From Corallochytrium limacisporum Hawaii (lineage: Eukaryota > Protista > Pluriformea), in NCBI GenBank assembly GCA_002811645.1, contig PDIP01000034.1:1-64000 (forward strand): 64,000 bases of DNA, in the 5' to 3' direction. A model generated the notes under the pieces. It made no database searches. It was not told the origin of the DNA and was given only the letters and a program-made list of their open reading frames with translations. The translations under genes were made by a program, and so were the position numbers. How positions within the stretch are numbered: the first letter of the stretch is position 1; every line of letters begins with the position of its first letter. Shown in pieces: positions 1 through 64,000 of the stretch.

Positions 1-1340
1 GACCACAGCAGAAGGATAGAGGAGGAGGAGGAAGAGGGAGGAGTAGGAAGAGGAGGAGAGCTTCCGTCAGTTTTCTCCTTTCTCTTCTTCCTTTATACTC
101 TGCACATGAGGTACACCTTGGGTGCTGCTGCAAACCAGAGCCATACCTGGGGCTGGGAAGTCTCCAGGTCTCTCGAGCTGCGGAGGCGCGCCCCAGGTTT
201 CCCTTTCCCCCCCCCCCCTTTCTCCCTCGCCTTTCTCCCTTCTTGCCCCGGCCCTTTTGGCCTCTCCCCACTCTCCACGCAATCTTAGGAAGTTCGCTCA
301 AAACGGGTTTTTTTCTTTATTAATATCTTCGTGTGTTCTCTAAGGTCGAAGGCAAATTGGGGCCCATGTCTCTCAACGGACAGCACTCACCTGACTTCCC
401 AGGATGGCTTAAAGGTCTGTAATTAGTTCCGCCCGTGAGTCCCTTGGCCCTCCTGGCAAGGATATCACGCAAGGACACATATAAAACGACTAAATTTTGA
501 AGCTCAGGTCGAGAAGTACTGCCAAAACGCAGGACGTGTATGCGTCAGCTTCGGTTGAGAAATTGGGCAGCTGTAACCTACGCAATCGCGTTGGGAAGCG
601 GCAGACACCTTTGAAGACCGGGCTCGAGAATAGGCTCAGTGTCGAACAAGTGGAGCGCCAGAAATGAAGGGTTCGTCTTCGACCCCGGCTATCGCATTCT
701 AGAAGATCTCATTTGTAATCGGAGCCCGGACGACGACCGCCATAACTGCAGTGTTGAACAGTGAAAAGTAAGGGTAGTCCGAACGGATATCGTCCTTGTG
801 GTCGCCTGTTGTTGACAGAGCACGGGCGGTTTGTACCGCACTCCGGGGTAGTCCGAGTTGGGGTTCGGTGGAAATCTCTAAATCAGTATTCACTGTTTCT
901 ATAATGAATGAACCGAGCTCCTACAAATGAATTTTTGTCCTACCTGCTTTGGAATGCGGGACCTGTCTCAGCGGTGCGTAGGGTCGAGCGTAATTCGTGA
1001 TATCCATAGCACACACTGCTGCCATACATAAGTGCCACCAGCATCAAAACAGGTCACGATGTCGCATCTGGACTCGAAGGAAAGGAGTTGTTGAGGCAAC
1101 AGGAGACTGATGCACACTCAGTGTCAGGGTGGCACGTCAGGAGACTGCAAGAAGTAATAACAATAGAATTTCTTGCTTTGTATTGCTTATCGATACCATG
1201 GACATGCTGCTGTAGTAAACAACGAAGTGCTATGCAGTACATAGGTATTCAAGATCGTCGTGATGGAAGACTATGCTCCCCAGAACGTGAATGATCAAGA
1301 TCGAGCCGGCGAATTCTAGTGTTACGAAGATCGAACAAAA

Positions 1341-2684
1341 ATGTTGGACTTTTATCGAGCCCCTTCAATGGGCCCAAATGTTGCAAAATATATTGATCAA
1401 ACCCGGAAATGGGACATTGAGTACAACTACCACTTGAAATTTGAAGAAGCCACTTCCAAACTTTCGAATCACATGACACACAACTTCGTAGTGTTGGGCT
1501 CAACGGGTGCGACGGATGCGAAACTGCAATGGTGGCAAGATACATACCTTAGCCTACACGGAAGCGTTCCCGAAGGATCAGACTCTCTGCCTCCCAGACG
1601 CCTTGAAGACCCAGATGGTTTAGTAATCGATACGAGCAACTGGAAGTCTCACATTCAGTCCACCTGTAGGAATTTCCCGGCGTTTGCCAAGTACTTTGAC
1701 AATCAGATCAAGACAAGAGGCATTTCCAAGACTATTGAAGCCCATGCACCCGCTCTCCTTCCTGGGTTAGTGGGAGCGGCTGTTCATCCTATCATTCACA
1801 CCGGCTTCGGTGCGGATGCCCAGAGCCAAACTATGGTTGCTGACGGACTGGCATACATGTCCACTAGATTCCAGAGCATCTGCACTGAGGCGCCCCACAA
1901 ACCACCGCAGCCCTTGTGGCAACTTGGAGGATCAGGTGTGATCGATGCCTCTGTTCGGTTTTTGGAGAAAGCGCGCAAGGCAGACCTGCCCAAACGTACA
2001 GCAGACTGGCAGATTGAGACATACAAGAAGGGACGGAACCTAAACACAACAATTCAGGCCCGGGTAGCAGCCACTAACCAACCTGAACTTCCGTTCGGGG
2101 AGTTGATTAATGGCATGGGTCCGCTTATGCTCGGAGAGTCACTGTTCTCTGCGGTAGAAGAATCGGTTGTGTTGTTATCTGCAAACCTGCTAGAATCAGA
2201 TAACGAATTCTTTGTGATCCATGGACTTAACAGTTTGCATGCGATCTTGTGCCTCATGCCCCATCTTCATGACGAAGAGTCCCAGAGCTTGGCGTTAACT
2301 CATTGGTGGCGAGGTATCATGGCAGTCTTGATAGCGCAAAACATGCCTGGGCTGTCCAAGACCCAGGAGCGCCTGGCAGAGTGGAAACGGGTGCGAGAGA
2401 TGGACACTGCAGGCTCTATCCCGAAGGTTTTGAATGAAAAGGATCATGAGTGGTGGACGGCTGTCCTGAAGAGAAGTCTTGATAGTCGTGATGAACACAT
2501 TCCCAAGGCGGTCTATGCTCTGTCAAGGTGGGCTGCCTTTGAGTGTTTTTCCAGTCCAACTGTGGAGCTCTTCCGCAAAGCTGCAGAGAACGCTGTGAAA
2601 CCAGACCCTGCTGGTAAAGGCGTGCACAACAATTTGTGGATTTCTTTGGGATACTATGATGAGGGTCACAATGGCGTGTACTGA
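1341..2684 (+). CDS. Questin oxidase-like / AflY (HypA)-family oxidoreductase
   Basis: 447-aa ORF with A-rich start context (caaaaATG). Motifs match my recollection of this family: SNHMTH near the N-terminus, GAAVHPIIHTGFG...ADGLAY, FFVIHGLNSLHA and C-terminal DEHIPKAV. Confidence 0.75.
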   Translation: MLDFYRAPSMGPNVAKYIDQTRKWDIEYNYHLKFEEATSKLSNHMTHNFVVLGSTGATDAKLQWWQDTYLSLHGSVPEGSDSLPPRRLEDPDGLVIDTSNWKSHIQSTCRNFPAFAKYFDNQIKTRGISKTIEAHAPALLPGLVGAAVHPIIHTGFGADAQSQTMVADGLAYMSTRFQSICTEAPHKPPQPLWQLGGSGVIDASVRFLEKARKADLPKRTADWQIETYKKGRNLNTTIQARVAATNQPELPFGELINGMGPLMLGESLFSAVEESVVLLSANLLESDNEFFVIHGLNSLHAILCLMPHLHDEESQSLALTHWWRGIMAVLIAQNMPGLSKTQERLAEWKRVREMDTAGSIPKVLNEKDHEWWTAVLKRSLDSRDEHIPKAVYALSRWAAFECFSSPTVELFRKAAENAVKPDPAGKGVHNNLWISLGYYDEGHNGVY

Positions 2685-3107
2685 AAATGGATTATGCAGG
2701 CTCCTGGCGCTGGTTCGCGATTGATGATGTTGGTGGGTCAGTCGAGGACTGCATCCGGCAACAGCCCAAGGGACCATTGGTAAGCGTTGATTGTCGACGG
2801 ATGAGGTTGCTCTACCGAATTGTTTTCGAAGCCTTGGCGCAGGGTACCGTTTCGGCAGGGTACAGAAAGAGAACGCACGACTGCGGCCTCCCGAGCATGG
2901 ATTTTTTCTTGATATGCAGTTATATAGTCTTATATTTATGGTGTTGCGAATGGAATAAGATGATCGGAGACATGGATGACAAAAGTGAGATGTTTTGTGA
3001 CACTTGCAGACAGTCAGTTCAGACCGTAAAGAACCTTAATTTAATTGTCCAATTGGGAAAGTTTTTGAGACCCAATAGAACCCTCCAGGGTCATCTAAGC
3101 TGCCGAT

Positions 3108-3563
3108 TTAGTAGATGCCGCCGCCTTCCGAGGCTTCATCATACTCACCGAATGAGTCGGTGTCATTCTCATTGAGTGATTCGCTCCCAACACTGCCAGA
3201 CGCGACACTGCGCCAGTCGTCACTGCCGGACACGACACTGTGCTGGTCTTCACTGCCAAAACCAGACCCATTGTCCGCGGACGGTGGCGCTTCAATATCG
3301 GAGTCCTCGGGGGAAGCAGACTTCTGCTCACGCCGCCTGTTATACACTACCCCACCAATAAGCAGTCCGACCCCAGCTACAGAGCCACAAACAGCCCCCA
3401 CGATCAGTCCAGCATCAGTACAGTCTGAGCCACCGTTTGTGCTTTGGCTGTCCCCGACATCAGGAACGTCACTACGCGGTCCAATACAAAACATACAACG
3501 ATTGGCAATTTGGACTTCGAACACACCTCGAGAGTCACGGCTTTGATATTTGCACCCATTCTT
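3108..3563 (-). pseudogene. Single-pass membrane protein fragment or small type III membrane protein (5' end unresolved)
   Basis: Open frame encodes a TM helix (GLIVGAVCGSVAGVGLLIGGVVY), a basic stop-transfer (NRRREQK) and an acidic Ser-rich tail. An in-frame TAG lies at 3564-3566 and the first in-frame ATG is at 3494. No signal peptide. Confidence 0.4.
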
Positions 3564-6091
3564 CTACATGAAACCCAGGGTCAAGAGAAAGTACATTATA
3601 GAGGTATCGCTGTTCATGCCAGGGTGACCACATTCCGCGGCGCGCAACAAGCGGCATCCTGTACGATCCCATCGTACATTGCCTTTGGAGGAGGAGGCCA
3701 CTGTATAGGACTGTTAACCTCACCACGGGGTACCGTGGACTCGTTTGTAACGTATCAGATCAGGATGTTATCTGGGGATGTGGCCTCTGGGTTCTCGAGA
3801 AGTAGGGTTCTCATTCGTCCCCTTCTGTCCTTTGCGAGTCGCAGATGGAGCTGAGCCAAAATTGATCATCGCTAGTATATCCAGTCCTCGGAAGGATTTT
3901 GGAAGTAAAGGCTCCCCCGGGCCGGGGCCTTAGTCACTCTATTGATATACCTTTAAATGGAACCTTTGAAAATGCAGATGGTGGTAGCGAAACATGGTAT
4001 CGACCCCCACTTCTAGATGACCTGGGTGGCCGGGGGCCAGGCAGTGTGACAATGCGATGATTTGAGGCGGCACTGATTGTGATAAGTCTAATAAGATGCT
4101 CCTGATGGGTCATGCACGAGTTTTGGCTCAGGGCACGGTTCCTTGCAGGGGTGCCCGGGAACATTTACACAAACAGTTCACTGCGAAACAGTATGGCAAT
4201 TTCACTTGTGCCAATTGCATTTGCCGCAGAGTGTGCCCACTCATTTGCATTCACGTTTATCGCCATCCCGGTGCATTTGGACATCAGCAAGTGAACTGAC
4301 ACTTGCCACGGACCCAACGGAGTAGGTTCGCGGTCCCATTTGTGTTGCCCAAAGCCAATCGTCGCCCGCAAATCCTCGCACTCGGTTGTTGCGCCAGACT
4401 GTTTTTTTTGGGGGGGGGGGCACGGCACAAAACCCAGGACCCCACTCAGAAACTATCCCCATTCGTCTGCGGTTGTTCAAGAGCGAGAGAGACGCTTCTG
4501 CGTTCGTTCGACCTCCGTTCTTTCGCTCTTGGACTTTGCCAAAACAAGGCAAACAGTGGCCGAATTGACGAAATGGAAGGGGGGATGTGACACCAAAGCA
4601 TTTCGGGAACCAGGACAAATGCCAAAAAAAATAAGGGGCCCACAACATGAAGCAAGGGCGAAACTTGTGCTGCCGCCGCGCGACAGAACCCTACGCGTCG
4701 CATTGAGCGGCGCTGGGTGGTACGGCAGGTCGGTGAGTGCGATCCGGGTATGCATGCGGTTTCCGCTTCATCGTGGTGCGGTATCTTTGAAACTGTGGTG
4801 AAGACGGTGGATGGTCGAAGATGGCACATCACTGTTACGTAGAGCTTGTATATCTGCCATCCTACCTTGGTTGGCCTTGTTTAAGGTGGCCCCGGTATAT
4901 AGAGAATATACAGTATTCTATTGTGGTCGGTTCGGGTTTCGATCGCATACTAAAACAGGGCACTTGTGTGTAGGCATCCCAGGGGCGGAATGTGGGTGAG
5001 GCCAAAACAACCGGGTGGAAGTGTGCGATACGTAACGGACATTTTGTAAACACAGCCTCAGCATGATGACACCACCCACGCTCCAGTAGCTTCATACCTT
5101 CGCTACACAAAGACCGGGCGATAAGTTACCTCCTGTTTCAAACGCACCACCGATCACTCTTCCGGTGCAAAGATAACCGGACATTCTTAGGTTTTGTTTG
5201 TTCATTCTTGGACCAGCTAGCGCGGGCCAAGGTGCCCTGCCCGGGTATACTTCTTGTGATGCAACGTGCCAGACTGAGATCAATAGGACATTAATTCTGG
5301 GCAGGTGGCCAGGATGGACGAGTGTTGATATCATAGTAATTGGTTCAGGTTAACCCTACTTAGTGGGAATTTGTTCTGTCACGGTACCCCTCCCTTCTGC
5401 TTGTTTCCTTTCCTCCCAGATGGCTGATTCGCCGCCCATTACGTTGTGCAGTGCATATTATTAAGAATGTTACTATTTTCACACTCCCACCACTTGCCAC
5501 ACCGTCTGGATTCCGCCCTCCCCCCACCCGACCGCGCGCTTTACCGGGGCAAGTTTCCTCCACAGTCCCACACGGCACAACACAAAAAGCACGCGAGCGC
5601 CGCGCAGTGACCAGGATGCGTCTATACCAGAGTGAGGATTGAAAGGAAGTCGGCACCATCCGGACCATGCTACGTAGTGTGTGCGTCTCTTCCGAGATGG
5701 ATGACTCCCAGAAGGTGTTCGTCATCGGGGGACTGCTACGCGAAGAGTGGGAAGGGCTTGCACAAAATATCCTAGGTGTTTTTCGCTTGTACTACCGCCC
5801 ACATGTTACCATTTTTTGACTCTCTTCATTTTCATCCGGCGCTTTTGAAGCGGTGGCTTTTTGGAAGTATAAAACTTGGTCGGTGGTGAAGTGCCGCAGC
5901 AAAAAGAGAAAGTGGCTGGTGGGGGGGAGGGGAAAGTGTCCGCTGATTTGGTGTGGCGGGCAGGCAGTGCTGGCCCGTTTACGTGTGTTTCATTTTCGGT
6001 GAGCAAAAGCCCGCGCGATTCGTCATTTTTTGGTGCGAAGAGGGAAGCGAGACAGAGGGACAGAGAGACAGAGAGACACCCCCCCGGGGGG

Positions 6092-6287
6092 NNNNNNNNN
6101 NNNNNNNNNNNNNNNNNNNNNNNNNNNNNNNNNNNNNNNNNNNNNNNNNNNNNNNNNNNNNNNNNNNNNNNNNNNNNNNNNNNNNNNNNNNNNNNNNNNN
6201 NNNNNNNNNNNNNNNNNNNNNNNNNNNNNNNNNNNNNNNNNNNNNNNNNNNNNNNNNNNNNNNNNNNNNNNNNNNNNNNNNNNNNNN
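6092..6287. other. Assembly gap (N run)
   Basis: Run of N, flanked by C7G6 on the left and G-rich sequence on the right. Confidence 0.99.
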
Positions 6288-7108
6288 GGAGGGATGGTGT
6301 TTGGAAGAAAAGGGGGAGGGGGAGGGGGAGAAAAGGGAAGGGAAGGGGGCACCAGACGAATATTATTCTTGCGAACGAACGGTCCCTTTTCGCACACCGC
6401 AGAAAAGGAAAAAAATGGAAACCAAAAAGAAACCACCACCGCTACTGCACTGATGGTGTCAGGGGCTCGGAAGCAAGATAAAAAATTTCACAATTCACTT
6501 GCGCTAATTCTGATACTGCGTGTTCATCTGCGTGTTATGTACGAGTACCAGGTGGACCATTTTTTGCCCAAATGTGACCCTTCGCCCGAGTCGCACATTT
6601 CTCAGGTGGAGCCAATTTATTTGGTGTGCGGGCCCATCCGTAGATGACCGTAACATCGTATCAACTGGGAAATGGACGTGCGGGAAGGGAGTTCAGGAGC
6701 ATAGAAAATCTATAGCCGCCGGGGCCAGCGGTGGGGAGGACTATGCTGCCGACGGTGTCTGGAAACCCACTTGTGCGACCCAACTTTGGTCGCCTATGTG
6801 GACGCAGCGAAACCGGATCTTCCAGTCATGCTTTGATCCCATTCCTTGATAAACAGACCTTCACGTCAAAATGAAATTGTTTATGGATAGCATGTCATTC
6901 AATAAAGCACCCGTTAATGGTATTAGAGAATACAGATCCAGTCATGTATGGGGAGGAGAAAGGCCACTGTAGAACGGCAAAATGGGGTGGATTTGCAGGG
7001 AATTTTCAACAGATAGGCTGATGACATAATGTAGTAATGAAGAATTGCATTTTAACAGTCACAAGGCGTGTTACGGGTTGATACATCGAGTGCGCGAAGA
7101 ACTTAGCA

Positions 7109-10054
7109 ATGATCGTGCACTTGCTTCTCGCGTTGGTGGCCTCGGCTGGCGCTCAGACACCTACATGTGTCTCTTTGAATTTAGACAGTGACGAAGCTTG
7201 CCAGGCAGCAGGCTCTGCCAAGTACACAGGTCAGATTGAGTGTGGCTATGGAGGCAACGAGGTAGACTGCTCTATTGATCAATGCTGCCGACCCTACAGA
7301 ACTTGCGCTAGCCTCGGTCTCTACGATGACAGAACCTGTCAGGCGGGAAAGGATGACATGCTAGCATACACGGGATTGCTGTCCTGTGGCGCTCGCGATT
7401 GTGAATTTGCTGACTGTTGCTTCACCGGCACCACCTGTGTCAGTCTGGGACTGGTCTCGGACGAAGCCTGTGCAGCACGCGGCTTTGGTGCGTACGCTGA
7501 CGTAGTCATCTGCGAGGACGGTCGTAACTGCGAAGAAAGCGACTGCTGCTATTCCGCCATGACCTGCGGAGAAGCGGGCTTCCGGTCAGATGAGAGTTGT
7601 TCCGGTGCAGGTTTTGACTTTATTCTTGACCCTGAGGGACCATGCTTGGGTGAATGTACCGCAGATCAGTGCTGTGGTCGACTGGCTGGCTGCGCGCGTT
7701 CGAAGCTTGTCGATGACATCGCCTGCGCAATTGTTCCAGATGCAGATTATGACCAACTGGTAGAAGGGGCCGCTGAACTTGAGTGTGGCGATGAAGGCTG
7801 CTCCGCTGAGCAGTGCTGCCGTAAGTCCATTGGCTGTGCCGATCTGGGCTTCACGGACGATGCTACGTGCAATACGGCCTCTGAAGGCCAGTTGCCGTTC
7901 TTGACCGACCCGGAAACCCTGAACTGCGGTCCCGGTCGCCCAATGGACTGTGTGCTGGGGCAATGTTGTCGACGGGCGGCCACTTGCTCAGAGGCTGGCC
8001 TGCAGACCAATGAGGATTGTGCCGCCATTGACCGTGCCACGATTCTCCTAAACGGAGGTGGTGATCGCCCGTGCTCAGATCCTCTGGGAGTGGGATGTGT
8101 CGTGGGGGACTGCTGTAGTGTTCCCAAGACATGTGCCATGCGAGGACTGACCACGGATGAAGAGTGCCAGAACGAGGCTAGCGCTGATTTTATTGTTGTT
8201 TCTGCCGATCGCAGTGACGTCGACAAACTCTGTGGACCGAACATGGAGTTTGCCTGTGCTCCGGAGGACTGCTGCTCTTCCACAGTGACCTGTGAGGAGA
8301 GCGGATTTGTCTCGGACAGCAATTGCCAGGCCGTGGACGGGTTCGAGCGACTCCTAGACGAGCAGCCCGCGGCGTGCAGCCCGGGAAAGATGTGCAGTGC
8401 GCAAGAGTGCTGTGCGGATAACACAGTTCTGGTTGAGGGTGGCGTCAACACGGTTGGTACAAGCCATAATCTACCACCTAGCGGCACTGAGGAATCCGTA
8501 AAACTCCTAGTCGCAGGCGTTGCGGTGTGCTGCTTGACAATTTCAACAGGGCTTACCATGATTTTCAACAGTTTCGGGGGACTTCATTGGACGCGTAATC
8601 TTGCGGATGCAGGGATGGACTGCCTGCTGGCCATGCATGCACGCTATCACTTGCTACTGGCAGAAGCACTGCTGGCGGTTGGCTTCTTCTTTCTGAACCG
8701 TGACATGAGTGGCTACAGCGTTCATCCGCCCTGTGACGTTACGGGTGCACTGTGGCAGGTGTCCTTGTATCTCTTGGTTATGGTGGTCATCTACCTTATG
8801 ATTCGCATGCGCTACATGCTTCGATGGGAGCTCAGCGTGGCCCTTGATGACAAGCGGGCTGAGCTTTGGGTCGGCCACTTCCCCGTTATCTCGCACGAAC
8901 CTGTGGACCTTGATGACGGTAGTGGTATGCGCGTCGTCCCCGGCCTCGGGACGACTGCTGCCCACGAGCCCTGGCTTCTGCACCGCCGAGAGGAGCGCCA
9001 TCGTGCGTGGAACTGGAACAAGAACCTCGTATCCATGTTTTTGTGTCTGACGTGGGCCCTGGTCATTGCCCTGTTCGTAGTCATCTGGCTTGTCGGGACC
9101 ACAGCAGAGGAGACCGGCGATGGCCTCTACTGCCTCTACCTCGACACAGACTACGTGTATCTCACCATGCTAGTGCCCCTAGCTGCAGCGTTCCTGATCT
9201 GCCTGGGCCTGCTTGTGGTGAATGGTAAGCTCCTGACTTCCTTCTGTCTGCAGGCGGATGCGGAACAACGCACCAATAGCATCCGGCGCGGCTACGTGTT
9301 TGAATACGTGACTGAAGTTGTTGGCGCGTTCGCCATCCTGCTCTACGCCCTGATTGTCTTGGACATGGCCAACAGTGTAGCCATCGCGGTCATAGTGGCG
9401 GCTGTGATAATGCTGGTATTGTTGTTTGTCATGGTGCTCCGCATGGCAGCAATTTGGGACGGCATGGTCTTCGGTTTATTCAAGTTCCCCTGCGAGTATT
9501 TGGGTCAGCTGCGTAAAGTCTCCTGGCACCCGTCGAAAAACGACATGGTGGAACGCTCTTCGAGTGAAATGCCGACTTCCAGCGCCACAGGCACGGTAGA
9601 AACGTACGTTTTGCACGGAAGTTTTACTAGCGACAGTGATAATAGCAGTTCCGCAGCTGGTGATCTGGCTCGTGCTGCGAGGGATAGTCAGGAAGTGCAC
9701 GATGCCTACATCAACATTGACGAGGTGCAGACGTCCGTAGAGGATGACTACATGGAACCTGTGAAGATGAAGAAGGCGGCCGTTGCACGGCCTACTCCGG
9801 AGGAAAGTTACGCCCACGACATGCTGCTTGGACTCCGCAGTACCACCTCGCACCAGAGTTTGGAATGCAGTGGTGCCGGCATGACTCGCAACACTCTACA
9901 GGTGGAAATTGAGAACTCGCGTCGCTCCATCGGTGGCACGCCACAGGTCCCGGCGTACCTGGCGCTACCGGCTCATTTGGAAGATGACGAGCTGACCGAG
10001 ACGGAGACCATGACCACCATCACCGTAGCAGACGATCCTTACGAACGTGATTAA
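7109..10054 (+). CDS. 7-TM GPCR-like receptor with Cys-rich repeat ectodomain
   Basis: Signal peptide MIVHLLLALVASAGA, then nine repeats of pattern C-x10-C-..-C-..-C-x4-CC, then seven hydrophobic segments. Cys at the top of TM3 (PPCDVTGALW), Trp in TM4, YCLY in ECL2 and Pro in TM5. Ser/acidic cytoplasmic tail. Confidence 0.75.
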   Translation: MIVHLLLALVASAGAQTPTCVSLNLDSDEACQAAGSAKYTGQIECGYGGNEVDCSIDQCCRPYRTCASLGLYDDRTCQAGKDDMLAYTGLLSCGARDCEFADCCFTGTTCVSLGLVSDEACAARGFGAYADVVICEDGRNCEESDCCYSAMTCGEAGFRSDESCSGAGFDFILDPEGPCLGECTADQCCGRLAGCARSKLVDDIACAIVPDADYDQLVEGAAELECGDEGCSAEQCCRKSIGCADLGFTDDATCNTASEGQLPFLTDPETLNCGPGRPMDCVLGQCCRRAATCSEAGLQTNEDCAAIDRATILLNGGGDRPCSDPLGVGCVVGDCCSVPKTCAMRGLTTDEECQNEASADFIVVSADRSDVDKLCGPNMEFACAPEDCCSSTVTCEESGFVSDSNCQAVDGFERLLDEQPAACSPGKMCSAQECCADNTVLVEGGVNTVGTSHNLPPSGTEESVKLLVAGVAVCCLTISTGLTMIFNSFGGLHWTRNLADAGMDCLLAMHARYHLLLAEALLAVGFFFLNRDMSGYSVHPPCDVTGALWQVSLYLLVMVVIYLMIRMRYMLRWELSVALDDKRAELWVGHFPVISHEPVDLDDGSGMRVVPGLGTTAAHEPWLLHRREERHRAWNWNKNLVSMFLCLTWALVIALFVVIWLVGTTAEETGDGLYCLYLDTDYVYLTMLVPLAAAFLICLGLLVVNGKLLTSFCLQADAEQRTNSIRRGYVFEYVTEVVGAFAILLYALIVLDMANSVAIAVIVAAVIMLVLLFVMVLRMAAIWDGMVFGLFKFPCEYLGQLRKVSWHPSKNDMVERSSSEMPTSSATGTVETYVLHGSFTSDSDNSSSAAGDLARAARDSQEVHDAYINIDEVQTSVEDDYMEPVKMKKAAVARPTPEESYAHDMLLGLRSTTSHQSLECSGAGMTRNTLQVEIENSRRSIGGTPQVPAYLALPAHLEDDELTETETMTTITVADDPYERD

Positions 10055-11438
10055 GCAAACACGCGTGTCACGATCTCGCAAACCATCTTCGCTTATGCTA
10101 ACCAACCAAAACTAGAATTAGATGATCTTTCTTTGAGTTCGCAATGTTACAATACCCGTTTTGGATCTCTGCTTCAGAGCGCAACCCTGAGCGCTGCTCT
10201 GCGCACCCGTGGCACCACGGACTGCTGCGCAGTGACCCCGTCCTGCCCTTTCCCTTATGGCCTGCTGCAAACCCTCTTCTTCTTTCCCCAGCCCCCGGCC
10301 TGGGGGGTGGTACGCGAGGCGCAGTGATCAATAAAACACGTCACCGTTTTGTTGCCAAAGTAGCGGCGGAAAATATAAATATCCGGATCAACTGTGAAAG
10401 TATAACGGGGACCCAATTCCAAAAGCAAATGGACTCCTGCTCGGAGGCGAGCGCGACTCAGCTGTGAAAACATATTTGTGGGAGGCCGGATCCTTCACCC
10501 TGTTCCTCATCATCATCACCATCATCATCGGCTTAGGGTTTCCTGTTCTGCAAAACTCATATTATTGATGATCTCCACGGTGTCCTCTGCTGAGAATCAG
10601 GGCAATTGACCGTTTCCCTAGTACGCCATAGCACAGTACTGCATGCCTTTTTCTGATGCGCTTCGTTCTCTTGCAATGGCGCCATGCACCAATACCGGGT
10701 CGGTACCAGTATTGGGTCGTACCCGTGCGTATTCGTTGCCCTTCGCGAGATCTCCCAGCTGTCTATATGTCTCAGGCTTAGAACCTGAAGATATACTACG
10801 GACGGTGAGGGTACAAGGTACATAAAGCAGCCGTGACTCCTGCCCCTTGCGGTAACCAGAGGGACTGCGATGAAGACATTTCTTTCGCCCACGGACACTG
10901 GGTTGAGCACTTTCGCCCACTCGCTGTTGAGTACATGGCCTCACCACTCATTTCCAAGGCCAAATCCAAGAAAATCTTTTGCACAACGAACCTACCAAAC
11001 ACGATCTACGATTGAGTACGAATACGCCTTCGAAGGAGGGCATGCCAGTGACATCAACGTTGACTGCACAACTGTCACTGCTATTCAATACATTCTTGGA
11101 AGAAAGTGATGAGGTCCGTATAGTGGTCCCCATTGAATATGACCGCTCCCTGCAGCTCCACACGATTCACACGCAGTTGTGCTCGTCATCACCTATGTCA
11201 ATTCCACAGATCACTAGCTATTGCAAACTGTCACCATGTCGAACAGTTCGGTGGTGCATAAGAATTAAAGCGCACAGCAATAACCACCACGGTCCTAATC
11301 CAGTTGATTCCCCAATAGCTCCTGCCCTGAGTTATGATCTACCGGTAGTGTTCCGCTTGAACATGAGTGTACGGAGCTTTGATCTTTTCAGTCTATGGCA
11401 CTGCGATGTCGTCCACATGTCTTCTTGTCTGTGTCTCC

Positions 11439-11441
<3 letters not shown>

Positions 11442-11485
<44 letters not shown>

Positions 11486-11632
11486 GTGTGTGTGTGTGTG
11501 TGTCACCGTGTCGCACACATCTCTCGCGCATTTGGAAGTAATTGCGTAGACCCCAACAAAAACTGCGTATGGAATTTGTACCAGGTTGAGTTGTTCACGG
11601 AAACGCCGATCGTACCTACCTGCAAAACACAC

Positions 11633-11661
<29 letters not shown>
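11442..11661. repeat. Compound microsatellite (CT)n-(GT)n followed by an (AC)n tract
   Basis: Directly visible: CT run about 11442-11485, GT run to about 11503, AC run about 11635-11661. Confidence 0.95.
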
Positions 11662-11663
<2 letters not shown>

Positions 11664-14600
11664 CCGTGCTGCGCATTGCCCTGCTGGCGCTCCGTACCAA
11701 CGCCGGCGAAGCAAAAGCGGAAGGAAAACGCGGAGAAACAAACGAGCGAGAAGGAAAAAAATATGGCCCCAAAAAAAAAAGAATTTCACATTCCTGGACG
11801 GCGCAGTACTGTGTGTATAGCAACGTGTCACATCATTGATGTGGGCAGCGGGTCATCATTTTTGGCACCGTACTGTACATCTCATCTGTTTCCTTCACAT
11901 ACATTATATATTTACTACCTTACATCAATGGCAACGGAGACCTATCTTGCCATTTCCGTAGAGGCCCACAGGAATTTTCCTCGACGCCCTCTTGCTGCCG
12001 CCCCTTATTTTCTCATCTACTCCCTGCTTTATTTGGAAAGTGGCTGCGTTCTTAGTAATGAATGTACGGTATATTTACGTGAGGGTGACGCGATCTGCAG
12101 GCCCGCGCTGGGCCCCTCCCCAAACTCCCCCCGGAGGCCGTTCGTTCGGCACCCCAGCTTTGCTGTCCTTGATTTTAGTTTACGCTGATTTCCCTTGGGG
12201 CGAGGGGGGTTGCCCCTTGGGGCAGGGAAAGAGAGAGAGAAAGGGAGAGAGAGTGCCCGCGAGGGCTCAAAAATAAAAAACAAAAAAAAAAGGGGGGGCC
12301 CAATCCCCTCCTTCGTCGGTTCCCAGGCCCTGGTTTCTCTCGCGCGCGTAGTTTCAGCGTCGTGAACAGGTCCTGGAGAATCTATTCCCAACCACAAATC
12401 CCACTTGATATACAAAATGTGTTATGAATTTACGTGATGAAGAAGGTAGTGTATTGCAAAGGGTAGCCATTCTTCTCTTTCGGGAAGGGGTACCAGGCCT
12501 GATTCCCGATACGTTCCCTTGCGGTGACGCTGGTTGGGGTGCAAAGGGCGGTGGCACAGGAAGTAGAGAGAAGGATGGCGCGCACACGGTGGCGAGACAG
12601 GCTTAAACGGAGAAGAGAACGAGTTCATGACAGAGGAGCGGGAGAAGGCTACGCAGCGAAGTTCTGCCGTGGAGCAGCGAAACTTTTGTACGACATGACC
12701 CTGTCGGGCAACTTGGCTCGCTCATTTGGCGGGAGACAGAGAGCCCTTCCTTTCTCCATGTTCCCCTACGACATAATGCGTAGAGAGTCAGATGGAAGCA
12801 AAAGAGCGAAGGAAGTAGCGCACCAATGTCACGTAAAAATCGTCGGGTATGACCAACCCCAAGCTGCGAAGGGTGTTCTTGAGCAAAGGATGCGCGGCTT
12901 TACGGGAATCGCGAAGAAGAAAGAATTCCGGGTGTCCCGGGGGTGGTAGCAATCGGGAGGTGTAGAGAAGGAGAGAGAGTGAGAGTGAGTGAGAGAGGCA
13001 TAGACACACAGAGAGAGAGAGTGAGTGAGTGAGTGAGAATGATATAATGGCCTGTTCCCTTCGGTTGGTGTCTCGTAGGCCGCCCGCCCTTGCGCATTCT
13101 CTGTTCTGCCCCTCCGGTCCCCCCCCCCCGGGGGGGGCCCTCTGTCTCTCCCTCTTTCTCCTCTGTGCCCGTGCACCGTCCCACAAATGGTCGAGTCTTG
13201 CAACGTCAGTTATGATTGACACCGTATTTATTTGCATACAATAAGTACTGTAATGTAATTTCCATGTTGCCTTTGATCTCTCTCCGTGACCTGTTTGAGT
13301 GGGGTCGAGTTTTTGTTTTGTCATCGACTCCCGCAGGTCTGCGCTCGCGGCGGCGCGCGCACGAATGGACAGCCAATTCGACACTGAGAAATTCATCACT
13401 ATTTCGTAGATCAGTACATTCAGTATGAAACTAAACACCCCAACGTGAGGCGCTGGGGTGCAAGTGGCGGTTGGAGACAGAAAAGACAGAGAGCGTTATT
13501 TCTAGTTCTAAAGAAATTTCTTTCCTTTCTTCCTTTTCTTCTGTTTTACATTGTTTTGAATTTTTCGATTTGGCTTTTTTCTTATAATAAATACCACAAA
13601 TCTCCCTTTGAGGATTTGGGACTGGGAAAGGAGGAGGGGCCCCTCTTTGCCTGTACAGGCCCAACAATCGAGCGCAGAGGTACCGGCAGAGAACCAAACG
13701 TGCGTGAAGACAGAGATCGGAATTGGGATCCGATCCAGTGCATTTCTAATACACCATGGGCAAGGTCTCCAAAGTCTTGGATGGCTGGATACGGGGGTTA
13801 GATCCAGAAGCGAGTGAATGCGTGTGGGTGGAAGCAAGGTGGGTCAGCATGCGGTTGGAGCGTATGGTGCATTATCAAATCATCACTTGTTCCTTGCCGT
13901 CCGATGCAGGCCATCGCACTGCAAACTACATAGGGGCACCGAGGAGCGGACACAGACACAGGTGTGCAAACTCTCCAACATTTCACCGAGTGTTCCATCT
14001 TCCAATGTGACTCTGAGTGCGACATCTGTCTGTAGCTCGGTATCACTGTACAGTCCGCGTCAGTGGCGTGCTCATCAAGAAAATAGAAAGAACCCTCACC
14101 GTTTTTAATTCAGCAGCCTAGATGCTATTGCCCCACTACGCTCTCGCATGCTTAAACAACGTCATCTAATGTTTCAATGGTGATGACAATGAGCATGTAA
14201 GAGAAATGCTGGATCATGAGAAGGTCCACCAAAGGTGACTGGGACGACACAGACAATGCTGAGTGTAGTCTAGGCCTGTAAGAGACGCGGTGTTCAGTAC
14301 ACAGATGTCGCAGCAGGTTCAGATTGTATGTCTTCCGCCGGGTCTGATTCTCCCTGCTTTTGTCCCAAGGCGAATTCGGTCATCTGTCCCGTGTCCCTCC
14401 GCCCATCGGGCAGAAGGCACCGAAGGTTCAAAACCACCGTCACCTTGGGTGCTGAACGGGATTCATCGTTTGTGGGTTGACTCTTGCGCCATGGGAAGCT
14501 GGGAACCGGGATATGGTCGTCGTGTTTGTGCAGACGAATGTTGAGGGTCCTCCGTTCCATCGCTTGACTGATGATATGAGCGCTACGTATTCAACAAGGA

Positions 14601-15125
14601 ACAAAGCATTCCAGCAGAATTCCGCTCGAACAACAAACGCAGCGTATTACGGGTTCTACGTCTCTCCAAGATTGTCCACATCGCAATATACTGCGCAGCA
14701 AGACCGCGGGTATTGCCATGCAATTCAATCACCATCGGCATTCCTGTTACACATCTCTCTTTATTCTCTACCCTTGCTCCACTCTTCCGACTCCACTGGC
14801 ATTTTGGCATGTCCATTCATTCTATGCGAACCACAGATGGTCGGTAGACTGCTGCAGACTCGCACTCCCGAGACATCAGGAGCCAGCGGCTTCTGATGCG
14901 CGACAACCCGTCGCACGCAAATCCAACCCAGGAGTGGTACGCAGTGTCATTCGAATCCGACCAAGTGCTACCAATTTCCTAACAACCAAAATCTAATCCT
15001 CCACACATACAGTGATTAGCGCTTGGGAAGCCTACGCGGGTGTGGAGAGGAAGTCGCAAATGAAGCAGAGGATGAAGGACGAGAGGGGTCAGTCGCCAGA
15101 CTCGGTGGGACTCCCCGGCCCCCCC

Positions 15126-15338
15126 NNNNNNNNNNNNNNNNNNNNNNNNNNNNNNNNNNNNNNNNNNNNNNNNNNNNNNNNNNNNNNNNNNNNNNNNNNN
15201 NNNNNNNNNNNNNNNNNNNNNNNNNNNNNNNNNNNNNNNNNNNNNNNNNNNNNNNNNNNNNNNNNNNNNNNNNNNNNNNNNNNNNNNNNNNNNNNNNNNN
15301 NNNNNNNNNNNNNNNNNNNNNNNNNNNNNNNNNNNNNN
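15126..15338. other. Assembly gap (N run)
   Basis: Run of N flanked by C runs. Confidence 0.99.
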
Positions 15339-15932
15339 CCCCAACCCCGGGGGGAAGGGGAAAGGGGAGGTTTGGGAGGGGGGAAGGGGGGAAAGGGGGC
15401 AAAGGGCGGTCCCCGGTGGATGGGTTCAAAGCGTTAACTTTTTCGCAAATCTTTCAGGGACAGTGTGCACCTTGGATGCTGCGGTCTTTGCCCGAGACAG
15501 GTGGTTGCAGTATGAACTTTGTCTTCCTTCTTTCTGTCATTAGAATAGTGAGCTTGACAGAGCGATCACCTGCCAATTCCGACGAGATGAGACGTTGGTG
15601 AGACTCTCGATGCGGTTTCCTGCGTTGAGGATTCACTTCGGAACAGATCGTGTGGTGTTGCCATACAGGGCTAGATTGAGTGCATGTCACTTTCAGCAAC
15701 TATCAAAGTAGGTGGCTGATTTTCCTACCATGCCTTTGTTGTATTCAGTTTGGGTCTGGTATTTAGGAACGGGATTGAAGCTTGATCGAGAAGATTGACC
15801 ATAGGGTTCGGTGTTCCTTTACATCTCAAGCTTTCATGGGCATTGCCATCAAGATCCTGAAGACCAACCACTTGAAATAGAATAGGAAACATTTTCTGAT
15901 AGAACAGAGACTCAGACCATCAGTCTGACACC

Positions 15933-17408
15933 ATGGGTCAAGGTTCTTCTCTATTCCGCGAACCTCCAGCTCCCTCATTTTTTGGCGAGCCGGTGGAAGA
16001 GCATGCAGCAACCACAGACCCCATCTTTGCAGGCATATGCATTGCTTTTGCTGCTCTCTGGATTGGTTTGGTGCTGATCGCACCATCATTTATAGAAACG
16101 ACGGGTAAATCAGGTAAACGACCGATGATATACTACCTAATATTTGTTACGGTGAGTATGCTGATGGGCTTCACTGCCCTCGGGGCCAACTGGGGCAGTT
16201 CTTGGATCTATGCCTCCGCAACCAGCCACGTGCCCTATTCTGCTCTAATCGACTCAGAGATCAATGCCAAGATTGAGGTCTTTGTGCAGCTACGGGGCGT
16301 GAATATTACGCTGGATGCTGACGAGGCCAGTGAACAGGCCCTCGGACAAAAGATTTTCTTCAACGAACACTTCAATTGGCAGTGGGATCAAGGACGCCTT
16401 GGATTCGGTCGACTTGCCGGACAGATCAACCAGGACTTCCGTCGCGAGCAACAGGAAGGTACCCCAAAACCTATCCTTGACATTGTCGAATACTTCACCC
16501 CCGATCAAGATTTCTTCCGGTGGGGCCGCCACTACCGTCTTGCCGGCTACTACACGTCAATCATCATGTGGATGAGCCTGGTCACTTGGTTTGGCATGAA
16601 CGTGTTAACACTAGTTAACCTGAAATACGGCGGCTACATGAGCATGTGGACCGGTGGTTGGTGGATGGCCGCCGTACTTACCTATGACTATGTCCTCAAG
16701 AAGCAGTTCCTCGACCTAAAAATCCCTTTCCCCGAAGAGGAACTGGATGTGACCCGGAACTATGGATGGACATTCTGGTGGGTGGTGGCCGGTACGGTCC
16801 TCGCGTTTGTGTGGGGCTTCGCGCTAGTGTCGATCGGACGCGCCATGGAAGCGGCCCGTGTTCAAAAGCTGGCTCCGAACGTCCGCATCAAGCACCGTGG
16901 AATTGCCGGTAATGTGTGGTACCTGCTCACCCGCAAAGATCTCTACTCCAGCACAGACAAAATGTTCCACAACGTGCCACGCACTAGCGACTTGCCTGAC
17001 ATCAAGACGCAGAAGGATAGGAAAGTGTCTGTGTACACTGAGGAAGACATAATCGCTGTGAAGGACATTTCCTCAGACAGCAATAGTGGCAGTTCTGAAC
17101 TGACCCGGTCTAAATACAGCGCTGGTGGCCAGCGTGAGACCGCCGGAACAGAGACCGACACAGACCACTACCTAGACCCGGGACTTCCGATAGGCAATGG
17201 TTTAGCACGGTGCAATTCGTACCAATTGGATGACATGCCAGTCAACTATGAAAGCCACGGCCATGAGTACAATGTGCCAGTGGGTGTTGGACTAGTGCGC
17301 AGTTCTTTGGCATCGACCGGCTCGGATTCGTTACGGCCTCGACAGTCATTCGATTCCGGAGCAGGCTACTCCCACCGTGATAGTACAACGCCGATGTTGC
17401 CAAGGTGA
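15933..17408 (+). CDS. DUOXA: Dual oxidase maturation factor (DUOXA family)
   Basis: Five-TM layout with DUOXA-type motifs: GANWGSSW, VQLRGVNITLD (N-glycosylation NIT), FNEHFNWQW, GTPKPILDIVEYFTP, YRLAGYYTSIIMW and YGWTFW. These compare with human DUOXA1 GLGGVNITL / YNEEFTW / GLPDPVLYLAEKFTP / YRLAGHYTSAMLW (from memory). Long Ser-rich C-tail. Confidence 0.9.
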   Translation: MGQGSSLFREPPAPSFFGEPVEEHAATTDPIFAGICIAFAALWIGLVLIAPSFIETTGKSGKRPMIYYLIFVTVSMLMGFTALGANWGSSWIYASATSHVPYSALIDSEINAKIEVFVQLRGVNITLDADEASEQALGQKIFFNEHFNWQWDQGRLGFGRLAGQINQDFRREQQEGTPKPILDIVEYFTPDQDFFRWGRHYRLAGYYTSIIMWMSLVTWFGMNVLTLVNLKYGGYMSMWTGGWWMAAVLTYDYVLKKQFLDLKIPFPEEELDVTRNYGWTFWWVVAGTVLAFVWGFALVSIGRAMEAARVQKLAPNVRIKHRGIAGNVWYLLTRKDLYSSTDKMFHNVPRTSDLPDIKTQKDRKVSVYTEEDIIAVKDISSDSNSGSSELTRSKYSAGGQRETAGTETDTDHYLDPGLPIGNGLARCNSYQLDDMPVNYESHGHEYNVPVGVGLVRSSLASTGSDSLRPRQSFDSGAGYSHRDSTTPMLPR

Positions 17409-17439
17409 ACTGGTTTATGAGCCTGCCAACCTATACAAC

Positions 17440-17445
17440 AATAAA
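17440..17445 (+). terminator. Candidate polyadenylation signal AATAAA for DUOXA
   Basis: 32 nt after the stop codon. AATAAA also follows other genes at 10330, 23486, 32731 and 55831, and on the - strand at 58174-58179. Confidence 0.5.
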
Positions 17446-17547
17446 AACAATGAGTAAATAACAAAGTCTCTGTCATGATCATCATTTCACTTATTGTGTT
17501 GGACACCACTCAGCATCACATTAGCACCATTTGAATTGTATTCTTGG

Positions 17548-18768
17548 TCAGGATACTCTCGTAGACTCCCCTGCTGTGATTCCGTACTTGGCGGCTGCAG
17601 TGCTCACCCGCACACCAATCAGTTTGGACAGGATTTTGACCGAATCCACTGCCTTGAGTACAGTTTCTTTTGCACCCTTTTCGCGGTTCTCCAAGGAGAG
17701 CCAGAGTCGCAGAAGGTGGCGCCGCAGGGCAGGGTCTTCGGAGTCTTCATAGCCGGACCTGGCGTGAACAATGTAGTGGTTGCTCAGAAGCTGTATGTCG
17801 CCTGGTTGAAAGTCCATGGTCAATTGTATGCTCGGATCGTTGGCCAGGCGATCGTACTCCTGGATCACTTCCATTATTTTCGGATCCGGCTCAGGCATGA
17901 AGTCGTACTCCCAGACCGATGTGTAGTAGCCTGAGTGCCAGAAAGTTTTGAGATCCCCGTCGTAGTAACTCACAGGGCGAATCTTGAAGTAGCGAGTGTC
18001 ACCATCCCCGCGCGTGTCAAGATAGAAGTCTTCATAGAGATGGGGGATCAGATCGGGCCTTGTTTTGAGTAGTTCGTTGTAAATGGTTACGGAACTGGCG
18101 ATGCGTGACGTGCCGCCCTGCTTCGCGGGCTGAAGGCACATCAGTCCAACCACGTCGGCCGCATCGCAGTGAAAGAGGATATTTTCGTTTGTGCGGTATT
18201 GGCGGGTCTTGAGTTCTTCTAGTGTCTTGCGCTCATGTCCATAAAATTCGTCCCGGACGTGGCCCAGGAGCTCTCCGCGGCCGCTCTGCGCGCCTGGGAT
18301 ACCAAGCATTCTACCCAGGGCCCAGAAGAACAGTTCGCTCTGACCCACAGTCCAACGTTCCGTTGGGAGCCCACGAATAACCAAGAATCCCAAGCCATCG
18401 TGGTTCCTGGGATTCAGTACGTCTTTCCAACCCTCAACTATAGTGGCAAAGGCCGGATCGAAGTGCAGTTCGTTTTTGCTCAGGGCATCCATGGAGACAC
18501 CGGACGATTCCAACCGTTTGACTTCACGGTCAATGCCGTCAACTTCATCCGGAGTAAGGGTGACCATCCAATCCTCGGGCTTGAGGTCGATGCCTTTCCA
18601 CGCAGCCCGTCCTTCTATCGGAGTCATGCGGATTTCTCCGCTGTTCGGGCGGGAGAAGTAGTTCAGGCTCTGCATCATGATACTGCGTACTGCAGTTTTG
18701 TTCATGCCAAAGGACACGTAGGCCACTATTGCAGCCACCACTAACCACAAAAGATTCCGTCCCACCAT
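17548..18768 (-). CDS. TauD/TfdA-family Fe(II)/2-oxoglutarate dioxygenase with N-terminal signal/anchor
   Basis: Facial triad FHCDAAD...HARSGY, plus GGTSRIASS, FQPGDIQLLSN and RHLLRLWL. Hydrophobic N-terminus LLWLVVAAIVAYVSF. Confidence 0.88.
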   Translation of the reverse strand: MVGRNLLWLVVAAIVAYVSFGMNKTAVRSIMMQSLNYFSRPNSGEIRMTPIEGRAAWKGIDLKPEDWMVTLTPDEVDGIDREVKRLESSGVSMDALSKNELHFDPAFATIVEGWKDVLNPRNHDGLGFLVIRGLPTERWTVGQSELFFWALGRMLGIPGAQSGRGELLGHVRDEFYGHERKTLEELKTRQYRTNENILFHCDAADVVGLMCLQPAKQGGTSRIASSVTIYNELLKTRPDLIPHLYEDFYLDTRGDGDTRYFKIRPVSYYDGDLKTFWHSGYYTSVWEYDFMPEPDPKIMEVIQEYDRLANDPSIQLTMDFQPGDIQLLSNHYIVHARSGYEDSEDPALRRHLLRLWLSLENREKGAKETVLKAVDSVKILSKLIGVRVSTAAAKYGITAGESTRVS

Positions 18769-19600
18769 ATTTGACTTTCGTGACTTAACTTGTTTCTCAC
18801 TGTGAGTTCAGTGGCTGGAGACTTCGCCACAGTTTGACTTTCTGACGGCTGTTTTCGTTTTCTCAACACGTCTGTGCTTCTAAGGACCTCTGCGCTATGT
18901 CTTACACGCAGACAGTGGTCTTTGTCCAGCGCTGGTTTCGTTGCGGTGTCATACTAGGGCTGCGGGCGTTTCGCTTTAGCTTGAACCGCGGAGAGGAAGT
19001 GAAGGGAAGGGGGGGGGGGCCACTGGGGCTTTAGAAGTGGGGCGGGGGTCCTTTCACCCTCTTGCCCCAGGCCCAGGACCGACGGGCGAACCCCCAAAAT
19101 ACCAAAGGTACTGTTTGCCTCTTTGCGCAGTTTAAAAAAAGAAACTCCAGGCTCGCACTGCTCACGCAACAGCCGCGCGAAGTGCGATCCCAATCCGTAC
19201 GTACCGGCCCGGGTGGCTTGTCCCAGTTGGGCGGATGCGTACACCAGGAACCCATGCTTATACCCCATCCACAAGTCCATAATATGAACAAGGAGTGCAC
19301 GCGTCGTAGCAAGAGTATCATGTGTACATCCACATGGTAGGTGGTCCATCCCTAATGCCCCTTCGTCCGTACCAAGATCGGGTTGAGTGGGTGTGTGTAT
19401 GTGCGTCTGTCCAATCTAACCTTCCCCCAACCCCCCCCCAAACCCCAACCACACACACACACACACACGCACTACCTGGCCGTGCCTTCGCTTATAACGG
19501 GGAGCGGTATTGGGGGCCCCGATAATACACAAAAGCGCACAGTTTTTCTTAAGCAACAAAAAAGCCGTCGGCTTTGTTCCCCGCTCTCTCCCGCTTCCCC

Positions 19601-19829
19601 NNNNNNNNNNNNNNNNNNNNNNNNNNNNNNNNNNNNNNNNNNNNNNNNNNNNNNNNNNNNNNNNNNNNNNNNNNNNNNNNNNNNNNNNNNNNNNNNNNNN
19701 NNNNNNNNNNNNNNNNNNNNNNNNNNNNNNNNNNNNNNNNNNNNNNNNNNNNNNNNNNNNNNNNNNNNNNNNNNNNNNNNNNNNNNNNNNNNNNNNNNNN
19801 NNNNNNNNNNNNNNNNNNNNNNNNNNNNN
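19601..19829. other. Assembly gap (N run)
   Basis: Run of N flanked by C runs. Confidence 0.99.
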
Positions 19830-21960
19830 CCCCTCTTTCCCCTACCCCAGCCCCTCCCGGCCCATATCTCGTGACCCGACCCCGGGGGGCAAACCACTCT
19901 GCACAGTGCCCCAACGACGAAAGAAAAAGGTTAAAAGGAACCGGCGGCCAGCCAGAAAATTTCATTTCCCCCGAATCAGCCTACGGGAGTCTATTTAATC
20001 CTTTTTTCTCTCTCACAGAAGGCATAGAAAGAGAGTGACCGGGAGAGAGAGAGAGAAAGGGAGAAAATGACAGATTTGTTCCTCCGTTTCCTTTGGCTGG
20101 CCTCTCTTGGGAGCGAGAATTGGACCAAGGAGGGAGAGGGGTGGTGGTGGTTGGTAAATGGTAAGAAGTTGGTCATAGGTTTACTAGCCGCGGAGAAGCC
20201 GGTTTGCAAAAGGGGGGGAGGGGTGTGTGTCGCAAGAGTTTTAGTGCAGGTGTCAGAGGTTTGGACTGGACTGACTACTGACTGACTGACTCACCGCGGC
20301 TTTTTGTTCAGGCGAAATCACAGTAATGGGATTCCTCGTACTCATCATCACCATGACCGTCATCCATACCTTATCCAAAGCGATACCATCTCTCCATGAT
20401 TCCAATACGCGTATCCATCGCTAAATGTATCGAGGTGTATTTTCAATTCGATGATTTATGTTTGCGCACAGGATGTTTCGTAGTTCATCCCCCTTTAGCA
20501 CACTCTCCTAGCCTTCAAGTAGTATTGGAGATGCCCCAGCGATCACAAAGAAAACATCGTACACCTAGGACACCCATCATCTCAGTGCCACATTATATCT
20601 TTCCTACCACCGCCTTGGAATTACAGCTACCATGTCGAAGGTAAGCGGCACACCAAGACCCAAACGGTTTTCTAACAAGGCAAGAAGGGTCCACCGGTAC
20701 ACACCAACGGGAAAGCCAGAACAGAAAAAGACTGCCGACCATTGTGACTCCCTCGGCGGCAGTGCGTAGCACATAACCTGTGGACTGCCCAGGAATGCTT
20801 CCTCGACACGCCCACGCAGTAACACAAATTCAGGGACTCGTGACACATGGGGGGAGGGAAGGGGGGCTAGCCCTCACACACGGGGTGTCATCCAAAATAT
20901 TTTCGCATTACTCCAGGTCCATTGTTTTTGCTACCAAAGAGGGCGTGTCACGGAAATATTTGGTTCTAAGGACCCAGGCAGACGTCTCGGTGTCGTTGGA
21001 GAACGAAGCAGGACGGAAGGGCGAGGTGGGCTTCGGATTCTCCGACCCCCCCGGGGGAAGAGGCCCCGGTGTGCATTGGTACGGGTGGCACTGAGTCAAG
21101 ATCGCGCTTCCATGGATCAATTGCATGGTCTTGCGCATGAGAACCCATAGCAGAAAAAGCTCACAACGCACACTAGTACCTGCCCATGGTCCTCGGTTTT
21201 GCCGGTTTAGATGGTGATGCAAATTCCACATGACCTCAGGCGGATGGAAAGGAGAAAGGGCCGGGGCGGGGGATGACACACGCTCAAATTTTGAATCATC
21301 AAACAGCCCCTTGTCGGTACAAATCATATGCACTTGTGTTGAATGAAAAATCCTCCCCCAATCGGTGGCCCGCTCTCCTAATTTTTTTTTTTTTTCATCG
21401 AGGGGCTGAGGTGTACCCCTGACAAGGAAGAACCCGAGAACAAGCGCAGGGACCAAGGCCCCTCCTGCTTTCCTTCGGTCACCAAAAGGGAACAGAAAAA
21501 GTAAAGAACATTGGGAGATTGCAAAATTCGTGAGTGGCACGGTAGTCTTGGGTCATCGCTGGTTCATTCCGTGACTATGGCGTACCCGGTGGTGAATGGT
21601 CTGAAGATCACTGGCATCGGTGTACTAAGCCAGAGATGGGCCTTTTCCCCTCCCTTCTGTCCGTTCTTCTGCTCGGGGGAGTAGATCCCATATTCGCTGT
21701 GGATGGATAATTGCGCACGTTCCGTGACAAAGTCGATTCTTGTGTGTGTATGTGTATGTGTATGTGTGTTCCAAAGGTACTTTAGTCATCTGGACCATGT
21801 CAATGACGTGCCAGTGATACATGCTATCATTAGAGCTTTGCCGCAACTGGATATATGTTCGGTTACGAATGGATGAAATCAAAGCGAAAGCGAGTTCGGC
21901 ATATTGATACCACACAAACCCACCCATTTTAAGATCAGTCAGTAGCACGTAAACAAGGTA

Positions 21961-23370
21961 ATGCGTTGGATTAGTGGAGCTGCATTTGTGGCAGCAGCTG
22001 CTGTTGCCACTGCTCAAAATCCGACCGAGCCCCGTGGCCTCGCCTACCACAACTATGAATGCAGCGGCATTGGAGAAGATCTCCGCAAGGTTCAAGGCAT
22101 TGTTGACGATTTCAATACGGAAACAGGAAGAGTGACTGCCACCGGGACTGAATATGACATCCCTGGCGGAACCGGAGTGCTCTTTAGCCAGACGAACACG
22201 GACCAACTCTCCCCAGAGGTCAAGATCGAAGGCGAGGAAGATGGTGGTGTGTTCACCTTCGGCGACGAGGTTTGTAAGTTCATTGGTCCCTCAGAGCCTA
22301 CTACCACCGATGCATTCACAGCAGATTGTTTGGAAGGGTCGGACGGGTCCTGCTCCCTGGAAAGCGACTACATCACCGCACAAATGGTTAGGACCGCGTA
22401 CTTGAGTATGCAGATTGCCAATTGGGTATACGATATTGATGAGGATGATGCCCCGGATGCACCGCTGAACCCGTCCTCCACGGTTACTAATGTCTTTAAG
22501 CGAGATGATTCTTCCTTCTCGGACAATTCTGCCGTAGTCAGATACGATGATGTCTGTTTCGTCGCTTTTGAAGGTACGGAGACGACCGACCCAGGCGATA
22601 TTACGAGCGACTTGAATCTTGGGGTTACAGATTTCGTCGGCGGTGTCGAAGTCTTTGAGGGATTCCTTGAATATTTCGAAGGACTGCGTGATGATACGTT
22701 GAGTGCTCATCTGGATGAAATCAACAACGGTGGGTGCACGAAGTCAGTTATCACGGGCCATTCTCTGGGAGGCGGGGCTGCTCAACTGTACGCGTTCTAT
22801 GTGCTCTCGGAAGGCTTGATTACTCCGGAAATGTCCACGATAGAGCTGCAGGTGCACGCCAGCGTCAAGCCGTGGGCCTCCTCTGACAGTGCAACCATTG
22901 TGGAGGACTCGTTCGAGAGGATGGCGATATTACGATGGCAGGTTGATGGCGACCTTGTACCTTCATTCCCGGACAGGGGCCAGCCAATCGGTGTGCCGGT
23001 GAACATGGATAACACCGAGGATGTCAACCCGATCAAGGCTCACGAAATTGCACGGCACATAGACCATCTCTGGGCGCTGGAGGAGGCTACGATCACACGT
23101 TTCTGTGGAGCAACCTGTGACGCAAGCGAGACATATGCGGACGACAATCCCTGTGCACAGTTCACGGATTGCAACGGGGGTGATCCATTGGTGCCGCCGA
23201 ACAGCGACGAAGAAGGTACTTCCAGTAGTGTCAACCCGACAGCCACGGAACCGGCAACGGACTCTGATGAAGCCAACCCCAGTGACCCTGGCGGTGCCGC
23301 TGCCGTGGGAGTGACCAATGTGGGCGCTGTGGTACTGTCTATCTTCCTGTCTCTGACGTGGGCAATGTGA
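21961..23370 (+). CDS. Secreted, probably GPI-anchored class 3 lipase (alpha/beta hydrolase)
   Basis: Signal peptide; VAFEGT oxyanion region; ITGHSLGGGAA nucleophile elbow; DLVP Asp; AHEI His. Ser/Thr/Pro spacer and a C-terminal hydrophobic tail with no cytoplasmic domain. Confidence 0.85.
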   Translation: MRWISGAAFVAAAAVATAQNPTEPRGLAYHNYECSGIGEDLRKVQGIVDDFNTETGRVTATGTEYDIPGGTGVLFSQTNTDQLSPEVKIEGEEDGGVFTFGDEVCKFIGPSEPTTTDAFTADCLEGSDGSCSLESDYITAQMVRTAYLSMQIANWVYDIDEDDAPDAPLNPSSTVTNVFKRDDSSFSDNSAVVRYDDVCFVAFEGTETTDPGDITSDLNLGVTDFVGGVEVFEGFLEYFEGLRDDTLSAHLDEINNGGCTKSVITGHSLGGGAAQLYAFYVLSEGLITPEMSTIELQVHASVKPWASSDSATIVEDSFERMAILRWQVDGDLVPSFPDRGQPIGVPVNMDNTEDVNPIKAHEIARHIDHLWALEEATITRFCGATCDASETYADDNPCAQFTDCNGGDPLVPPNSDEEGTSSSVNPTATEPATDSDEANPSDPGGAAAVGVTNVGAVVLSIFLSLTWAM

Positions 23371-23530
23371 CATTGAACCCAAAAGAAGGCCCACATTAAT
23401 GAAATTTGTTTTCCATACCAAATACCACCATCAGTCAGCATCCCAACCGAATCTCTGAAAAAAAATGAAATAATGTACGATCGTAAATAAACTCAATCTA
23501 ATCTGGAAAAGCATGTGGCTGTTTGTTGAC

Positions 23531-26500
23531 TCACTTCCCCAGTTGCGTCTTGACCTCTCGAACGGCGGCAATGATCGCTCCATCGTCCAGCTCTTGTGCC
23601 CGCTGCAGGGTGCTCAGCATCCTCGGCATCCATGCTCCACTGTTGCTCAGAGCCATGGACGCCTTGCGGAATTCCTTGGCCTTGCCATTGGCGCGGCGGA
23701 TGATACGCTCGCCCAAGCCCGCCATACGGGCAACGTTCATACCGTAACTCTTCGGGCATGCGCCTTCCGCGAGAGTGTATAAGAACACGACATCGCGGAT
23801 GTGATCATCTTCGATGACTTGCGAGGCGTTGAGGATCTCTCGGGCTTGCAGGCTACGTTCATGAACGTTCATGTCGGTTGTGGGGTCGGCATCATCGTTG
23901 ACCTGGGTGGAGGATTCAGGTGGGCAGTCCGTCTCCATACCGTTCTGATCATCTTCCTCATCGTCCTCATCCGTACCGCCAGCAGCCACACAGGCCATGT
24001 GTCCGAGCGCAACCTTTGGATGATCCTTCAATTCGTCCGTGAGGGAGTGGTAGTGGGTACTAAAGATGGCTCGACATGGTTGGTGGTTGACCATGTGTAG
24101 GATCGTGGCGTGGGCAATGGCATATCCATCAAATGTGGACGTACCGCGGCCGAGCTCGTCGAGGATGACCATTGAATCTTCAGTAGCTTCACGCAGAACA
24201 GTTGACGTCTCCCGTAGTTCGACCATGAATGTCGACTGTCCGGCCATCAGGTTGTCTGCGGCGCCTAAGCGTGTGAAGATGCGGTCCACAGGCGTCAAAC
24301 ACATAGCCTCCGCGGGCACGCGACAGCCCATCTGCGCCATGACAATGCCAAGACAGTTTTGGCGCAGCAGAGTGCTCTTGCCACCCATGTTCGGGCCCGT
24401 GAGCACCATGACACACCGGGTATCATTGCGCAAAGTGATCGAGTTTGGCACATATGCTTTGCCCGTGTCGTTAGCCAGCGGGAAACGAAGTTGAGTAACC
24501 TCCAGGAAAGGTGCCATACCCTCTGTACGCTCCACCAGTTCAGGCATGCACGACGGTTCCGCGAAGCTCAGCGACACCGAGGCAAGAGAGCAGAGACAGT
24601 CGAGCACAGACAGGGTGTGCATGAGCGGGCGGATACTGTCCGCTTTGGAGGCGAGGTCTTGCTGGAACTCTGCGAGAAGACGGCGCTGACAATTGTTGAA
24701 TATCTCTCCTGCCTCAATGTACTCCTGGTGTAGATCGGCAAAGTGAGGCGGCCAGTAGCGCTTGACGGCCTTAGATTGACTGCGCAGCGTCCAGTCGCGC
24801 GGAACATACTTGACATAGCGATCGGGCACTTCGACCTGGTATGACTCGTTGCCAACTTTCCGGTAGGAAAGGCCAATGGATGCCGGACGATTGACGTTAG
24901 CGTGTTCAGCCAACTCGCTCTGTAGTTGCGATAGTTCGCGATCAAACTGGATTTTGATCTCGTTCAGATCCTTCATGGCCTGGTCAAAGTTAGTGTTTGC
25001 TCCCGGCGCGGGCTCCAGTTCGCCGTCTTCCTTGGCCTTCCTTCGGTCAAAAGCTGTGCGAAAGAAGTCAAGAACTTCGTGGTAGCGAGGACAGTTTTGG
25101 CTCTCCGCATGGGCCGCACGGAGCAGTTCCAGCTCCTCTGCTGAGCGCCCGTCCGTACTCATGTGGTCGTGCAGTACTGTGAAGGGTCCTTCCAGAACGT
25201 ACTCCAGACCGTCCAAAAGCTTCAGGAATACTTCCAGCTTCAACTTGCCCGCGGTGGCACGGTGTATGAGGCGCTCGAGGTCAGGGATTGCCTTCATGCT
25301 CTTTTGCAGATCAATGAGCAAGTCCTGGCGCTCGATTAGATACTCCACGACCTCCTGGCGCTGTTTGATTGCATCCACGCGCCGCAAGGGGTGGCAGAGC
25401 CAAGTGCGGAACAGGCGTTTGCCAGCAGGAGTTGTGGCACGCTCCATAAGCTCGGCCAGGGTGCCTCGGCTGCCCCCATCTTCGTTCTCCAAGATCCATA
25501 GGTTACGCAATGCCAGACCGTCAAGTAGCAGTGACGTAGCGCTCTGCATGGGATCGTACCAGGCAAACCGGCCTCCTGGGATAGTCTCCGCGTCACGGTT
25601 GCTCAGCTTGGTCTGGAAGTACCATATGACACTACCAAAGGCCTCGAGTATACCAGGATAGCGGGGCATCCGGCTGCCGGTGCGCGCGTCCTGGACGGCT
25701 GCCGCAGACGTGCGCAAGGGCTCAGGCCATGAGGCACGCTCAGTACCTGTCGTGCCACCGAAATAATTCTCTCGCTCAATCATCCGCTCAGCCTGCGTGC
25801 AAGAAGGGAACTCCGTGCCTGGCTTAAGCTTGTTGATCTGTAGGTCAAGGCCGAGGCAACCATGAAGCAGCTTTGTGACACGAGCAATGTTGGGCTCGTC
25901 GGCCTTGAGAATAACTTCGCGGGGATTAGTCTGCAGCAACACGGTCTCCAGCTTTGAGAAGGCCAAGTCGTCATCGAGAACACTGAACATGAAGTGGCCC
26001 GCAGCTGTGTCGGCCAGCACAATGGAGAGGCGCACATCGCTGGTGGCTTGATCAGGGCCCCCAATGACCATCTTCTCATCCTCACCCTGCGATTGGACTG
26101 CCTCGCGCGTGGGTTCATAGTCCATGTGAATGGCCAGCAAGTAGGCTGGAAGATCGGATGCGCACAAATCTGCAGTGACAGTACCGGCAGTGATGACCTC
26201 TCGTAGTTTACGACCGATGATCTTTGACGTCTTTCCGGAGCCTTTAGCCTTTTCACGCATGCCCTTTGCGATGGAATTCTCCACCTCGTCTACACGGGCC
26301 ACCTTGAACCCGCGAGCCAGGAACTTTGCAGCCCAGGTTGGGTAGGTTGCCTCAGGTACCCCGACCATGCGCATATTTACCCGATCGGTAAGTTTGAGAT
26401 CGAACTCCTTGTGACCAATGTCGGCGTCCTTCTCATACAACTCGTAGAACTTTCCCTTCTTGAAGAACAGCACGGTGTTCCAGTATTCTTTCTTAATCTC

Positions 26501-27415
26501 CCAGTACTGTTTTTCAAACGGGGTAAACAGCGAAAAGTCCTTTGTGGGAATATGTAGTGTGTTCTCGTCATAGTCTGGATGATCCGACGTTCGCTTCTGG
26601 CCATCACGAACGTGGATCAGGAAGGGGAAGCGCTTCGAGTCAAACCCATGTGGGTTCTCGGACTCGATGCCCCGGTCCAGAATGGCATCTACCAGTCGGC
26701 GCTTGCTGCCCACCTTTGTGTTGCGAGCGGATGGGACTGTTGGTTTGTTCTCATCTTCTGTATCCACGTGGGCAAAACGGCTGAGCAGCGAAACCTTAGG
26801 TACATCGTTGTCATCCATGGTTCTCTCCAGCTTGGCGCGTTTGACACCAGAAGAAGACACTCGCGTATGGCTCGATTGTTTACGTTCAGCCTCATCAGCT
26901 GCTGCCAGCATTGCATCCATATCATCATCGTCGCCGTCGTCGTCGTCGTCGACTTCTCCTTCCGGATTGTACGCATCCCCGTCATCTGCATCATTTTCAC
27001 CATCGCTTTCGTCATTTGTGCCATCGTCATCGCTCTCAATCACTCGACTGCTGCGCTTGTTCGACTCAATCGCTGCTGCCCTACGTGGACGGGACGACTG
27101 TGCGGTTAGAGCAGGAACGGAGGCCGGCGTGGTCTTCATTGGAGCCTTGCTGACCTTCTTCGGCCCAGTTACGGCTGGTGACACGGATGGCACCATCCCA
27201 GATTGACTCATTTGGGATTGACTGTGACGTGCCGCTACCGGAGTGGGTGGCTCGCGTTGCGGCATCGGGGTACTGGTGGTTGACGTGTCATCGTTTTCTC
27301 GCGCTGGGTTCCTTCTGGGTGCCGAAGCAGGTGTCTTTGTAAAGAATGCCTTGAGACTTTTCTGCTTCATCCCACTGCCAGATTGTGTTGGCGTACTCAT
27401 TGGCAACGCCGGCAT
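23531..27415 (-). CDS. MSH6: DNA mismatch repair protein MSH6
   Basis: PIP box KQKSLKAFF; TPFEKQYWEIK and FFKKGKFYELYE (Phe-X-Glu); Walker A TGPNMGGKST; STFMVEL; DELGRGTSTFDG; FSTHYH; CPKSYGMNVARMAG. First ATG is at 27415 (the ORF-track start is a TTG). Confidence 0.97.
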   Translation of the reverse strand: MPALPMSTPTQSGSGMKQKSLKAFFTKTPASAPRRNPARENDDTSTTSTPMPQREPPTPVAARHSQSQMSQSGMVPSVSPAVTGPKKVSKAPMKTTPASVPALTAQSSRPRRAAAIESNKRSSRVIESDDDGTNDESDGENDADDGDAYNPEGEVDDDDDGDDDDMDAMLAAADEAERKQSSHTRVSSSGVKRAKLERTMDDNDVPKVSLLSRFAHVDTEDENKPTVPSARNTKVGSKRRLVDAILDRGIESENPHGFDSKRFPFLIHVRDGQKRTSDHPDYDENTLHIPTKDFSLFTPFEKQYWEIKKEYWNTVLFFKKGKFYELYEKDADIGHKEFDLKLTDRVNMRMVGVPEATYPTWAAKFLARGFKVARVDEVENSIAKGMREKAKGSGKTSKIIGRKLREVITAGTVTADLCASDLPAYLLAIHMDYEPTREAVQSQGEDEKMVIGGPDQATSDVRLSIVLADTAAGHFMFSVLDDDLAFSKLETVLLQTNPREVILKADEPNIARVTKLLHGCLGLDLQINKLKPGTEFPSCTQAERMIERENYFGGTTGTERASWPEPLRTSAAAVQDARTGSRMPRYPGILEAFGSVIWYFQTKLSNRDAETIPGGRFAWYDPMQSATSLLLDGLALRNLWILENEDGGSRGTLAELMERATTPAGKRLFRTWLCHPLRRVDAIKQRQEVVEYLIERQDLLIDLQKSMKAIPDLERLIHRATAGKLKLEVFLKLLDGLEYVLEGPFTVLHDHMSTDGRSAEELELLRAAHAESQNCPRYHEVLDFFRTAFDRRKAKEDGELEPAPGANTNFDQAMKDLNEIKIQFDRELSQLQSELAEHANVNRPASIGLSYRKVGNESYQVEVPDRYVKYVPRDWTLRSQSKAVKRYWPPHFADLHQEYIEAGEIFNNCQRRLLAEFQQDLASKADSIRPLMHTLSVLDCLCSLASVSLSFAEPSCMPELVERTEGMAPFLEVTQLRFPLANDTGKAYVPNSITLRNDTRCVMVLTGPNMGGKSTLLRQNCLGIVMAQMGCRVPAEAMCLTPVDRIFTRLGAADNLMAGQSTFMVELRETSTVLREATEDSMVILDELGRGTSTFDGYAIAHATILHMVNHQPCRAIFSTHYHSLTDELKDHPKVALGHMACVAAGGTDEDDEEDDQNGMETDCPPESSTQVNDDADPTTDMNVHERSLQAREILNASQVIEDDHIRDVVFLYTLAEGACPKSYGMNVARMAGLGERIIRRANGKAKEFRKASMALSNSGAWMPRMLSTLQRAQELDDGAIIAAVREVKTQLGK

Positions 27416-27715
27416 TGCTCCCAAATTTGTTGTGGTGTTCCGATCTCAGATCAGGACCTATGTTCTACTATTCTATTCTTTGGTTCACGAAACCACTGCG
27501 TTTGCTAGTTTGCAGCGGTGTCGATTACGGTTTGGTTGTCTGTATTCTTTTGCACTACACTCTTTCACATGCACTTGGTCCAACGACCACAAAAATTCTT
27601 AATACATTTAGAATCCAAGGATGTTGAAATACCCCTATAGTGTGGTCCCCGTACCAACTCCAGGGGGGAAACGAATTTCTGGCTGAGACCTCACCCCATC
27701 TCCCCTCGGTAGGTT

Positions 27716-27723
27716 TTTCGCGC
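27716..27723. promoter_or_regulatory. E2F consensus site TTTCGCGC upstream of MSH6
   Basis: Exact match to TTTSSCGC about 300 nt upstream of the MSH6 ATG, inside a GC-rich island. Confidence 0.55.
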
Positions 27724-27961
27724 CCATTCGCAATGGGCACCTCAGGATCTCCCACCCCAAAGCGGGCGGGAGGGAGTTTACTCCGAGCATCGATAGCGGC
27801 CACTAGACATCGAACCGACTCAAGGCCACTGGACTTAGCTTCCCCGGGCATCTGTGCTTCTTCTATTGTGGAAGCATTGCATGCTCACACCATGCGTATG
27901 ACGGAATGCGGTTGATTAGAACAAATGAGATAATCTAAATCAATATATGGTTGAACCTTGT

Positions 27962-28918
27962 TTAGTGTTGCATGGTCTTGTTGGTGCCAAGGACGAGACG
28001 GCGACGGGTACTGCGCAAAGCGGGAGAGCCTGTCTTGGTCTGCAGAGCGGCTGCAAACAGCGGTGAGTCAGTTCCACTGGTGTTCTCCTTGTCGTGAACG
28101 CCGGGCATAATGGCACGGGCAGTGGGCGTGGAAGAGGCCTTGGTAGGAGTTGAGGTTCGCGAAGAGCAGGTGCCGTATGTGTTCGTTGTGTGTGTCTTCT
28201 TTACAATTGGTGAGAGTTCGTGCTCTTCTGATACCTCTGTGGTGGTCTTTCGTGTTATGGTCTTCTTACCTGGTGTTCCCTCGTACTCAACGTCAAAGTC
28301 GGAGTCATCACTGAACTCGCTGAGGGCCTCGAGCAGGGCATTCTCTTCCTCCGCGGCATCGATTGCTTCCAGGATTTCGTCAACGTTTATCTTTTCTTTC
28401 GGGCTGAAGGGAATGACATCGGTGGCCTGGCCCATGCCGTGCTGTGGTGTCTGACAAGCGGAGACAGAGACGGTCGATGCGGGCAGACGTCCCTTGGTCG
28501 GTGTCTGTACGCCTATGTCGTCGGTGGGGTCATTAACGCTGCTCTCTTCTATTTGTTCTTCTTCCTCAATGTCGACTACCGCAGTGCTCTTGCGCTTGAC
28601 AGGGGGTGGCGTAGCACACTGTGTAAAGGCACTTACTGATCCAGCCCGTACGGCGACAATTTCGTTGTGAAGGTGCGGGCTGCGCAACACGTTAATGGAC
28701 GGGCTTCGAGGATCAAAGACAGTGTGCTGCTGTATCTCCATCTTCTGACCCTGGAGCATTGCAGCAATCGGTGTTCTTAAGAGTCCGGGAGTGGGGCTCC
28801 GAGGGTCGAATGGATCAGCACAGATCCCGTATTCTGGTGTTTCGTCTTCGTAGGTCTGGAACTGCTGCTCGCTCTCGGAGAGCCCAAGGGTTTGAAGCAG
28901 TAAAGACAGGGTATCCAT
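27962..28918 (-). CDS. CDCA3: CDCA3/Tome-1-like cell-cycle protein (disordered, APC/C degrons)
   Basis: Two motifs, DPRSPTPGLLRTPI and DPRSPSINVLRSP (human CDCA3 has DPRSPSAGILRTPI and DPRSPTLGIARTP). HDKEN box near the C-terminus as in CDCA3; RRRLVLGTN fits the D-box; many S/T-P sites. ATG 28918 has aaacATG context; an upstream in-frame ATG exists at 29056. Confidence 0.72.
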   Translation of the reverse strand: MDTLSLLLQTLGLSESEQQFQTYEDETPEYGICADPFDPRSPTPGLLRTPIAAMLQGQKMEIQQHTVFDPRSPSINVLRSPHLHNEIVAVRAGSVSAFTQCATPPPVKRKSTAVVDIEEEEQIEESSVNDPTDDIGVQTPTKGRLPASTVSVSACQTPQHGMGQATDVIPFSPKEKINVDEILEAIDAAEEENALLEALSEFSDDSDFDVEYEGTPGKKTITRKTTTEVSEEHELSPIVKKTHTTNTYGTCSSRTSTPTKASSTPTARAIMPGVHDKENTSGTDSPLFAAALQTKTGSPALRSTRRRLVLGTNKTMQH

Positions 28919-29314
28919 GTTTCCGCCGTCTAAATTTCCTTTTTGTTGTCCCGGACCTTTCCCCGAGGCATGGCATAACCAATTCCAACAGCCCAGGGTC
29001 GGATGCTGAACTATCAAGTACCTTTTCGTTCGGAAGTTTTCGTTCTGGAGAAACATAGAGCCGCCGGCAGATCCGCACACCCCCGACGTCAATCTCGAAC
29101 CGCAACGTCATGTGCAATAAAGACAACATGGGAAAGGTGTTGGGACATTAAATTGCTCTGATGCTTGGGTGTGTAACATTTACAAAAGAGAAGGCCCAAC
29201 ACGATACACGGAAACGGAACGCGAAACCCGCTTTCGATACTTTAGGTAACTATTGCACCCAAATCTCCCCCTATCACGGCCGGGCTGGGGCCCCGCTTCG
29301 CCCCCTTTGTACCG

Positions 29315-29334
29315 TTCAAACCCTCCGCGCCAAA
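29315..29334 (-). promoter_or_regulatory. E2F/CDE + CHR tandem element
   Basis: The minus strand reads TTTGGCGCGG-AGGG-TTTGAA: E2F consensus TTTGGCGC overlapping a CDE-like CGCGG, a 4-nt spacer and canonical CHR TTTGAA. About 400 nt upstream of, and co-oriented with, the CDCA3-like ORF. Confidence 0.7.
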
Positions 29335-29380
29335 TTCTGTTTCTCCTCCCTTCCCTTTTCATTCTTCCCTGCCCCCCCCC

Positions 29381-29488
29381 NNNNNNNNNNNNNNNNNNNN
29401 NNNNNNNNNNNNNNNNNNNNNNNNNNNNNNNNNNNNNNNNNNNNNNNNNNNNNNNNNNNNNNNNNNNNNNNNNNNNNNNNNNNNNNNN
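29381..29488. other. Assembly gap (N run)
   Basis: Run of N between poly-C tracts. Confidence 0.99.
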
Positions 29489-30382
29489 CGCCCCCCCCCC
29501 CCCCAAATCGCAGGCACTCTCTCGATTCTCTCGCTCTCCTTCCGGCACACGCTCCCAATAGCCTCTGAACCAACCGACCCCACACCCCCTCCCCCCCCCC
29601 AGCGGGGGGGCTCTCGCGAACCAACACTGCCCCACATCGCCCTAGAGCCAGGTTCGGATCTTGCCAGCAGCCTGCAAGGTTGCAGTGCTGAAAGTACCGA
29701 ATGAGACCCGGCCAGCAAATCATAGGAACTAGGCCCCCCCCATTCACCAACCATCCCTTAGTCCCTCCCCTCTTTGGTCTTGCGGCGGAGGGAGATACAA
29801 AGCGAGGGGAGGAGCGGGTGGGGCTATGGTAGTGAATGTACCGGCGGTGGTCATGTGCCCCGGCGTGCGCTGCGAAACACATGTCCCAACCGGGAGGCAC
29901 CCAAGCCAAAGTGGCCCGGGGCGTTTCTAGTCGATGAGAGCGGTCGGATGTCAGCGCTTGTGGCTGTTTTGGGGTTCGGACCGTAAGAGCCCGTTGCTTG
30001 ACTCGAATTAATTCCTTTTCTGTTTTTACTTTCCGGTTCGGATTTGTTCGAATGATTGACAACAAGTGTTTGGTTGTTCACAACTCTGGAAACTTGACGA
30101 GTTTATTTGGATCACTGCGTGTCTGGATTGTGTTGTTGCATGTAGCTATTTCAGACACTATAGATTCTTGCGAGACTTGAAAGTAAGATCCTTTTACCTC
30201 TAGTTATCTCTGGTTAGTCAATCTTGGTATTGACGTTTGAGATACTTTCAATCAGCGAACTTTTCCAAGTTAGGGTTCCAGGCTACCATGTTCTAGAACT
30301 CCTATTTGGGAAATTTGGGAAAAATAAAGTATCAGGGATTTAGGATTTAAGGAAGTAGGAAAGTAAGAGACCTAACCTGATC

Positions 30383-32542
30383 ATGTCTTTCGCAGCGGCG
30401 GCGGCAAAGGGCCGTGCCGGTGGGTCCGAGAAGACCAACTCCAAGGGACCGGCGTCGCCAAAGGTTGCACCAAGTACCAACGGTGCACCCAAAACGCAAC
30501 CCAAAACTGACGGCAGTGAAGACGAAGAGCTCCGCTTTGACTACTCTCTGACCAACTTGATTGGACGAGTTGTGCAGGTGGAGACCATGTCGGGTGCGAT
30601 CTATTCTGGTCTTTTGCACACATGGGAGCCTTCCGGTCCAAACATTGGTGGGATCAATGGTCTTGTGTTGTATCAGGCGCAGAAGATGGAAAATAGCGAG
30701 GTAGCGACCACAAAGGACAGCAGCAATCCCCTGCACTACATCAACCTGGGCGGGAACCCTGTGCTTAAGGAACTTGTGCTCCATGGCAAGGACATTGGTC
30801 GTGTCTACCACCCTGACGTAGAGTATAACCCCATTATTGGCAGCGCGGGCAACGTGGCACGGCAGAATTTCATCACAGACACGGGCATTTCCGGTGCGTC
30901 GGGCAATCTCGCTGAACGTACACTGGAAAAATTCGACTTCATGGCCCACGCCACGGACGCCAATGGTAAACCAGTCAAGAGTGGATCGGACCTCGACCTT
31001 GATGCGGAGGCACGTCGGATGAAGTCGACGCAGTGGGACCAATTTGGACAGCTGAACAAGAAGCAGCCTGTGCCAAAATCAGGCGCTGATTCATTGGACT
31101 GGCGGGCACCTGCCGCTGCGGATGATGCGCATGGCGCAGGCACAGACGGGGCAACTGCAGGAGGGAGCGAACACCATGATTTTGACAAATCGTTCGAGAC
31201 GCTATACACTACACCACTAAAGCGTGACGTCCACACACCGGAGCAAATCAGGCGGGCTGAAAAGCTCGCCGCAGAGATCGAGCGCAACAAAGTCAGCCGC
31301 CAGCGGGCTAATCTGGAGTTGGACGATGACGCGGACGAAGAAGCCAAGTACTCTGCCGTCGTACGTGATGAGCCGCAGAAACCAGCGGACATTGAAAAGA
31401 AAGCGGCTGCCGCAGCGGCAGCTGCTGCTGCTGCTGCGGAGGAAGACGAAAAGAAAGAGGAAGCAGAGAAGGCCGCTGCTGCTGCTGCTGCTGAATCAGC
31501 CGGCAAGAAGCCGCTGAAGCTTAATCCAAAGGCCAAACCTTTCGTGTTCAACCCAAACGCCGCGTCTTTTGTACCGAGCGGCCCGAAGAAGGAAGAACAG
31601 ACTGCAGCCGCCGGCGGCGATGAACCCGCGGCTGGATCAACAGAAGAACCAACAGCGGCAGAAACGGAGAATGCTGGTGATCAGGAGGCCCACTTTCCGG
31701 ATATTGGCTCCATGACTATAAGTTCCAACCGCCCCACTGTTCTGCTCTGCGAAGGTTTCAACACTGTGCGCCAGAAGGAGCTGCAGCAGTCCAGCAGCGG
31801 CAATGGCAATTCCCGGAACCAGGGCAGTGGTCAACAGGGCAGTGGCAAGGGCGGCAAGGGCAAGAAGGGTGGTAACAACCGCAACAATGCGGACGGTTCC
31901 AATCGTGGCCACAACCCGAGCTGGACCGGCGCCCAGAACGGTCACTCTCCCGCCCGCGGTGGTCAGGGACAGTCCTACGCCAATATTACAGTCTATAAGC
32001 AAGGCAAGGGCAGTGGCAATCAAAAGGGAGGCGCCAACCCAGGGCCCAACAATGCCAACAGTGCGGCCGCAGCAGCAGCAGCAGCAGCGCACAGCCAGAA
32101 CGCCGCTGCCTTCAATCCTTACGGGGTGCCAATGGGCGGTCCGATGATGGCCGCGGGCTATCCAGCCATGGCCAGTGGCCCCGGAGGGCCGCGAGGAACG
32201 CAGGGCGGGCCTCAACAGTTCCAACGTGGATCACAGGGCGCTGCAGCGGGGACTGCGGGAATGGTTCCTGGCATGATGCCTGGCATGATGCCCCCGAACT
32301 ACAATCCCATGATGGCGGGTCCCCCTGGAGCATTCGGCAACCCGGGAGCGATGATGATGATGACGGGTGCGCCACCGTATGGCTACATGATGCCGCCACA
32401 GGCCTACGGTCAGTACAGTCCGGGCATGCCCCCCCAGCAGCAGGGCGGTGGCGGTGGCGGTGGTCGCGGCAACCGCCGCAGCAGCAGCAATCAGTCGGGC
32501 GGCAATAGTAATGCCAACACCAACAATGGCAACAGTGGCTGA
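30383..32542 (+). CDS. ATXN2: Ataxin-2 / Pbp1 family RNA-binding protein
   Basis: LSm domain (LTNLIGRVVQVETMSGAIYSGLL), FITDTGIS, ERTLEKF, WDQF, LsmAD (LYTTPL..AEKLAAEIE..DEEAKYSAVVR), PAM2 motifs (KLNPKAKPFVFNPNAASFVP) and a Met/Pro/Gly/Gln/Asn-rich low-complexity tail. Confidence 0.92.
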   Translation: MSFAAAAAKGRAGGSEKTNSKGPASPKVAPSTNGAPKTQPKTDGSEDEELRFDYSLTNLIGRVVQVETMSGAIYSGLLHTWEPSGPNIGGINGLVLYQAQKMENSEVATTKDSSNPLHYINLGGNPVLKELVLHGKDIGRVYHPDVEYNPIIGSAGNVARQNFITDTGISGASGNLAERTLEKFDFMAHATDANGKPVKSGSDLDLDAEARRMKSTQWDQFGQLNKKQPVPKSGADSLDWRAPAAADDAHGAGTDGATAGGSEHHDFDKSFETLYTTPLKRDVHTPEQIRRAEKLAAEIERNKVSRQRANLELDDDADEEAKYSAVVRDEPQKPADIEKKAAAAAAAAAAAAEEDEKKEEAEKAAAAAAAESAGKKPLKLNPKAKPFVFNPNAASFVPSGPKKEEQTAAAGGDEPAAGSTEEPTAAETENAGDQEAHFPDIGSMTISSNRPTVLLCEGFNTVRQKELQQSSSGNGNSRNQGSGQQGSGKGGKGKKGGNNRNNADGSNRGHNPSWTGAQNGHSPARGGQGQSYANITVYKQGKGSGNQKGGANPGPNNANSAAAAAAAAAHSQNAAAFNPYGVPMGGPMMAAGYPAMASGPGGPRGTQGGPQQFQRGSQGAAAGTAGMVPGMMPGMMPPNYNPMMAGPPGAFGNPGAMMMMTGAPPYGYMMPPQAYGQYSPGMPPQQQGGGGGGGRGNRRSSSNQSGGNSNANTNNGNSG

Positions 32543-32744
32543 ATGCATGTACCATCTCCGGCACTCTGATGCCTATTGAAAACCCAAGAACCGAAACCAT
32601 CACTGTACCACCACCACAACCACCCCCCAAGCAAGAATCTCTGGTCATCTCTACACAATATTTTAGCTGCACTTGTACATGCACTACACCGAATCATGCT
32701 CACATTAACCAAGCAAACACCCCTGTTCCGAATAAAATGATTAG

Positions 32745-33081
32745 NNNNNNNNNNNNNNNNNNNNNNNNNNNNNNNNNNNNNNNNNNNNNNNNNNNNNNNN
32801 NNNNNNNNNNNNNNNNNNNNNNNNNNNNNNNNNNNNNNNNNNNNNNNNNNNNNNNNNNNNNNNNNNNNNNNNNNNNNNNNNNNNNNNNNNNNNNNNNNNN
32901 NNNNNNNNNNNNNNNNNNNNNNNNNNNNNNNNNNNNNNNNNNNNNNNNNNNNNNNNNNNNNNNNNNNNNNNNNNNNNNNNNNNNNNNNNNNNNNNNNNNN
33001 NNNNNNNNNNNNNNNNNNNNNNNNNNNNNNNNNNNNNNNNNNNNNNNNNNNNNNNNNNNNNNNNNNNNNNNNNNNNNNNNN
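32745..33081. other. Assembly gap (N run)
   Basis: Run of N. Confidence 0.99.
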
Positions 33082-34723
33082 CCCACCCAGGGTCTTCTTT
33101 GACCTTGTCTCTCCCGCCCCCCTTTTCTTACTATCCAAACCTCCGCCGGGAAGGGCAATCACTACCAATTCTCCATGTAAACGCACAACCCAACCGTCAT
33201 ATAGCCCCACCGCACCACCACCAGCGAAAACCATGGTTAATAACGTACCAACTCCAACCCTCCCCTGTTAATCGTACGAGTTTATTTATATCAACCATCA
33301 GGACTTTAGATTATTTGTAGGTACAATAACAAAGAAAAAGTCTTCGTCGTTTGCACCACCTCGATCGAAACACAAATCCCCTTGGAGGAAAACGCCACCA
33401 CCACCATCGTAGTTCGTTTCATCTCTGTTATTATTATTATCTTTGTGTTTTCTTAACCGCCTCCGGTGCCTAATGAACCAGCTATTTCCATTGTGGGTGG
33501 GGTTCCGTGGCGCATTCGTCCCTCTTCCCTTTCTCCCCCCCCCCTCCTCCCCTCCTTTGGCCTTCGATGCTACGGTACCCTTCCATCTCTTGGGATCGTA
33601 CCAAACAAACCCTCTGTGTGATTTAAGCGCCCTTCTCTGTCTCTCACTCTCCCTCTCCCCTCTTTTTGGTTTCAAAACAATGGAGAGAGAGAGAGAGAGC
33701 GCGAGGTATTCTTCAAGAGAGAGTGTGTCTGGAAGGTCCCTCCAGTCGCCAACGACACATGAGGCATGTGACCAGAACGTGGCGCACATGCATGAACTTG
33801 GTGGTTGCATAGAGTGGAGACGTGGCCAACCACACAGATCGCGCTCACCTTTGCCCAGAATTGCGAAAGAAAGGAAAATGACAGACCAATTAACACATGC
33901 ATCCTGCGCAACAACAACAACAACAACAGCCCCACGAGCCATAAACCCGCCCTAACCCACCCCAACCCCAAATTTCCAATTCATAAAACTTTGGACGTCG
34001 TTGAAATTGGACTCGGTGGACAGAGTCGGCATCGCGCCGGCATTAGGAAAAGAAATGTCCGATGTCTGTCGTTTGCTTCTTCGCAAATGAAACAACCGCA
34101 CACACGGCCGCCCGCCCGCGGTTTCTCCTTTTCACCCGGGGAAGGGTTTCTAAACTGGCACCGGTCGTTTCAGAAGCACACTTGGGTTTATATTTTTTCT
34201 TGGTTTATTTTGTTTCTTTCTTTGGCGCAAACTTCCCTTTTTCTTGTCTTTTGGCTTTCGTGGGGCTCTGCTAACTTCTTTCTTGGCGTTGCGCAGATGC
34301 GTAGGGTACTCCTTCCTCTCTCCGCGGCGCACGGTGGGTGGGCGGGTGCGTGGTGTGTATTGTTTTTGGACGAGGGTTGCACATGTCCCCTTTTTTTTGT
34401 TAACTTTGCTGGGTGAGAGGTGAGGTTGCAATCCTTTTTGGTTTTTCTTTTTGTTTTGGTCGTTCGCCCGTGCTGCTGCACTGTCTTTCGTTTTATTTTT
34501 GAGTAAAAGAACAGAGGAGAGGGAGAGAGGGTGAGTGAGTGAGCAGGGAGGAAGGAGAAAAGAATAACCCCGGGGTGGCCAACGCAAGCCAAAAAGCACT
34601 GCGAAGTTGGCAGCCCGCAGGAGCGCGACAGGACTGGGTCTGACACCCTCCCCCCGCGGGGCTTCCTTCCTTCCTTCCTTCTCCCCCCCCGGGCAGGGGG
34701 AAGGCAGAGGGAGGGGGGGCGGC

Positions 34724-35115
34724 NNNNNNNNNNNNNNNNNNNNNNNNNNNNNNNNNNNNNNNNNNNNNNNNNNNNNNNNNNNNNNNNNNNNNNNNNNNNN
34801 NNNNNNNNNNNNNNNNNNNNNNNNNNNNNNNNNNNNNNNNNNNNNNNNNNNNNNNNNNNNNNNNNNNNNNNNNNNNNNNNNNNNNNNNNNNNNNNNNNNN
34901 NNNNNNNNNNNNNNNNNNNNNNNNNNNNNNNNNNNNNNNNNNNNNNNNNNNNNNNNNNNNNNNNNNNNNNNNNNNNNNNNNNNNNNNNNNNNNNNNNNNN
35001 NNNNNNNNNNNNNNNNNNNNNNNNNNNNNNNNNNNNNNNNNNNNNNNNNNNNNNNNNNNNNNNNNNNNNNNNNNNNNNNNNNNNNNNNNNNNNNNNNNNN
35101 NNNNNNNNNNNNNNN
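34724..35115. other. Assembly gap (N run)
   Basis: Run of N flanked by G runs. Confidence 0.99.
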
Positions 35116-35518
35116 GGGGGCCGATGATCTCCATACTTTTAGAACTGAATCTTCCCCTTTCCTACGCGTCCAACACCGCTCTCCCCCGGGGGGGGGGTGC
35201 CCTTGCAACGCCCGGAAATAAACTGAAAAACTTTACCCTCTGGCTCGCCGCGGGGTCGCGGTGTTTCGGTGCGCGTAGGAAACACAAGGCTGCCCCGAAG
35301 ATTGGGAGCCAGAGAGACAGCAGCACATGGATAGGTCCCCTGATTTCACTGATACTTGGAGCCAGTATGTTATTCACTGTGTATGATTAGTGCGAATTTG
35401 TAATGTAGAAGTTCTTTTGGGTCGGACCGAGCACGATGTGTACGCGCCCGGGGCAAGTTTTGCAGCGGGCCCGGGGGTGAGTAGAGGGCCCCGCCGGGGG
35501 GGGGGGTCAGAGGAAGAA

Positions 35519-35559
<41 letters not shown>

Positions 35560-35736
35560 CACGAGCCAGGTGGAGGAGGGGTGGTGTGGTCCTTTCCCGC
35601 TGCAGATAAAATGATCAATCTTTATACTCAGCGTACTGCACACTTTCTCTGAGGGGAGAGGGCTCGGTCAACATCTTGCAAAGTACCGCACGCCCCGTGG
35701 GGGAGGAGGACTCCACGCAGGACTTCCTCCTTTTCT

Positions 35737-35982
35737 GTGAGTGAGTGAGTGACTGAGTGAGTGACTGAGTGACTGAGTGAGTGACTGAGTGAGTGAGTGA
35801 CTGAGTGACTGAGTGACTGAGTGAGTGACTGAGTGACTGAGTGAGTGACTGAGTGAGTGACTGAGTGACTGAGTGACTGAGTGACTGAGTGACTGAGTGA
35901 CTGAGTGACTGAGTGACTGAGTGAGTGACTGAGTGAGTGACTGAGTGAGTGACTGAGTGAGTGACTGAGTGAGTGACTGAGT
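35737..35982. repeat. Composite GAGT/GACT tetranucleotide satellite (about 245 bp)
   Basis: Built only of GAGT and GACT units arranged as 8-mers (GACTGAGT) and 12-mers (GACTGAGTGAGT). Confidence 0.97.
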
Positions 35983-36130
35983 CGGGGTGCTCCGGGGGCG
36001 GCTCTATCTCTCAGGGGTTTTCTTTTAGTAAACTTTGTCCCCCCCTCCCCGGCCTCCTTTTTTGTTTTGCAGTGTTTTCTTCGGTTCATTCAGTACTCCT
36101 TGGGTGTGAACACTGCAACATATCATTTCG

Positions 36131-36133
<3 letters not shown>

Positions 36134-36173
<40 letters not shown>

Positions 36174-36690
36174 CTCTTTGTGTCTTCGTTGTCCCTCGTC
36201 CTTTGGTCCTCACTTCGGTGCCTTGCAACCCCCAAAACCCCCAGGTCCCCTTCGTCCTTCTCCCCTGGCCCGGCCTCCCTAACCCAACCCAACCCCCCCC
36301 TCTCCACCCCAACTTCGCCGGCGGAGGCCGCCGATGTTTAAAAGGCCTCGCTCCATCTCGCTCCTCCGCGCCCACGATCTGACCCGTTTTCCTTTACTTC
36401 TATCTCTCTCACTCCCTCGTCTTTCACCACGGTGCCCAGGTGCCACCAGCTGAACGCAACGTGGTCACTACAACGCACGCAACACACACTCGGACGAACG
36501 GGTGAACCAGACCCAATTGCTGCTGCGGCTGCGGCTGCCCCGGCTGTACTGCCCGCTGCGACATGCAATGAGCATGCAAGGACATGTATTTGCTCAATCA
36601 TATTGAGAGTGACACCGTCCACTTGCCCTTGCAGCGGGGGTGCAGCGCCTAGAACTTGGCACTACTGGATACCAGCGATTCAGCTGCGGA

Positions 36691-36750
<60 letters not shown>

Positions 36751-37559
36751 CTTCCAATTCCCCAGGCATCGCCGCCCCTGGTACGCGCGCAGCAGCTAAC
36801 AACCGAACAAAAAAAAGAGGAAAAGAAAAACTGCGCGGACCAGAGCACACCCAAGAAAAAGTAACGAAGACGAAATATGGAAAGAAAAAAAGGAAAAAGA
36901 AGAGAGACCCCTGTCCTCCCTCCCTCCCCGGGAGAAGGACACGACTCTTCCTTCCTTTCTTTTTCTTTTTCTTTTGCAAACTTTTCCTCTTTTTTCTTTT
37001 TTTAAAAAGCCGTCAGTAACCCGACGGGGAGGGGAGGGGGGCCAGGTGCCTTTGCTTCTTCTCTTACGGTTGGACATTGGCTGTGTGCGGGTTTCGGTAC
37101 ATTCGTTCCATGTCCACCTTCCCCTTTTTTTTCTTTTTTTTCTGCTTTCTTTATTGTATCCTTTGGTTCACGAGTCATTTATTTTCCTTGCTTTTATTGC
37201 TATTATTTTTGCCTCTGTGGAAGGGTTTCTGAATTTCCTCCTTTCTATTCCTTTCTTTTTGGATATTCTCCGTTCACTGTTTCAGTTTGCAAAAAAAATA
37301 AGTCTCCGTTTCCTCTCTCTCTCTCTCTGTCTCTCTCTCTGTTCGCTTTTTGTTCCCTGTTCTCTTTGTGTGTTTTGGGCCTGTGTGTGTGTATGCGTGT
37401 ATTTCCACACACACACACACACCCTCACTCACTCACTCACTCACTCACTCACTAACCACCCGCCCTCCCCTCCTCCTTCTGCGATGGGTGTGCTTGTTTG
37501 GGACCACGGTTGGATTTCGGGTGGTAGGGATTTTTCTATTTTTCGTGGCGTGGTTCATT

Positions 37560-37603
<44 letters not shown>

Positions 37604-37605
37604 TG
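36134..37605. repeat. Cluster of (CT)n, (GT)n, (AC)n and (CTCA)n microsatellites and poly-T tracts
   Basis: CT runs at about 36134-36170, 36694-36747, 37313-37340 and 37561-37586; GT/AC runs at about 37383-37421 and 37586-37604; CTCA run at about 37424-37452. Confidence 0.9.
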
Positions 37606-38043
37606 CGAGACGTAGGGAAGAAGACGGGCGATGTTAGTGCGGTTGTGTGGTGATGATGGGTGTACGTGATTGGCAGTTGTGGAACGACCATGACCATAAA
37701 TGTGTTTGTAGTTTGGAACGTGTCAAAGAGAACATACCAGGTTATTTGAGGGCCCGCCTAATGTCCGGGTGGAGAATTTGGGTGACTTTAAGAGATCTCT
37801 TATGAACGGTCATCGCTTTTGCAGCGGAGCACATTGTAGCTTGTGCGTACCTTACTTGGATTAGAGTGCTAGATCTTCCCAATTTAGAAAAGTTTATCCA
37901 AAGCGGTAGGTTCGAAAGTAAATTGAGATACAGGGCGGAACAATGTTCATGGGCAATATTGGGTAAAGCAACAACAGGGCAAAATCCTTGTAGAGAACAT
38001 CGGGCTTCCCTGACCATACATAAGTTCTAAAACAGATAAGAAC

Positions 38044-41000
38044 ATGGACCCGTACCATCATCCCGAAGTGTCGGAGGATGATGCTTCCCCGTCTCGGTCA
38101 AATAGTTCACCTTCCCATGCGGTCGCGATCAAAGTTTCCGACCACAGTCAACAGCAAAGCCCAGGCGGAGGCAAGAGCCTGGCCTTCTCAGAAACGGACC
38201 TGCGCGGCACCTCGCCGACTTCGGTCGTTGAGGACCATGAGAACACCCCACTGAAGCGCCACTACAGTCAGCCACTAGGCGCCACGCTCGTCGCCAGCAC
38301 CGACCGGTCGAAATTGAAAAAGAAAAAGAACCAGAGTTGGTTCGGCAAGCTCTTCGGCGGTGCTCGCTCGCGAAAGGCGTCGGACAGGAGTGACATGTCG
38401 GGGGAGAGTGTCGGAGCGGGACCGGATATGATGGCACCCCGTCGCAGTAGTGCGGACTCTGCCACCCTGCGTGAGGCTTTCCCGCGTACGAACCATGACG
38501 AGAAAATCCGCAAGCAGCGGTCCCACCAACCGCAGGGTCGCCTCAGTGGCGAAGGCGGTGGCGGTCAGGGCAGCGTCGAGGGCGACAGTTCCGGGTTGCT
38601 CAGTGCGCAGGAGATGTCTCAGATTATTGACACCTATGGGTCACCGACTGGGCGCTCCGGCTTTGCCGGAGGGCAAGGCTCAGGGGGAGTCATGTACGGA
38701 AAGATAGGTTTTCTGCACATTTCCATCATTGGCGCGCGTAACTTGCTCGTGCCAGGACCAGGCGGATCAATTATGACGCGCCGTGAAGCAGAGCGGAGTG
38801 ATGCGACTATGAGTGTGGGCCTGTACTGCAGGCAGTTGGTGGCCCACGAAGTTGCATCACAACTTTCCGTCGACGACTCGCAGCGGGACTCGAAGGTCTC
38901 CCTCGGAAGTAGCGGCCGCGGCAGTGGCGTGGGATTGCAAGGAAAGGGCGCCGAGCGTCTGCCGCAGAGGGCAGCTGGAGGCAGAGTGCTGCAATCATCT
39001 ACAAATTGGGTCACGGCCAGTGACCGGCCCGTGTGGGACGAGAAGGAACGCATTATGGCCAATACGCAAGATGTGGTGGAGCTTGTCGTGTGCATGCACT
39101 ACGGCGACGACATGGACGAATCCGATGACATCATGCCTGGTCACTTGTCGCGGGGATCATCACCGGAGCAGGGCACGATTGACGACTTGCGGAATTCCCG
39201 GGATGGGCGACACGTGCCAATCTCCGACTCAGAGAGCGACAGCGATGATGACAGCTTGGACAACGGCCTAATGATGCCGGACAAAAAGGGTGTGCCGCGG
39301 ATGCCTTCCGCTGTGCCGGATGATCCGCGCGCTGGTGAGGTAATTGGTCGTACCCGGTTTACCATTGGCCTCAAGTGCCGTCCAGGCCTGGAGGTCCGCG
39401 GATGGCTGCCACTGACACCACAGGGTGCTGTGCTCGTGGTGCTGCGGTTCGAACCATTCACACCGTCACAGATCAATGATCTCTTCTCGCTAAAGGAAAT
39501 TGGACCGGCCAGTGACATAAGCGACGCAGAGATCAGCGAGCGGAAAGTCAAACTGTCTCCGGCGAGAAGCAGTCCTTTACGTGCACAGTTCAGTCAGAAC
39601 AACGATGACGGAGGGGGCGGGTCGAAAACGGGGTCCTACAAAGAGGACAGTACCTTGGACGAGCAAATGAAAAAGATGAAGAAGGGGTACGACGTCGGTG
39701 TATCGATGAGTGACCTTGCAGCCATGACCGGAGATCACATTATCCGTCCGGCTGCGGCTCCCATGAAACCTGTGACCTGCGATATCTGCAATCATTTAAT
39801 TTGGTCATCTATGGTGCGCTGCCTGCGGTGCCAGGCCATGGCCCATCGTAAGTGTGTGGAACGCCGGCCGGAAGGCCTCAGTCCATGCAGCGCGGGTCCG
39901 ACGCCGTCCATTTTCGGCGGCAAGTCACCGTCCTCCGGGACTCAGAGTAAGACCTCGCGTGGGGCCAAGAGTTCGAAGGTTGGATCGTCACTGCGGCTGC
40001 CCAAAGGACCCTTGGTGGGACCCAAGTCGCAGGATATCACCATCAACGTGATCAAGGCCGCCGAAGATTCGGACGCTGAGCATGAGCACTCGGCCCCCGT
40101 GACAGATGACATGGCAAAGGATGACATGGTGCTCCACAAGAAGAGCTCTAACAGGGCTGCAAAGGTATCCCAGCAGACAATGGGGGAACGGACTCGAAGT
40201 ATGCGGTCATTCCCGAGTTCCGAAGATATTCCGCGTATTGATCGAGACATGGAAGAAGGCACCTTTGATGTCATCATTTCCAACATCAATGCTCGTCAGT
40301 TGAAGGAGATGCGCTTGTCTCGGGCTTCTGGAGTTAATCTGAGTGGGGAAAGCGACAAGCCTGCCATGGTGTCGCCCCTGTATGTCGTAATTTACTGGGC
40401 TGGTCAGTTGTTCCGGACAGGTCCGGCCACAGAGATCCGGCCCGGTGTGCTGGGGTGGCCACAGAATCGATTCCAGTTCGTCCACCGTGAGCGCGTGGAT
40501 CGCTTGGCATCGCAATCGCTTGTCGTGGAGCTCCACTCTGGCGATCGCACGGAGGAAGAACGCGGTGGCAAGGACAAGAAGGAAACCAAAGGATGGCTCA
40601 GTGGACTGTTCGGCGGCGGTGGCCAATCTTCGAATGAGCACACAGCAAGCAAAGATAGTCTACGCCAGTCTACGTACAGCAATTCTGCGCCTTCCGATCT
40701 GCGCAGCGCGCCGACCGCGGACGACTTGATTGGCTTTGTCATCTTTGACCTGGCTTCAGTGCGGAAGGGGCCCATGCACTACGACTGGCGCTTGGTAAAG
40801 AATGACAAGTTCCAGGGTCGTATTTCTTTTGATTTGGTTATGGATCAGAATGTGGTAGTAACCTTCCGCTTCAAAGACGCTAGGTTCCACCTCACTTCCC
40901 AGGCAGCCGGTGCGGGTGAGGACCCCACCTTGACGCTGCCATCGCTCAAGTCTGCGCTCAAGGGCATTGGCGGTAGCAGTACGTCGCTGAATGAAATGGC

Positions 41001-44000
41001 CGCCGAGGCAGAGGCTAATGCGGCAGCTACCAAAAATAGCATCACTCTCCGCAGTGAAACATTCTACATGGACCCCGCCGAGGACGAGGAGCTTTCTCGC
41101 CCTTCATCTGGCCATCGGAGGAATGCGGATATGAAGCTCGTGCATCCGTACTACTACACCCTCGACTACAATGGTGCGTTGCCCGTGAGCAAGGCCAGTA
41201 CTGTGACTCTGTCACCGACTTGGTCCACCACAAAGCAGATGGTCACTATTAGTGTGCGTTCGAGCGTGCGCGATCTCATCTCCACTGCCTTGCGTGTGAC
41301 ACTGTGGCGCCTACCCCCTCGGTACGTCAGCGCAGACACACCGGTGGACCAAATTCTTCGCTGGGCAAACTTGGACGCCACAGGCATTGCTGCAACTGGC
41401 TCAACTAATTCGGTAAACAGCGGGGACCGCGAGCATGGACCCAAGGGTGATGAAGTAGTGTGCAAGTGCTGGGTCTCTCTTTCGAAGTACCTGGACATTG
41501 GATCCAAGTTTGGCCAGGTGGAACGTGACCTTGCGATTGAGAGGCGCAACATTAACGAACGTCTATTTCGCCACGGTCTGCAATGTGGACAGTTGCGTGG
41601 GCGAATGGAGGTAGAGGGGCTGCCGAGCGTTGTGCCCATGATGGCTGGTGTGAGCAGCGAGACTGGTGTTACACCACATGCAATTATCCTCAATGTTGAC
41701 GATCCGACACTGAGTGATGCGTCTGCGTCAAACACCGGCGCGAATTCGCACATGTCTCTCACAAAGGCCCAGCAACGAGCTCTGCCCAAAGAACTGCGCA
41801 ACTTGGAGAAGGACTATGAAGAGCTCGTGAAACGGCATCACCGGCCGACCGCCAAGTTGGCCACGCCCAAGGCGACTGGCGGAGCTTTTGTCAAGCGATC
41901 CGATTTGGGCTCCAAAACTCAATCGCCGTTCTACTCGCACCAGGCCAGTACCACTACTCCGGTAAGCAATGAGCAGGTGCACGATATTCTGAATCGCATC
42001 CTGTCCACGCTGCAGGCGAGCGCAAAGCGCAGTCTGCGAACCTTTGTATACCAGGACCACGCTGGACTGAACTATGCACGCAGATTGTACCTGAATCTTT
42101 GGGATTTGCTCATTTCTTACGCCGACAGTGCTGCTTACACGGATCGTCGACGTTACTTCCAGATCATTACGGCAGTGACCCGTCGGTCCGAACTGACAAA
42201 CGAACTTCCGGCCTGGAGTAGCAATCCGGAGGGTCTGCTTACAAAGCCCGCGGATGTCATGTTTGTGCAGTGTCTGCGTGTAGTGCTGAATAAGACGGTG
42301 AACTATATTCTGGTCAAGATGGGCAAGCATGCCGGCTCCTACGATGCCCTTCGGGACTTTTCCACCACCATCTTTGTGTACGCGTTTCTCTACCAGCCGT
42401 GGTTGCGTAAGTGCTTCTGCGAGGAACTCCTCAGCGATCAAGAGCGTTATAAACGCATCATTCGTGAGTGGGTGAGTGCGGAATGGGACATTAATGATTG
42501 CAGAAGATGGATGACACCCCAGGCAACGGAGACACATGGTGCGAGCATGGCAATGTTTTCGTCGATCGACATGAAAGATCTCATTGACCGCGCACCGGCC
42601 AAGACGAAGAAAGGTCTGGGCGCCCTGGATCATCTCACATCAGGCCTGAATGAGGATGAAATTGTCTCCAAGATGCACGAGATTCTGCACCAGCGCCTCA
42701 GACACCGTGGTATCTTCTTCTTTGGCTTTGTGCAGCAGCTAATGAAGCTAGTCGGCAGCAGCGCGGATGCGAAAGGCGTTGACTATTCGTGGCACCATCT
42801 GGCTGGGTACCCACAGGTCCTTAAGGCAGCGCTGATGGAAATGCGCCGGCGCAAAGTGGAAGCGTACCCCGATGCTCTCATGGATACGGTGCGATCATTA
42901 CAACGCGATGAGGACACGGTAAACACGCTTATGCACATAGTCGTGGGACGCAGTAGTGTCTACAATTTGCAGCAGGTATATGCCAGTCTGCAGTTCCTGG
43001 ACGTAGTGTTGGAAGGCATTCGGCAGCGTGCCATGCGTCGGAACACCAACAATAATTTAATCCAATACGTGGCCGCGTCTGCGGCAGCCAAGGCACTGCG
43101 TCAGAACCAAAACTCGGAGTCCGAAGACGGCCGCGCGCGGTCCGATATTTCCCACAGTGAGGTCCAGCGAGCGGCGGAGGCGCTACAGATCCACCAGCGA
43201 CCTACACGCGTCGGTCGCACTCGGTACGACTCGACGCGTTCTGAAGTGTATGACCCCTTGTCTGACATTGGTGGCACAAGCCCGGGCGGTGGAGGTTCTA
43301 GCAACGCTATGCTCGGTATGGGCATGCTCGCTGCCATTGAACAGCGCCGCCTAAATGACATGGCGGGCGGTGCAGTGATTGATGGCACGGCCGCTCTGGC
43401 TATGGCCCAGAAGGAGAGCTCTAGCATGTACTTCTCCGTCTCAGATGTTGTCATCATCAGTGCCTATTTGCCTGAGAAGTTTGATTATGACTTCCTGCTT
43501 CGGACGCTAACCATTTTGATTGATCAGGAACACGTCGAGATTATGGCCATGACCCTGCGCCTGATCTACTATAATCTTGACCTCATGGGCCCAAGCCGTG
43601 CCCCGCGATTGGTCGAGAGTCTCTTTGACGAGAATCGCTTCTACCGGTTCCTAATGCATTTTGATCTGCAGGTTCGTAAGGCCTTCATGCACGTCATGTT
43701 CTCAATGATTTATTATGAGTTGTACCTTCAGGGTGTCCTAGCTGAACGGCGACGTGAGGTGCTCGGTGATGACTACGAAACGGTGTTGCACACGCAGATT
43801 TCTACTGGTGACGACACCTCCCTGCGACGCATGGTCAGCGTTGGCGGCGGCGCACGTGACGCTGGGGGCACCGCTGGCCGCAGCCTGAGCCGAAAGTCAT
43901 CTGTTGCTTCAGTCCTCTCCGCTCGTGAGCCAAGCGCAGCAATCGGCATTCCTCGCTCGAATTCGGCACGCGAATCGCATGCTTCCGTGTCTGGGGCATC

Positions 44001-44796
44001 GCCGGTTGCGGCAACCCTGGACGAGCGAAGCCGACAGCGTGCCGCATCGCAGCCTATGTCTGCGTCCGCACCCGGTGGTGGTCACGGCTTCCCAGCCTCC
44101 ATGGAAGAGGGACCCGACGCACGCGCGTCTTCGTCCACTCTCGGGGTAAGGAGTGACTATGGTGGCTCTCTAACCATACAGAAAGACCCGCCTGAACGAG
44201 CGACGAGTCCGGATCTGATGCTCCCCGGCATCGCTGCCTTTGGAGAAATGGTCGAGGAACAGGACTTTGTCATGGACTGGCAGATGGTCAGCCGCGAGGA
44301 AGGAGTCGATGCAAACATCGCATATTTTTCCCGAGTCGCAGCCATTTACGAGGAGCGACTCTCCTTTTTGCAGACGCTCGACATCGAAGAGTGTCGCAAG
44401 AAGACCCCGGCTGAACTGGACGCCATGCTGCCATTTAGTCGGTACCTGCTCCCGTATGTGCGCTATACACAAGCGGAATTGCCTGTCATTCGCGAACGAT
44501 TCGTATCATTGAATGGTGTGCTGCCTTTGCCGCCGGCGCTGATACAGCTCAAGAAGCAGCGGGCCGCGAAAGCCAGTAGCGGCGCTGTTGTGCATGCAGC
44601 TATCGACGAGCACCCGGACGAGGGCGACGCCAACGGCACCAAGACTACTGCCTCGAAGGACAAGCCCGCGGTGCCTGTTCCAGACGTTCTCCCTGCAGCC
44701 GGACAAAAGGGCATTCCTGGCGAAAGACCGCAGCTTGAGGTCCTCACTCAAGTCGATATGGTCGAGGATGTCGACGTCGAGAAATTGGGTGCCTGA
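38044..44796 (+). CDS. Large C2/C1-domain protein with DUF1765-like C-terminal region (2250 aa)
   Basis: C2-like strands GFLHISIIGARNLL...PVWDE...IGRTRF...GWLPLTPQGAVLVVLRF; C1 zinc finger H-x12-CDIC...CLRCQAMAHRKC...C; second C2 (GTFDVIISNINARQL...DDLIGFVIFDL...GRISFDL). C-terminal FDYDFLL..LIYYNL..FYRFLMHFDLQVRKAFMHVM resembles fungal DUF1765 (tentative). Confidence 0.8.
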   Translation: MDPYHHPEVSEDDASPSRSNSSPSHAVAIKVSDHSQQQSPGGGKSLAFSETDLRGTSPTSVVEDHENTPLKRHYSQPLGATLVASTDRSKLKKKKNQSWFGKLFGGARSRKASDRSDMSGESVGAGPDMMAPRRSSADSATLREAFPRTNHDEKIRKQRSHQPQGRLSGEGGGGQGSVEGDSSGLLSAQEMSQIIDTYGSPTGRSGFAGGQGSGGVMYGKIGFLHISIIGARNLLVPGPGGSIMTRREAERSDATMSVGLYCRQLVAHEVASQLSVDDSQRDSKVSLGSSGRGSGVGLQGKGAERLPQRAAGGRVLQSSTNWVTASDRPVWDEKERIMANTQDVVELVVCMHYGDDMDESDDIMPGHLSRGSSPEQGTIDDLRNSRDGRHVPISDSESDSDDDSLDNGLMMPDKKGVPRMPSAVPDDPRAGEVIGRTRFTIGLKCRPGLEVRGWLPLTPQGAVLVVLRFEPFTPSQINDLFSLKEIGPASDISDAEISERKVKLSPARSSPLRAQFSQNNDDGGGGSKTGSYKEDSTLDEQMKKMKKGYDVGVSMSDLAAMTGDHIIRPAAAPMKPVTCDICNHLIWSSMVRCLRCQAMAHRKCVERRPEGLSPCSAGPTPSIFGGKSPSSGTQSKTSRGAKSSKVGSSLRLPKGPLVGPKSQDITINVIKAAEDSDAEHEHSAPVTDDMAKDDMVLHKKSSNRAAKVSQQTMGERTRSMRSFPSSEDIPRIDRDMEEGTFDVIISNINARQLKEMRLSRASGVNLSGESDKPAMVSPLYVVIYWAGQLFRTGPATEIRPGVLGWPQNRFQFVHRERVDRLASQSLVVELHSGDRTEEERGGKDKKETKGWLSGLFGGGGQSSNEHTASKDSLRQSTYSNSAPSDLRSAPTADDLIGFVIFDLASVRKGPMHYDWRLVKNDKFQGRISFDLVMDQNVVVTFRFKDARFHLTSQAAGAGEDPTLTLPSLKSALKGIGGSSTSLNEMAAEAEANAAATKNSITLRSETFYMDPAEDEELSRPSSGHRRNADMKLVHPYYYTLDYNGALPVSKASTVTLSPTWSTTKQMVTISVRSSVRDLISTALRVTLWRLPPRYVSADTPVDQILRWANLDATGIAATGSTNSVNSGDREHGPKGDEVVCKCWVSLSKYLDIGSKFGQVERDLAIERRNINERLFRHGLQCGQLRGRMEVEGLPSVVPMMAGVSSETGVTPHAIILNVDDPTLSDASASNTGANSHMSLTKAQQRALPKELRNLEKDYEELVKRHHRPTAKLATPKATGGAFVKRSDLGSKTQSPFYSHQASTTTPVSNEQVHDILNRILSTLQASAKRSLRTFVYQDHAGLNYARRLYLNLWDLLISYADSAAYTDRRRYFQIITAVTRRSELTNELPAWSSNPEGLLTKPADVMFVQCLRVVLNKTVNYILVKMGKHAGSYDALRDFSTTIFVYAFLYQPWLRKCFCEELLSDQERYKRIIREWVSAEWDINDCRRWMTPQATETHGASMAMFSSIDMKDLIDRAPAKTKKGLGALDHLTSGLNEDEIVSKMHEILHQRLRHRGIFFFGFVQQLMKLVGSSADAKGVDYSWHHLAGYPQVLKAALMEMRRRKVEAYPDALMDTVRSLQRDEDTVNTLMHIVVGRSSVYNLQQVYASLQFLDVVLEGIRQRAMRRNTNNNLIQYVAASAAAKALRQNQNSESEDGRARSDISHSEVQRAAEALQIHQRPTRVGRTRYDSTRSEVYDPLSDIGGTSPGGGGSSNAMLGMGMLAAIEQRRLNDMAGGAVIDGTAALAMAQKESSSMYFSVSDVVIISAYLPEKFDYDFLLRTLTILIDQEHVEIMAMTLRLIYYNLDLMGPSRAPRLVESLFDENRFYRFLMHFDLQVRKAFMHVMFSMIYYELYLQGVLAERRREVLGDDYETVLHTQISTGDDTSLRRMVSVGGGARDAGGTAGRSLSRKSSVASVLSAREPSAAIGIPRSNSARESHASVSGASPVAATLDERSRQRAASQPMSASAPGGGHGFPASMEEGPDARASSSTLGVRSDYGGSLTIQKDPPERATSPDLMLPGIAAFGEMVEEQDFVMDWQMVSREEGVDANIAYFSRVAAIYEERLSFLQTLDIEECRKKTPAELDAMLPFSRYLLPYVRYTQAELPVIRERFVSLNGVLPLPPALIQLKKQRAAKASSGAVVHAAIDEHPDEGDANGTKTTASKDKPAVPVPDVLPAAGQKGIPGERPQLEVLTQVDMVEDVDVEKLGA

Positions 44797-45080
44797 CCCC
44801 GGCTCCAGGAAGCAGAGGACAACTTCCTCACTTCCAAGACGTTTCTACTTCACTCTCGCAGTACCCGGAAAGAATACACGAAACATTCATTATCCATCAT
44901 GCCTTTTTCCACAGTCGCATTTCGGTTTGAGCGGTCCACATTTTGCTGTTCGCATGATAGCTATAGAAATTGTAATGATTTAGTTCTGAATGAAGCTACA
45001 CGTGACGACTACTTGTGACTTAGCAAGGTTGCCTCTTTTGAAAAAAGTCCAACTCGAAATAATCAGATCTCAGTTCACAG

Positions 45081-47087
45081 TTACTTGCCACCAGCAGGCA
45101 GACGCTCCACCTTCTTCTCAATGAACGTCTCCACGACCTCCTCCGTCTCTACATAGTCGTCCTCGTCATCGGAGAGATCGCCTCCGCGTAGTTCAATGCG
45201 CGCCTGGCGTTCGCTCTTACGGCGCTCCTCGACCGCCTTACGGAAGGCATCGTACTCTTCGATAAGACGGCGACGTTTCTCGATAAGTTCCTTGGACGCA
45301 TGGCTCTCAGCCAGGGCATCAAGGCGGTCAAACTTCTGCGAATACTGTTTCATATTCTTCTTCAGCTTCTTGACATCGTCCTTATTGAGCAAGGAAGCCG
45401 GGCGAGGACGCCACAGCACCTGCCAGAGCTTCTCGAACTTCTTGGCCTGTAGTTCATTGCCCTGGAAAGTCCAGATGATGAAGCCATTCTCCATCTTGGA
45501 CCGCAGTTGGCTAACGCTTGTGGTCACGAACCGTCCAGTGGGGTCCCATTCTACATCTGTCGCCATGAAGTGTTCCTCCACGGCCATGGACGTCAGGTTG
45601 TCCACGTCCCAGAACTCGAGGGTACCATTCATGGTTCGGATGCCCGCGAGAAGGACGAACTGCCCTTTGGGCGACCAGAAAATGTGGTTCAGTTGCTTCT
45701 TCTCCAGTGTGTGCAGAAGTGTGATCTTTCCACCAGACACGGTCTGCTCCATAGCGTAGAAGGAAACGTTGGTCTTGGTCTGCTCACCACTAATCAAGCA
45801 GAAGCGGTTGCCCTGGGGTTCCCAGCTGAAGGCGATGACATTCTCCTTGACTTCAAGCACGTCGACTGGAACCTGCTTCTCACGCAGACGGAAGATTTCC
45901 AAGTTGATATAAGTGGTCTTCTTCGTCTTAGTGAAACGATCGACCTTCACGCAGAGATAGTCACCGGTCTTCTGCCAGAACATGTGTGCCATATGAACGT
46001 TGAACAAGTTCTTAACCCGGAGTTCCTGGCGGCTCGGAATAGACATGGTCACAACTCGGGCTGGGTTGTTGTCCAGTTCGGGTACCCAATAAGCAATAAT
46101 ATTGTCTGTGGGTGACCAGCTGAAGTCTTGCAGGCCGGGAACTTCCAATTTCTTCTTATCCAGGAGCTTGAAGGTCTCCGTCTCGTAGATGCGGATGCCC
46201 TCGTTGGGAACCAAACGGGCAAAGTACTTGTCGTCGGGGCTCCACTTCAGAACAGGACCCTCGGGAAAGGCGCGCATCTTCTCTCCAGTACGAATGTTCC
46301 ATACAATGATGGACTGGGGGTTGCCCGGTTCATCGACCACCTCAGAACTGTAGGTCACCAGGTAGTTCTCTTGGGGTGAGAAGTCAATGATCTTGGCACC
46401 TGGATGGGGGAACTTGCCCGCTTGGGTCCAGTTCTCGCCGCTCCACAAAGCAATACCTTGACGGTGGAACGTGGCCAGGTACGAGCCCAACGGGCTCCAC
46501 AAAACACCTGTTTCGGTCCAGTTTAGACGCTGGGTGATGCCCTCAGGATCATCGCGCGTATTGTGCCAATATATCGAGGTCATGTCATCGTGACGCACCA
46601 CAAACTGATCTCGCGCGGATTCGTCGGAAAGCCACCAACGCGGATTGTCCTGGGGCTCGTACGCTTCACGCTCTACGCCCTGGAAATCTACAGGCCATTT
46701 AGCAAAACGCTCAATGTCAGTGAAGTGGTTGGCTTCAAAGGTATGCTTTTTGTCGAGCTTGTACCCCTGGAGGCCAGAGATAGCGGCTTTGGCCTGGCTG
46801 GCGTTCTGAAATTCGACAAAAGCGTATCCTTTGCTCAGATCTGAACCAGGATCCCGAGGCATATAGATGCCGTCCTCACGAACCTTACCATAGTTGGAGC
46901 AGAGGTTCTTCAGGACCGTTGTCAACTTCTTTTCCTTTGCTTCCGGGACCTTTGGGACCTGGTCGAGGACAATGACACTCTCAAAAGGATCGTCAAGAGA
47001 GGGCTTTTCAGCCATTAGATCGCCGACCAACTGATCATCGCCTCCATCGTCTGTATAGTTGCGAGTGAAACCGTCGCCTCCCGCCAT
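45081..47087 (-). CDS. EIF3B: Translation initiation factor 3 subunit B
   Basis: RRM (VIVLDQVPKV...SKGYAFVEF...GYKLDKKHTF); WD-like repeats WTET..WSPLGSYLATFHRQGIALW, EHFMATDVEWDPTGRFV; WRPRP. Confidence 0.98.
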   Translation of the reverse strand: MAGGDGFTRNYTDDGGDDQLVGDLMAEKPSLDDPFESVIVLDQVPKVPEAKEKKLTTVLKNLCSNYGKVREDGIYMPRDPGSDLSKGYAFVEFQNASQAKAAISGLQGYKLDKKHTFEANHFTDIERFAKWPVDFQGVEREAYEPQDNPRWWLSDESARDQFVVRHDDMTSIYWHNTRDDPEGITQRLNWTETGVLWSPLGSYLATFHRQGIALWSGENWTQAGKFPHPGAKIIDFSPQENYLVTYSSEVVDEPGNPQSIIVWNIRTGEKMRAFPEGPVLKWSPDDKYFARLVPNEGIRIYETETFKLLDKKKLEVPGLQDFSWSPTDNIIAYWVPELDNNPARVVTMSIPSRQELRVKNLFNVHMAHMFWQKTGDYLCVKVDRFTKTKKTTYINLEIFRLREKQVPVDVLEVKENVIAFSWEPQGNRFCLISGEQTKTNVSFYAMEQTVSGGKITLLHTLEKKQLNHIFWSPKGQFVLLAGIRTMNGTLEFWDVDNLTSMAVEEHFMATDVEWDPTGRFVTTSVSQLRSKMENGFIIWTFQGNELQAKKFEKLWQVLWRPRPASLLNKDDVKKLKKNMKQYSQKFDRLDALAESHASKELIEKRRRLIEEYDAFRKAVEERRKSERQARIELRGGDLSDDEDDYVETEEVVETFIEKKVERLPAGGK

Positions 47088-48073
47088 AATTGTATATTTG
47101 AAGGTTTGATTGCCCTTGGTATATATAGAAACCCGTGTTGCCGGCTAAGTGAACTTCAGCTTAGGACTGTTTCTTGTATAGTGTTTCCCAAACTGTGATC
47201 AACTCTTTCGAAAGGTTCTTGTTCCTAACCTTTCGCGAGCTGTGATGTACACTGTTTTGTTTCTTTAAGGTGTGCAAGCAATAAGAATTCCAGTAGTCTT
47301 CTTTGAAACACGGGGGTAAATTTGACCTCTTAAATACGGCTTTTCTATATTACTGCTTAAAGAATGGTCATCTTTCTAAATTTTGGCATTACTAACACAA
47401 CGCAGTGGTCTTACGAAGACAAACGCGACGAGCTGTACCAACACTTCCCACACCTCAGCGCAAACACACGCTGTTGCATCCCAAAGTGGGGCCCCGTTCC
47501 ACAACCAGTCGCATCTCCTCCTATGTTGTTCGGTGTATGGAGAACCTCGAAGAGATGCAAGCCTATCAAAACGGACCGTACCAATAGAGACGAACATTGC
47601 TCCATCTCGGCAGTACATACATCTCTACTGGTCTGGACTCAGTCTTTGCACTCACTGACCAAAAAGTTTGTGGCTGGATGTGGCTGTTTATGTGTGTGTG
47701 TGTGCGTGTGTGTGTGGAAAGCTGGTTTGCCTTGCTTTTCAGTGCCCAGCACTACCCCCACGTGTGCTTCGCCGCTGCGGGAGGGATAATTGGGAAGAGA
47801 GGGGTGGGGAAGAGGGTATTGGTGAACCAGCAGGGTGGAGACGGGCGGCGCGGAGAAGGGACCGGGGAAGCGGCAGCCAAAGGAAGGGATAGGTGAGAAG
47901 GAGAAATGCACAAGTTCCAGATCCCGGATATGTAATTCAAAACAAGCCCGCGGGGCGACGGCGCTGAGTGCGGGACGGTGGGTGACTATGAAAGCGTTGG
48001 GATGGTGTATGATTGTACTGATATGTCGATTAACGTAGCAAACGAAAGCAACCACATGCTACCAGTGAGACGC

Positions 48074-50332
48074 TCAAGACTTGTCTGCATTGTCTGTGAC
48101 ATACTTCATGGCGGCCTGCACGTGGCGATCAAATGCAGCAGTGGCCTTTCGTGCTTCGTCTGGGAACTCACCGATGAAGCCGACGTCCTCTCCGACTTTG
48201 AACATCCATCCTTTGCCCTGAAAGTTGCGAGCAACCAAGGATAGGAAATCACGCAACTGTTGTGGAGATACAAGGCCCTTTAGAGAGGTCATCAGTGTCT
48301 TCTTTGTCACTGGACCTTCTTGTGTGTCTCGCATCTGTGCAAGAATATAGTCGCGCACTAAACGGTGCTTGGTACCCTCCGGTGCATCCCCGAGCAGAAC
48401 CTCTGATGTGACTACCCATCGATTACCCACGAAATGCGCATTCTGGCGAAGGCTTCGGATCAGATCCCGGTCTGTGGTGCCCTCCGGTAAGGTATGCTTT
48501 TCCTGGAAGTCTGCGAGGGTGGCAATTCCGAATTTCACTAGAACTTCGCGGACCAGGTTGTCAAGAGCACGATTCATAGTTGTTTCCCTCAGTCCGCCAC
48601 TCGAAGCGCCTGCTCCGGACATCTTCGAACGGCGACGGCCTGGCGTTGATGCAACAGAGCTAGGTAGAGTGCCTGGAGCACCAGAACCGAGAGTATCACT
48701 ACTGAGGTCTAGGGCTCCTTCCTTGACACTGCCGGAGACACTGCCAATGCCGCTGATCCGCAAATCTGTTCCGGCATGGTGGTCACCGTCCTCAAAGTCG
48801 TCCTCAATCATGCCTAACACTGCACTGGCGTACTGCGCGCGTTGGTCTGCATCGCTTAGTGGCCGACCGTCCGCGTCAGTGGGCACCGTGACTGAAGCAG
48901 CCGCACCGCCGGAAGGTGGGCGGACGACAATGCGCTCGAGGCCTTTGGGGCCGGTGGCGCGAACACGGAGATGTTGCCATGGTTCTTGTGCTTCGAGCGC
49001 ATCCTGATAAGCGAAGGATCGAACTTGCGCAGCCAGTGCGCGGTCGGTCTCCTTGCGGTGGAAGCGCACTTGTACAGAGTCTCCCATATCGGACGACATG
49101 GTGTTGGTGCGTTGCCGACCACCGTAGCCACCGTATCCGGCTGCAGCAGCCGAACTGAAACCGGTGCTAGAGGTGGGTGCATTGGAGCCGGCACCAGCAG
49201 CGCCACCGCCATCCACGTCCATAGCAACGTTCTCTCCGCTGCCCGTACCCTGCAACATCCACGCCGGAGGAGGTCCAATGCGGTCTGTGCCAGCGTCCAA
49301 GTGAGGAAGGGATGGTCGCATCTGAAGGACAGCATCTATGGGCAATAGAACCAGTTCATATGGGAGATCACTGTCATTGGCCTGGCCATCGGTGGGCATC
49401 AAGACGGCCAGGGCTAGATCTGCGGAATTGACCGTGTCTGTGGATTTGTGAGTGATGCGGAACGCGCCTAGTTCCTGGTCTCCGTCAGCATCCTTGGGAT
49501 CGAAGTCTCCGGTGTCCATTTCACCGCGATCGGGTGAGGTGACTTGGCGCCGCAGCGTTTTGACACTACGACTGTTTCGGGAGCGGCTAGAGGTCGAGCT
49601 CACAGCTGTCTTGGCGTGATGAACCTGGTGCTGGTTCTTGTTAAACGTACGCAATTGCGCTGCCTGGCGGGAATCTACCGTCCGAGTGTGTGCTGGAGCG
49701 ACACTGTCCAGCATCACCTTCTGTTGCTTCGGACGTACGCGGAAGGAACCCAGAAGTTGACCCTCGTGCTTACTGAAACCGTCGCTCTCATCTCCACGGT
49801 GCGGCCTTGGTCGTCCGGGGAACTGAAGAAGATAGATCTGCATGCCTTCAGGGTTTGTGGCTCCGAAACGCACTGGAATCTCTGCCACAATCGGATCATT
49901 CTCGTCATCTTCACCCTCACCTCCATTCTCACGTTCATTAATATCCATCTGCTGGCTGTTCTTTTCTTTTGCGACATTGCTGCCTTCAGTCTGGTCCCTC
50001 TCTGCTTCGTCATCATAGACAGTTGATTCATTTGCTGCGGTCGCTGTATCCTCGTCTACAGACATGGCTTGGGCATCATAAGAAGTGGTCTCACTCTGCT
50101 CTGCCCTCTTTACGCTGGATCCTCGGTTTGCAATGGTAGAAGCCCTGGAAGAATCTGCAACCTGGGACTGCGGAGCGTTGTTGCCAGCGGCTTCGTCATT
50201 TTTCTGTTCTTCTTTAACTGTGGATTCGGGGCCGTGCAGGTCGCTTTCTGCTGCGGCTGCTGCGGCAACAGGCCGCTGACGGTTAGCCCGTGTAATATTT
50301 GGCTTTATGCTGCGCCGGCCACTCCTCTGCAT
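48074..50332 (-). CDS. POLR3E: RNA polymerase III subunit RPC5 (Sin_N domain)
   Basis: DPIVAEIPV..IYLLQFPGRP..RVRPKQQKV..LLPIDAVLQMRPSLPHLD..VQVRF..RSFAY..EPW, followed by a C-terminal extension (GNRWVVTSE, RDYIL). Confidence 0.85.
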   Translation of the reverse strand: MQRSGRRSIKPNITRANRQRPVAAAAAAESDLHGPESTVKEEQKNDEAAGNNAPQSQVADSSRASTIANRGSSVKRAEQSETTSYDAQAMSVDEDTATAANESTVYDDEAERDQTEGSNVAKEKNSQQMDINERENGGEGEDDENDPIVAEIPVRFGATNPEGMQIYLLQFPGRPRPHRGDESDGFSKHEGQLLGSFRVRPKQQKVMLDSVAPAHTRTVDSRQAAQLRTFNKNQHQVHHAKTAVSSTSSRSRNSRSVKTLRRQVTSPDRGEMDTGDFDPKDADGDQELGAFRITHKSTDTVNSADLALAVLMPTDGQANDSDLPYELVLLPIDAVLQMRPSLPHLDAGTDRIGPPPAWMLQGTGSGENVAMDVDGGGAAGAGSNAPTSSTGFSSAAAAGYGGYGGRQRTNTMSSDMGDSVQVRFHRKETDRALAAQVRSFAYQDALEAQEPWQHLRVRATGPKGLERIVVRPPSGGAAASVTVPTDADGRPLSDADQRAQYASAVLGMIEDDFEDGDHHAGTDLRISGIGSVSGSVKEGALDLSSDTLGSGAPGTLPSSVASTPGRRRSKMSGAGASSGGLRETTMNRALDNLVREVLVKFGIATLADFQEKHTLPEGTTDRDLIRSLRQNAHFVGNRWVVTSEVLLGDAPEGTKHRLVRDYILAQMRDTQEGPVTKKTLMTSLKGLVSPQQLRDFLSLVARNFQGKGWMFKVGEDVGFIGEFPDEARKATAAFDRHVQAAMKYVTDNADKS

Positions 50333-50871
50333 TATTCTACGGTTTGAACTATTGATACTATAGTAAGCTACGCGGACGTTTTTCGCCTTGCTCCGATACA
50401 GGATTCACCACACGATCGATATGACCCACCATTCACATGATTTTCCGTGCTTCTTTAAGTCGCTACTCGGTCGTTTTTCATGATCTCTTGTGTCACTGTA
50501 GTGATTGCTATGCATGTATTAGTTACATCAGAACTTTCTTAAACCTTTGTGGTTAACAGAACAAAACAAAACAACAGCCACGCGAACAGGCTGTATTTGC
50601 CATGGGTGAACCGCGCAGCAGGTGAAACCCGCACTCTTCCTGCTTGGGAGGGTCGGGGCAAGTAGTGTGGTCAAGAACACACGCGGGGCATCCCTCCCTC
50701 CCCCTCTGGGGGGGGGGGCCCTTCCCGTACGTTTTGCACAGGCGTGCACGACGCAATTTTTTTAGAGGTCCCCTTTTTTTCCCGTTCCGGAGCCCGTTCG
50801 GATGAGATGAAGCAGCGGCGAGAGAAAGGACCGGTTGGCGACAACTTAGATGTTTTCGACCACTGTAGTAT

Positions 50872-50935
50872 CAGGAGCAGTAGAGTGCAGGAGCAGTAGA
50901 GTGCAGGAGCAGTAGAGTGCAGGAGCAGTAGAGTG
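50872..50935. repeat. Perfect 16-bp tandem repeat x4 (CAGGAGCAGTAGAGTG)
   Basis: Four identical contiguous copies with no spacers. Confidence 0.95.
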
Positions 50936-51084
50936 TGAATGTTCACCAATTCCGTTCAGATATGATGTTTAACCGACTTTCAAGTAAATGATCTTAAAGA
51001 GATGTGTGTATTGGGGCTGTCAGCGGCACCAGGGTAAGATGACGCAAAGGTCGAAATCACAGTTCAAAGTATTGTTTCCTTCAA

Positions 51085-52017
51085 TCAGTCCGTTGTTGAT
51101 TTTTGGTACGCAAAGAAGTAAAACTTGAAGCCGAGAGACATTCCCAAGGCAGTGAGCAGGCAGATGACCTGTGAGATCCGCAAAGTTTTCATGTCTGCCT
51201 CCCGCAGTTCGCTGCCGAGATTAATGGCCTGCACAATGCCGCTGAAAAGGAAACCCGCCAGGATCAGGATCCAGCGCAACCATTCAAAATTTAGAACGCA
51301 CAGTAGACTGATCGGCAGGTACACTACCAGAGAATATCCGACTAAACAGACGAGCTCTAAGATGGGCATGGGTGCGTTGTTGTAGCGCAGCCATCCCCAA
51401 AGACCTGCAGGTACAATGATGAGGTAACCGTATACAAAGGTTGCTCCAAGGCTGATCTTGGTGAAATCGTACCGCCAGTTTTCATGAGCACTCAAGGCTT
51501 CGCTCAGATTCGCAAAAATTCCCATGGCAAAGACCAGTGTTGTGGCAATCCAGAACGGTCCGTACAAATCCGGCGCCTTGCCGAGGCGTTCGAAAAATGA
51601 TGAATCCCACGGAGTGGCGGCTAGCTTGCTGCGTTCGATGACCATTGGTGTGTCTACATCAAAGAATTGTGAATAGTAATCGATACTGAAGATGGATCCG
51701 CTGCGGGGCTGTGACTGCCCTTCGGTAGCTGTGCCTGTTTGCTCGTGGGACATTGGCTGCATGGGCTCAAGCGGAGCTTGGTTAGACAGCAGTCCAGCCG
51801 CGTCCGTTGTTCCGATCGTTGGTTCCGCTGCTTGCGCCTGTGTATTTATATCTGCAGCATAGTCGTAGTCTGTCTTGTAAAAGTCATCGTCGTCATTGGC
51901 TCCGTTGTTGGCGCTTGCGTCACCGATCAGGTTCTCGTTTCCAGAAGGAGCAGTGGTCGGCTCTCCGAACGGATTATCGTCGTCATCGTCGAACAACTTG
52001 TTGTATTTGTTGCTCAT
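51085..52017 (-). CDS. YIPF1: Yip1-domain Golgi membrane protein (YIPF1/YIPF2 type)
   Basis: YYSQFFDVDT, PDLYGPFWIATTLVF, YDFTKIS, ELVCLVGYSL..P.SLLC, FKFYFF; five TM segments; N-terminal acidic DNPF motif. Confidence 0.9.
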   Translation of the reverse strand: MSNKYNKLFDDDDDNPFGEPTTAPSGNENLIGDASANNGANDDDDFYKTDYDYAADINTQAQAAEPTIGTTDAAGLLSNQAPLEPMQPMSHEQTGTATEGQSQPRSGSIFSIDYYSQFFDVDTPMVIERSKLAATPWDSSFFERLGKAPDLYGPFWIATTLVFAMGIFANLSEALSAHENWRYDFTKISLGATFVYGYLIIVPAGLWGWLRYNNAPMPILELVCLVGYSLVVYLPISLLCVLNFEWLRWILILAGFLFSGIVQAINLGSELREADMKTLRISQVICLLTALGMSLGFKFYFFAYQKSTTD

Positions 52018-52656
52018 AGTGACTTTACTAGTTCTTTGACTCCTTTCTTACCCAGTGCCACACGAATTTTGATACGTTTGCTAAACGGATGTATGTCACG
52101 TCACTCTGATATCACCGAAACAAGTCATGTAATTTCACTGTTTACAATGCAATGAACATTGTGTACATGGATCAATATGTAATATTTTAAGTACCACTTG
52201 CACATGATCTCATTATCGTTCGTCATCACCTCCAACGAAGGCACTAGACAAAACAAAAACAACATGCTGAGCGATTCCGTCCTACCCGCACAGGAAGTCG
52301 CCTTCACCCGGGAAAAAGTGGCGGCTTACCAGCACATCTTGGGTACAAACACTACCACGGGCGTCTCCGCTGGCTTTTTGTGTGTCCGTTTTGAGTTATC
52401 GCGATTGGGGTGACCAGTGTTTTCGCTTGCTTTGGCGGGTAAAATCGTCCACTTGGTAGTGAATCAACTGATATGCTTACGGTTCAATACATTCACTATT
52501 CAAGTGCATCGTGATGAAATATAGCTGAACCCCTATTTAATTTAACATCCCCCCCCCTCCCGCGGGAGGCCGGTCAGAGCGCATGGGAAGACTTAAAGAG
52601 TCGGTGGTGGCTGTCGGCAGCAAGTGTTTTGAACGCATTTCGTATGACCGTTTGCC

Positions 52657-52842
52657 TTGCCAACCAGTGCGTTCAGCAAAGTAACAACACTGGCAGCCCG
52701 GGGCGACAGCAGTACATTCGCTAATCAGGTTGCAGGCGCCTCCGTGGTGGCCCTTGAGCACCTGGGCATGCACATACATGCACTGCCGTCTGCCTCCGAT
52801 TCACTGCTGACTGCCAGCGACGATGGCTATCCGAGTGTGTGA
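52657..52842 (+). pseudogene. Decayed WD40 fragment resembling WDR61/Ski8
   Basis: ALEHLGMHIHALPSASDSLLTASDDGYPSV* aligns by eye with human WDR61 [33 protein letters not shown]. Stops follow immediately and no long ORF is present. Confidence 0.4.
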
Positions 52843-54020
52843 GAAATTGAGTCTCTTTTGTGATCCTGTTGTGCTCGGTCGTGAGGGGCTACAACCAGGC
52901 ATTGCGATATGCCAACGCCTGTGAACAAGACACAAGCGCCAACACTCGCAGAGCCATTGGCGAAGTGGGCACCGGCAACCCAGCACTGGACAAAGAAAGG
53001 CGCCATGTGACCCCTTTGATGGCCTGCAGTTAAAAAAGGCACACGGCCCTAAGTCCACGACCCAAAAAAAAAGCCAGTCAACACACAGCGCCGTCCCCCC
53101 CACCCGGGGAAGGGGGCCGCGGCCCAATGGAAACAAAGGTTCGGCGTCCCTACAATTCAGGCCCCGGCGCGGCGGAAAAACAGCCAGTGGTCGCCCAGTT
53201 AAAAATTTGTTCCCGACCAAATCCGCTGCCCCTTGGGCCCTGTTTTGCCCCCCCTCCCCCCCGGGGGGGGGGGCGGCTTGCAGCAGCGTGTTCGTCCGCG
53301 TTTTCCTCGGCGCTTTTGTTTCTTTGAGTCGCGCTCCCAAGCAGTGGCTGGCTGACCTCCCCCGGTTCCTCGTTTTGGGCCTTTCCTTCACTACCGGACG
53401 CGAACAGCAACCCAAAGGTTCAGTGCGTAGGGACTGGACGGTGCGCTGCGTGCGTGTTGCTGGCGCCCTTTTTTTCTTGACCTGCGGAGTACGGGCCTTT
53501 TCTCTTTGTTTTTCTTTGGGCATTCGGAAGCGCAGTGGGTTTACACCAGAGATTCTGAACCAGCGCCGGGAGGTTAGCCACGGTCGCTGTGTGAATTTCC
53601 AAGAGTGTCTCCACTGTGTTCCTGTTTGGTTTTCTCGTGTTCTTTCGCTGTGTCATTGAGCGTGTGCGCTATGCTTTGCGGAATTTGCAATAAGAGTTTA
53701 CACCTCTTCCTTCAAGAGAACCCTACGCAGCTACTTGAACAGAGTGTGTCTATTCATGTGTATGTCACGACATCTGGCTTCTGCGTGATGATCACAACCA
53801 TTTGTGGGGCTTGATCGTGCAAAAGATCGGAGTTTAACAATCACAATAGTGAGAAGGTTCTAACCGGGACTGGAGCTCGAACGAACCACATTAAAGGGTT
53901 TCTCTTCACTGGGAGCGTGTTCAGATCAACGGGTCAGAACATCTGTAGAAGAGGGCGACAAAAAGCAAAGAAGGCTCCGTAAGCGTATCGTAGCTTGTAA
54001 AGGTTTTAGAATCGTCAAAC

Positions 54021-55640
54021 ATGTCAAGTGTAGGAACAGTTGCGTTCGATGAATTCGGACGACCCTTCCTTATCTTGCGTGAGCAGGACAACACAGAGCG
54101 CATGAGTGGTATTGAGGCCATTCGCTCTCATATCATCGCCGCTCGGTCAATTGCGTCCACTCTGCGCACCAGCCTGGGACCCCGTGGTCTCGACAAGCTA
54201 TTGGTTGACCCAGATGGCAGCATTACCATCACAAACGATGGTGCCACCATTCTGCAAAAGATGGACGTGCAGCACCAGATTGCCAAGCTCATGGTTCAGC
54301 TCAGCCAGAGCCAGGACGATGAGATTGGTGACGGTACCACTGGTGTAGTCGTTCTGGCGGGAGCTCTGCTGGAGCAAGCCAATATCCTGATCGACAAGGG
54401 ACTGCATCCTATCCGAATTGCGGATGGTTTTGAGGCGGCCTGTCAGATTGCCTGCGAGAGTCTGGAACGCAACTCTGACAAGATTGACATTAGCGACCGC
54501 GAGACGCTCGTCAAGGTGGCCATGACCACGTTGGGATCAAAGATTGTCAACAAATGCCACCGCCAGATGGCTGAGATGGCAGTAGATGCCGTGCTGAGTG
54601 TTGCTGACTTGGAGCGTCGTGACGTAGACTTTGAGCTCATCAAAGTGGAAGGCAAAACGGGTGGCAAAATGGCCGACAGTATGCTCGTGAAGGGTGTCGT
54701 TATTGACAAGGACTTTAGTCACCCACAGATGCCCAAAACAGTCGAGAACGCCAAGGTAGCCATCCTGACGTGCCCGTTTGAACCCCCTAAGCCCAAGACC
54801 ACCCACAAACTCGATATCAAGACCGTACAGGACTACAAGGATCTGCAGGAGTACGAACGCAAGACTTTTGAGGGTATGGTGGACAAAGTGAAGGCGAGCG
54901 GTACCAATTTGGTAATTTGCCAGTGGGGTTTCGACGACGAAGCCAACCATCTGCTTCTACGGCGTGAACTTCCAGCTGTACGTTGGGTCGGCGGTCCGGA
55001 GATTGAGCTGATCGCCATTGCGACCGGTGGTCGTATTGTGCCCCGCTTTGAGGAACTGAGCACAGACAAGCTCGGTACCGCGGGTAAGGTTCGGGAGATT
55101 GGCTTTGGCACCACCAAGGACCGCATGTTGGTCATTGAGGAGTGCAAGAATTCTCGGGCTGTGACCATCCTGCTGCGTGGTGGTAACTCCATGATCATTG
55201 AGGAGGCCAAGCGTGCTGTGCATGACGCTCTTTGTGTGGTGCGCAACCTGGTGCGTGACTCTCGAATTGTCTACGGTGGCGGTGCACCAGAAATCTCCTC
55301 CTACCTGGATGTGAACAAGGCCGCTGACGCGATCCCCGGCGTCGAGCAGTACGCCATCCGTGCCTTTGCTGACGCTTTGGAGAACACGCCCGTTGCACTC
55401 GCAGAGAACTCCGGTCTGGCCCCCATTGAGACCCTGACAGAGGTCAAGGCCAAGCAGATCAAGGAGAAGAATCCACGCTTGGGAATTGATTGCATGAGCA
55501 AGGGCACCAGTGACATGCGGGAGCAGATGGTCATTGAGACCCTGAACGCCAAGAAGCAGCAATTCCTGCTGGCCACTCAGGTCGTGAAGATGATTTTGAA
55601 GATTGATGACGTGCGTCAGCCTGGTCCTGGCAACGAGTAA
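54021..55640 (+). CDS. CCT5: T-complex protein 1 subunit epsilon
   Basis: [57 protein letters not shown] and [18 protein letters not shown]. Confidence 0.99.
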
Positions 55641-56656
55641 GCATACTGTTTCTTGAAACATCGTTACCTCTTGAGGCATCATACTTTCAATGATACAAGA
55701 TCCATCACTTGCGGTAGCTGCTACCTTATGGCGTATTCCTGTTTCCCCATCTCCTTCAAACCAAATCAGAAAGCACCCATCAGTCTTGTTTATAACCTAC
55801 CCTTTTGTAAAACCGATTGTGTGTGTGTACAATAAAGACATCAACCCCCCATTTGTACGAATCCATCCACTGTATCACATTAGACTACGCTTGATTCACC
55901 GTGAGGAAGGGCCGGTGGGTCTCAGATTTATCGCCCCCCCAACCCCAAAGGGCCCGGTAAGAATGGATTTCCTGGTTCCGCCCTCACCGACCACCACCAC
56001 GGCCACTTCTAAATTTTTTCCAAAATGCATTCCTGAACTCATTCCTTTTTCGTTTCATCTTTTCCCGAAAACCCTCCCACCTGAGGCCTTCCCGTGCTTT
56101 GGTCGTGGTGCCCCAGACTCCCCTGCTGCTGCTGACAGCGGGCGACAGAAACTGTGCCCGGGACGCCTTTTGGTACTGGCACTACGGCTGTTTCCGGGCC
56201 CCGGGGGAGGGGGGGGGCTCGGATTGCAGCCCATGGGTTCTCACTGTACCCAGTGGCCGCAGGCACCGGTGCAGGAGGAAAGAGGAGCAGAGCGGTATCG
56301 GCTGACACCTTAGCTTGAAGTCCCTGCAAAACACGGGTTTGCGCTTGGAAGCTCTCTCTTTGGGATTTTGTACATGAAGAGCTGGTATATTGTCACAACT
56401 TTTCTTGTTGAATTTAAGTAGATCACTTGTTTCCTAAATATCTGATTAACCCTTAAGTTGTTGTGGCTATGACCGACGCGGTGCCAGGAGAATATTGGCT
56501 AAGAACATGCTGTGGTATTTTATTCATCGTCCATCTTCTTTCCATGAATTATATGATTTGCCTCAGAAACACGAGAGTTGTTGCCAGTCACAAGAACAGA
56601 ATTTCAAGAAACAGACCAAACGGGAATTGCACCTGGACTTAGAATTCTTTTAGACT

Positions 56657-58084
56657 ATGCTGGGACAAGCAATCCTTGCAGCTGGCGCCGCAAGGCGGGT
56701 GGTCACGGCAAACGTGGCACGCAGTGCCAGGATGGGTGCAACGCGGCCCATCACTGTGTCCTTTGCCCGCACCTATGTCTCGGGTTCCGATAATGTCAAG
56801 CAGTCTGCAGGCGCCGCCGCCGTGGAGGAGGCCATGGAATTAGAGGAGTCGAAAGAGGCAGCCATGAAGCAGCCCCGTCCCCTCTACCTCGATCTGCAAG
56901 CAACCACACCCATGGATCCCCGGGTACTGGATGCCATGCTACCATACATGAGCCATAGCTACGGTAACCCACACAGCAGAACCCACAGCTACGGTTGGGA
57001 AACGGAAAAGGCTGTCGAAGTGGCTCGGGGTCATGTGGCCGCAGTAATTGGTGCAGATGCCAAAGAAATCCTTTTCACTTCTGGAGCCACCGAGAGCAAC
57101 AATTTGGCTATAAAGGGGATTGCAAACTTCTACAAGGCCAAGAAGCGTCACATTATCACCACCCAGACTGAGCACAAGTGCGTCTTGGACTCTTGCCGGT
57201 ATCTGCAAGAGCACGGCTTTGACGTGACCTATCTGCCAGTGCAACGATCTGGACTGATTGATTTGGAGGAGTTCAAGGCTTCTATCCGCCCAGACACTGT
57301 CCTGGCCAGTGTCATGTACGTCAACAATGAAATTGGTGTCATGCAGCCTATCGCAGAGATTGGGAAGATTTGCAGGGAGAACAAGGTCTTTTTCCACTGT
57401 GATGCCGCTCAGGCTGTCGGCAAGATCCACATCGATGTGGACGCCCTAAAGATTGACGCAATGTCCATTTCTGGTCACAAAATATATGGACCTAAGGGTG
57501 TTGGTGCCCTCTATCTGAGACGACGCCCACGCGTGCGCCTGGAGCCGCTTATGAGCGGCGGTGGCCAGGAGCGCGGGCTGCGCAGTGGTACTGTTGCCCC
57601 CGCCCTAGTGGTCGGTATTGGCACCGCCTGTGAAGTCGCTCTGAAGGAAATGGACTACGACAAGGCCTACATCACCCGCCTTTCCAATCGTCTGGTGAAT
57701 GGCATCATGGAGAAGGTGCCGAATGTCATTCGTAACGGTGAAGGGGATGGACACACGTATCCTGGTTGCGTCAACTTGTCTTTTGCATACGTAGAGGGTG
57801 AGTCCTTGCTCATGGCTCTTAAGAACATGGCCTTGAGCAGTGGTAGTGCCTGCACCAGCGCTTCGCTGGAGCCCAGTTACGTGCTGCGTGCGGTGGGTGC
57901 TGACGAGGACTTGGCCCATTCTTCCATTCGCTTCGGCATCGGCCGGTTCACAACCGAAGAAGAGATTGACTATACCATCAACAATGTTGCCGAGCATGTC
58001 GAACGATTGCGGGAGATGAGTCCCTTGTGGGAGATGGTGCAGGAGGGTATTGACCTCAAGAGCATTCAGTGGAGCCAGCACTAA
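56657..58084 (+). CDS. NFS1: Mitochondrial cysteine desulfurase
   Basis: Arg-rich presequence; [20 protein letters not shown]-Lys in [15 protein letters not shown], catalytic [17 protein letters not shown] and terminal WSQH. Confidence 0.99.
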
Positions 58085-58419
58085 ATTGGTCCGGAAACGA
58101 AACCTGTGCGACCGCATGTCGTTTGTCTTCCAAACAATGCTTCAAATGGAACAGGTCAGCTGATCCTTCATTATTTATTGCTTTCTGTATTTATATTTCA
58201 ACTCGACATATCCCCCTTTTACTATTCCTGTTTGCACCAATTCCTTCTGTTACTCTCCATCCCAAGGAGATACCGAGGTAATGAAATAACTCAACTTACA
58301 TAGATGAGAAATGATCACGCGACATTTATGTTCGGACCAAATTGGTATATGTTCGTCTTCGCTTTCTTTATGTTATGCAGTGTCGCAAAGGTCAAAATTT
58401 CCATTTGCTTTTCATTTTC

Positions 58420-58758
58420 TTATTTCTTGTTCTTCTCCAGCAATTCCTTGGCTTCGTTAATCTTGGAGGCAAGGAACGGACTGCCGCCGCGGTCCGGGTG
58501 GTTCAACAGCATAATCTTGCGGTGCTGGTCCCGAACTCGACGCAAATTTGCAGCAGGGCTTACTCCCAGAATCAGACCAGCCTCTCTCCGGGTCATCTTC
58601 TCCTCAAACCCACCGCGATAATAGGTCATTCCCAGTTGAGGCATTTTTATCTTCTTCAGAGCTCCGGATGCTACCAGGGCCTCCCAGCCAGCCAGGGCCG
58701 CTCTGCCACCATAGGCCAGACCGGCTAGTGCCACTCCCGCTGCAGCCAAGGAAGACAT
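58420..58758 (-). CDS. PAM18: Mitochondrial import motor J-protein TIM14/PAM18 (DNAJC19 type)
   Basis: N-terminal hydrophobic anchor; [49 protein letters not shown]. Confidence 0.96.
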
Positions 58759-59646
58759 GACTATCTAAAATTCTTGTGGTTTCAAAATCTATATTAAACA
58801 CGCGATTTCCTACCTTCTCGTGCTTATTTGCAATTGTTTTTCGCCTTTGAATAGACCCGCGTGGTGTTTCCCGTTTCCTTCACTCTTTTAAAGTCCAGGG
58901 GTCCTATATTAAAAGTCTGTAAATTACTGGCCATGTAGATCAATTACGCCATAAGTACCATAACTTCAGTTGCCTTCTAAATGGCAAAGAGTCCCCAAGA
59001 GTGAAAAAGTTGAGAGCTAATTCATGGGCCACGACAGCCGACGAGACGTGAGATACAGCCCAAGAAGCACGCCCCGGAACCCACCTGCACTGACCTCCCT
59101 CCCGCTGATCTGTAAGCTCTTGGCTCGTGTTCCCTTCACTCTCAGCCTCTTGTCACTCCCTCTCATGAGACAGCCCGGCCCACCACGCAGTCGCGCAGTA
59201 CAGTCATTACGGCCCATGAGTCACAGCGTAGGGTGCCTTGGGTATGAGGTGCCAGCTAACCCCCAGGCCCCTCTGTCCGCCTGTGGGACAAAAATGGACT
59301 CCCAGATTTCTTTGTCCGTCGGTTTTCGCGTGGCTCCTCGTCCCAGTTTGGTGGTGGAATTCCCATCGGACTTTCACTTACCCGTCCTCGGTAAACCCCG
59401 GCTTGGTTATTATTGTTTCCTCTTTTGCTTTTGTTCCCTGAACTCCTCCCGCGGGAGTGAACACGGTTTAATATCTGGAGCGGAGCATGATGACGTGACC
59501 CATTGGTAACCCTCTGCATCAAAGCTAGATTAGATATCTTATACTTGATTACTAGGTGAAAACCTCATGTAAGTTCTAAAAGCACTAAATGTCGGGTCGT
59601 GACAAACAGTACACGTTAGCCGTACCGATATAGTTCAGTCTACAGC

Positions 59647-60717
59647 ATGCCGGAGTTCCCACCGTTAAAGAACGATCGCCTGCTCAAGGCAGCGAAAGGC
59701 GAAGAAGTGGACAGGATCCCAGTGTGGGCCATGCGCCAAGCAGGCAGATACTTGCCCGAGTTTAGGGAGGTCCGCAAAGGGGCCGATTTCTTCACAATGT
59801 GCCGCACTCCGGAGCTCGCTTGCAAGGTTACCTTGCAGCCCCTAGAGCGCTTCGATCTCGACGCAGCGATCATTTTCAGTGATATATTGGTTGTGCCCCA
59901 GGCCGTGGGTATGCACTGTGAAATGGTGGAGGGCAAGGGCCCGGTTTTCCCCAGACCTTTGAAGCACCCAGAGGACATGAAGGATTTGAACTTTGATGTG
60001 GATGTAAAGAAGGAGCTCAAGTATGTTTACGATGCCATCACGCTCACTCGACAGCGTCTGGAGGGCAAGTGTCCACTTATTGGCTTTGCAGGAGGACCAT
60101 GGACTCTGATGGCCTATATGGTTGAGGGGGGTGGCAGCAAGCTGTTTGCAGACAGTAAGACTTGGCTTTATGCCCATCCAGAGGCCAGCCACCGGCTCCT
60201 GGATATGCTGACCACGATCATCATCAAGTACTTGGTTGAGCAGATTAGGGCTGGTGCACAGGCACTGCAGGTATTTGAGAGCAATGCCGGCGAACTTACA
60301 CCTGCCATGGCGCAGGAGTTTATGTACCCTTACATTGAGCGGATCGCAAAGGAGGTCAAGGCCCATGCCACAGCAGAGCTGGGATATGATGTGCCCATGG
60401 TCATCTTCTGCCGCTGCGCTCACTATGCTCTACCTAACCTGTCCCAGATGGACTATGACGTGATTGGCCTTGACTTCACTGTGGATCCCATCGAGGCGCG
60501 GAAGGTGGTCAGTCCAAAGGGAAAGAGTCTACAAGGAAACTTGGACCCTGGTGCTCTCTTTGCACCGCGGGACAAGATCAAGACTATGACACACCGGATG
60601 TTGGATTCATTCGGGAGGAAAGGTACCATTGCTAACCTGGGCCACGGCATGATGCCTTCACACAATCCGGAACATCTAAGAGCATTCGTCGATGCTGTAC
60701 ATGACTGGTCGGGCTAG
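59647..60717 (+). CDS. UROD: Uroporphyrinogen decarboxylase
   Basis: PVWAMRQAGRYLPEF, DAAIIFSDILV, LIGFAGGPWTL, LQGNLDP and IANLGHG. Confidence 0.98.
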   Translation: MPEFPPLKNDRLLKAAKGEEVDRIPVWAMRQAGRYLPEFREVRKGADFFTMCRTPELACKVTLQPLERFDLDAAIIFSDILVVPQAVGMHCEMVEGKGPVFPRPLKHPEDMKDLNFDVDVKKELKYVYDAITLTRQRLEGKCPLIGFAGGPWTLMAYMVEGGGSKLFADSKTWLYAHPEASHRLLDMLTTIIIKYLVEQIRAGAQALQVFESNAGELTPAMAQEFMYPYIERIAKEVKAHATAELGYDVPMVIFCRCAHYALPNLSQMDYDVIGLDFTVDPIEARKVVSPKGKSLQGNLDPGALFAPRDKIKTMTHRMLDSFGRKGTIANLGHGMMPSHNPEHLRAFVDAVHDWSG

Positions 60718-60901
60718 GGGCAAGCTACCACATGTGTGACCACCACTGATCATCATGAATCGTTAGTATCATGCCTGTCCTTATAGTAATTGGTTTGCTT
60801 AGCCGATGCTCCTGACACAGTGTGTCATCCGCAGCACTAGTGGAGATAAAGAACTATGCATACAATCATTTAATCCAACTTCAGACAGCCGAGGCCGAAG
60901 C

Positions 60902-63046
60902 TTACCAGCCGCCTTCGTCACTGAAGATCTCTTCGATCTCCTCTTCAACTTCATTCTCGCGGGCGGCAGTGGAAATGGACTTGATATCCTTTTCTTCTTT
61001 GACCACAGCGACAACTGCATTTCCTGCTGTTGTTGTGACCGGGGCTCCCTGATTTACGCCCACTGAAATGAGGGATCCCTGGTTAAGCCCATCGTCTACC
61101 AATTCCTCATCTCCGTGCGTGTCGAATTCCTTTAGAAATCGTCCCTGTGCAAAATGATTGTCTCTGAAGCGCGTAGCTGCCTTGAGTCCTTGCATCTGGG
61201 CCCACGGCAGCTGTGCTGTAGGGTCTCGGTTGTGTTCGTGGATCAGACATATCAGCGGGGCCTCTTCAGCCAGAAACGAAGTTCGAGTTCCATGACGTCC
61301 ATGTTTGAGCACCAAATCGGTCTGCATACGCAATAAGAAGCGATTATTGCCTTCGGTTCGGTCACGATCGCTCATCCACACCGGTCGCCGTAATGGTCGC
61401 CACTTGCCACCTACCTTGGTCTGCTGCTCATTGGCGTATGTACGAGTAGCAATGGCAAGGGCTGCTTCGTTCAAGTGTTCTCGCAGATCCCAGCGTTCGT
61501 GAAGCATATCAGCGAGACTGAGACCGTCAGCCACAGCCGCGGCTCCCTCTAGGGACGGCAGGTACGCTGCATAATTCTCCGAGATGAAGGCCAGAAAAGT
61601 GGGGCCGGCAATGCCATTGAGCACAGCAACGTCCTCGGGTTCATGTAGCAACCTACCATTCTCGTCACGCTTGGCATGCAGGACTCGTCCGAGGGCATGA
61701 AACATGTGTAGGATGTGGTCTTTGCCGAAAAAATCCGTCTTACTTCTTTCCTCTTCTTTGCCCGCCGCATCTGTTGCTGACGTTATCTTCTGCTTGCCGT
61801 TGGTGGCGTTGACTTTCGTTTTCTTCCTTCCTGTATTCCGGGTTTCCCCTTTATGTCCCAGGCTGCTCATCTTGAGCATCCGCAGCGCCGCACGCAGGTC
61901 ACCATTGCACGCCTCTGCAACCTCAACGAGGTATGACTTGGGCACAGCCAACCTCTCCTTGTCCACAATGCGCTGGAGTGCCTTGACTACGAACGTGGGT
62001 GCCACCTCCCGCATAGAAATGGTGGCCACTAACCCTTGGTGCTCGAGCTCATCGAAGAGTTTGCTAACGCCGAGTCGAGTACTGCTCTCTGGCCCGGTGG
62101 TCACACAAAAGATCAGCGGGAAGCGGGCTCGACGATGGTAGATGCGCAGACTATCATGGAATTCCTCGACTTGACTCCCACTGCGTGGGTTGTGCGGGAT
62201 CTCTTCGACGAGGACGAGCTGGTTATTTCTACTGCGGTTGATCTGCGACGACTGGTCCATTCGGTTAGATGGTGTTTGCCCTGACTCAATGTTCAGCAGG
62301 GGTGCAAACGATGCCGCACGCTTAATGAAGTCCCGGAAGGCTTGCAATGTACTCACATACTCCTCGCTGCCACCGATCTCCGAGGGCGGTTGGTAGTAGC
62401 CTGCTGCACCACGCGCAGTATCTCTAAATTCGTTGATCGACAGTCCCAGATCCTTAACTACTGCCCGAACAGTAGTGGTCTTGCCAGAACCTGGTGGTCC
62501 TTTCAGTGCAAGAATGCGGGGAAATTGCTTCTGTCCGTTGGCGATGGCCATTCGACTGTGATGGACCCACCCGGTGATCTCTTGGACTTTTCTTCTGTTG
62601 ATCACAACGTCCCTGGTAGAATCCGGTCGGTAGGCATCGGTCCATTCCATTTGTTCTGATTCTTGCTCTGCTGTTGACTGCTCAGTTCCGGTCATCAGTT
62701 GCTGTATCGCAGGATCAATGTACTGTGCAGAAGACTTGCCCTGCCGTAGCGGAGTCTCCACACCGATGCCTTCTGTCCGTAGGCTTGAACTGTCCTGTTT
62801 GCACTTGGCTGGTGTTGGAGTAAAATCGTCAATAATGTCATCATCTAAGTCAATGAACTTTGTATGCCTACTCGAACTTTTTGTCGCCTTCTTCCGATCG
62901 ACCCTCCGACTACTAGCAGCTGCTGTTGCAAGGCCTTTCCTACGCTTAGGTTGTGGTGGCTTCTCAGGGCTTTCGTCGGAATCAAGGTCCAGATCTAATG
63001 CCAAAGGCTTCTTAGCCTTACCTCGTGCTCTCAATTTTGGCGACAT
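60902..63046 (-). CDS. RAD17: Checkpoint clamp loader RAD17/Rad24
   Basis: WTDAYRP..V.INRRKVQEI, Walker A GPPGSGKTT, LVLVEEIP, GDLRAAL, FGKDHILHMFHALGRVLHAKR, ENY and an acidic C-tail. Confidence 0.93.
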   Translation of the reverse strand: MSPKLRARGKAKKPLALDLDLDSDESPEKPPQPKRRKGLATAAASSRRVDRKKATKSSSRHTKFIDLDDDIIDDFTPTPAKCKQDSSSLRTEGIGVETPLRQGKSSAQYIDPAIQQLMTGTEQSTAEQESEQMEWTDAYRPDSTRDVVINRRKVQEITGWVHHSRMAIANGQKQFPRILALKGPPGSGKTTTVRAVVKDLGLSINEFRDTARGAAGYYQPPSEIGGSEEYVSTLQAFRDFIKRAASFAPLLNIESGQTPSNRMDQSSQINRSRNNQLVLVEEIPHNPRSGSQVEEFHDSLRIYHRRARFPLIFCVTTGPESSTRLGVSKLFDELEHQGLVATISMREVAPTFVVKALQRIVDKERLAVPKSYLVEVAEACNGDLRAALRMLKMSSLGHKGETRNTGRKKTKVNATNGKQKITSATDAAGKEEERSKTDFFGKDHILHMFHALGRVLHAKRDENGRLLHEPEDVAVLNGIAGPTFLAFISENYAAYLPSLEGAAAVADGLSLADMLHERWDLREHLNEAALAIATRTYANEQQTKVGGKWRPLRRPVWMSDRDRTEGNNRFLLRMQTDLVLKHGRHGTRTSFLAEEAPLICLIHEHNRDPTAQLPWAQMQGLKAATRFRDNHFAQGRFLKEFDTHGDEELVDDGLNQGSLISVGVNQGAPVTTTAGNAVVAVVKEEKDIKSISTAARENEVEEEIEEIFSDEGGW

Positions 63047-63781
63047 TACTGCTGCCCTTTGATGGATCGCACTATGTTACCATCGTGTCAGTCTACTCGG
63101 ATCAGGAAACTGTATCCAAAGTGAGAGATCCGCTTCTTACTTCAACATGTGCTTGTTGATTGTTGTGTGAAATCGATGGAGCAATACGCCCAAGAAGTAC
63201 CATGGTGCACTGAATAGTGCAGTAACAGGAATGCGAAATTGCAGGGGACCTGTTCGGCGCAGTCAACGATTTGTGTCATTATGGGATGCGCAAGCCTGGT
63301 CTGGGCTGTGTGTACCCCTCACCCCTACTTTCCGTCCCTCCGCACTGGCGGACGGCGATGCCACTAACCCCCCCCCCGGCCCGCGGCTTGTCGCGCCCAA
63401 TACCCCCCCACGGCGAGCAAGGGGAAACTGGGGCCACCCCAGCACCGATTCGTCCAGGAAGTGTTTTGATGAGACCCGCCTGTCTCCCCTCTGCGGTCTG
63501 AAGGTTGTCTGCTTGGTCACCGACCGAACCAACGGGGGTGATGTGAAGAAACTCGACATTGAAAGGTAAGGTGACTGTGATCAAAACAGGTACCTGTATC
63601 TCATTATTGAGGATCAGAGCTGTGAAATCAGGAAGAGTGGCTACTGCTTGGAGATATGCGAGCATGAATTTCAGATATGCGGAATCTTGTCAGCCACGAA
63701 GGCATTTATGATAGAATGATGTGTTCTTTAGAGGGATCTTGAGTAAGAGAGTATTGAGCAACCCTCAGATCTCGTTATAAC

Positions 63782-64000
63782 ATGGATGCTAGAGCCAAGG
63801 AAGCATCACTGCGAGCTCAAATCGAGGCTGAAGGTGTACATGTTATGGACAATGCGGAGGTGATTGAGCGTGATAAGAGCACCCAACAGGAGAAGGAAGG
63901 TTCTGCGCTGGAGAATGCCTGGACCCATCCTATCCGTATAGGACAGAAGAATGGCATGGTAAAGGCGGATCACACAGCACCTCCACCAGTATCAAGCGAT
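63782..64000 (+). CDS. 5' end of an unidentified CDS running off the window
   Basis: aacATG context; 73 open codons (MDARAKEASLRAQIEAEGVHV...PPPVSSD) to the window end; divergent from RAD17. Confidence 0.55.
   Translation, partial: MDARAKEASLRAQIEAEGVHVMDNAEVIERDKSTQQEKEGSALENAWTHPIRIGQKNGMVKADHTAPPPVSSD

Follow-up and report, generated by a model that had tools for sequence, protein, structure and literature searches.

An intronless open reading frame of 318 amino acids, at 27962-28918 on the reverse strand of the window (the whole 64-kb stretch of DNA analysed here), very probably encodes a member of the CDCA3/Tome-1/Msb1l family, to judge from its sequence. The protein is a divergent member of a known family, and the range of that family is deeper than the original prediction had proposed. 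The gene and its product comprise the following features, all on the reverse strand.

27962..28918: very probable CDCA3/Msb1l-family open reading frame, 318 amino acids, mostly disordered (translation, EukProt, contig coverage, AlphaFold)
28919..28964: likely 5' UTR, 46 bases 5' of the ATG (contigs of both runs)
28766..28813: repeat unit 1, (PF)DPRSPT..RTPI, amino acids 36-51 (motif positions, profile)
28673..28720: repeat unit 2, (VF)DPRSPS..RSP, amino acids 67-82 (motif positions, profile)
28082..28096: KEN box HDKEN, amino acids 275-279 (sequence motif)
27980..28006: D-box-like RxxLxxxxN (RRRLVLGTN), amino acids 305-313 (sequence motif)
28889..28909: predicted N-terminal helix, amino acids 4-10, where the family mostly has Met-Gly (AlphaFold)
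28319..28384: predicted acidic amphipathic helix, amino acids 179-200, the sole region with pLDDT >80 (AlphaFold)

The open frame was obtained by translation of the reverse strand, and EukProt holds the identical sequence as a called protein. In two runs from two studies, both presumed to be RNA, joint-free contigs cover 27965-28963 and 27971-28964, although neither starts nor transcription can be demonstrated from such contigs, and stretches that they leave uncovered count as no evidence. This cover, comprising the reading frame and approximately 45 bases upstream, fits an intronless gene with its ATG at 28918. A longer form of 364 amino acids, starting at the in-frame ATG at 29056, is disfavoured by the EukProt call and the contig ends. 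Run X2 carries four coding differences (S16R, T27A, A97A, and F288L), none of which falls in a motif. The gene is flanked by MSH6 (23531-27415, reverse strand) and by an ataxin-2/Pbp1 gene (30383-32542, forward strand). The latter is divergent from the CDCA3-family gene, and in run X2 differs by at least 14 substitutions and two in-frame indels in alanine-rich or low-complexity parts.

Were the gene an animal contaminant, or the host itself an animal, nothing pre-metazoan would follow from it. Such an origin could appeal to CCT5, scoring 879 bits against mammalian and 718 bits against yeast chains, and to eIF3b, scoring 665 bits against mammalian and 486 and 340 bits against fungal chains. However, MSH6 and ataxin-2/Pbp1 flank the gene at matching GC, all 16 non-overlapping long ORFs are single frames without introns, questin-oxidase-like, TauD and DUF1765 genes are present in the window, and both runs cover the gene together with its neighbours; we regard an animal source as barely credible. 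Judged from the neighbouring genes rather than from a tree, the host is likely an intron-poor unicellular holozoan, possibly Corallochytrium, which is poor in introns. In any event, the argument for the age of the family is independent of this host, since named choanoflagellate and amoebozoan members carry it.

Two copies of the unit DPRSP-x5-R[TS]P are found near the N-terminus, beginning at amino acids 38 and 69. The first, DPRSPTPGLLRTPI, spans amino acids 38-51 (28807-28766), and the second, DPRSPSINVLRSP, spans amino acids 69-81 (28714-28676). Even a single unit was recovered in none of 200,000 shuffles of the 318-amino acid protein, and the pair is far beyond chance. Each degron taken singly is modestly above chance, with KEN in 6,641 of 200,000 shuffles (3.3%), [DE]KEN in 921 (0.5%), and RxxLxxxxN in 4,694 (2.3%). 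Both units, the HDKEN box and the RxxLxxxxN motif lie where the original prediction had placed them, and its description of an S/T-P-rich protein holds, with 16 S/T-P sites counted, of which three are full CDK sites. It had also considered the protein recognisable only by short motifs, which is true as regards Pfam, where no family was matched at E<=10. A pair of units together with a C-terminal KEN is likewise found in fish CDCA3 proteins (P0095 and P0117).

A search with the full-length protein retrieved the query alone among 2,440 candidates. With amino acids 33-85 as the query, 14 non-self proteins were recovered from 89 candidates, every one with two to five units, including CDCA3(-like) entries from scallop (Pecten; E 0.06) and shrimp (Penaeus; E 0.6), as well as proteins without a name from Ciona (E 4e-7) and Blattella (E 1e-5). 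A profile of the two-unit region then gave 683 matches at E<=10 among 7,989 scored; the unit is present in all of the 120 matches listed, in at least two copies in 119 of them, and nine of the 120 are named CDCA3(-like) and three msb1l. Conversely, when 15 NCBI-named animal CDCA3/msb1l proteins were made into a profile, without the 318-amino acid protein and with no human sequence in it, the 318-amino acid protein scored 45.6 bits (P 4.6e-16, or about E 3e-6 at 5.8e9 sequences), as compared to 11.8 bits or less in 2,000 shuffles. This reciprocal test is not fully independent, as the named seeds came from searches begun with the 318-amino acid protein. A single-unit profile gave 37.9 bits, with at most 13.5 in 20,000 shuffles. 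Profile searches thus connect the protein and animal CDCA3/msb1l both ways, bearing out the claim of a CDCA3 homologue.

When 1.84 billion representatives were searched without an index, 665 matches were obtained at E<=0.001, and among the 150 listed, all 101 that were new possess the unit; the E-value of the 318-amino acid protein itself is no evidence here, because the search profile included its fragment. The pair is therefore not widespread in unrelated proteins, the outcome that would have told against the original prediction, and is instead restricted to one small eukaryotic family. Proteins named msb1l and proteins named CDCA3 fall in one profile match set. ESM Atlas leads pointed to Msb1l and to unnamed arthropod and chordate clusters (0.77-0.92), with Msb1l third at 0.90, which is weak by the calibration of the tool. 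One match, P0086, has three units and bears the UniRef label 'Exophilin 5', which was judged a mislabel. The repeat as a family feature is derived here from the matched sequences, and a DPRSP repeat in CDCA3 was not described in the titles and abstracts searched.

Animal CDCA3 proteins are similarly disordered, with tandem DPRSP-x5-RTP units near the N-terminus, a KEN and a D-box in the C-terminal half, and, in the human gene, a CHR-type promoter element, for which there is a candidate here. The fish CDCA3 P0117 aligns with amino acids 11-81 at 35% (E 1e-6, pairwise). In contrast to animal CDCA3, the 318-amino acid protein has no Met-Gly start, its second unit ends in RSP, no ABBA-like linker was identified, and its tail is without detectable similarity besides KEN. 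A tail profile of 29 KEN-ending members, in which the features sought were RSPL...NSP...QxK, scored amino acids 91-318 at 5.2 bits, near the 99th percentile of 5.4 in 5,000 shuffles, and that score comes from DKEN alone. With the tail this near to noise, homology to CDCA3 rests on the repeat.

It could be supposed that a short motif arose convergently for a common partner, in a protein not descended from the gene of CDCA3, a view in keeping with the lack of significant similarity beyond approximately 50 residues and with the differences in the N-terminus and in degron order. Yet the motif comprises eight positions whose spacing is fixed, and it recurs in tandem close to the N-terminus in a protein that is disordered; the unit is never fused to a Pfam domain in eight members scanned; matches are few in the 1.84 billion, with no real member in the prokaryote and viral scans; and a KEN and a candidate CHR-type element accompany it, as in human CDCA3. 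Convergence is very improbable against this background, and common descent is the reading adopted here.

Disorder, as originally described, is evident in the AlphaFold model (16-row alignment), with a mean pLDDT of 52, a pTM of 0.22, and helices at amino acids 4-10 and 179-200 only. For the 318-amino acid protein no Pfam family (E<=10), PDB sequence match (repeat profile) or Foldseek match was found; the Foldseek result is uninformative owing to the low confidence of the model. An N-terminal Met-Gly, a predicted myristoylation signal, begins 154 of 189 full-length members and is missing here; four dictyostelid members lack it too, and its absence was treated as a difference between lineages and not a family-defining one. 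Amino acids 11-16 pair in the pairwise alignment with the first six residues of a fish CDCA3, and may possibly be a relic myristoylation signal behind a short helix, a weak and post hoc lead: such a motif occurs within the first 20 amino acids in 187 of 100,000 shuffles, having been picked after it was seen.

The family extends well outside animals. Seven of the 20 selected matches that were looked up carry a species name, these being the sponge Oscarella pearsei and six non-animal species, for three of which the lineage was looked up: Diaphanoeca grandis, a choanoflagellate; Squamamoeba japonica, a cutosean amoeba; and four dictyostelids (Tieghemostelium lacteum, Cavenderia fasciculata, Dictyostelium purpureum, and D. 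citrinum). Three species-named members score 69-84 bits with the 15-protein animal profile. The choanoflagellate and amoebozoan proteins (Diaphanoeca P0055, DLAC_10438 of Tieghemostelium, DFA_03889 of Cavenderia, DICPUDRAFT_85169 of D. purpureum, that of D. citrinum, and Squamamoeba P0154) are all hypothetical or unnamed in the databases. Like the 318-amino acid protein they have the DPRSP unit, including the RSP variant that is common among dictyostelid members, and a disordered S/T-P-rich tail; they differ in having three to seven units as opposed to two, and a KEN in one of the six. Met-Gly is kept by the Diaphanoeca and Squamamoeba members. Arthropod Msb1l also shares the DPRSP repeat, but has three units and a Met-Gly start, and in many cases an SxIP-like or other C-terminal motif that is missing from the 318-amino acid protein.

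The presence of amoebozoan members makes the repeat older than the opisthokont split and, given vertical descent, it likely dates to the amoebozoan-opisthokont ancestor or earlier. A pre-metazoan origin is upheld by the choanoflagellate and amoebozoan members, and the age had been understated. Among the matches listed (120 of 683 and 150 of 665, many without species), no name from fungi, plants or any other group outside Amorphea appeared. Descriptions of non-animal CDCA3 members were not encountered in the titles and abstracts searched. An automatic InterPro/PANTHER family entry may already list such proteins.

A tandem DNA pattern retrieved 18 stretches from prokaryote genomes (for the GAT-start half of codon space only), and 5 viral-contig and 49 metagenome stretches (for the GAC-start half). 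With the named profile, no stretch from prokaryotes or viruses exceeds 15 bits, and those in which a reading frame matches are simple repeats or GC-rich frames. Real family members are found at 13 of the 49 metagenome loci, one of which (L051) is Diaphanoeca-like. Two others, L032 (204-1385, forward strand) and L057 (131-1315, reverse strand), have seven units, Met-Gly, 63% GC and a variant spacer; these could represent a lineage beyond Amorphea, and hence a wider range. Four loci (L005, L009, L014, and L026) are short tandem DNA repeats of bacteria that read as DPRSP-like stretches in more than one frame, and thereby produce false motif matches.

With regard to function, the features of the protein speak, on balance, somewhat in favour of a disordered phosphoprotein timed to mitosis, in which the tandem repeats would provide docking sites for phosphatases of the SCP/CTDSP type and the KEN and D-box would bring about clearance by APC/C-Cdh1 in G1. 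The S/T-P sites would very likely be phosphorylated by a proline-directed kinase (CDK). Destruction by APC/C-Cdh1 at mitotic exit, clearing the protein in G1 by way of the KEN and D-box, is probable. Human CDCA3 is reported to be disordered and to possess a D-box, with the KEN box required for Cdh1 binding (PMC8163776, PMC9926468). The D-box of the human protein (R198) precedes its KEN (K258; PMC8163776), whereas the KEN comes first in the 318-amino acid protein, the reverse of 30 of the 42 members that have both degrons. A KEN is found in 66 of 189 full-length members and in one of the six named non-animal members, and this scarcity indicates that degrons are not a constant of the family.

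CDCA3 has been described as an F-box-like factor in Wee1 degradation (PMC3418557, PMC3638832, PMC13662394). A CDCA3 orthologue acting as an F-box-like SCF (Skp1-Cul1) adaptor, with Wee1 degradation leading to mitosis, would accord with the role reported for the Xenopus and human proteins in these papers, and with the delay of Cdk1 activation in Xenopus oocytes depleted of Cdca3 (PMC13662394). The same oocyte study, however, considers it unlikely that the meiotic effect depends on Wee1, and the repeat is the sole conserved feature. Pfam detected no F-box in the 318-amino acid protein (E<=10), nor at E<=0.01 in the four named animal members that were scanned, and AlphaFold predicts no three-helix fold in the 318-amino acid protein. 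An adaptor of this type is thus improbable. The framing of the protein as a mitotic regulator holds in part: the APC/C degrons are present, if individually weak and in an order opposite to that of most animal members, but nothing supports a role in Wee1 degradation or as an F-box protein.

The case for phosphatase docking begins with the composition of the unit. Of 606 distinct contexts, 530 have S or T directly after DPRSP and 356 have a hydrophobic residue directly before it, the latter against a background of 24%. As a comparison of how the two might work, and not of membership, the unit F/L-D-P-R-S-P-S/T parallels the Pol II CTD heptad Y-S-P-T-S-P-S in its Pro at -2, Ser-Pro, S/T at +2, hydrophobic residue at -4 and tandem arrangement; unlike in the CTD, the DPRSP units are spaced by linkers and are followed by an I-x-R-T-P element that is missing from the CTD. 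The likeness suggests that the protein might act as a decoy that binds phosphatases. P-x-S-P also matches the generic site of proline-directed kinases. CDCA3 is reported to be an SCP1 binder or substrate, a link taken here from secondary citations (PMC7281111 citing Kim and Bahk 2014; PMC6594944). For the CTD, the sequence that SCP1 recognises is given as Ser2-Pro3-Thr4-pSer5, a hydrophobic pocket accommodating Pro3, and the SCP1 binders obtained by phage selection have (V/L)FxP in common (PMC4163886, PMC11011526); unit 2 of the 318-amino acid protein opens with V-F-D-P. Tentatively, then, the unit [hydrophobic]-D-P-R-S-P-[S/T] might mimic the CTD heptad. The first Pro of the unit would then occupy the hydrophobic SCP pocket and the phospho-Ser the active site, and the copies would help to hold mitotic phosphorylation, either by competing as a substrate or by targeting the phosphatase as an adaptor. 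The protein would compete for or target an SCP phosphatase around mitotic entry, and would then be removed by APC/C-Cdh1. This reading leaves the invariant second element (I-x-R-T-P) unexplained.

Alternatively, the repeats may be sites of multisite CDK phosphorylation or docking, for Cks1, Pin1 or another reader of phosphorylated S/T-P, in an Acm1-like APC/C substrate or pseudo-substrate inhibitor, with the CTD likeness incidental. The two invariant S/T-P sites per unit at fixed spacing, the total of 16 such sites, the KEN, the D-box and the acidic helix are all compatible with this arrangement. The position two residues before the second Thr is mostly E/D/T/S/P in the family, and not the hydrophobic residue of the Cks1 consensus; moreover, many members are without degrons, whereas the repeats are always there. 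An Acm1-like use of KEN, D-box and ABBA is the model put forward for human CDCA3 and Cdh1 (PMC9926468, PMC8163776). We consider this alternative unlikely, and phosphatase docking by the repeats is retained below.

A candidate for transcriptional control lies upstream of the gene.

29315..29334, reverse strand: candidate E2F/CDE, 4-nt spacer and CHR (TTTGAA), 397-416 bp upstream of the ATG (definition from PMC4176359)

On the gene strand, 29334-29315 reads TTTGGCGCGG, four bases, and TTTGAA. A CDE, a 4-nt spacer and a CHR make up the canonical layout, and TTTGAA is given as the commonest CHR and as that of human CDCA3 (PMC4176359). The composite is the only one in the window, where 0.20 are expected and one turns up in 16 of 100 shuffles, and of 16 window genes the CDCA3-family gene is the one with an E2F-then-CHR composite upstream. 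In shuffles of the 461-bp upstream region, it occurs in 33-556 of 20,000 according to the pattern (p 0.002-0.03), the patterns having been written after the site was seen. Each half alone (E2F site; TTTGAA) is at chance level, with 12 E2F sites in the window against 9.8 expected. The candidate lies approximately 350 bp beyond the contig ends, as compared with the +/-200 bp typical of human genes (PMC4176359), and no CDE/CHR composite was found upstream of nine metagenome members, most of which have no located promoter. Transcription late in the cell cycle, through this element and a DREAM/MuvB-type complex, may be given about even weight. Elsewhere, an E2F-consensus site at 27716-27723, approximately 300 bp upstream of the MSH6 ATG (27415), fits a G1/S gene.

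More speculatively, CDCA3 might be a module as old as Amorphea (amoebozoans and opisthokonts), an SCP ligand by tandem CTD-heptad mimicry that is switched on through DREAM/CHR and off through APC/C, and not a Wee1 F-box protein, with the whole circuit, promoter element included, already present in unicellular relatives of animals; so complete a picture is rather doubtful. As a marker of proliferation in cancer CDCA3 is cited widely, and yet its mechanism hangs on the single F-box/Wee1 model, which the conserved sequence does not mirror. The distant members expose what selection has kept in amoebae, choanoflagellates and animals, namely a 14-residue tandem unit, which provides an exact target for mutagenesis and a specific partner hypothesis (SCP phosphatases), and the gene is present in Dictyostelium species, a tractable model. 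A regulator regarded as animal would move back to the amoebozoan-opisthokont ancestor, in a clean case of an old family missed by Pfam.

Several other genes in the window merit mention. DuoxA, a dual oxidase maturation factor known mainly from animals, is encoded at 15933-17408 (forward strand; Pfam E 1.8e-57) in what is likely a unicellular host. The questin-oxidase-like gene (1341-2684, forward strand) and the TauD dioxygenase gene (17548-18768, reverse strand) belong to families typical of fungi and bacteria, and are possible old transfers. An intronless gene at 38044-44796 (forward strand) encodes 2,250 amino acids with C1 and DUF1765 domains. Lastly, 7109-10054 (forward strand) encodes a protein of 981 amino acids, possibly a receptor, whose start is signal-like and which contains numerous cysteine-rich repeats along with several hydrophobic segments; no Pfam match was found for it (E<=0.01).

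What the first reader, a model, noticed from the sequence alone, without database searches (positions are those of the whole stretch)
29315..29334. Animal-type CDE/CHR (DREAM/MuvB) promoter element upstream of a CDCA3-like gene in an apparently unicellular, intron-poor eukaryote
Seen: the minus strand reads TTTGGCGCGG AGGG TTTGAA, about 400 nt upstream of the ATG at 28918 and in sense orientation. An additional ACGCGAAA lies at about 29219-29226. Known: mammalian G2/M promoters use CDE + 4-nt spacer + CHR TTTGAA (from memory CDC25C GGCGG-AAGG-TTTGAA, CDK1 CGCGG-TGAG-TTTGAA), bound by DREAM/MMB through LIN54. Mammalian CDCA3/Tome-1 is itself a CDE/CHR-regulated gene. Inference: the cis-regulatory grammar and its link to this target gene may predate animals. 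A 20-bp match with exact spacing in front of the expected gene is unlikely to be chance, but it is a single instance.
Basis: partly seen in the sequence, partly recalled or inferred. Interest (0 to 1): 0.9.

Follow-up and report, generated by a model that had tools for sequence, protein, structure and literature searches.

The report
DREAM-type mitotic promoter code in Corallochytrium
A single-celled relative of animals puts the same two-part DNA switch that animals use for cell-division genes (an E2F site at a fixed distance from a LIN54 site) in front of many of its own mitotic genes; the switch is already known from animals and reported from a ciliate, so this is a new, testable case rather than a new kind.

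Summary
The 20-bp site is real, 397 nt upstream of a CDCA3-like gene in Corallochytrium limacisporum, and 16/20 identical to the human CDK1 CDE/CHR. The register that is enriched is GCGSS-N5-TTYGAA/TTCAAA: GCGSSAA-N3-TTYRAA occurs 84 times against about 15 per other spacer. It lies upstream of KIFC1, KIF18A, KIF11, CENP-E, KIF22, both BUB1-family genes, CAP-G, a RAD54-like gene and LIN54 itself, and of none of 8 MCMs. LIN54 (DNA-reading tyrosines kept), LIN9, E2F, DP and RB are encoded; LIN52 and B-Myb were not detected. Against: cyclin B, NDC80 and SMC1-4 lack the strict form; RNA contigs end about 350 nt downstream of the site; no binding or expression data exist. 'Animal-type' overstates it: an E2F/DP-CHR hybrid motif was reported in Tetrahymena in 2021. 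New here: the fixed-spacing code together with the animal mitotic target set in a unicellular holozoan. The scan noted the same motif at other places of this genome (unchecked notes).

The parts
29315..29334 (-). Composite E2F/CDE + CHR element, TTTGGCGCGG AGGG TTTGAA
   Evidence: member of the 26-site class; 16/20 identical to the human CDK1 probe quoted in PMC4974476
29315..29320 (-). CHR hexamer TTTGAA (LIN54 consensus TTYRAA)
   Evidence: consensus from PMC4974476
29325..29334 (-). E2F/CDE half: full E2F consensus TTTGGCGC (29334-29327); GCGCG core at -10..-6 relative to the CHR
29321..29324 (-). 4-nt spacer AGGG (free in sequence across the genome's sites, fixed in length)
29219..29226 (-). 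Second E2F-like word TTTCGCGT without a CHR partner; significance not tested
27962..28918 (-). Intronless 318-aa CDCA3/Tome-1-like ORF, probable target
28769..28807 (-). First DPRSP-x5-RTP repeat (aa 38-50)
28676..28714 (-). Second DPRSP-x5-RSP repeat (aa 69-81)
28082..28090 (-). KEN box (DKEN) near the C-terminus, as in shark CDCA3
27965..28964 (-). Stretch covered by assembled contigs of two probable RNA runs; 5' ends at 28963 and 28964, no joint
30383..32542 (+). Divergent ataxin-2 gene, 1053 nt away across the assembly gap; alternative target of the site

Best explanation
The site is one of roughly 70-140 binding sites for a DREAM-like complex. LIN54 grips the TT and AA steps of TTYRAA in the minor groove with its two tyrosines; an E2F/DP dimer binds the GCGSS core five bases upstream; LIN9 and RB bridge the two, which is why the spacing is fixed. 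The complex most likely holds the CDCA3-like gene and other mitotic genes repressed outside late cell cycle, and lets go or switches partner before mitosis. Shown here: the motif, its fixed spacing, its polarity and non-coding position, its presence at mitotic genes, the genes for LIN54, LIN9, E2F, DP and RB. Inferred from animal work: binding, complex assembly, repression, timing. The activating partner is unknown.
For: Spacing lock: GCGSSAA-N3-TTYRAA 84 sites vs 14.9 per other spacer, 5.6-fold, Poisson p 4e-35; CGCG-N5-TTTGAA 73 vs 42 per other spacer, p 1e-5. Three CHR variants share the register: TTTGAA 109 vs 42, TTCGAA 73 vs 32, TTCAAA 91 vs 57 reversed controls, matching LIN54's TTYRAA. 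All 14 in-register sites among the 51 are outside long ORFs, against 19 of 37 others (Fisher p 0.0008). 5 of 12 kinesins carry it within 1 kb and they are KIFC1, KIF18A, KIF11, CENP-E and KIF22, all listed human DREAM targets. Prospective hits: both Mad3/BUB1 genes, sites 453 and 588 nt upstream of the N-terminal domain, in sense. 0 of 8 MCMs. CAP-G, RAD54-like, LIN54 itself and probably LIN9. LIN54 aligns to PDB 5FD3 over both CXC domains with KLY and KNY kept; E2F, E2F7/8-like, DP, RB, LIN9 found.
Against: No binding, expression-timing or reporter data. The strict form is absent near the best cyclin B/A candidates, NDC80 and all four SMC-hinge genes, and doubtful for PLK1; CHR-only promoters could not be scored. 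LIN52 and the Myb C-terminal domain gave blanks, no clean three-repeat Myb was seen, LIN37 and RBBP4 were not searched. RNA contigs stop about 350 nt downstream of the site, farther than the +/-200 nt windows used in mammalian work. The register was chosen after seeing kinesin promoters, so the kinesin count is partly circular. Several in-register sites lie next to genes with no evident cell-cycle role. The reversed-pattern control is rough (TTTAAA 17 vs 44).
Confidence: 0.8

Rival explanations
1. The motif family is a real DREAM-type code, but this one site serves another gene (the divergent ataxin-2) or nothing, and the CDCA3 link is coincidence.
For: RNA contigs end about 350 nt downstream; the site lies between two divergent genes; CDCA3 orthology rests on three short motifs.
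Against: Sense polarity and 397-nt distance match the other mitotic targets (204-800 nt, sense in all but KIF11); the site is in the strictest class (26 per genome); CDCA3 is a listed human DREAM target; ataxin-2 is 1053 nt away in antisense.
Confidence: 0.08
2. The composite is bound by E2F/DP and LIN54 but acts as a quiescence or DNA-damage repressor without a G2/M activation step, so it works like DREAM but not like MMB.
For: No B-Myb C-terminal domain or LIN52 detected; cyclin B lacks the strict form; DNA-repair-type SNF2 genes carry it; in C. elegans and plants DREAM also acts on repair and meiotic genes. This is a refinement of the best explanation, not an exclusive alternative.
Against: The target list is dominated by spindle, kinetochore and checkpoint genes and spares MCMs; the blanks for short, divergent subunits do not show absence.
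Confidence: 0.3
3. One unrelated factor, or the two-domain E2F7/8-like protein, reads the whole 16-mer; resemblance to CDE/CHR is superficial.
For: A single rigid spacing fits a single protein; an E2F7/8-like gene exists; the dominant register is 2 nt longer than in human RAD51, CDC45 and B-myb sites.
Against: The downstream half varies as TTTGAA/TTCGAA/TTCAAA, the LIN54 rule; LIN54 keeps its tyrosines; the human CDK1 site has the same register; the LIN54 gene carries the site.
Confidence: 0.07
4. The excess comes from a repeat family or from base composition.
For: A repeat does inflate spacer 5 (one 18-mer seven times); promoters are CpG-richer than coding DNA.
Against: In-register sites differ in spacer and flanks; composition cannot favour one spacer over its neighbours (44 of the first 100 rows at spacer 3, 2-15 at the others).
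Confidence: 0.02

Closest known systems
[quoted passage not shown]
   Same: GC-rich E2F-like half upstream, TTYRAA downstream, 4-nt spacer by the mammalian count; 16/20 identity to CDK1; same polarity; same target classes (mitotic kinesins, BUB1, NCAPG, RAD54, CDCA3); LIN54 tyrosines kept.
   Different: Full E2F consensus (either orientation) is joined to a full CHR, whereas mammalian CDEs are weak and present in only 23% of CHR promoters; no excess of TTTAAA; sites lie 200-800 nt from the ATG and, here, about 350 nt from the contig end; LIN52 and B-Myb not detected.
Mammalian E2F/CLE tandem sites (RAD51, CDC45, B-myb; PMC5716687)
   Same: Strong E2F site followed at fixed distance by a LIN54-type hexamer.
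   Different: Those sites are GCGSS-N3-hexamer with a degenerate CLE at S-phase genes; that register shows no excess here (6 vs mean 7's first 100 rows), the dominant one is GCGSS-N5 with an intact CHR at mitotic genes.
C. elegans DRM Motif 1 / CDE-CHR and the Drosophila dREAM extended motif (PMC3093354, PMC8552245)
   Same: Hybrid E2F/DP + LIN54 motif at cell-division genes; DREAM subunit promoters are themselves bound.
   Different: Shown by ChIP there, only by sequence statistics here; the register could not be compared because the logos are figures.
[quoted passage not shown]
   Same: Unicellular eukaryote with LIN54, LIN9, E2F/DP and a hybrid motif; LIN37 and LIN52 also not found there.
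   Different: Anqa1 targets were enriched for gene expression, chromatin, translation and ribosome terms, and the authors state that CHR elements were not yet studied there; here the carriers are the animal mitotic set.
CDCA3/Tome-1 and insect msb1l proteins
   Same: Two DPRSP-x5-R[TS]P repeats and a C-terminal DKEN in a disordered protein of about 300 aa.
   Different: No Pfam hit; similarity limited to these motifs (13/18 best stretch to shark CDCA3); lacks the N-terminal MG-x3-S seen in the animal proteins.

Membership tests
CDE/CHR (DREAM/MuvB) element | CHR hexamer matching TTYRAA | tested here: met
   TTTGAA at 29320-29315; TTTGAA, TTCGAA, TTCAAA all in excess genome-wide
CDE/CHR (DREAM/MuvB) element | GC-rich E2F-like element upstream with a 4-nt spacer | tested here: met
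   Met at this site and identical in register to human CDK1; spacing locked genome-wide
CDE/CHR (DREAM/MuvB) element | Enrichment at late cell-cycle genes | tested here: met
   5 mitotic kinesins, 2 BUB1-family genes, CAP-G; 0/8 MCM; misses at cyclins, NDC80, SMCs. Small gene set, partly post hoc
CDE/CHR (DREAM/MuvB) element | Position close to the transcription start (within about 200 nt) | tested here: inconclusive
   RNA contigs end 350 nt downstream, but contigs cannot show a start and they also stop at the stop codon on the 3' side
CDE/CHR (DREAM/MuvB) element | Bound by LIN54/MuvB; mutation deregulates cell-cycle expression | not testable with these tools
   Needs binding and reporter assays
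DREAM/MuvB complex | LIN54 with tandem CXC domains and both minor-groove tyrosines | tested here: met
   (tyrosine numbering inferred from the alignment)
DREAM/MuvB complex | LIN9, E2F, DP, pocket protein | tested here: met
DREAM/MuvB complex | LIN52 | tested here: inconclusive
   No match, but no control rang
DREAM/MuvB complex | LIN37 and RBBP4 | not tested
MMB (Myb-MuvB) activator | Three-repeat Myb with the MuvB-binding C-terminal domain | tested here: inconclusive
   Cmyb_C blank; only two-repeat tandem Myb frames seen, 6 candidates unscored
CDCA3/Tome-1 | Tandem DPRSP-x5-RTP repeats and C-terminal KEN box | tested here: met
   (profile hit to shark CDCA3, E 4e-7)
CDCA3/Tome-1 | SCF/Skp1 association and Wee1 turnover (from memory) | not testable with these tools
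   No data

The most novel reading that the evidence does not exclude
The whole late-cell-cycle regulon of animals, that is the bipartite site with locked spacing together with its target list down to CDCA3, was already wired in the last common ancestor of Holozoa; Corallochytrium keeps the ancestral form (full E2F + full CHR in the CDK1 register, acting some hundreds of bases upstream, possibly without LIN52 or B-Myb), and the mammalian split into E2F/CLE and CDE/CHR promoters is a later specialisation.
Probability: 0.4. Interest if true: 0.72.

Novelty: new member of a known kind. Interest (0 to 1): 0.57.

Why it matters
DREAM proteins are known to be ancient, but whether their DNA code and their mitotic targets are equally old has little direct evidence: my searches of the held library found no paper on CHR/MuvB in unicellular holozoans or choanoflagellates, and the Capsaspora cell-cycle study does not treat CHR or DREAM. 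This genome shows the code with a sharp spacing rule and an animal-like target set, in a compact, intronless genome that grows in axenic culture (stable transfection has been reported, from memory). It makes the origin of G2/M transcription control directly testable, and the site list offers a way to nominate unnamed mitotic genes.

Tried and rejected
Single-sequence homologue search for the CDCA3-like protein: only itself; Pfam blank; ESM Atlas hits weak, below the recognition level; a paper search linking msb1l to CDCA3 found nothing. First guesses that proved wrong: L002's neighbour is a TBC RabGAP, not CENP-N; L047's are a Sel1 protein and an unnamed ORF, not NSE2; the kinase opposite KIF11 is MRCK/ROCK-family, citron not shown. 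TTTAAA variant: no excess. Cross-species check on animal KIF22 and msb1l-like promoters (seven loci): no in-register site; amphioxus KIF22 has a CGCG near TTTGAA in another register; uninformative because animal 5' introns put the start out of reach. TFIIB recognition element + TATA reading: considered and dropped, since the downstream word is TTYGAA/TTCAAA at a 5-nt gap and the TATA-like TTTAAA is the one variant without excess. 5' UTR intron or trans-splicing as cause of the contig end: no joint and no AG at 28964, and the species has 0.0 introns per kb. The sigma-70 scan is irrelevant to a eukaryote. No human contig was met or used.

Full report
Observation. The minus strand at 29334-29315 reads TTTGGCGCGG AGGG TTTGAA, 397 nt upstream of the ATG at 28918 and in the same sense; the extra TTTCGCGT is at 29226-29219. 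An assembly gap (29381-29488) lies 46 nt further upstream, none between site and gene. The human CDK1 probe printed in PMC4974476 contains TTTAGCGCGG TGAG TTTGAA, so 16 of 20 bases agree.

Organism. The assembly has 24,109,830 bases in 286 contigs and long intronless ORFs. Corallochytrium limacisporum is given as 24.1 Mb, 7535 genes and 0.0 introns per coding kb (PMC5560861), and a kinesin from this genome is held in EukProt as Clim_evm8s67. The host is thus a unicellular holozoan.

The gene. The 318-aa ORF has no Pfam match and no word-indexed homologue. An exhaustive phmmer search gives five weak hits through DPRSP-x5-RTP repeats, one from Ciona. A profile of these finds insect msb1l (E 1e-12) and shark CDCA3 (E 4e-7). 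Shark CDCA3 has two such repeats and a C-terminal DKEN, as this protein does; the N-terminal MG-x3-S of the animal proteins is missing. 'CDCA3-like' is fair; orthology rests on short motifs. CDCA3 is in the table of human p53-DREAM targets (PMC5729532). Two probable RNA runs give one unspliced contig each over 27965/27971-28963/28964. The gene is therefore probably expressed, the ATG at 28918 is the first in the contig, and the 5' end may lie about 350 nt downstream of the element. Contigs cannot fix a start, and these also stop at the stop codon.

Genome-wide test. Inspection of the loci showed that the non-coding matches share G at -10. CGCG-N5-TTTGAA occurs 73 times against about 42 for each other spacer from 1 to 10 (p 1e-5). 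GCGSS-N5-TTTGAA occurs 109 times (control 42), with TTCGAA 73 (32), with TTCAAA 91 (57), with TTTAAA 17 (44). The last figure shows that the reversed control is rough, so the spacer control is the one to trust: GCGSSAA-N3-TTYRAA occurs 84 times, the other eight spacers 119 times in all, 14.9 each, a 5.6-fold excess (p 4e-35). TTSGCGSS-N5-TTYRAA, which the window's site matches, occurs 26 times against 5. GCGSSAA is the E2F consensus TTSSCGC read backwards, so the element is an E2F core at -10..-6, with its T-tract on either side, followed by the LIN54 consensus TTYRAA (PMC4974476). Spacer letters differ from site to site, so this is not a repeat. Of the 51 matches, the 14 in this register are all outside long ORFs, against 19 of the other 37 (p 0.0008). 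The patterns were refined after looking at data; the spacer result is large enough to survive that.

Targets. Among 12 kinesin genes, five have the composite within 1 kb upstream and none has it at spacers 0-4, 6 or 8-12. They are KIFC1 (two sites), KIF18A, KIF11, CENP-E and KIF22 by best solved-structure match; non-carriers include a KIF13-like, a KIF7-like and two kinesin-13 proteins. All five carriers are listed human DREAM targets, but so are KIF2C and KIF24, whose apparent counterparts lack it. This count is partly circular because I saw these promoters before fixing the register. Tests made afterwards, by coordinates only: both Mad3/BUB1-domain genes have a site of the 84-member class 453 and 588 nt upstream, in sense; NDC80, four SMC-hinge genes and the top cyclins have none, and a site about 1.4 kb before the estimated PLK1 start is doubtful (nine TTTGAA sites beyond contig 275 were not listed). 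With about 0.012 chance per gene, two hits in some nine mitotic genes has p near 0.005 (hand calculation). None of eight MCM genes has a site, and MSH6 in this window has a bare E2F site, which fits the mammalian split between E2F-only G1/S genes and CHR-bearing G2/M genes (PMC5716687). Motif-first neighbours include condensin CAP-G, a RAD54-like and a second SNF2 gene and LIN54 itself, but also genes with no evident cell-cycle role.

Machinery. One LIN54 with two CXC domains aligns to human LIN54 in PDB 5FD3 (E 6e-24) and keeps the tyrosine in each domain (KLY, KNY), the residues that read the TT and AA steps. A canonical E2F with its coiled-coil/marked-box domain, a DP and an E2F7/8-like protein, one LIN9 and one RB are present. 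LIN52 and the Myb C-terminal domain gave blanks without a positive control, and no clear three-repeat Myb was seen. LIN37 and RBBP4 were not searched.

Mechanism. Most likely (0.8) a LIN54-LIN9 core and an E2F/DP-RB module bind together, LIN54 in the minor groove of TTYRAA and E2F/DP in the major groove of the GC core, as modelled for the human complex; the protein bridge explains the locked spacing. By analogy the complex represses mitotic genes in G1 and quiescence. Motif, spacing, polarity, targets and protein inventory are shown here; binding, assembly and timing are inferred. Whether an activating MMB-like phase exists is open (repression-only reading 0.3).

Comparison. It works like, and by sequence belongs with, the CDE/CHR and hybrid E2F-LIN54 motifs of mammals, flies and worms (PMC3093354, PMC8552245). 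It differs from tested human E2F/CLE sites (RAD51, CDC45, B-myb), whose GCG core is two bases nearer the hexamer; that register has no excess here, while the human CDK1 site fits both. [quoted passage not shown] I found no paper on the element in unicellular holozoans; the library omits most subscription journals. Animal promoter comparisons were uninformative.

Verdict. A real, genome-wide DREAM-type cis-code, of which the reported site is one of the best examples; new member of a known kind, with a distinctive register and the animal mitotic target set. Other first-stage notes of this scan saw it elsewhere in the genome; they are unchecked leads and were not counted as evidence. Interest 0.57.

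Noticed in passing
window 27716-27723 (+): Perfect E2F site TTTCGCGC about 300 nt upstream of MSH6 with no CHR in register, as expected for a G1/S gene. My patterns found no such site upstream of RAD17.
   Followed up: partly
G000:C186:25797-27152: The LIN9 frame (1033 aa) also holds an N-terminal Myb/SANT match, an architecture I recall from plant ALWAYS EARLY proteins rather than animal LIN9; an in-register site lies at C186:25037.
   Followed up: no
G000:C143:280172-284094: The RB gene is directly followed by an MCM gene on the same strand.
   Followed up: no
G000:C279:66653-67600; C99:114843-115095; C177:81-132; C7:82019-82269; C247:160598-160691: Clusters of two or three in-register sites within 1 kb; the neighbours are good candidates for strongly regulated cell-cycle genes (the C247 pair is KIFC1).
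   Followed up: no
G000:C43:1, C50:143339, C60:16855, C77:207572, C84:75945, C90:1, C173:289499: An identical 18-mer (GCGCCAACCGAGTTCAAA) recurs at least seven times, twice at contig ends: a repeat, possibly tRNA-like with a B-box.
   Followed up: no
L007:3-1217 (-): Unnamed ORF with a DKEN motif, 284 nt behind a strong composite site; no Pfam or Atlas identity. Candidate unnamed mitotic gene.
   Followed up: partly
window 27965-28964: The second RNA run differs at five bases (a second strain); contigs of both runs also stop at the stop codon, so their ends may be assembly breaks.
   Followed up: partly
window 47936-47951 (-) and 2825-2840 (-): Two more in-register matches in the window, one 849 nt upstream of eIF3b, one near no clear target; probably background.
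   Followed up: no
window 15933-17408 (+): DUOX maturation factor (Pfam DuoxA, E 2e-57) in a unicellular holozoan.
   Followed up: no
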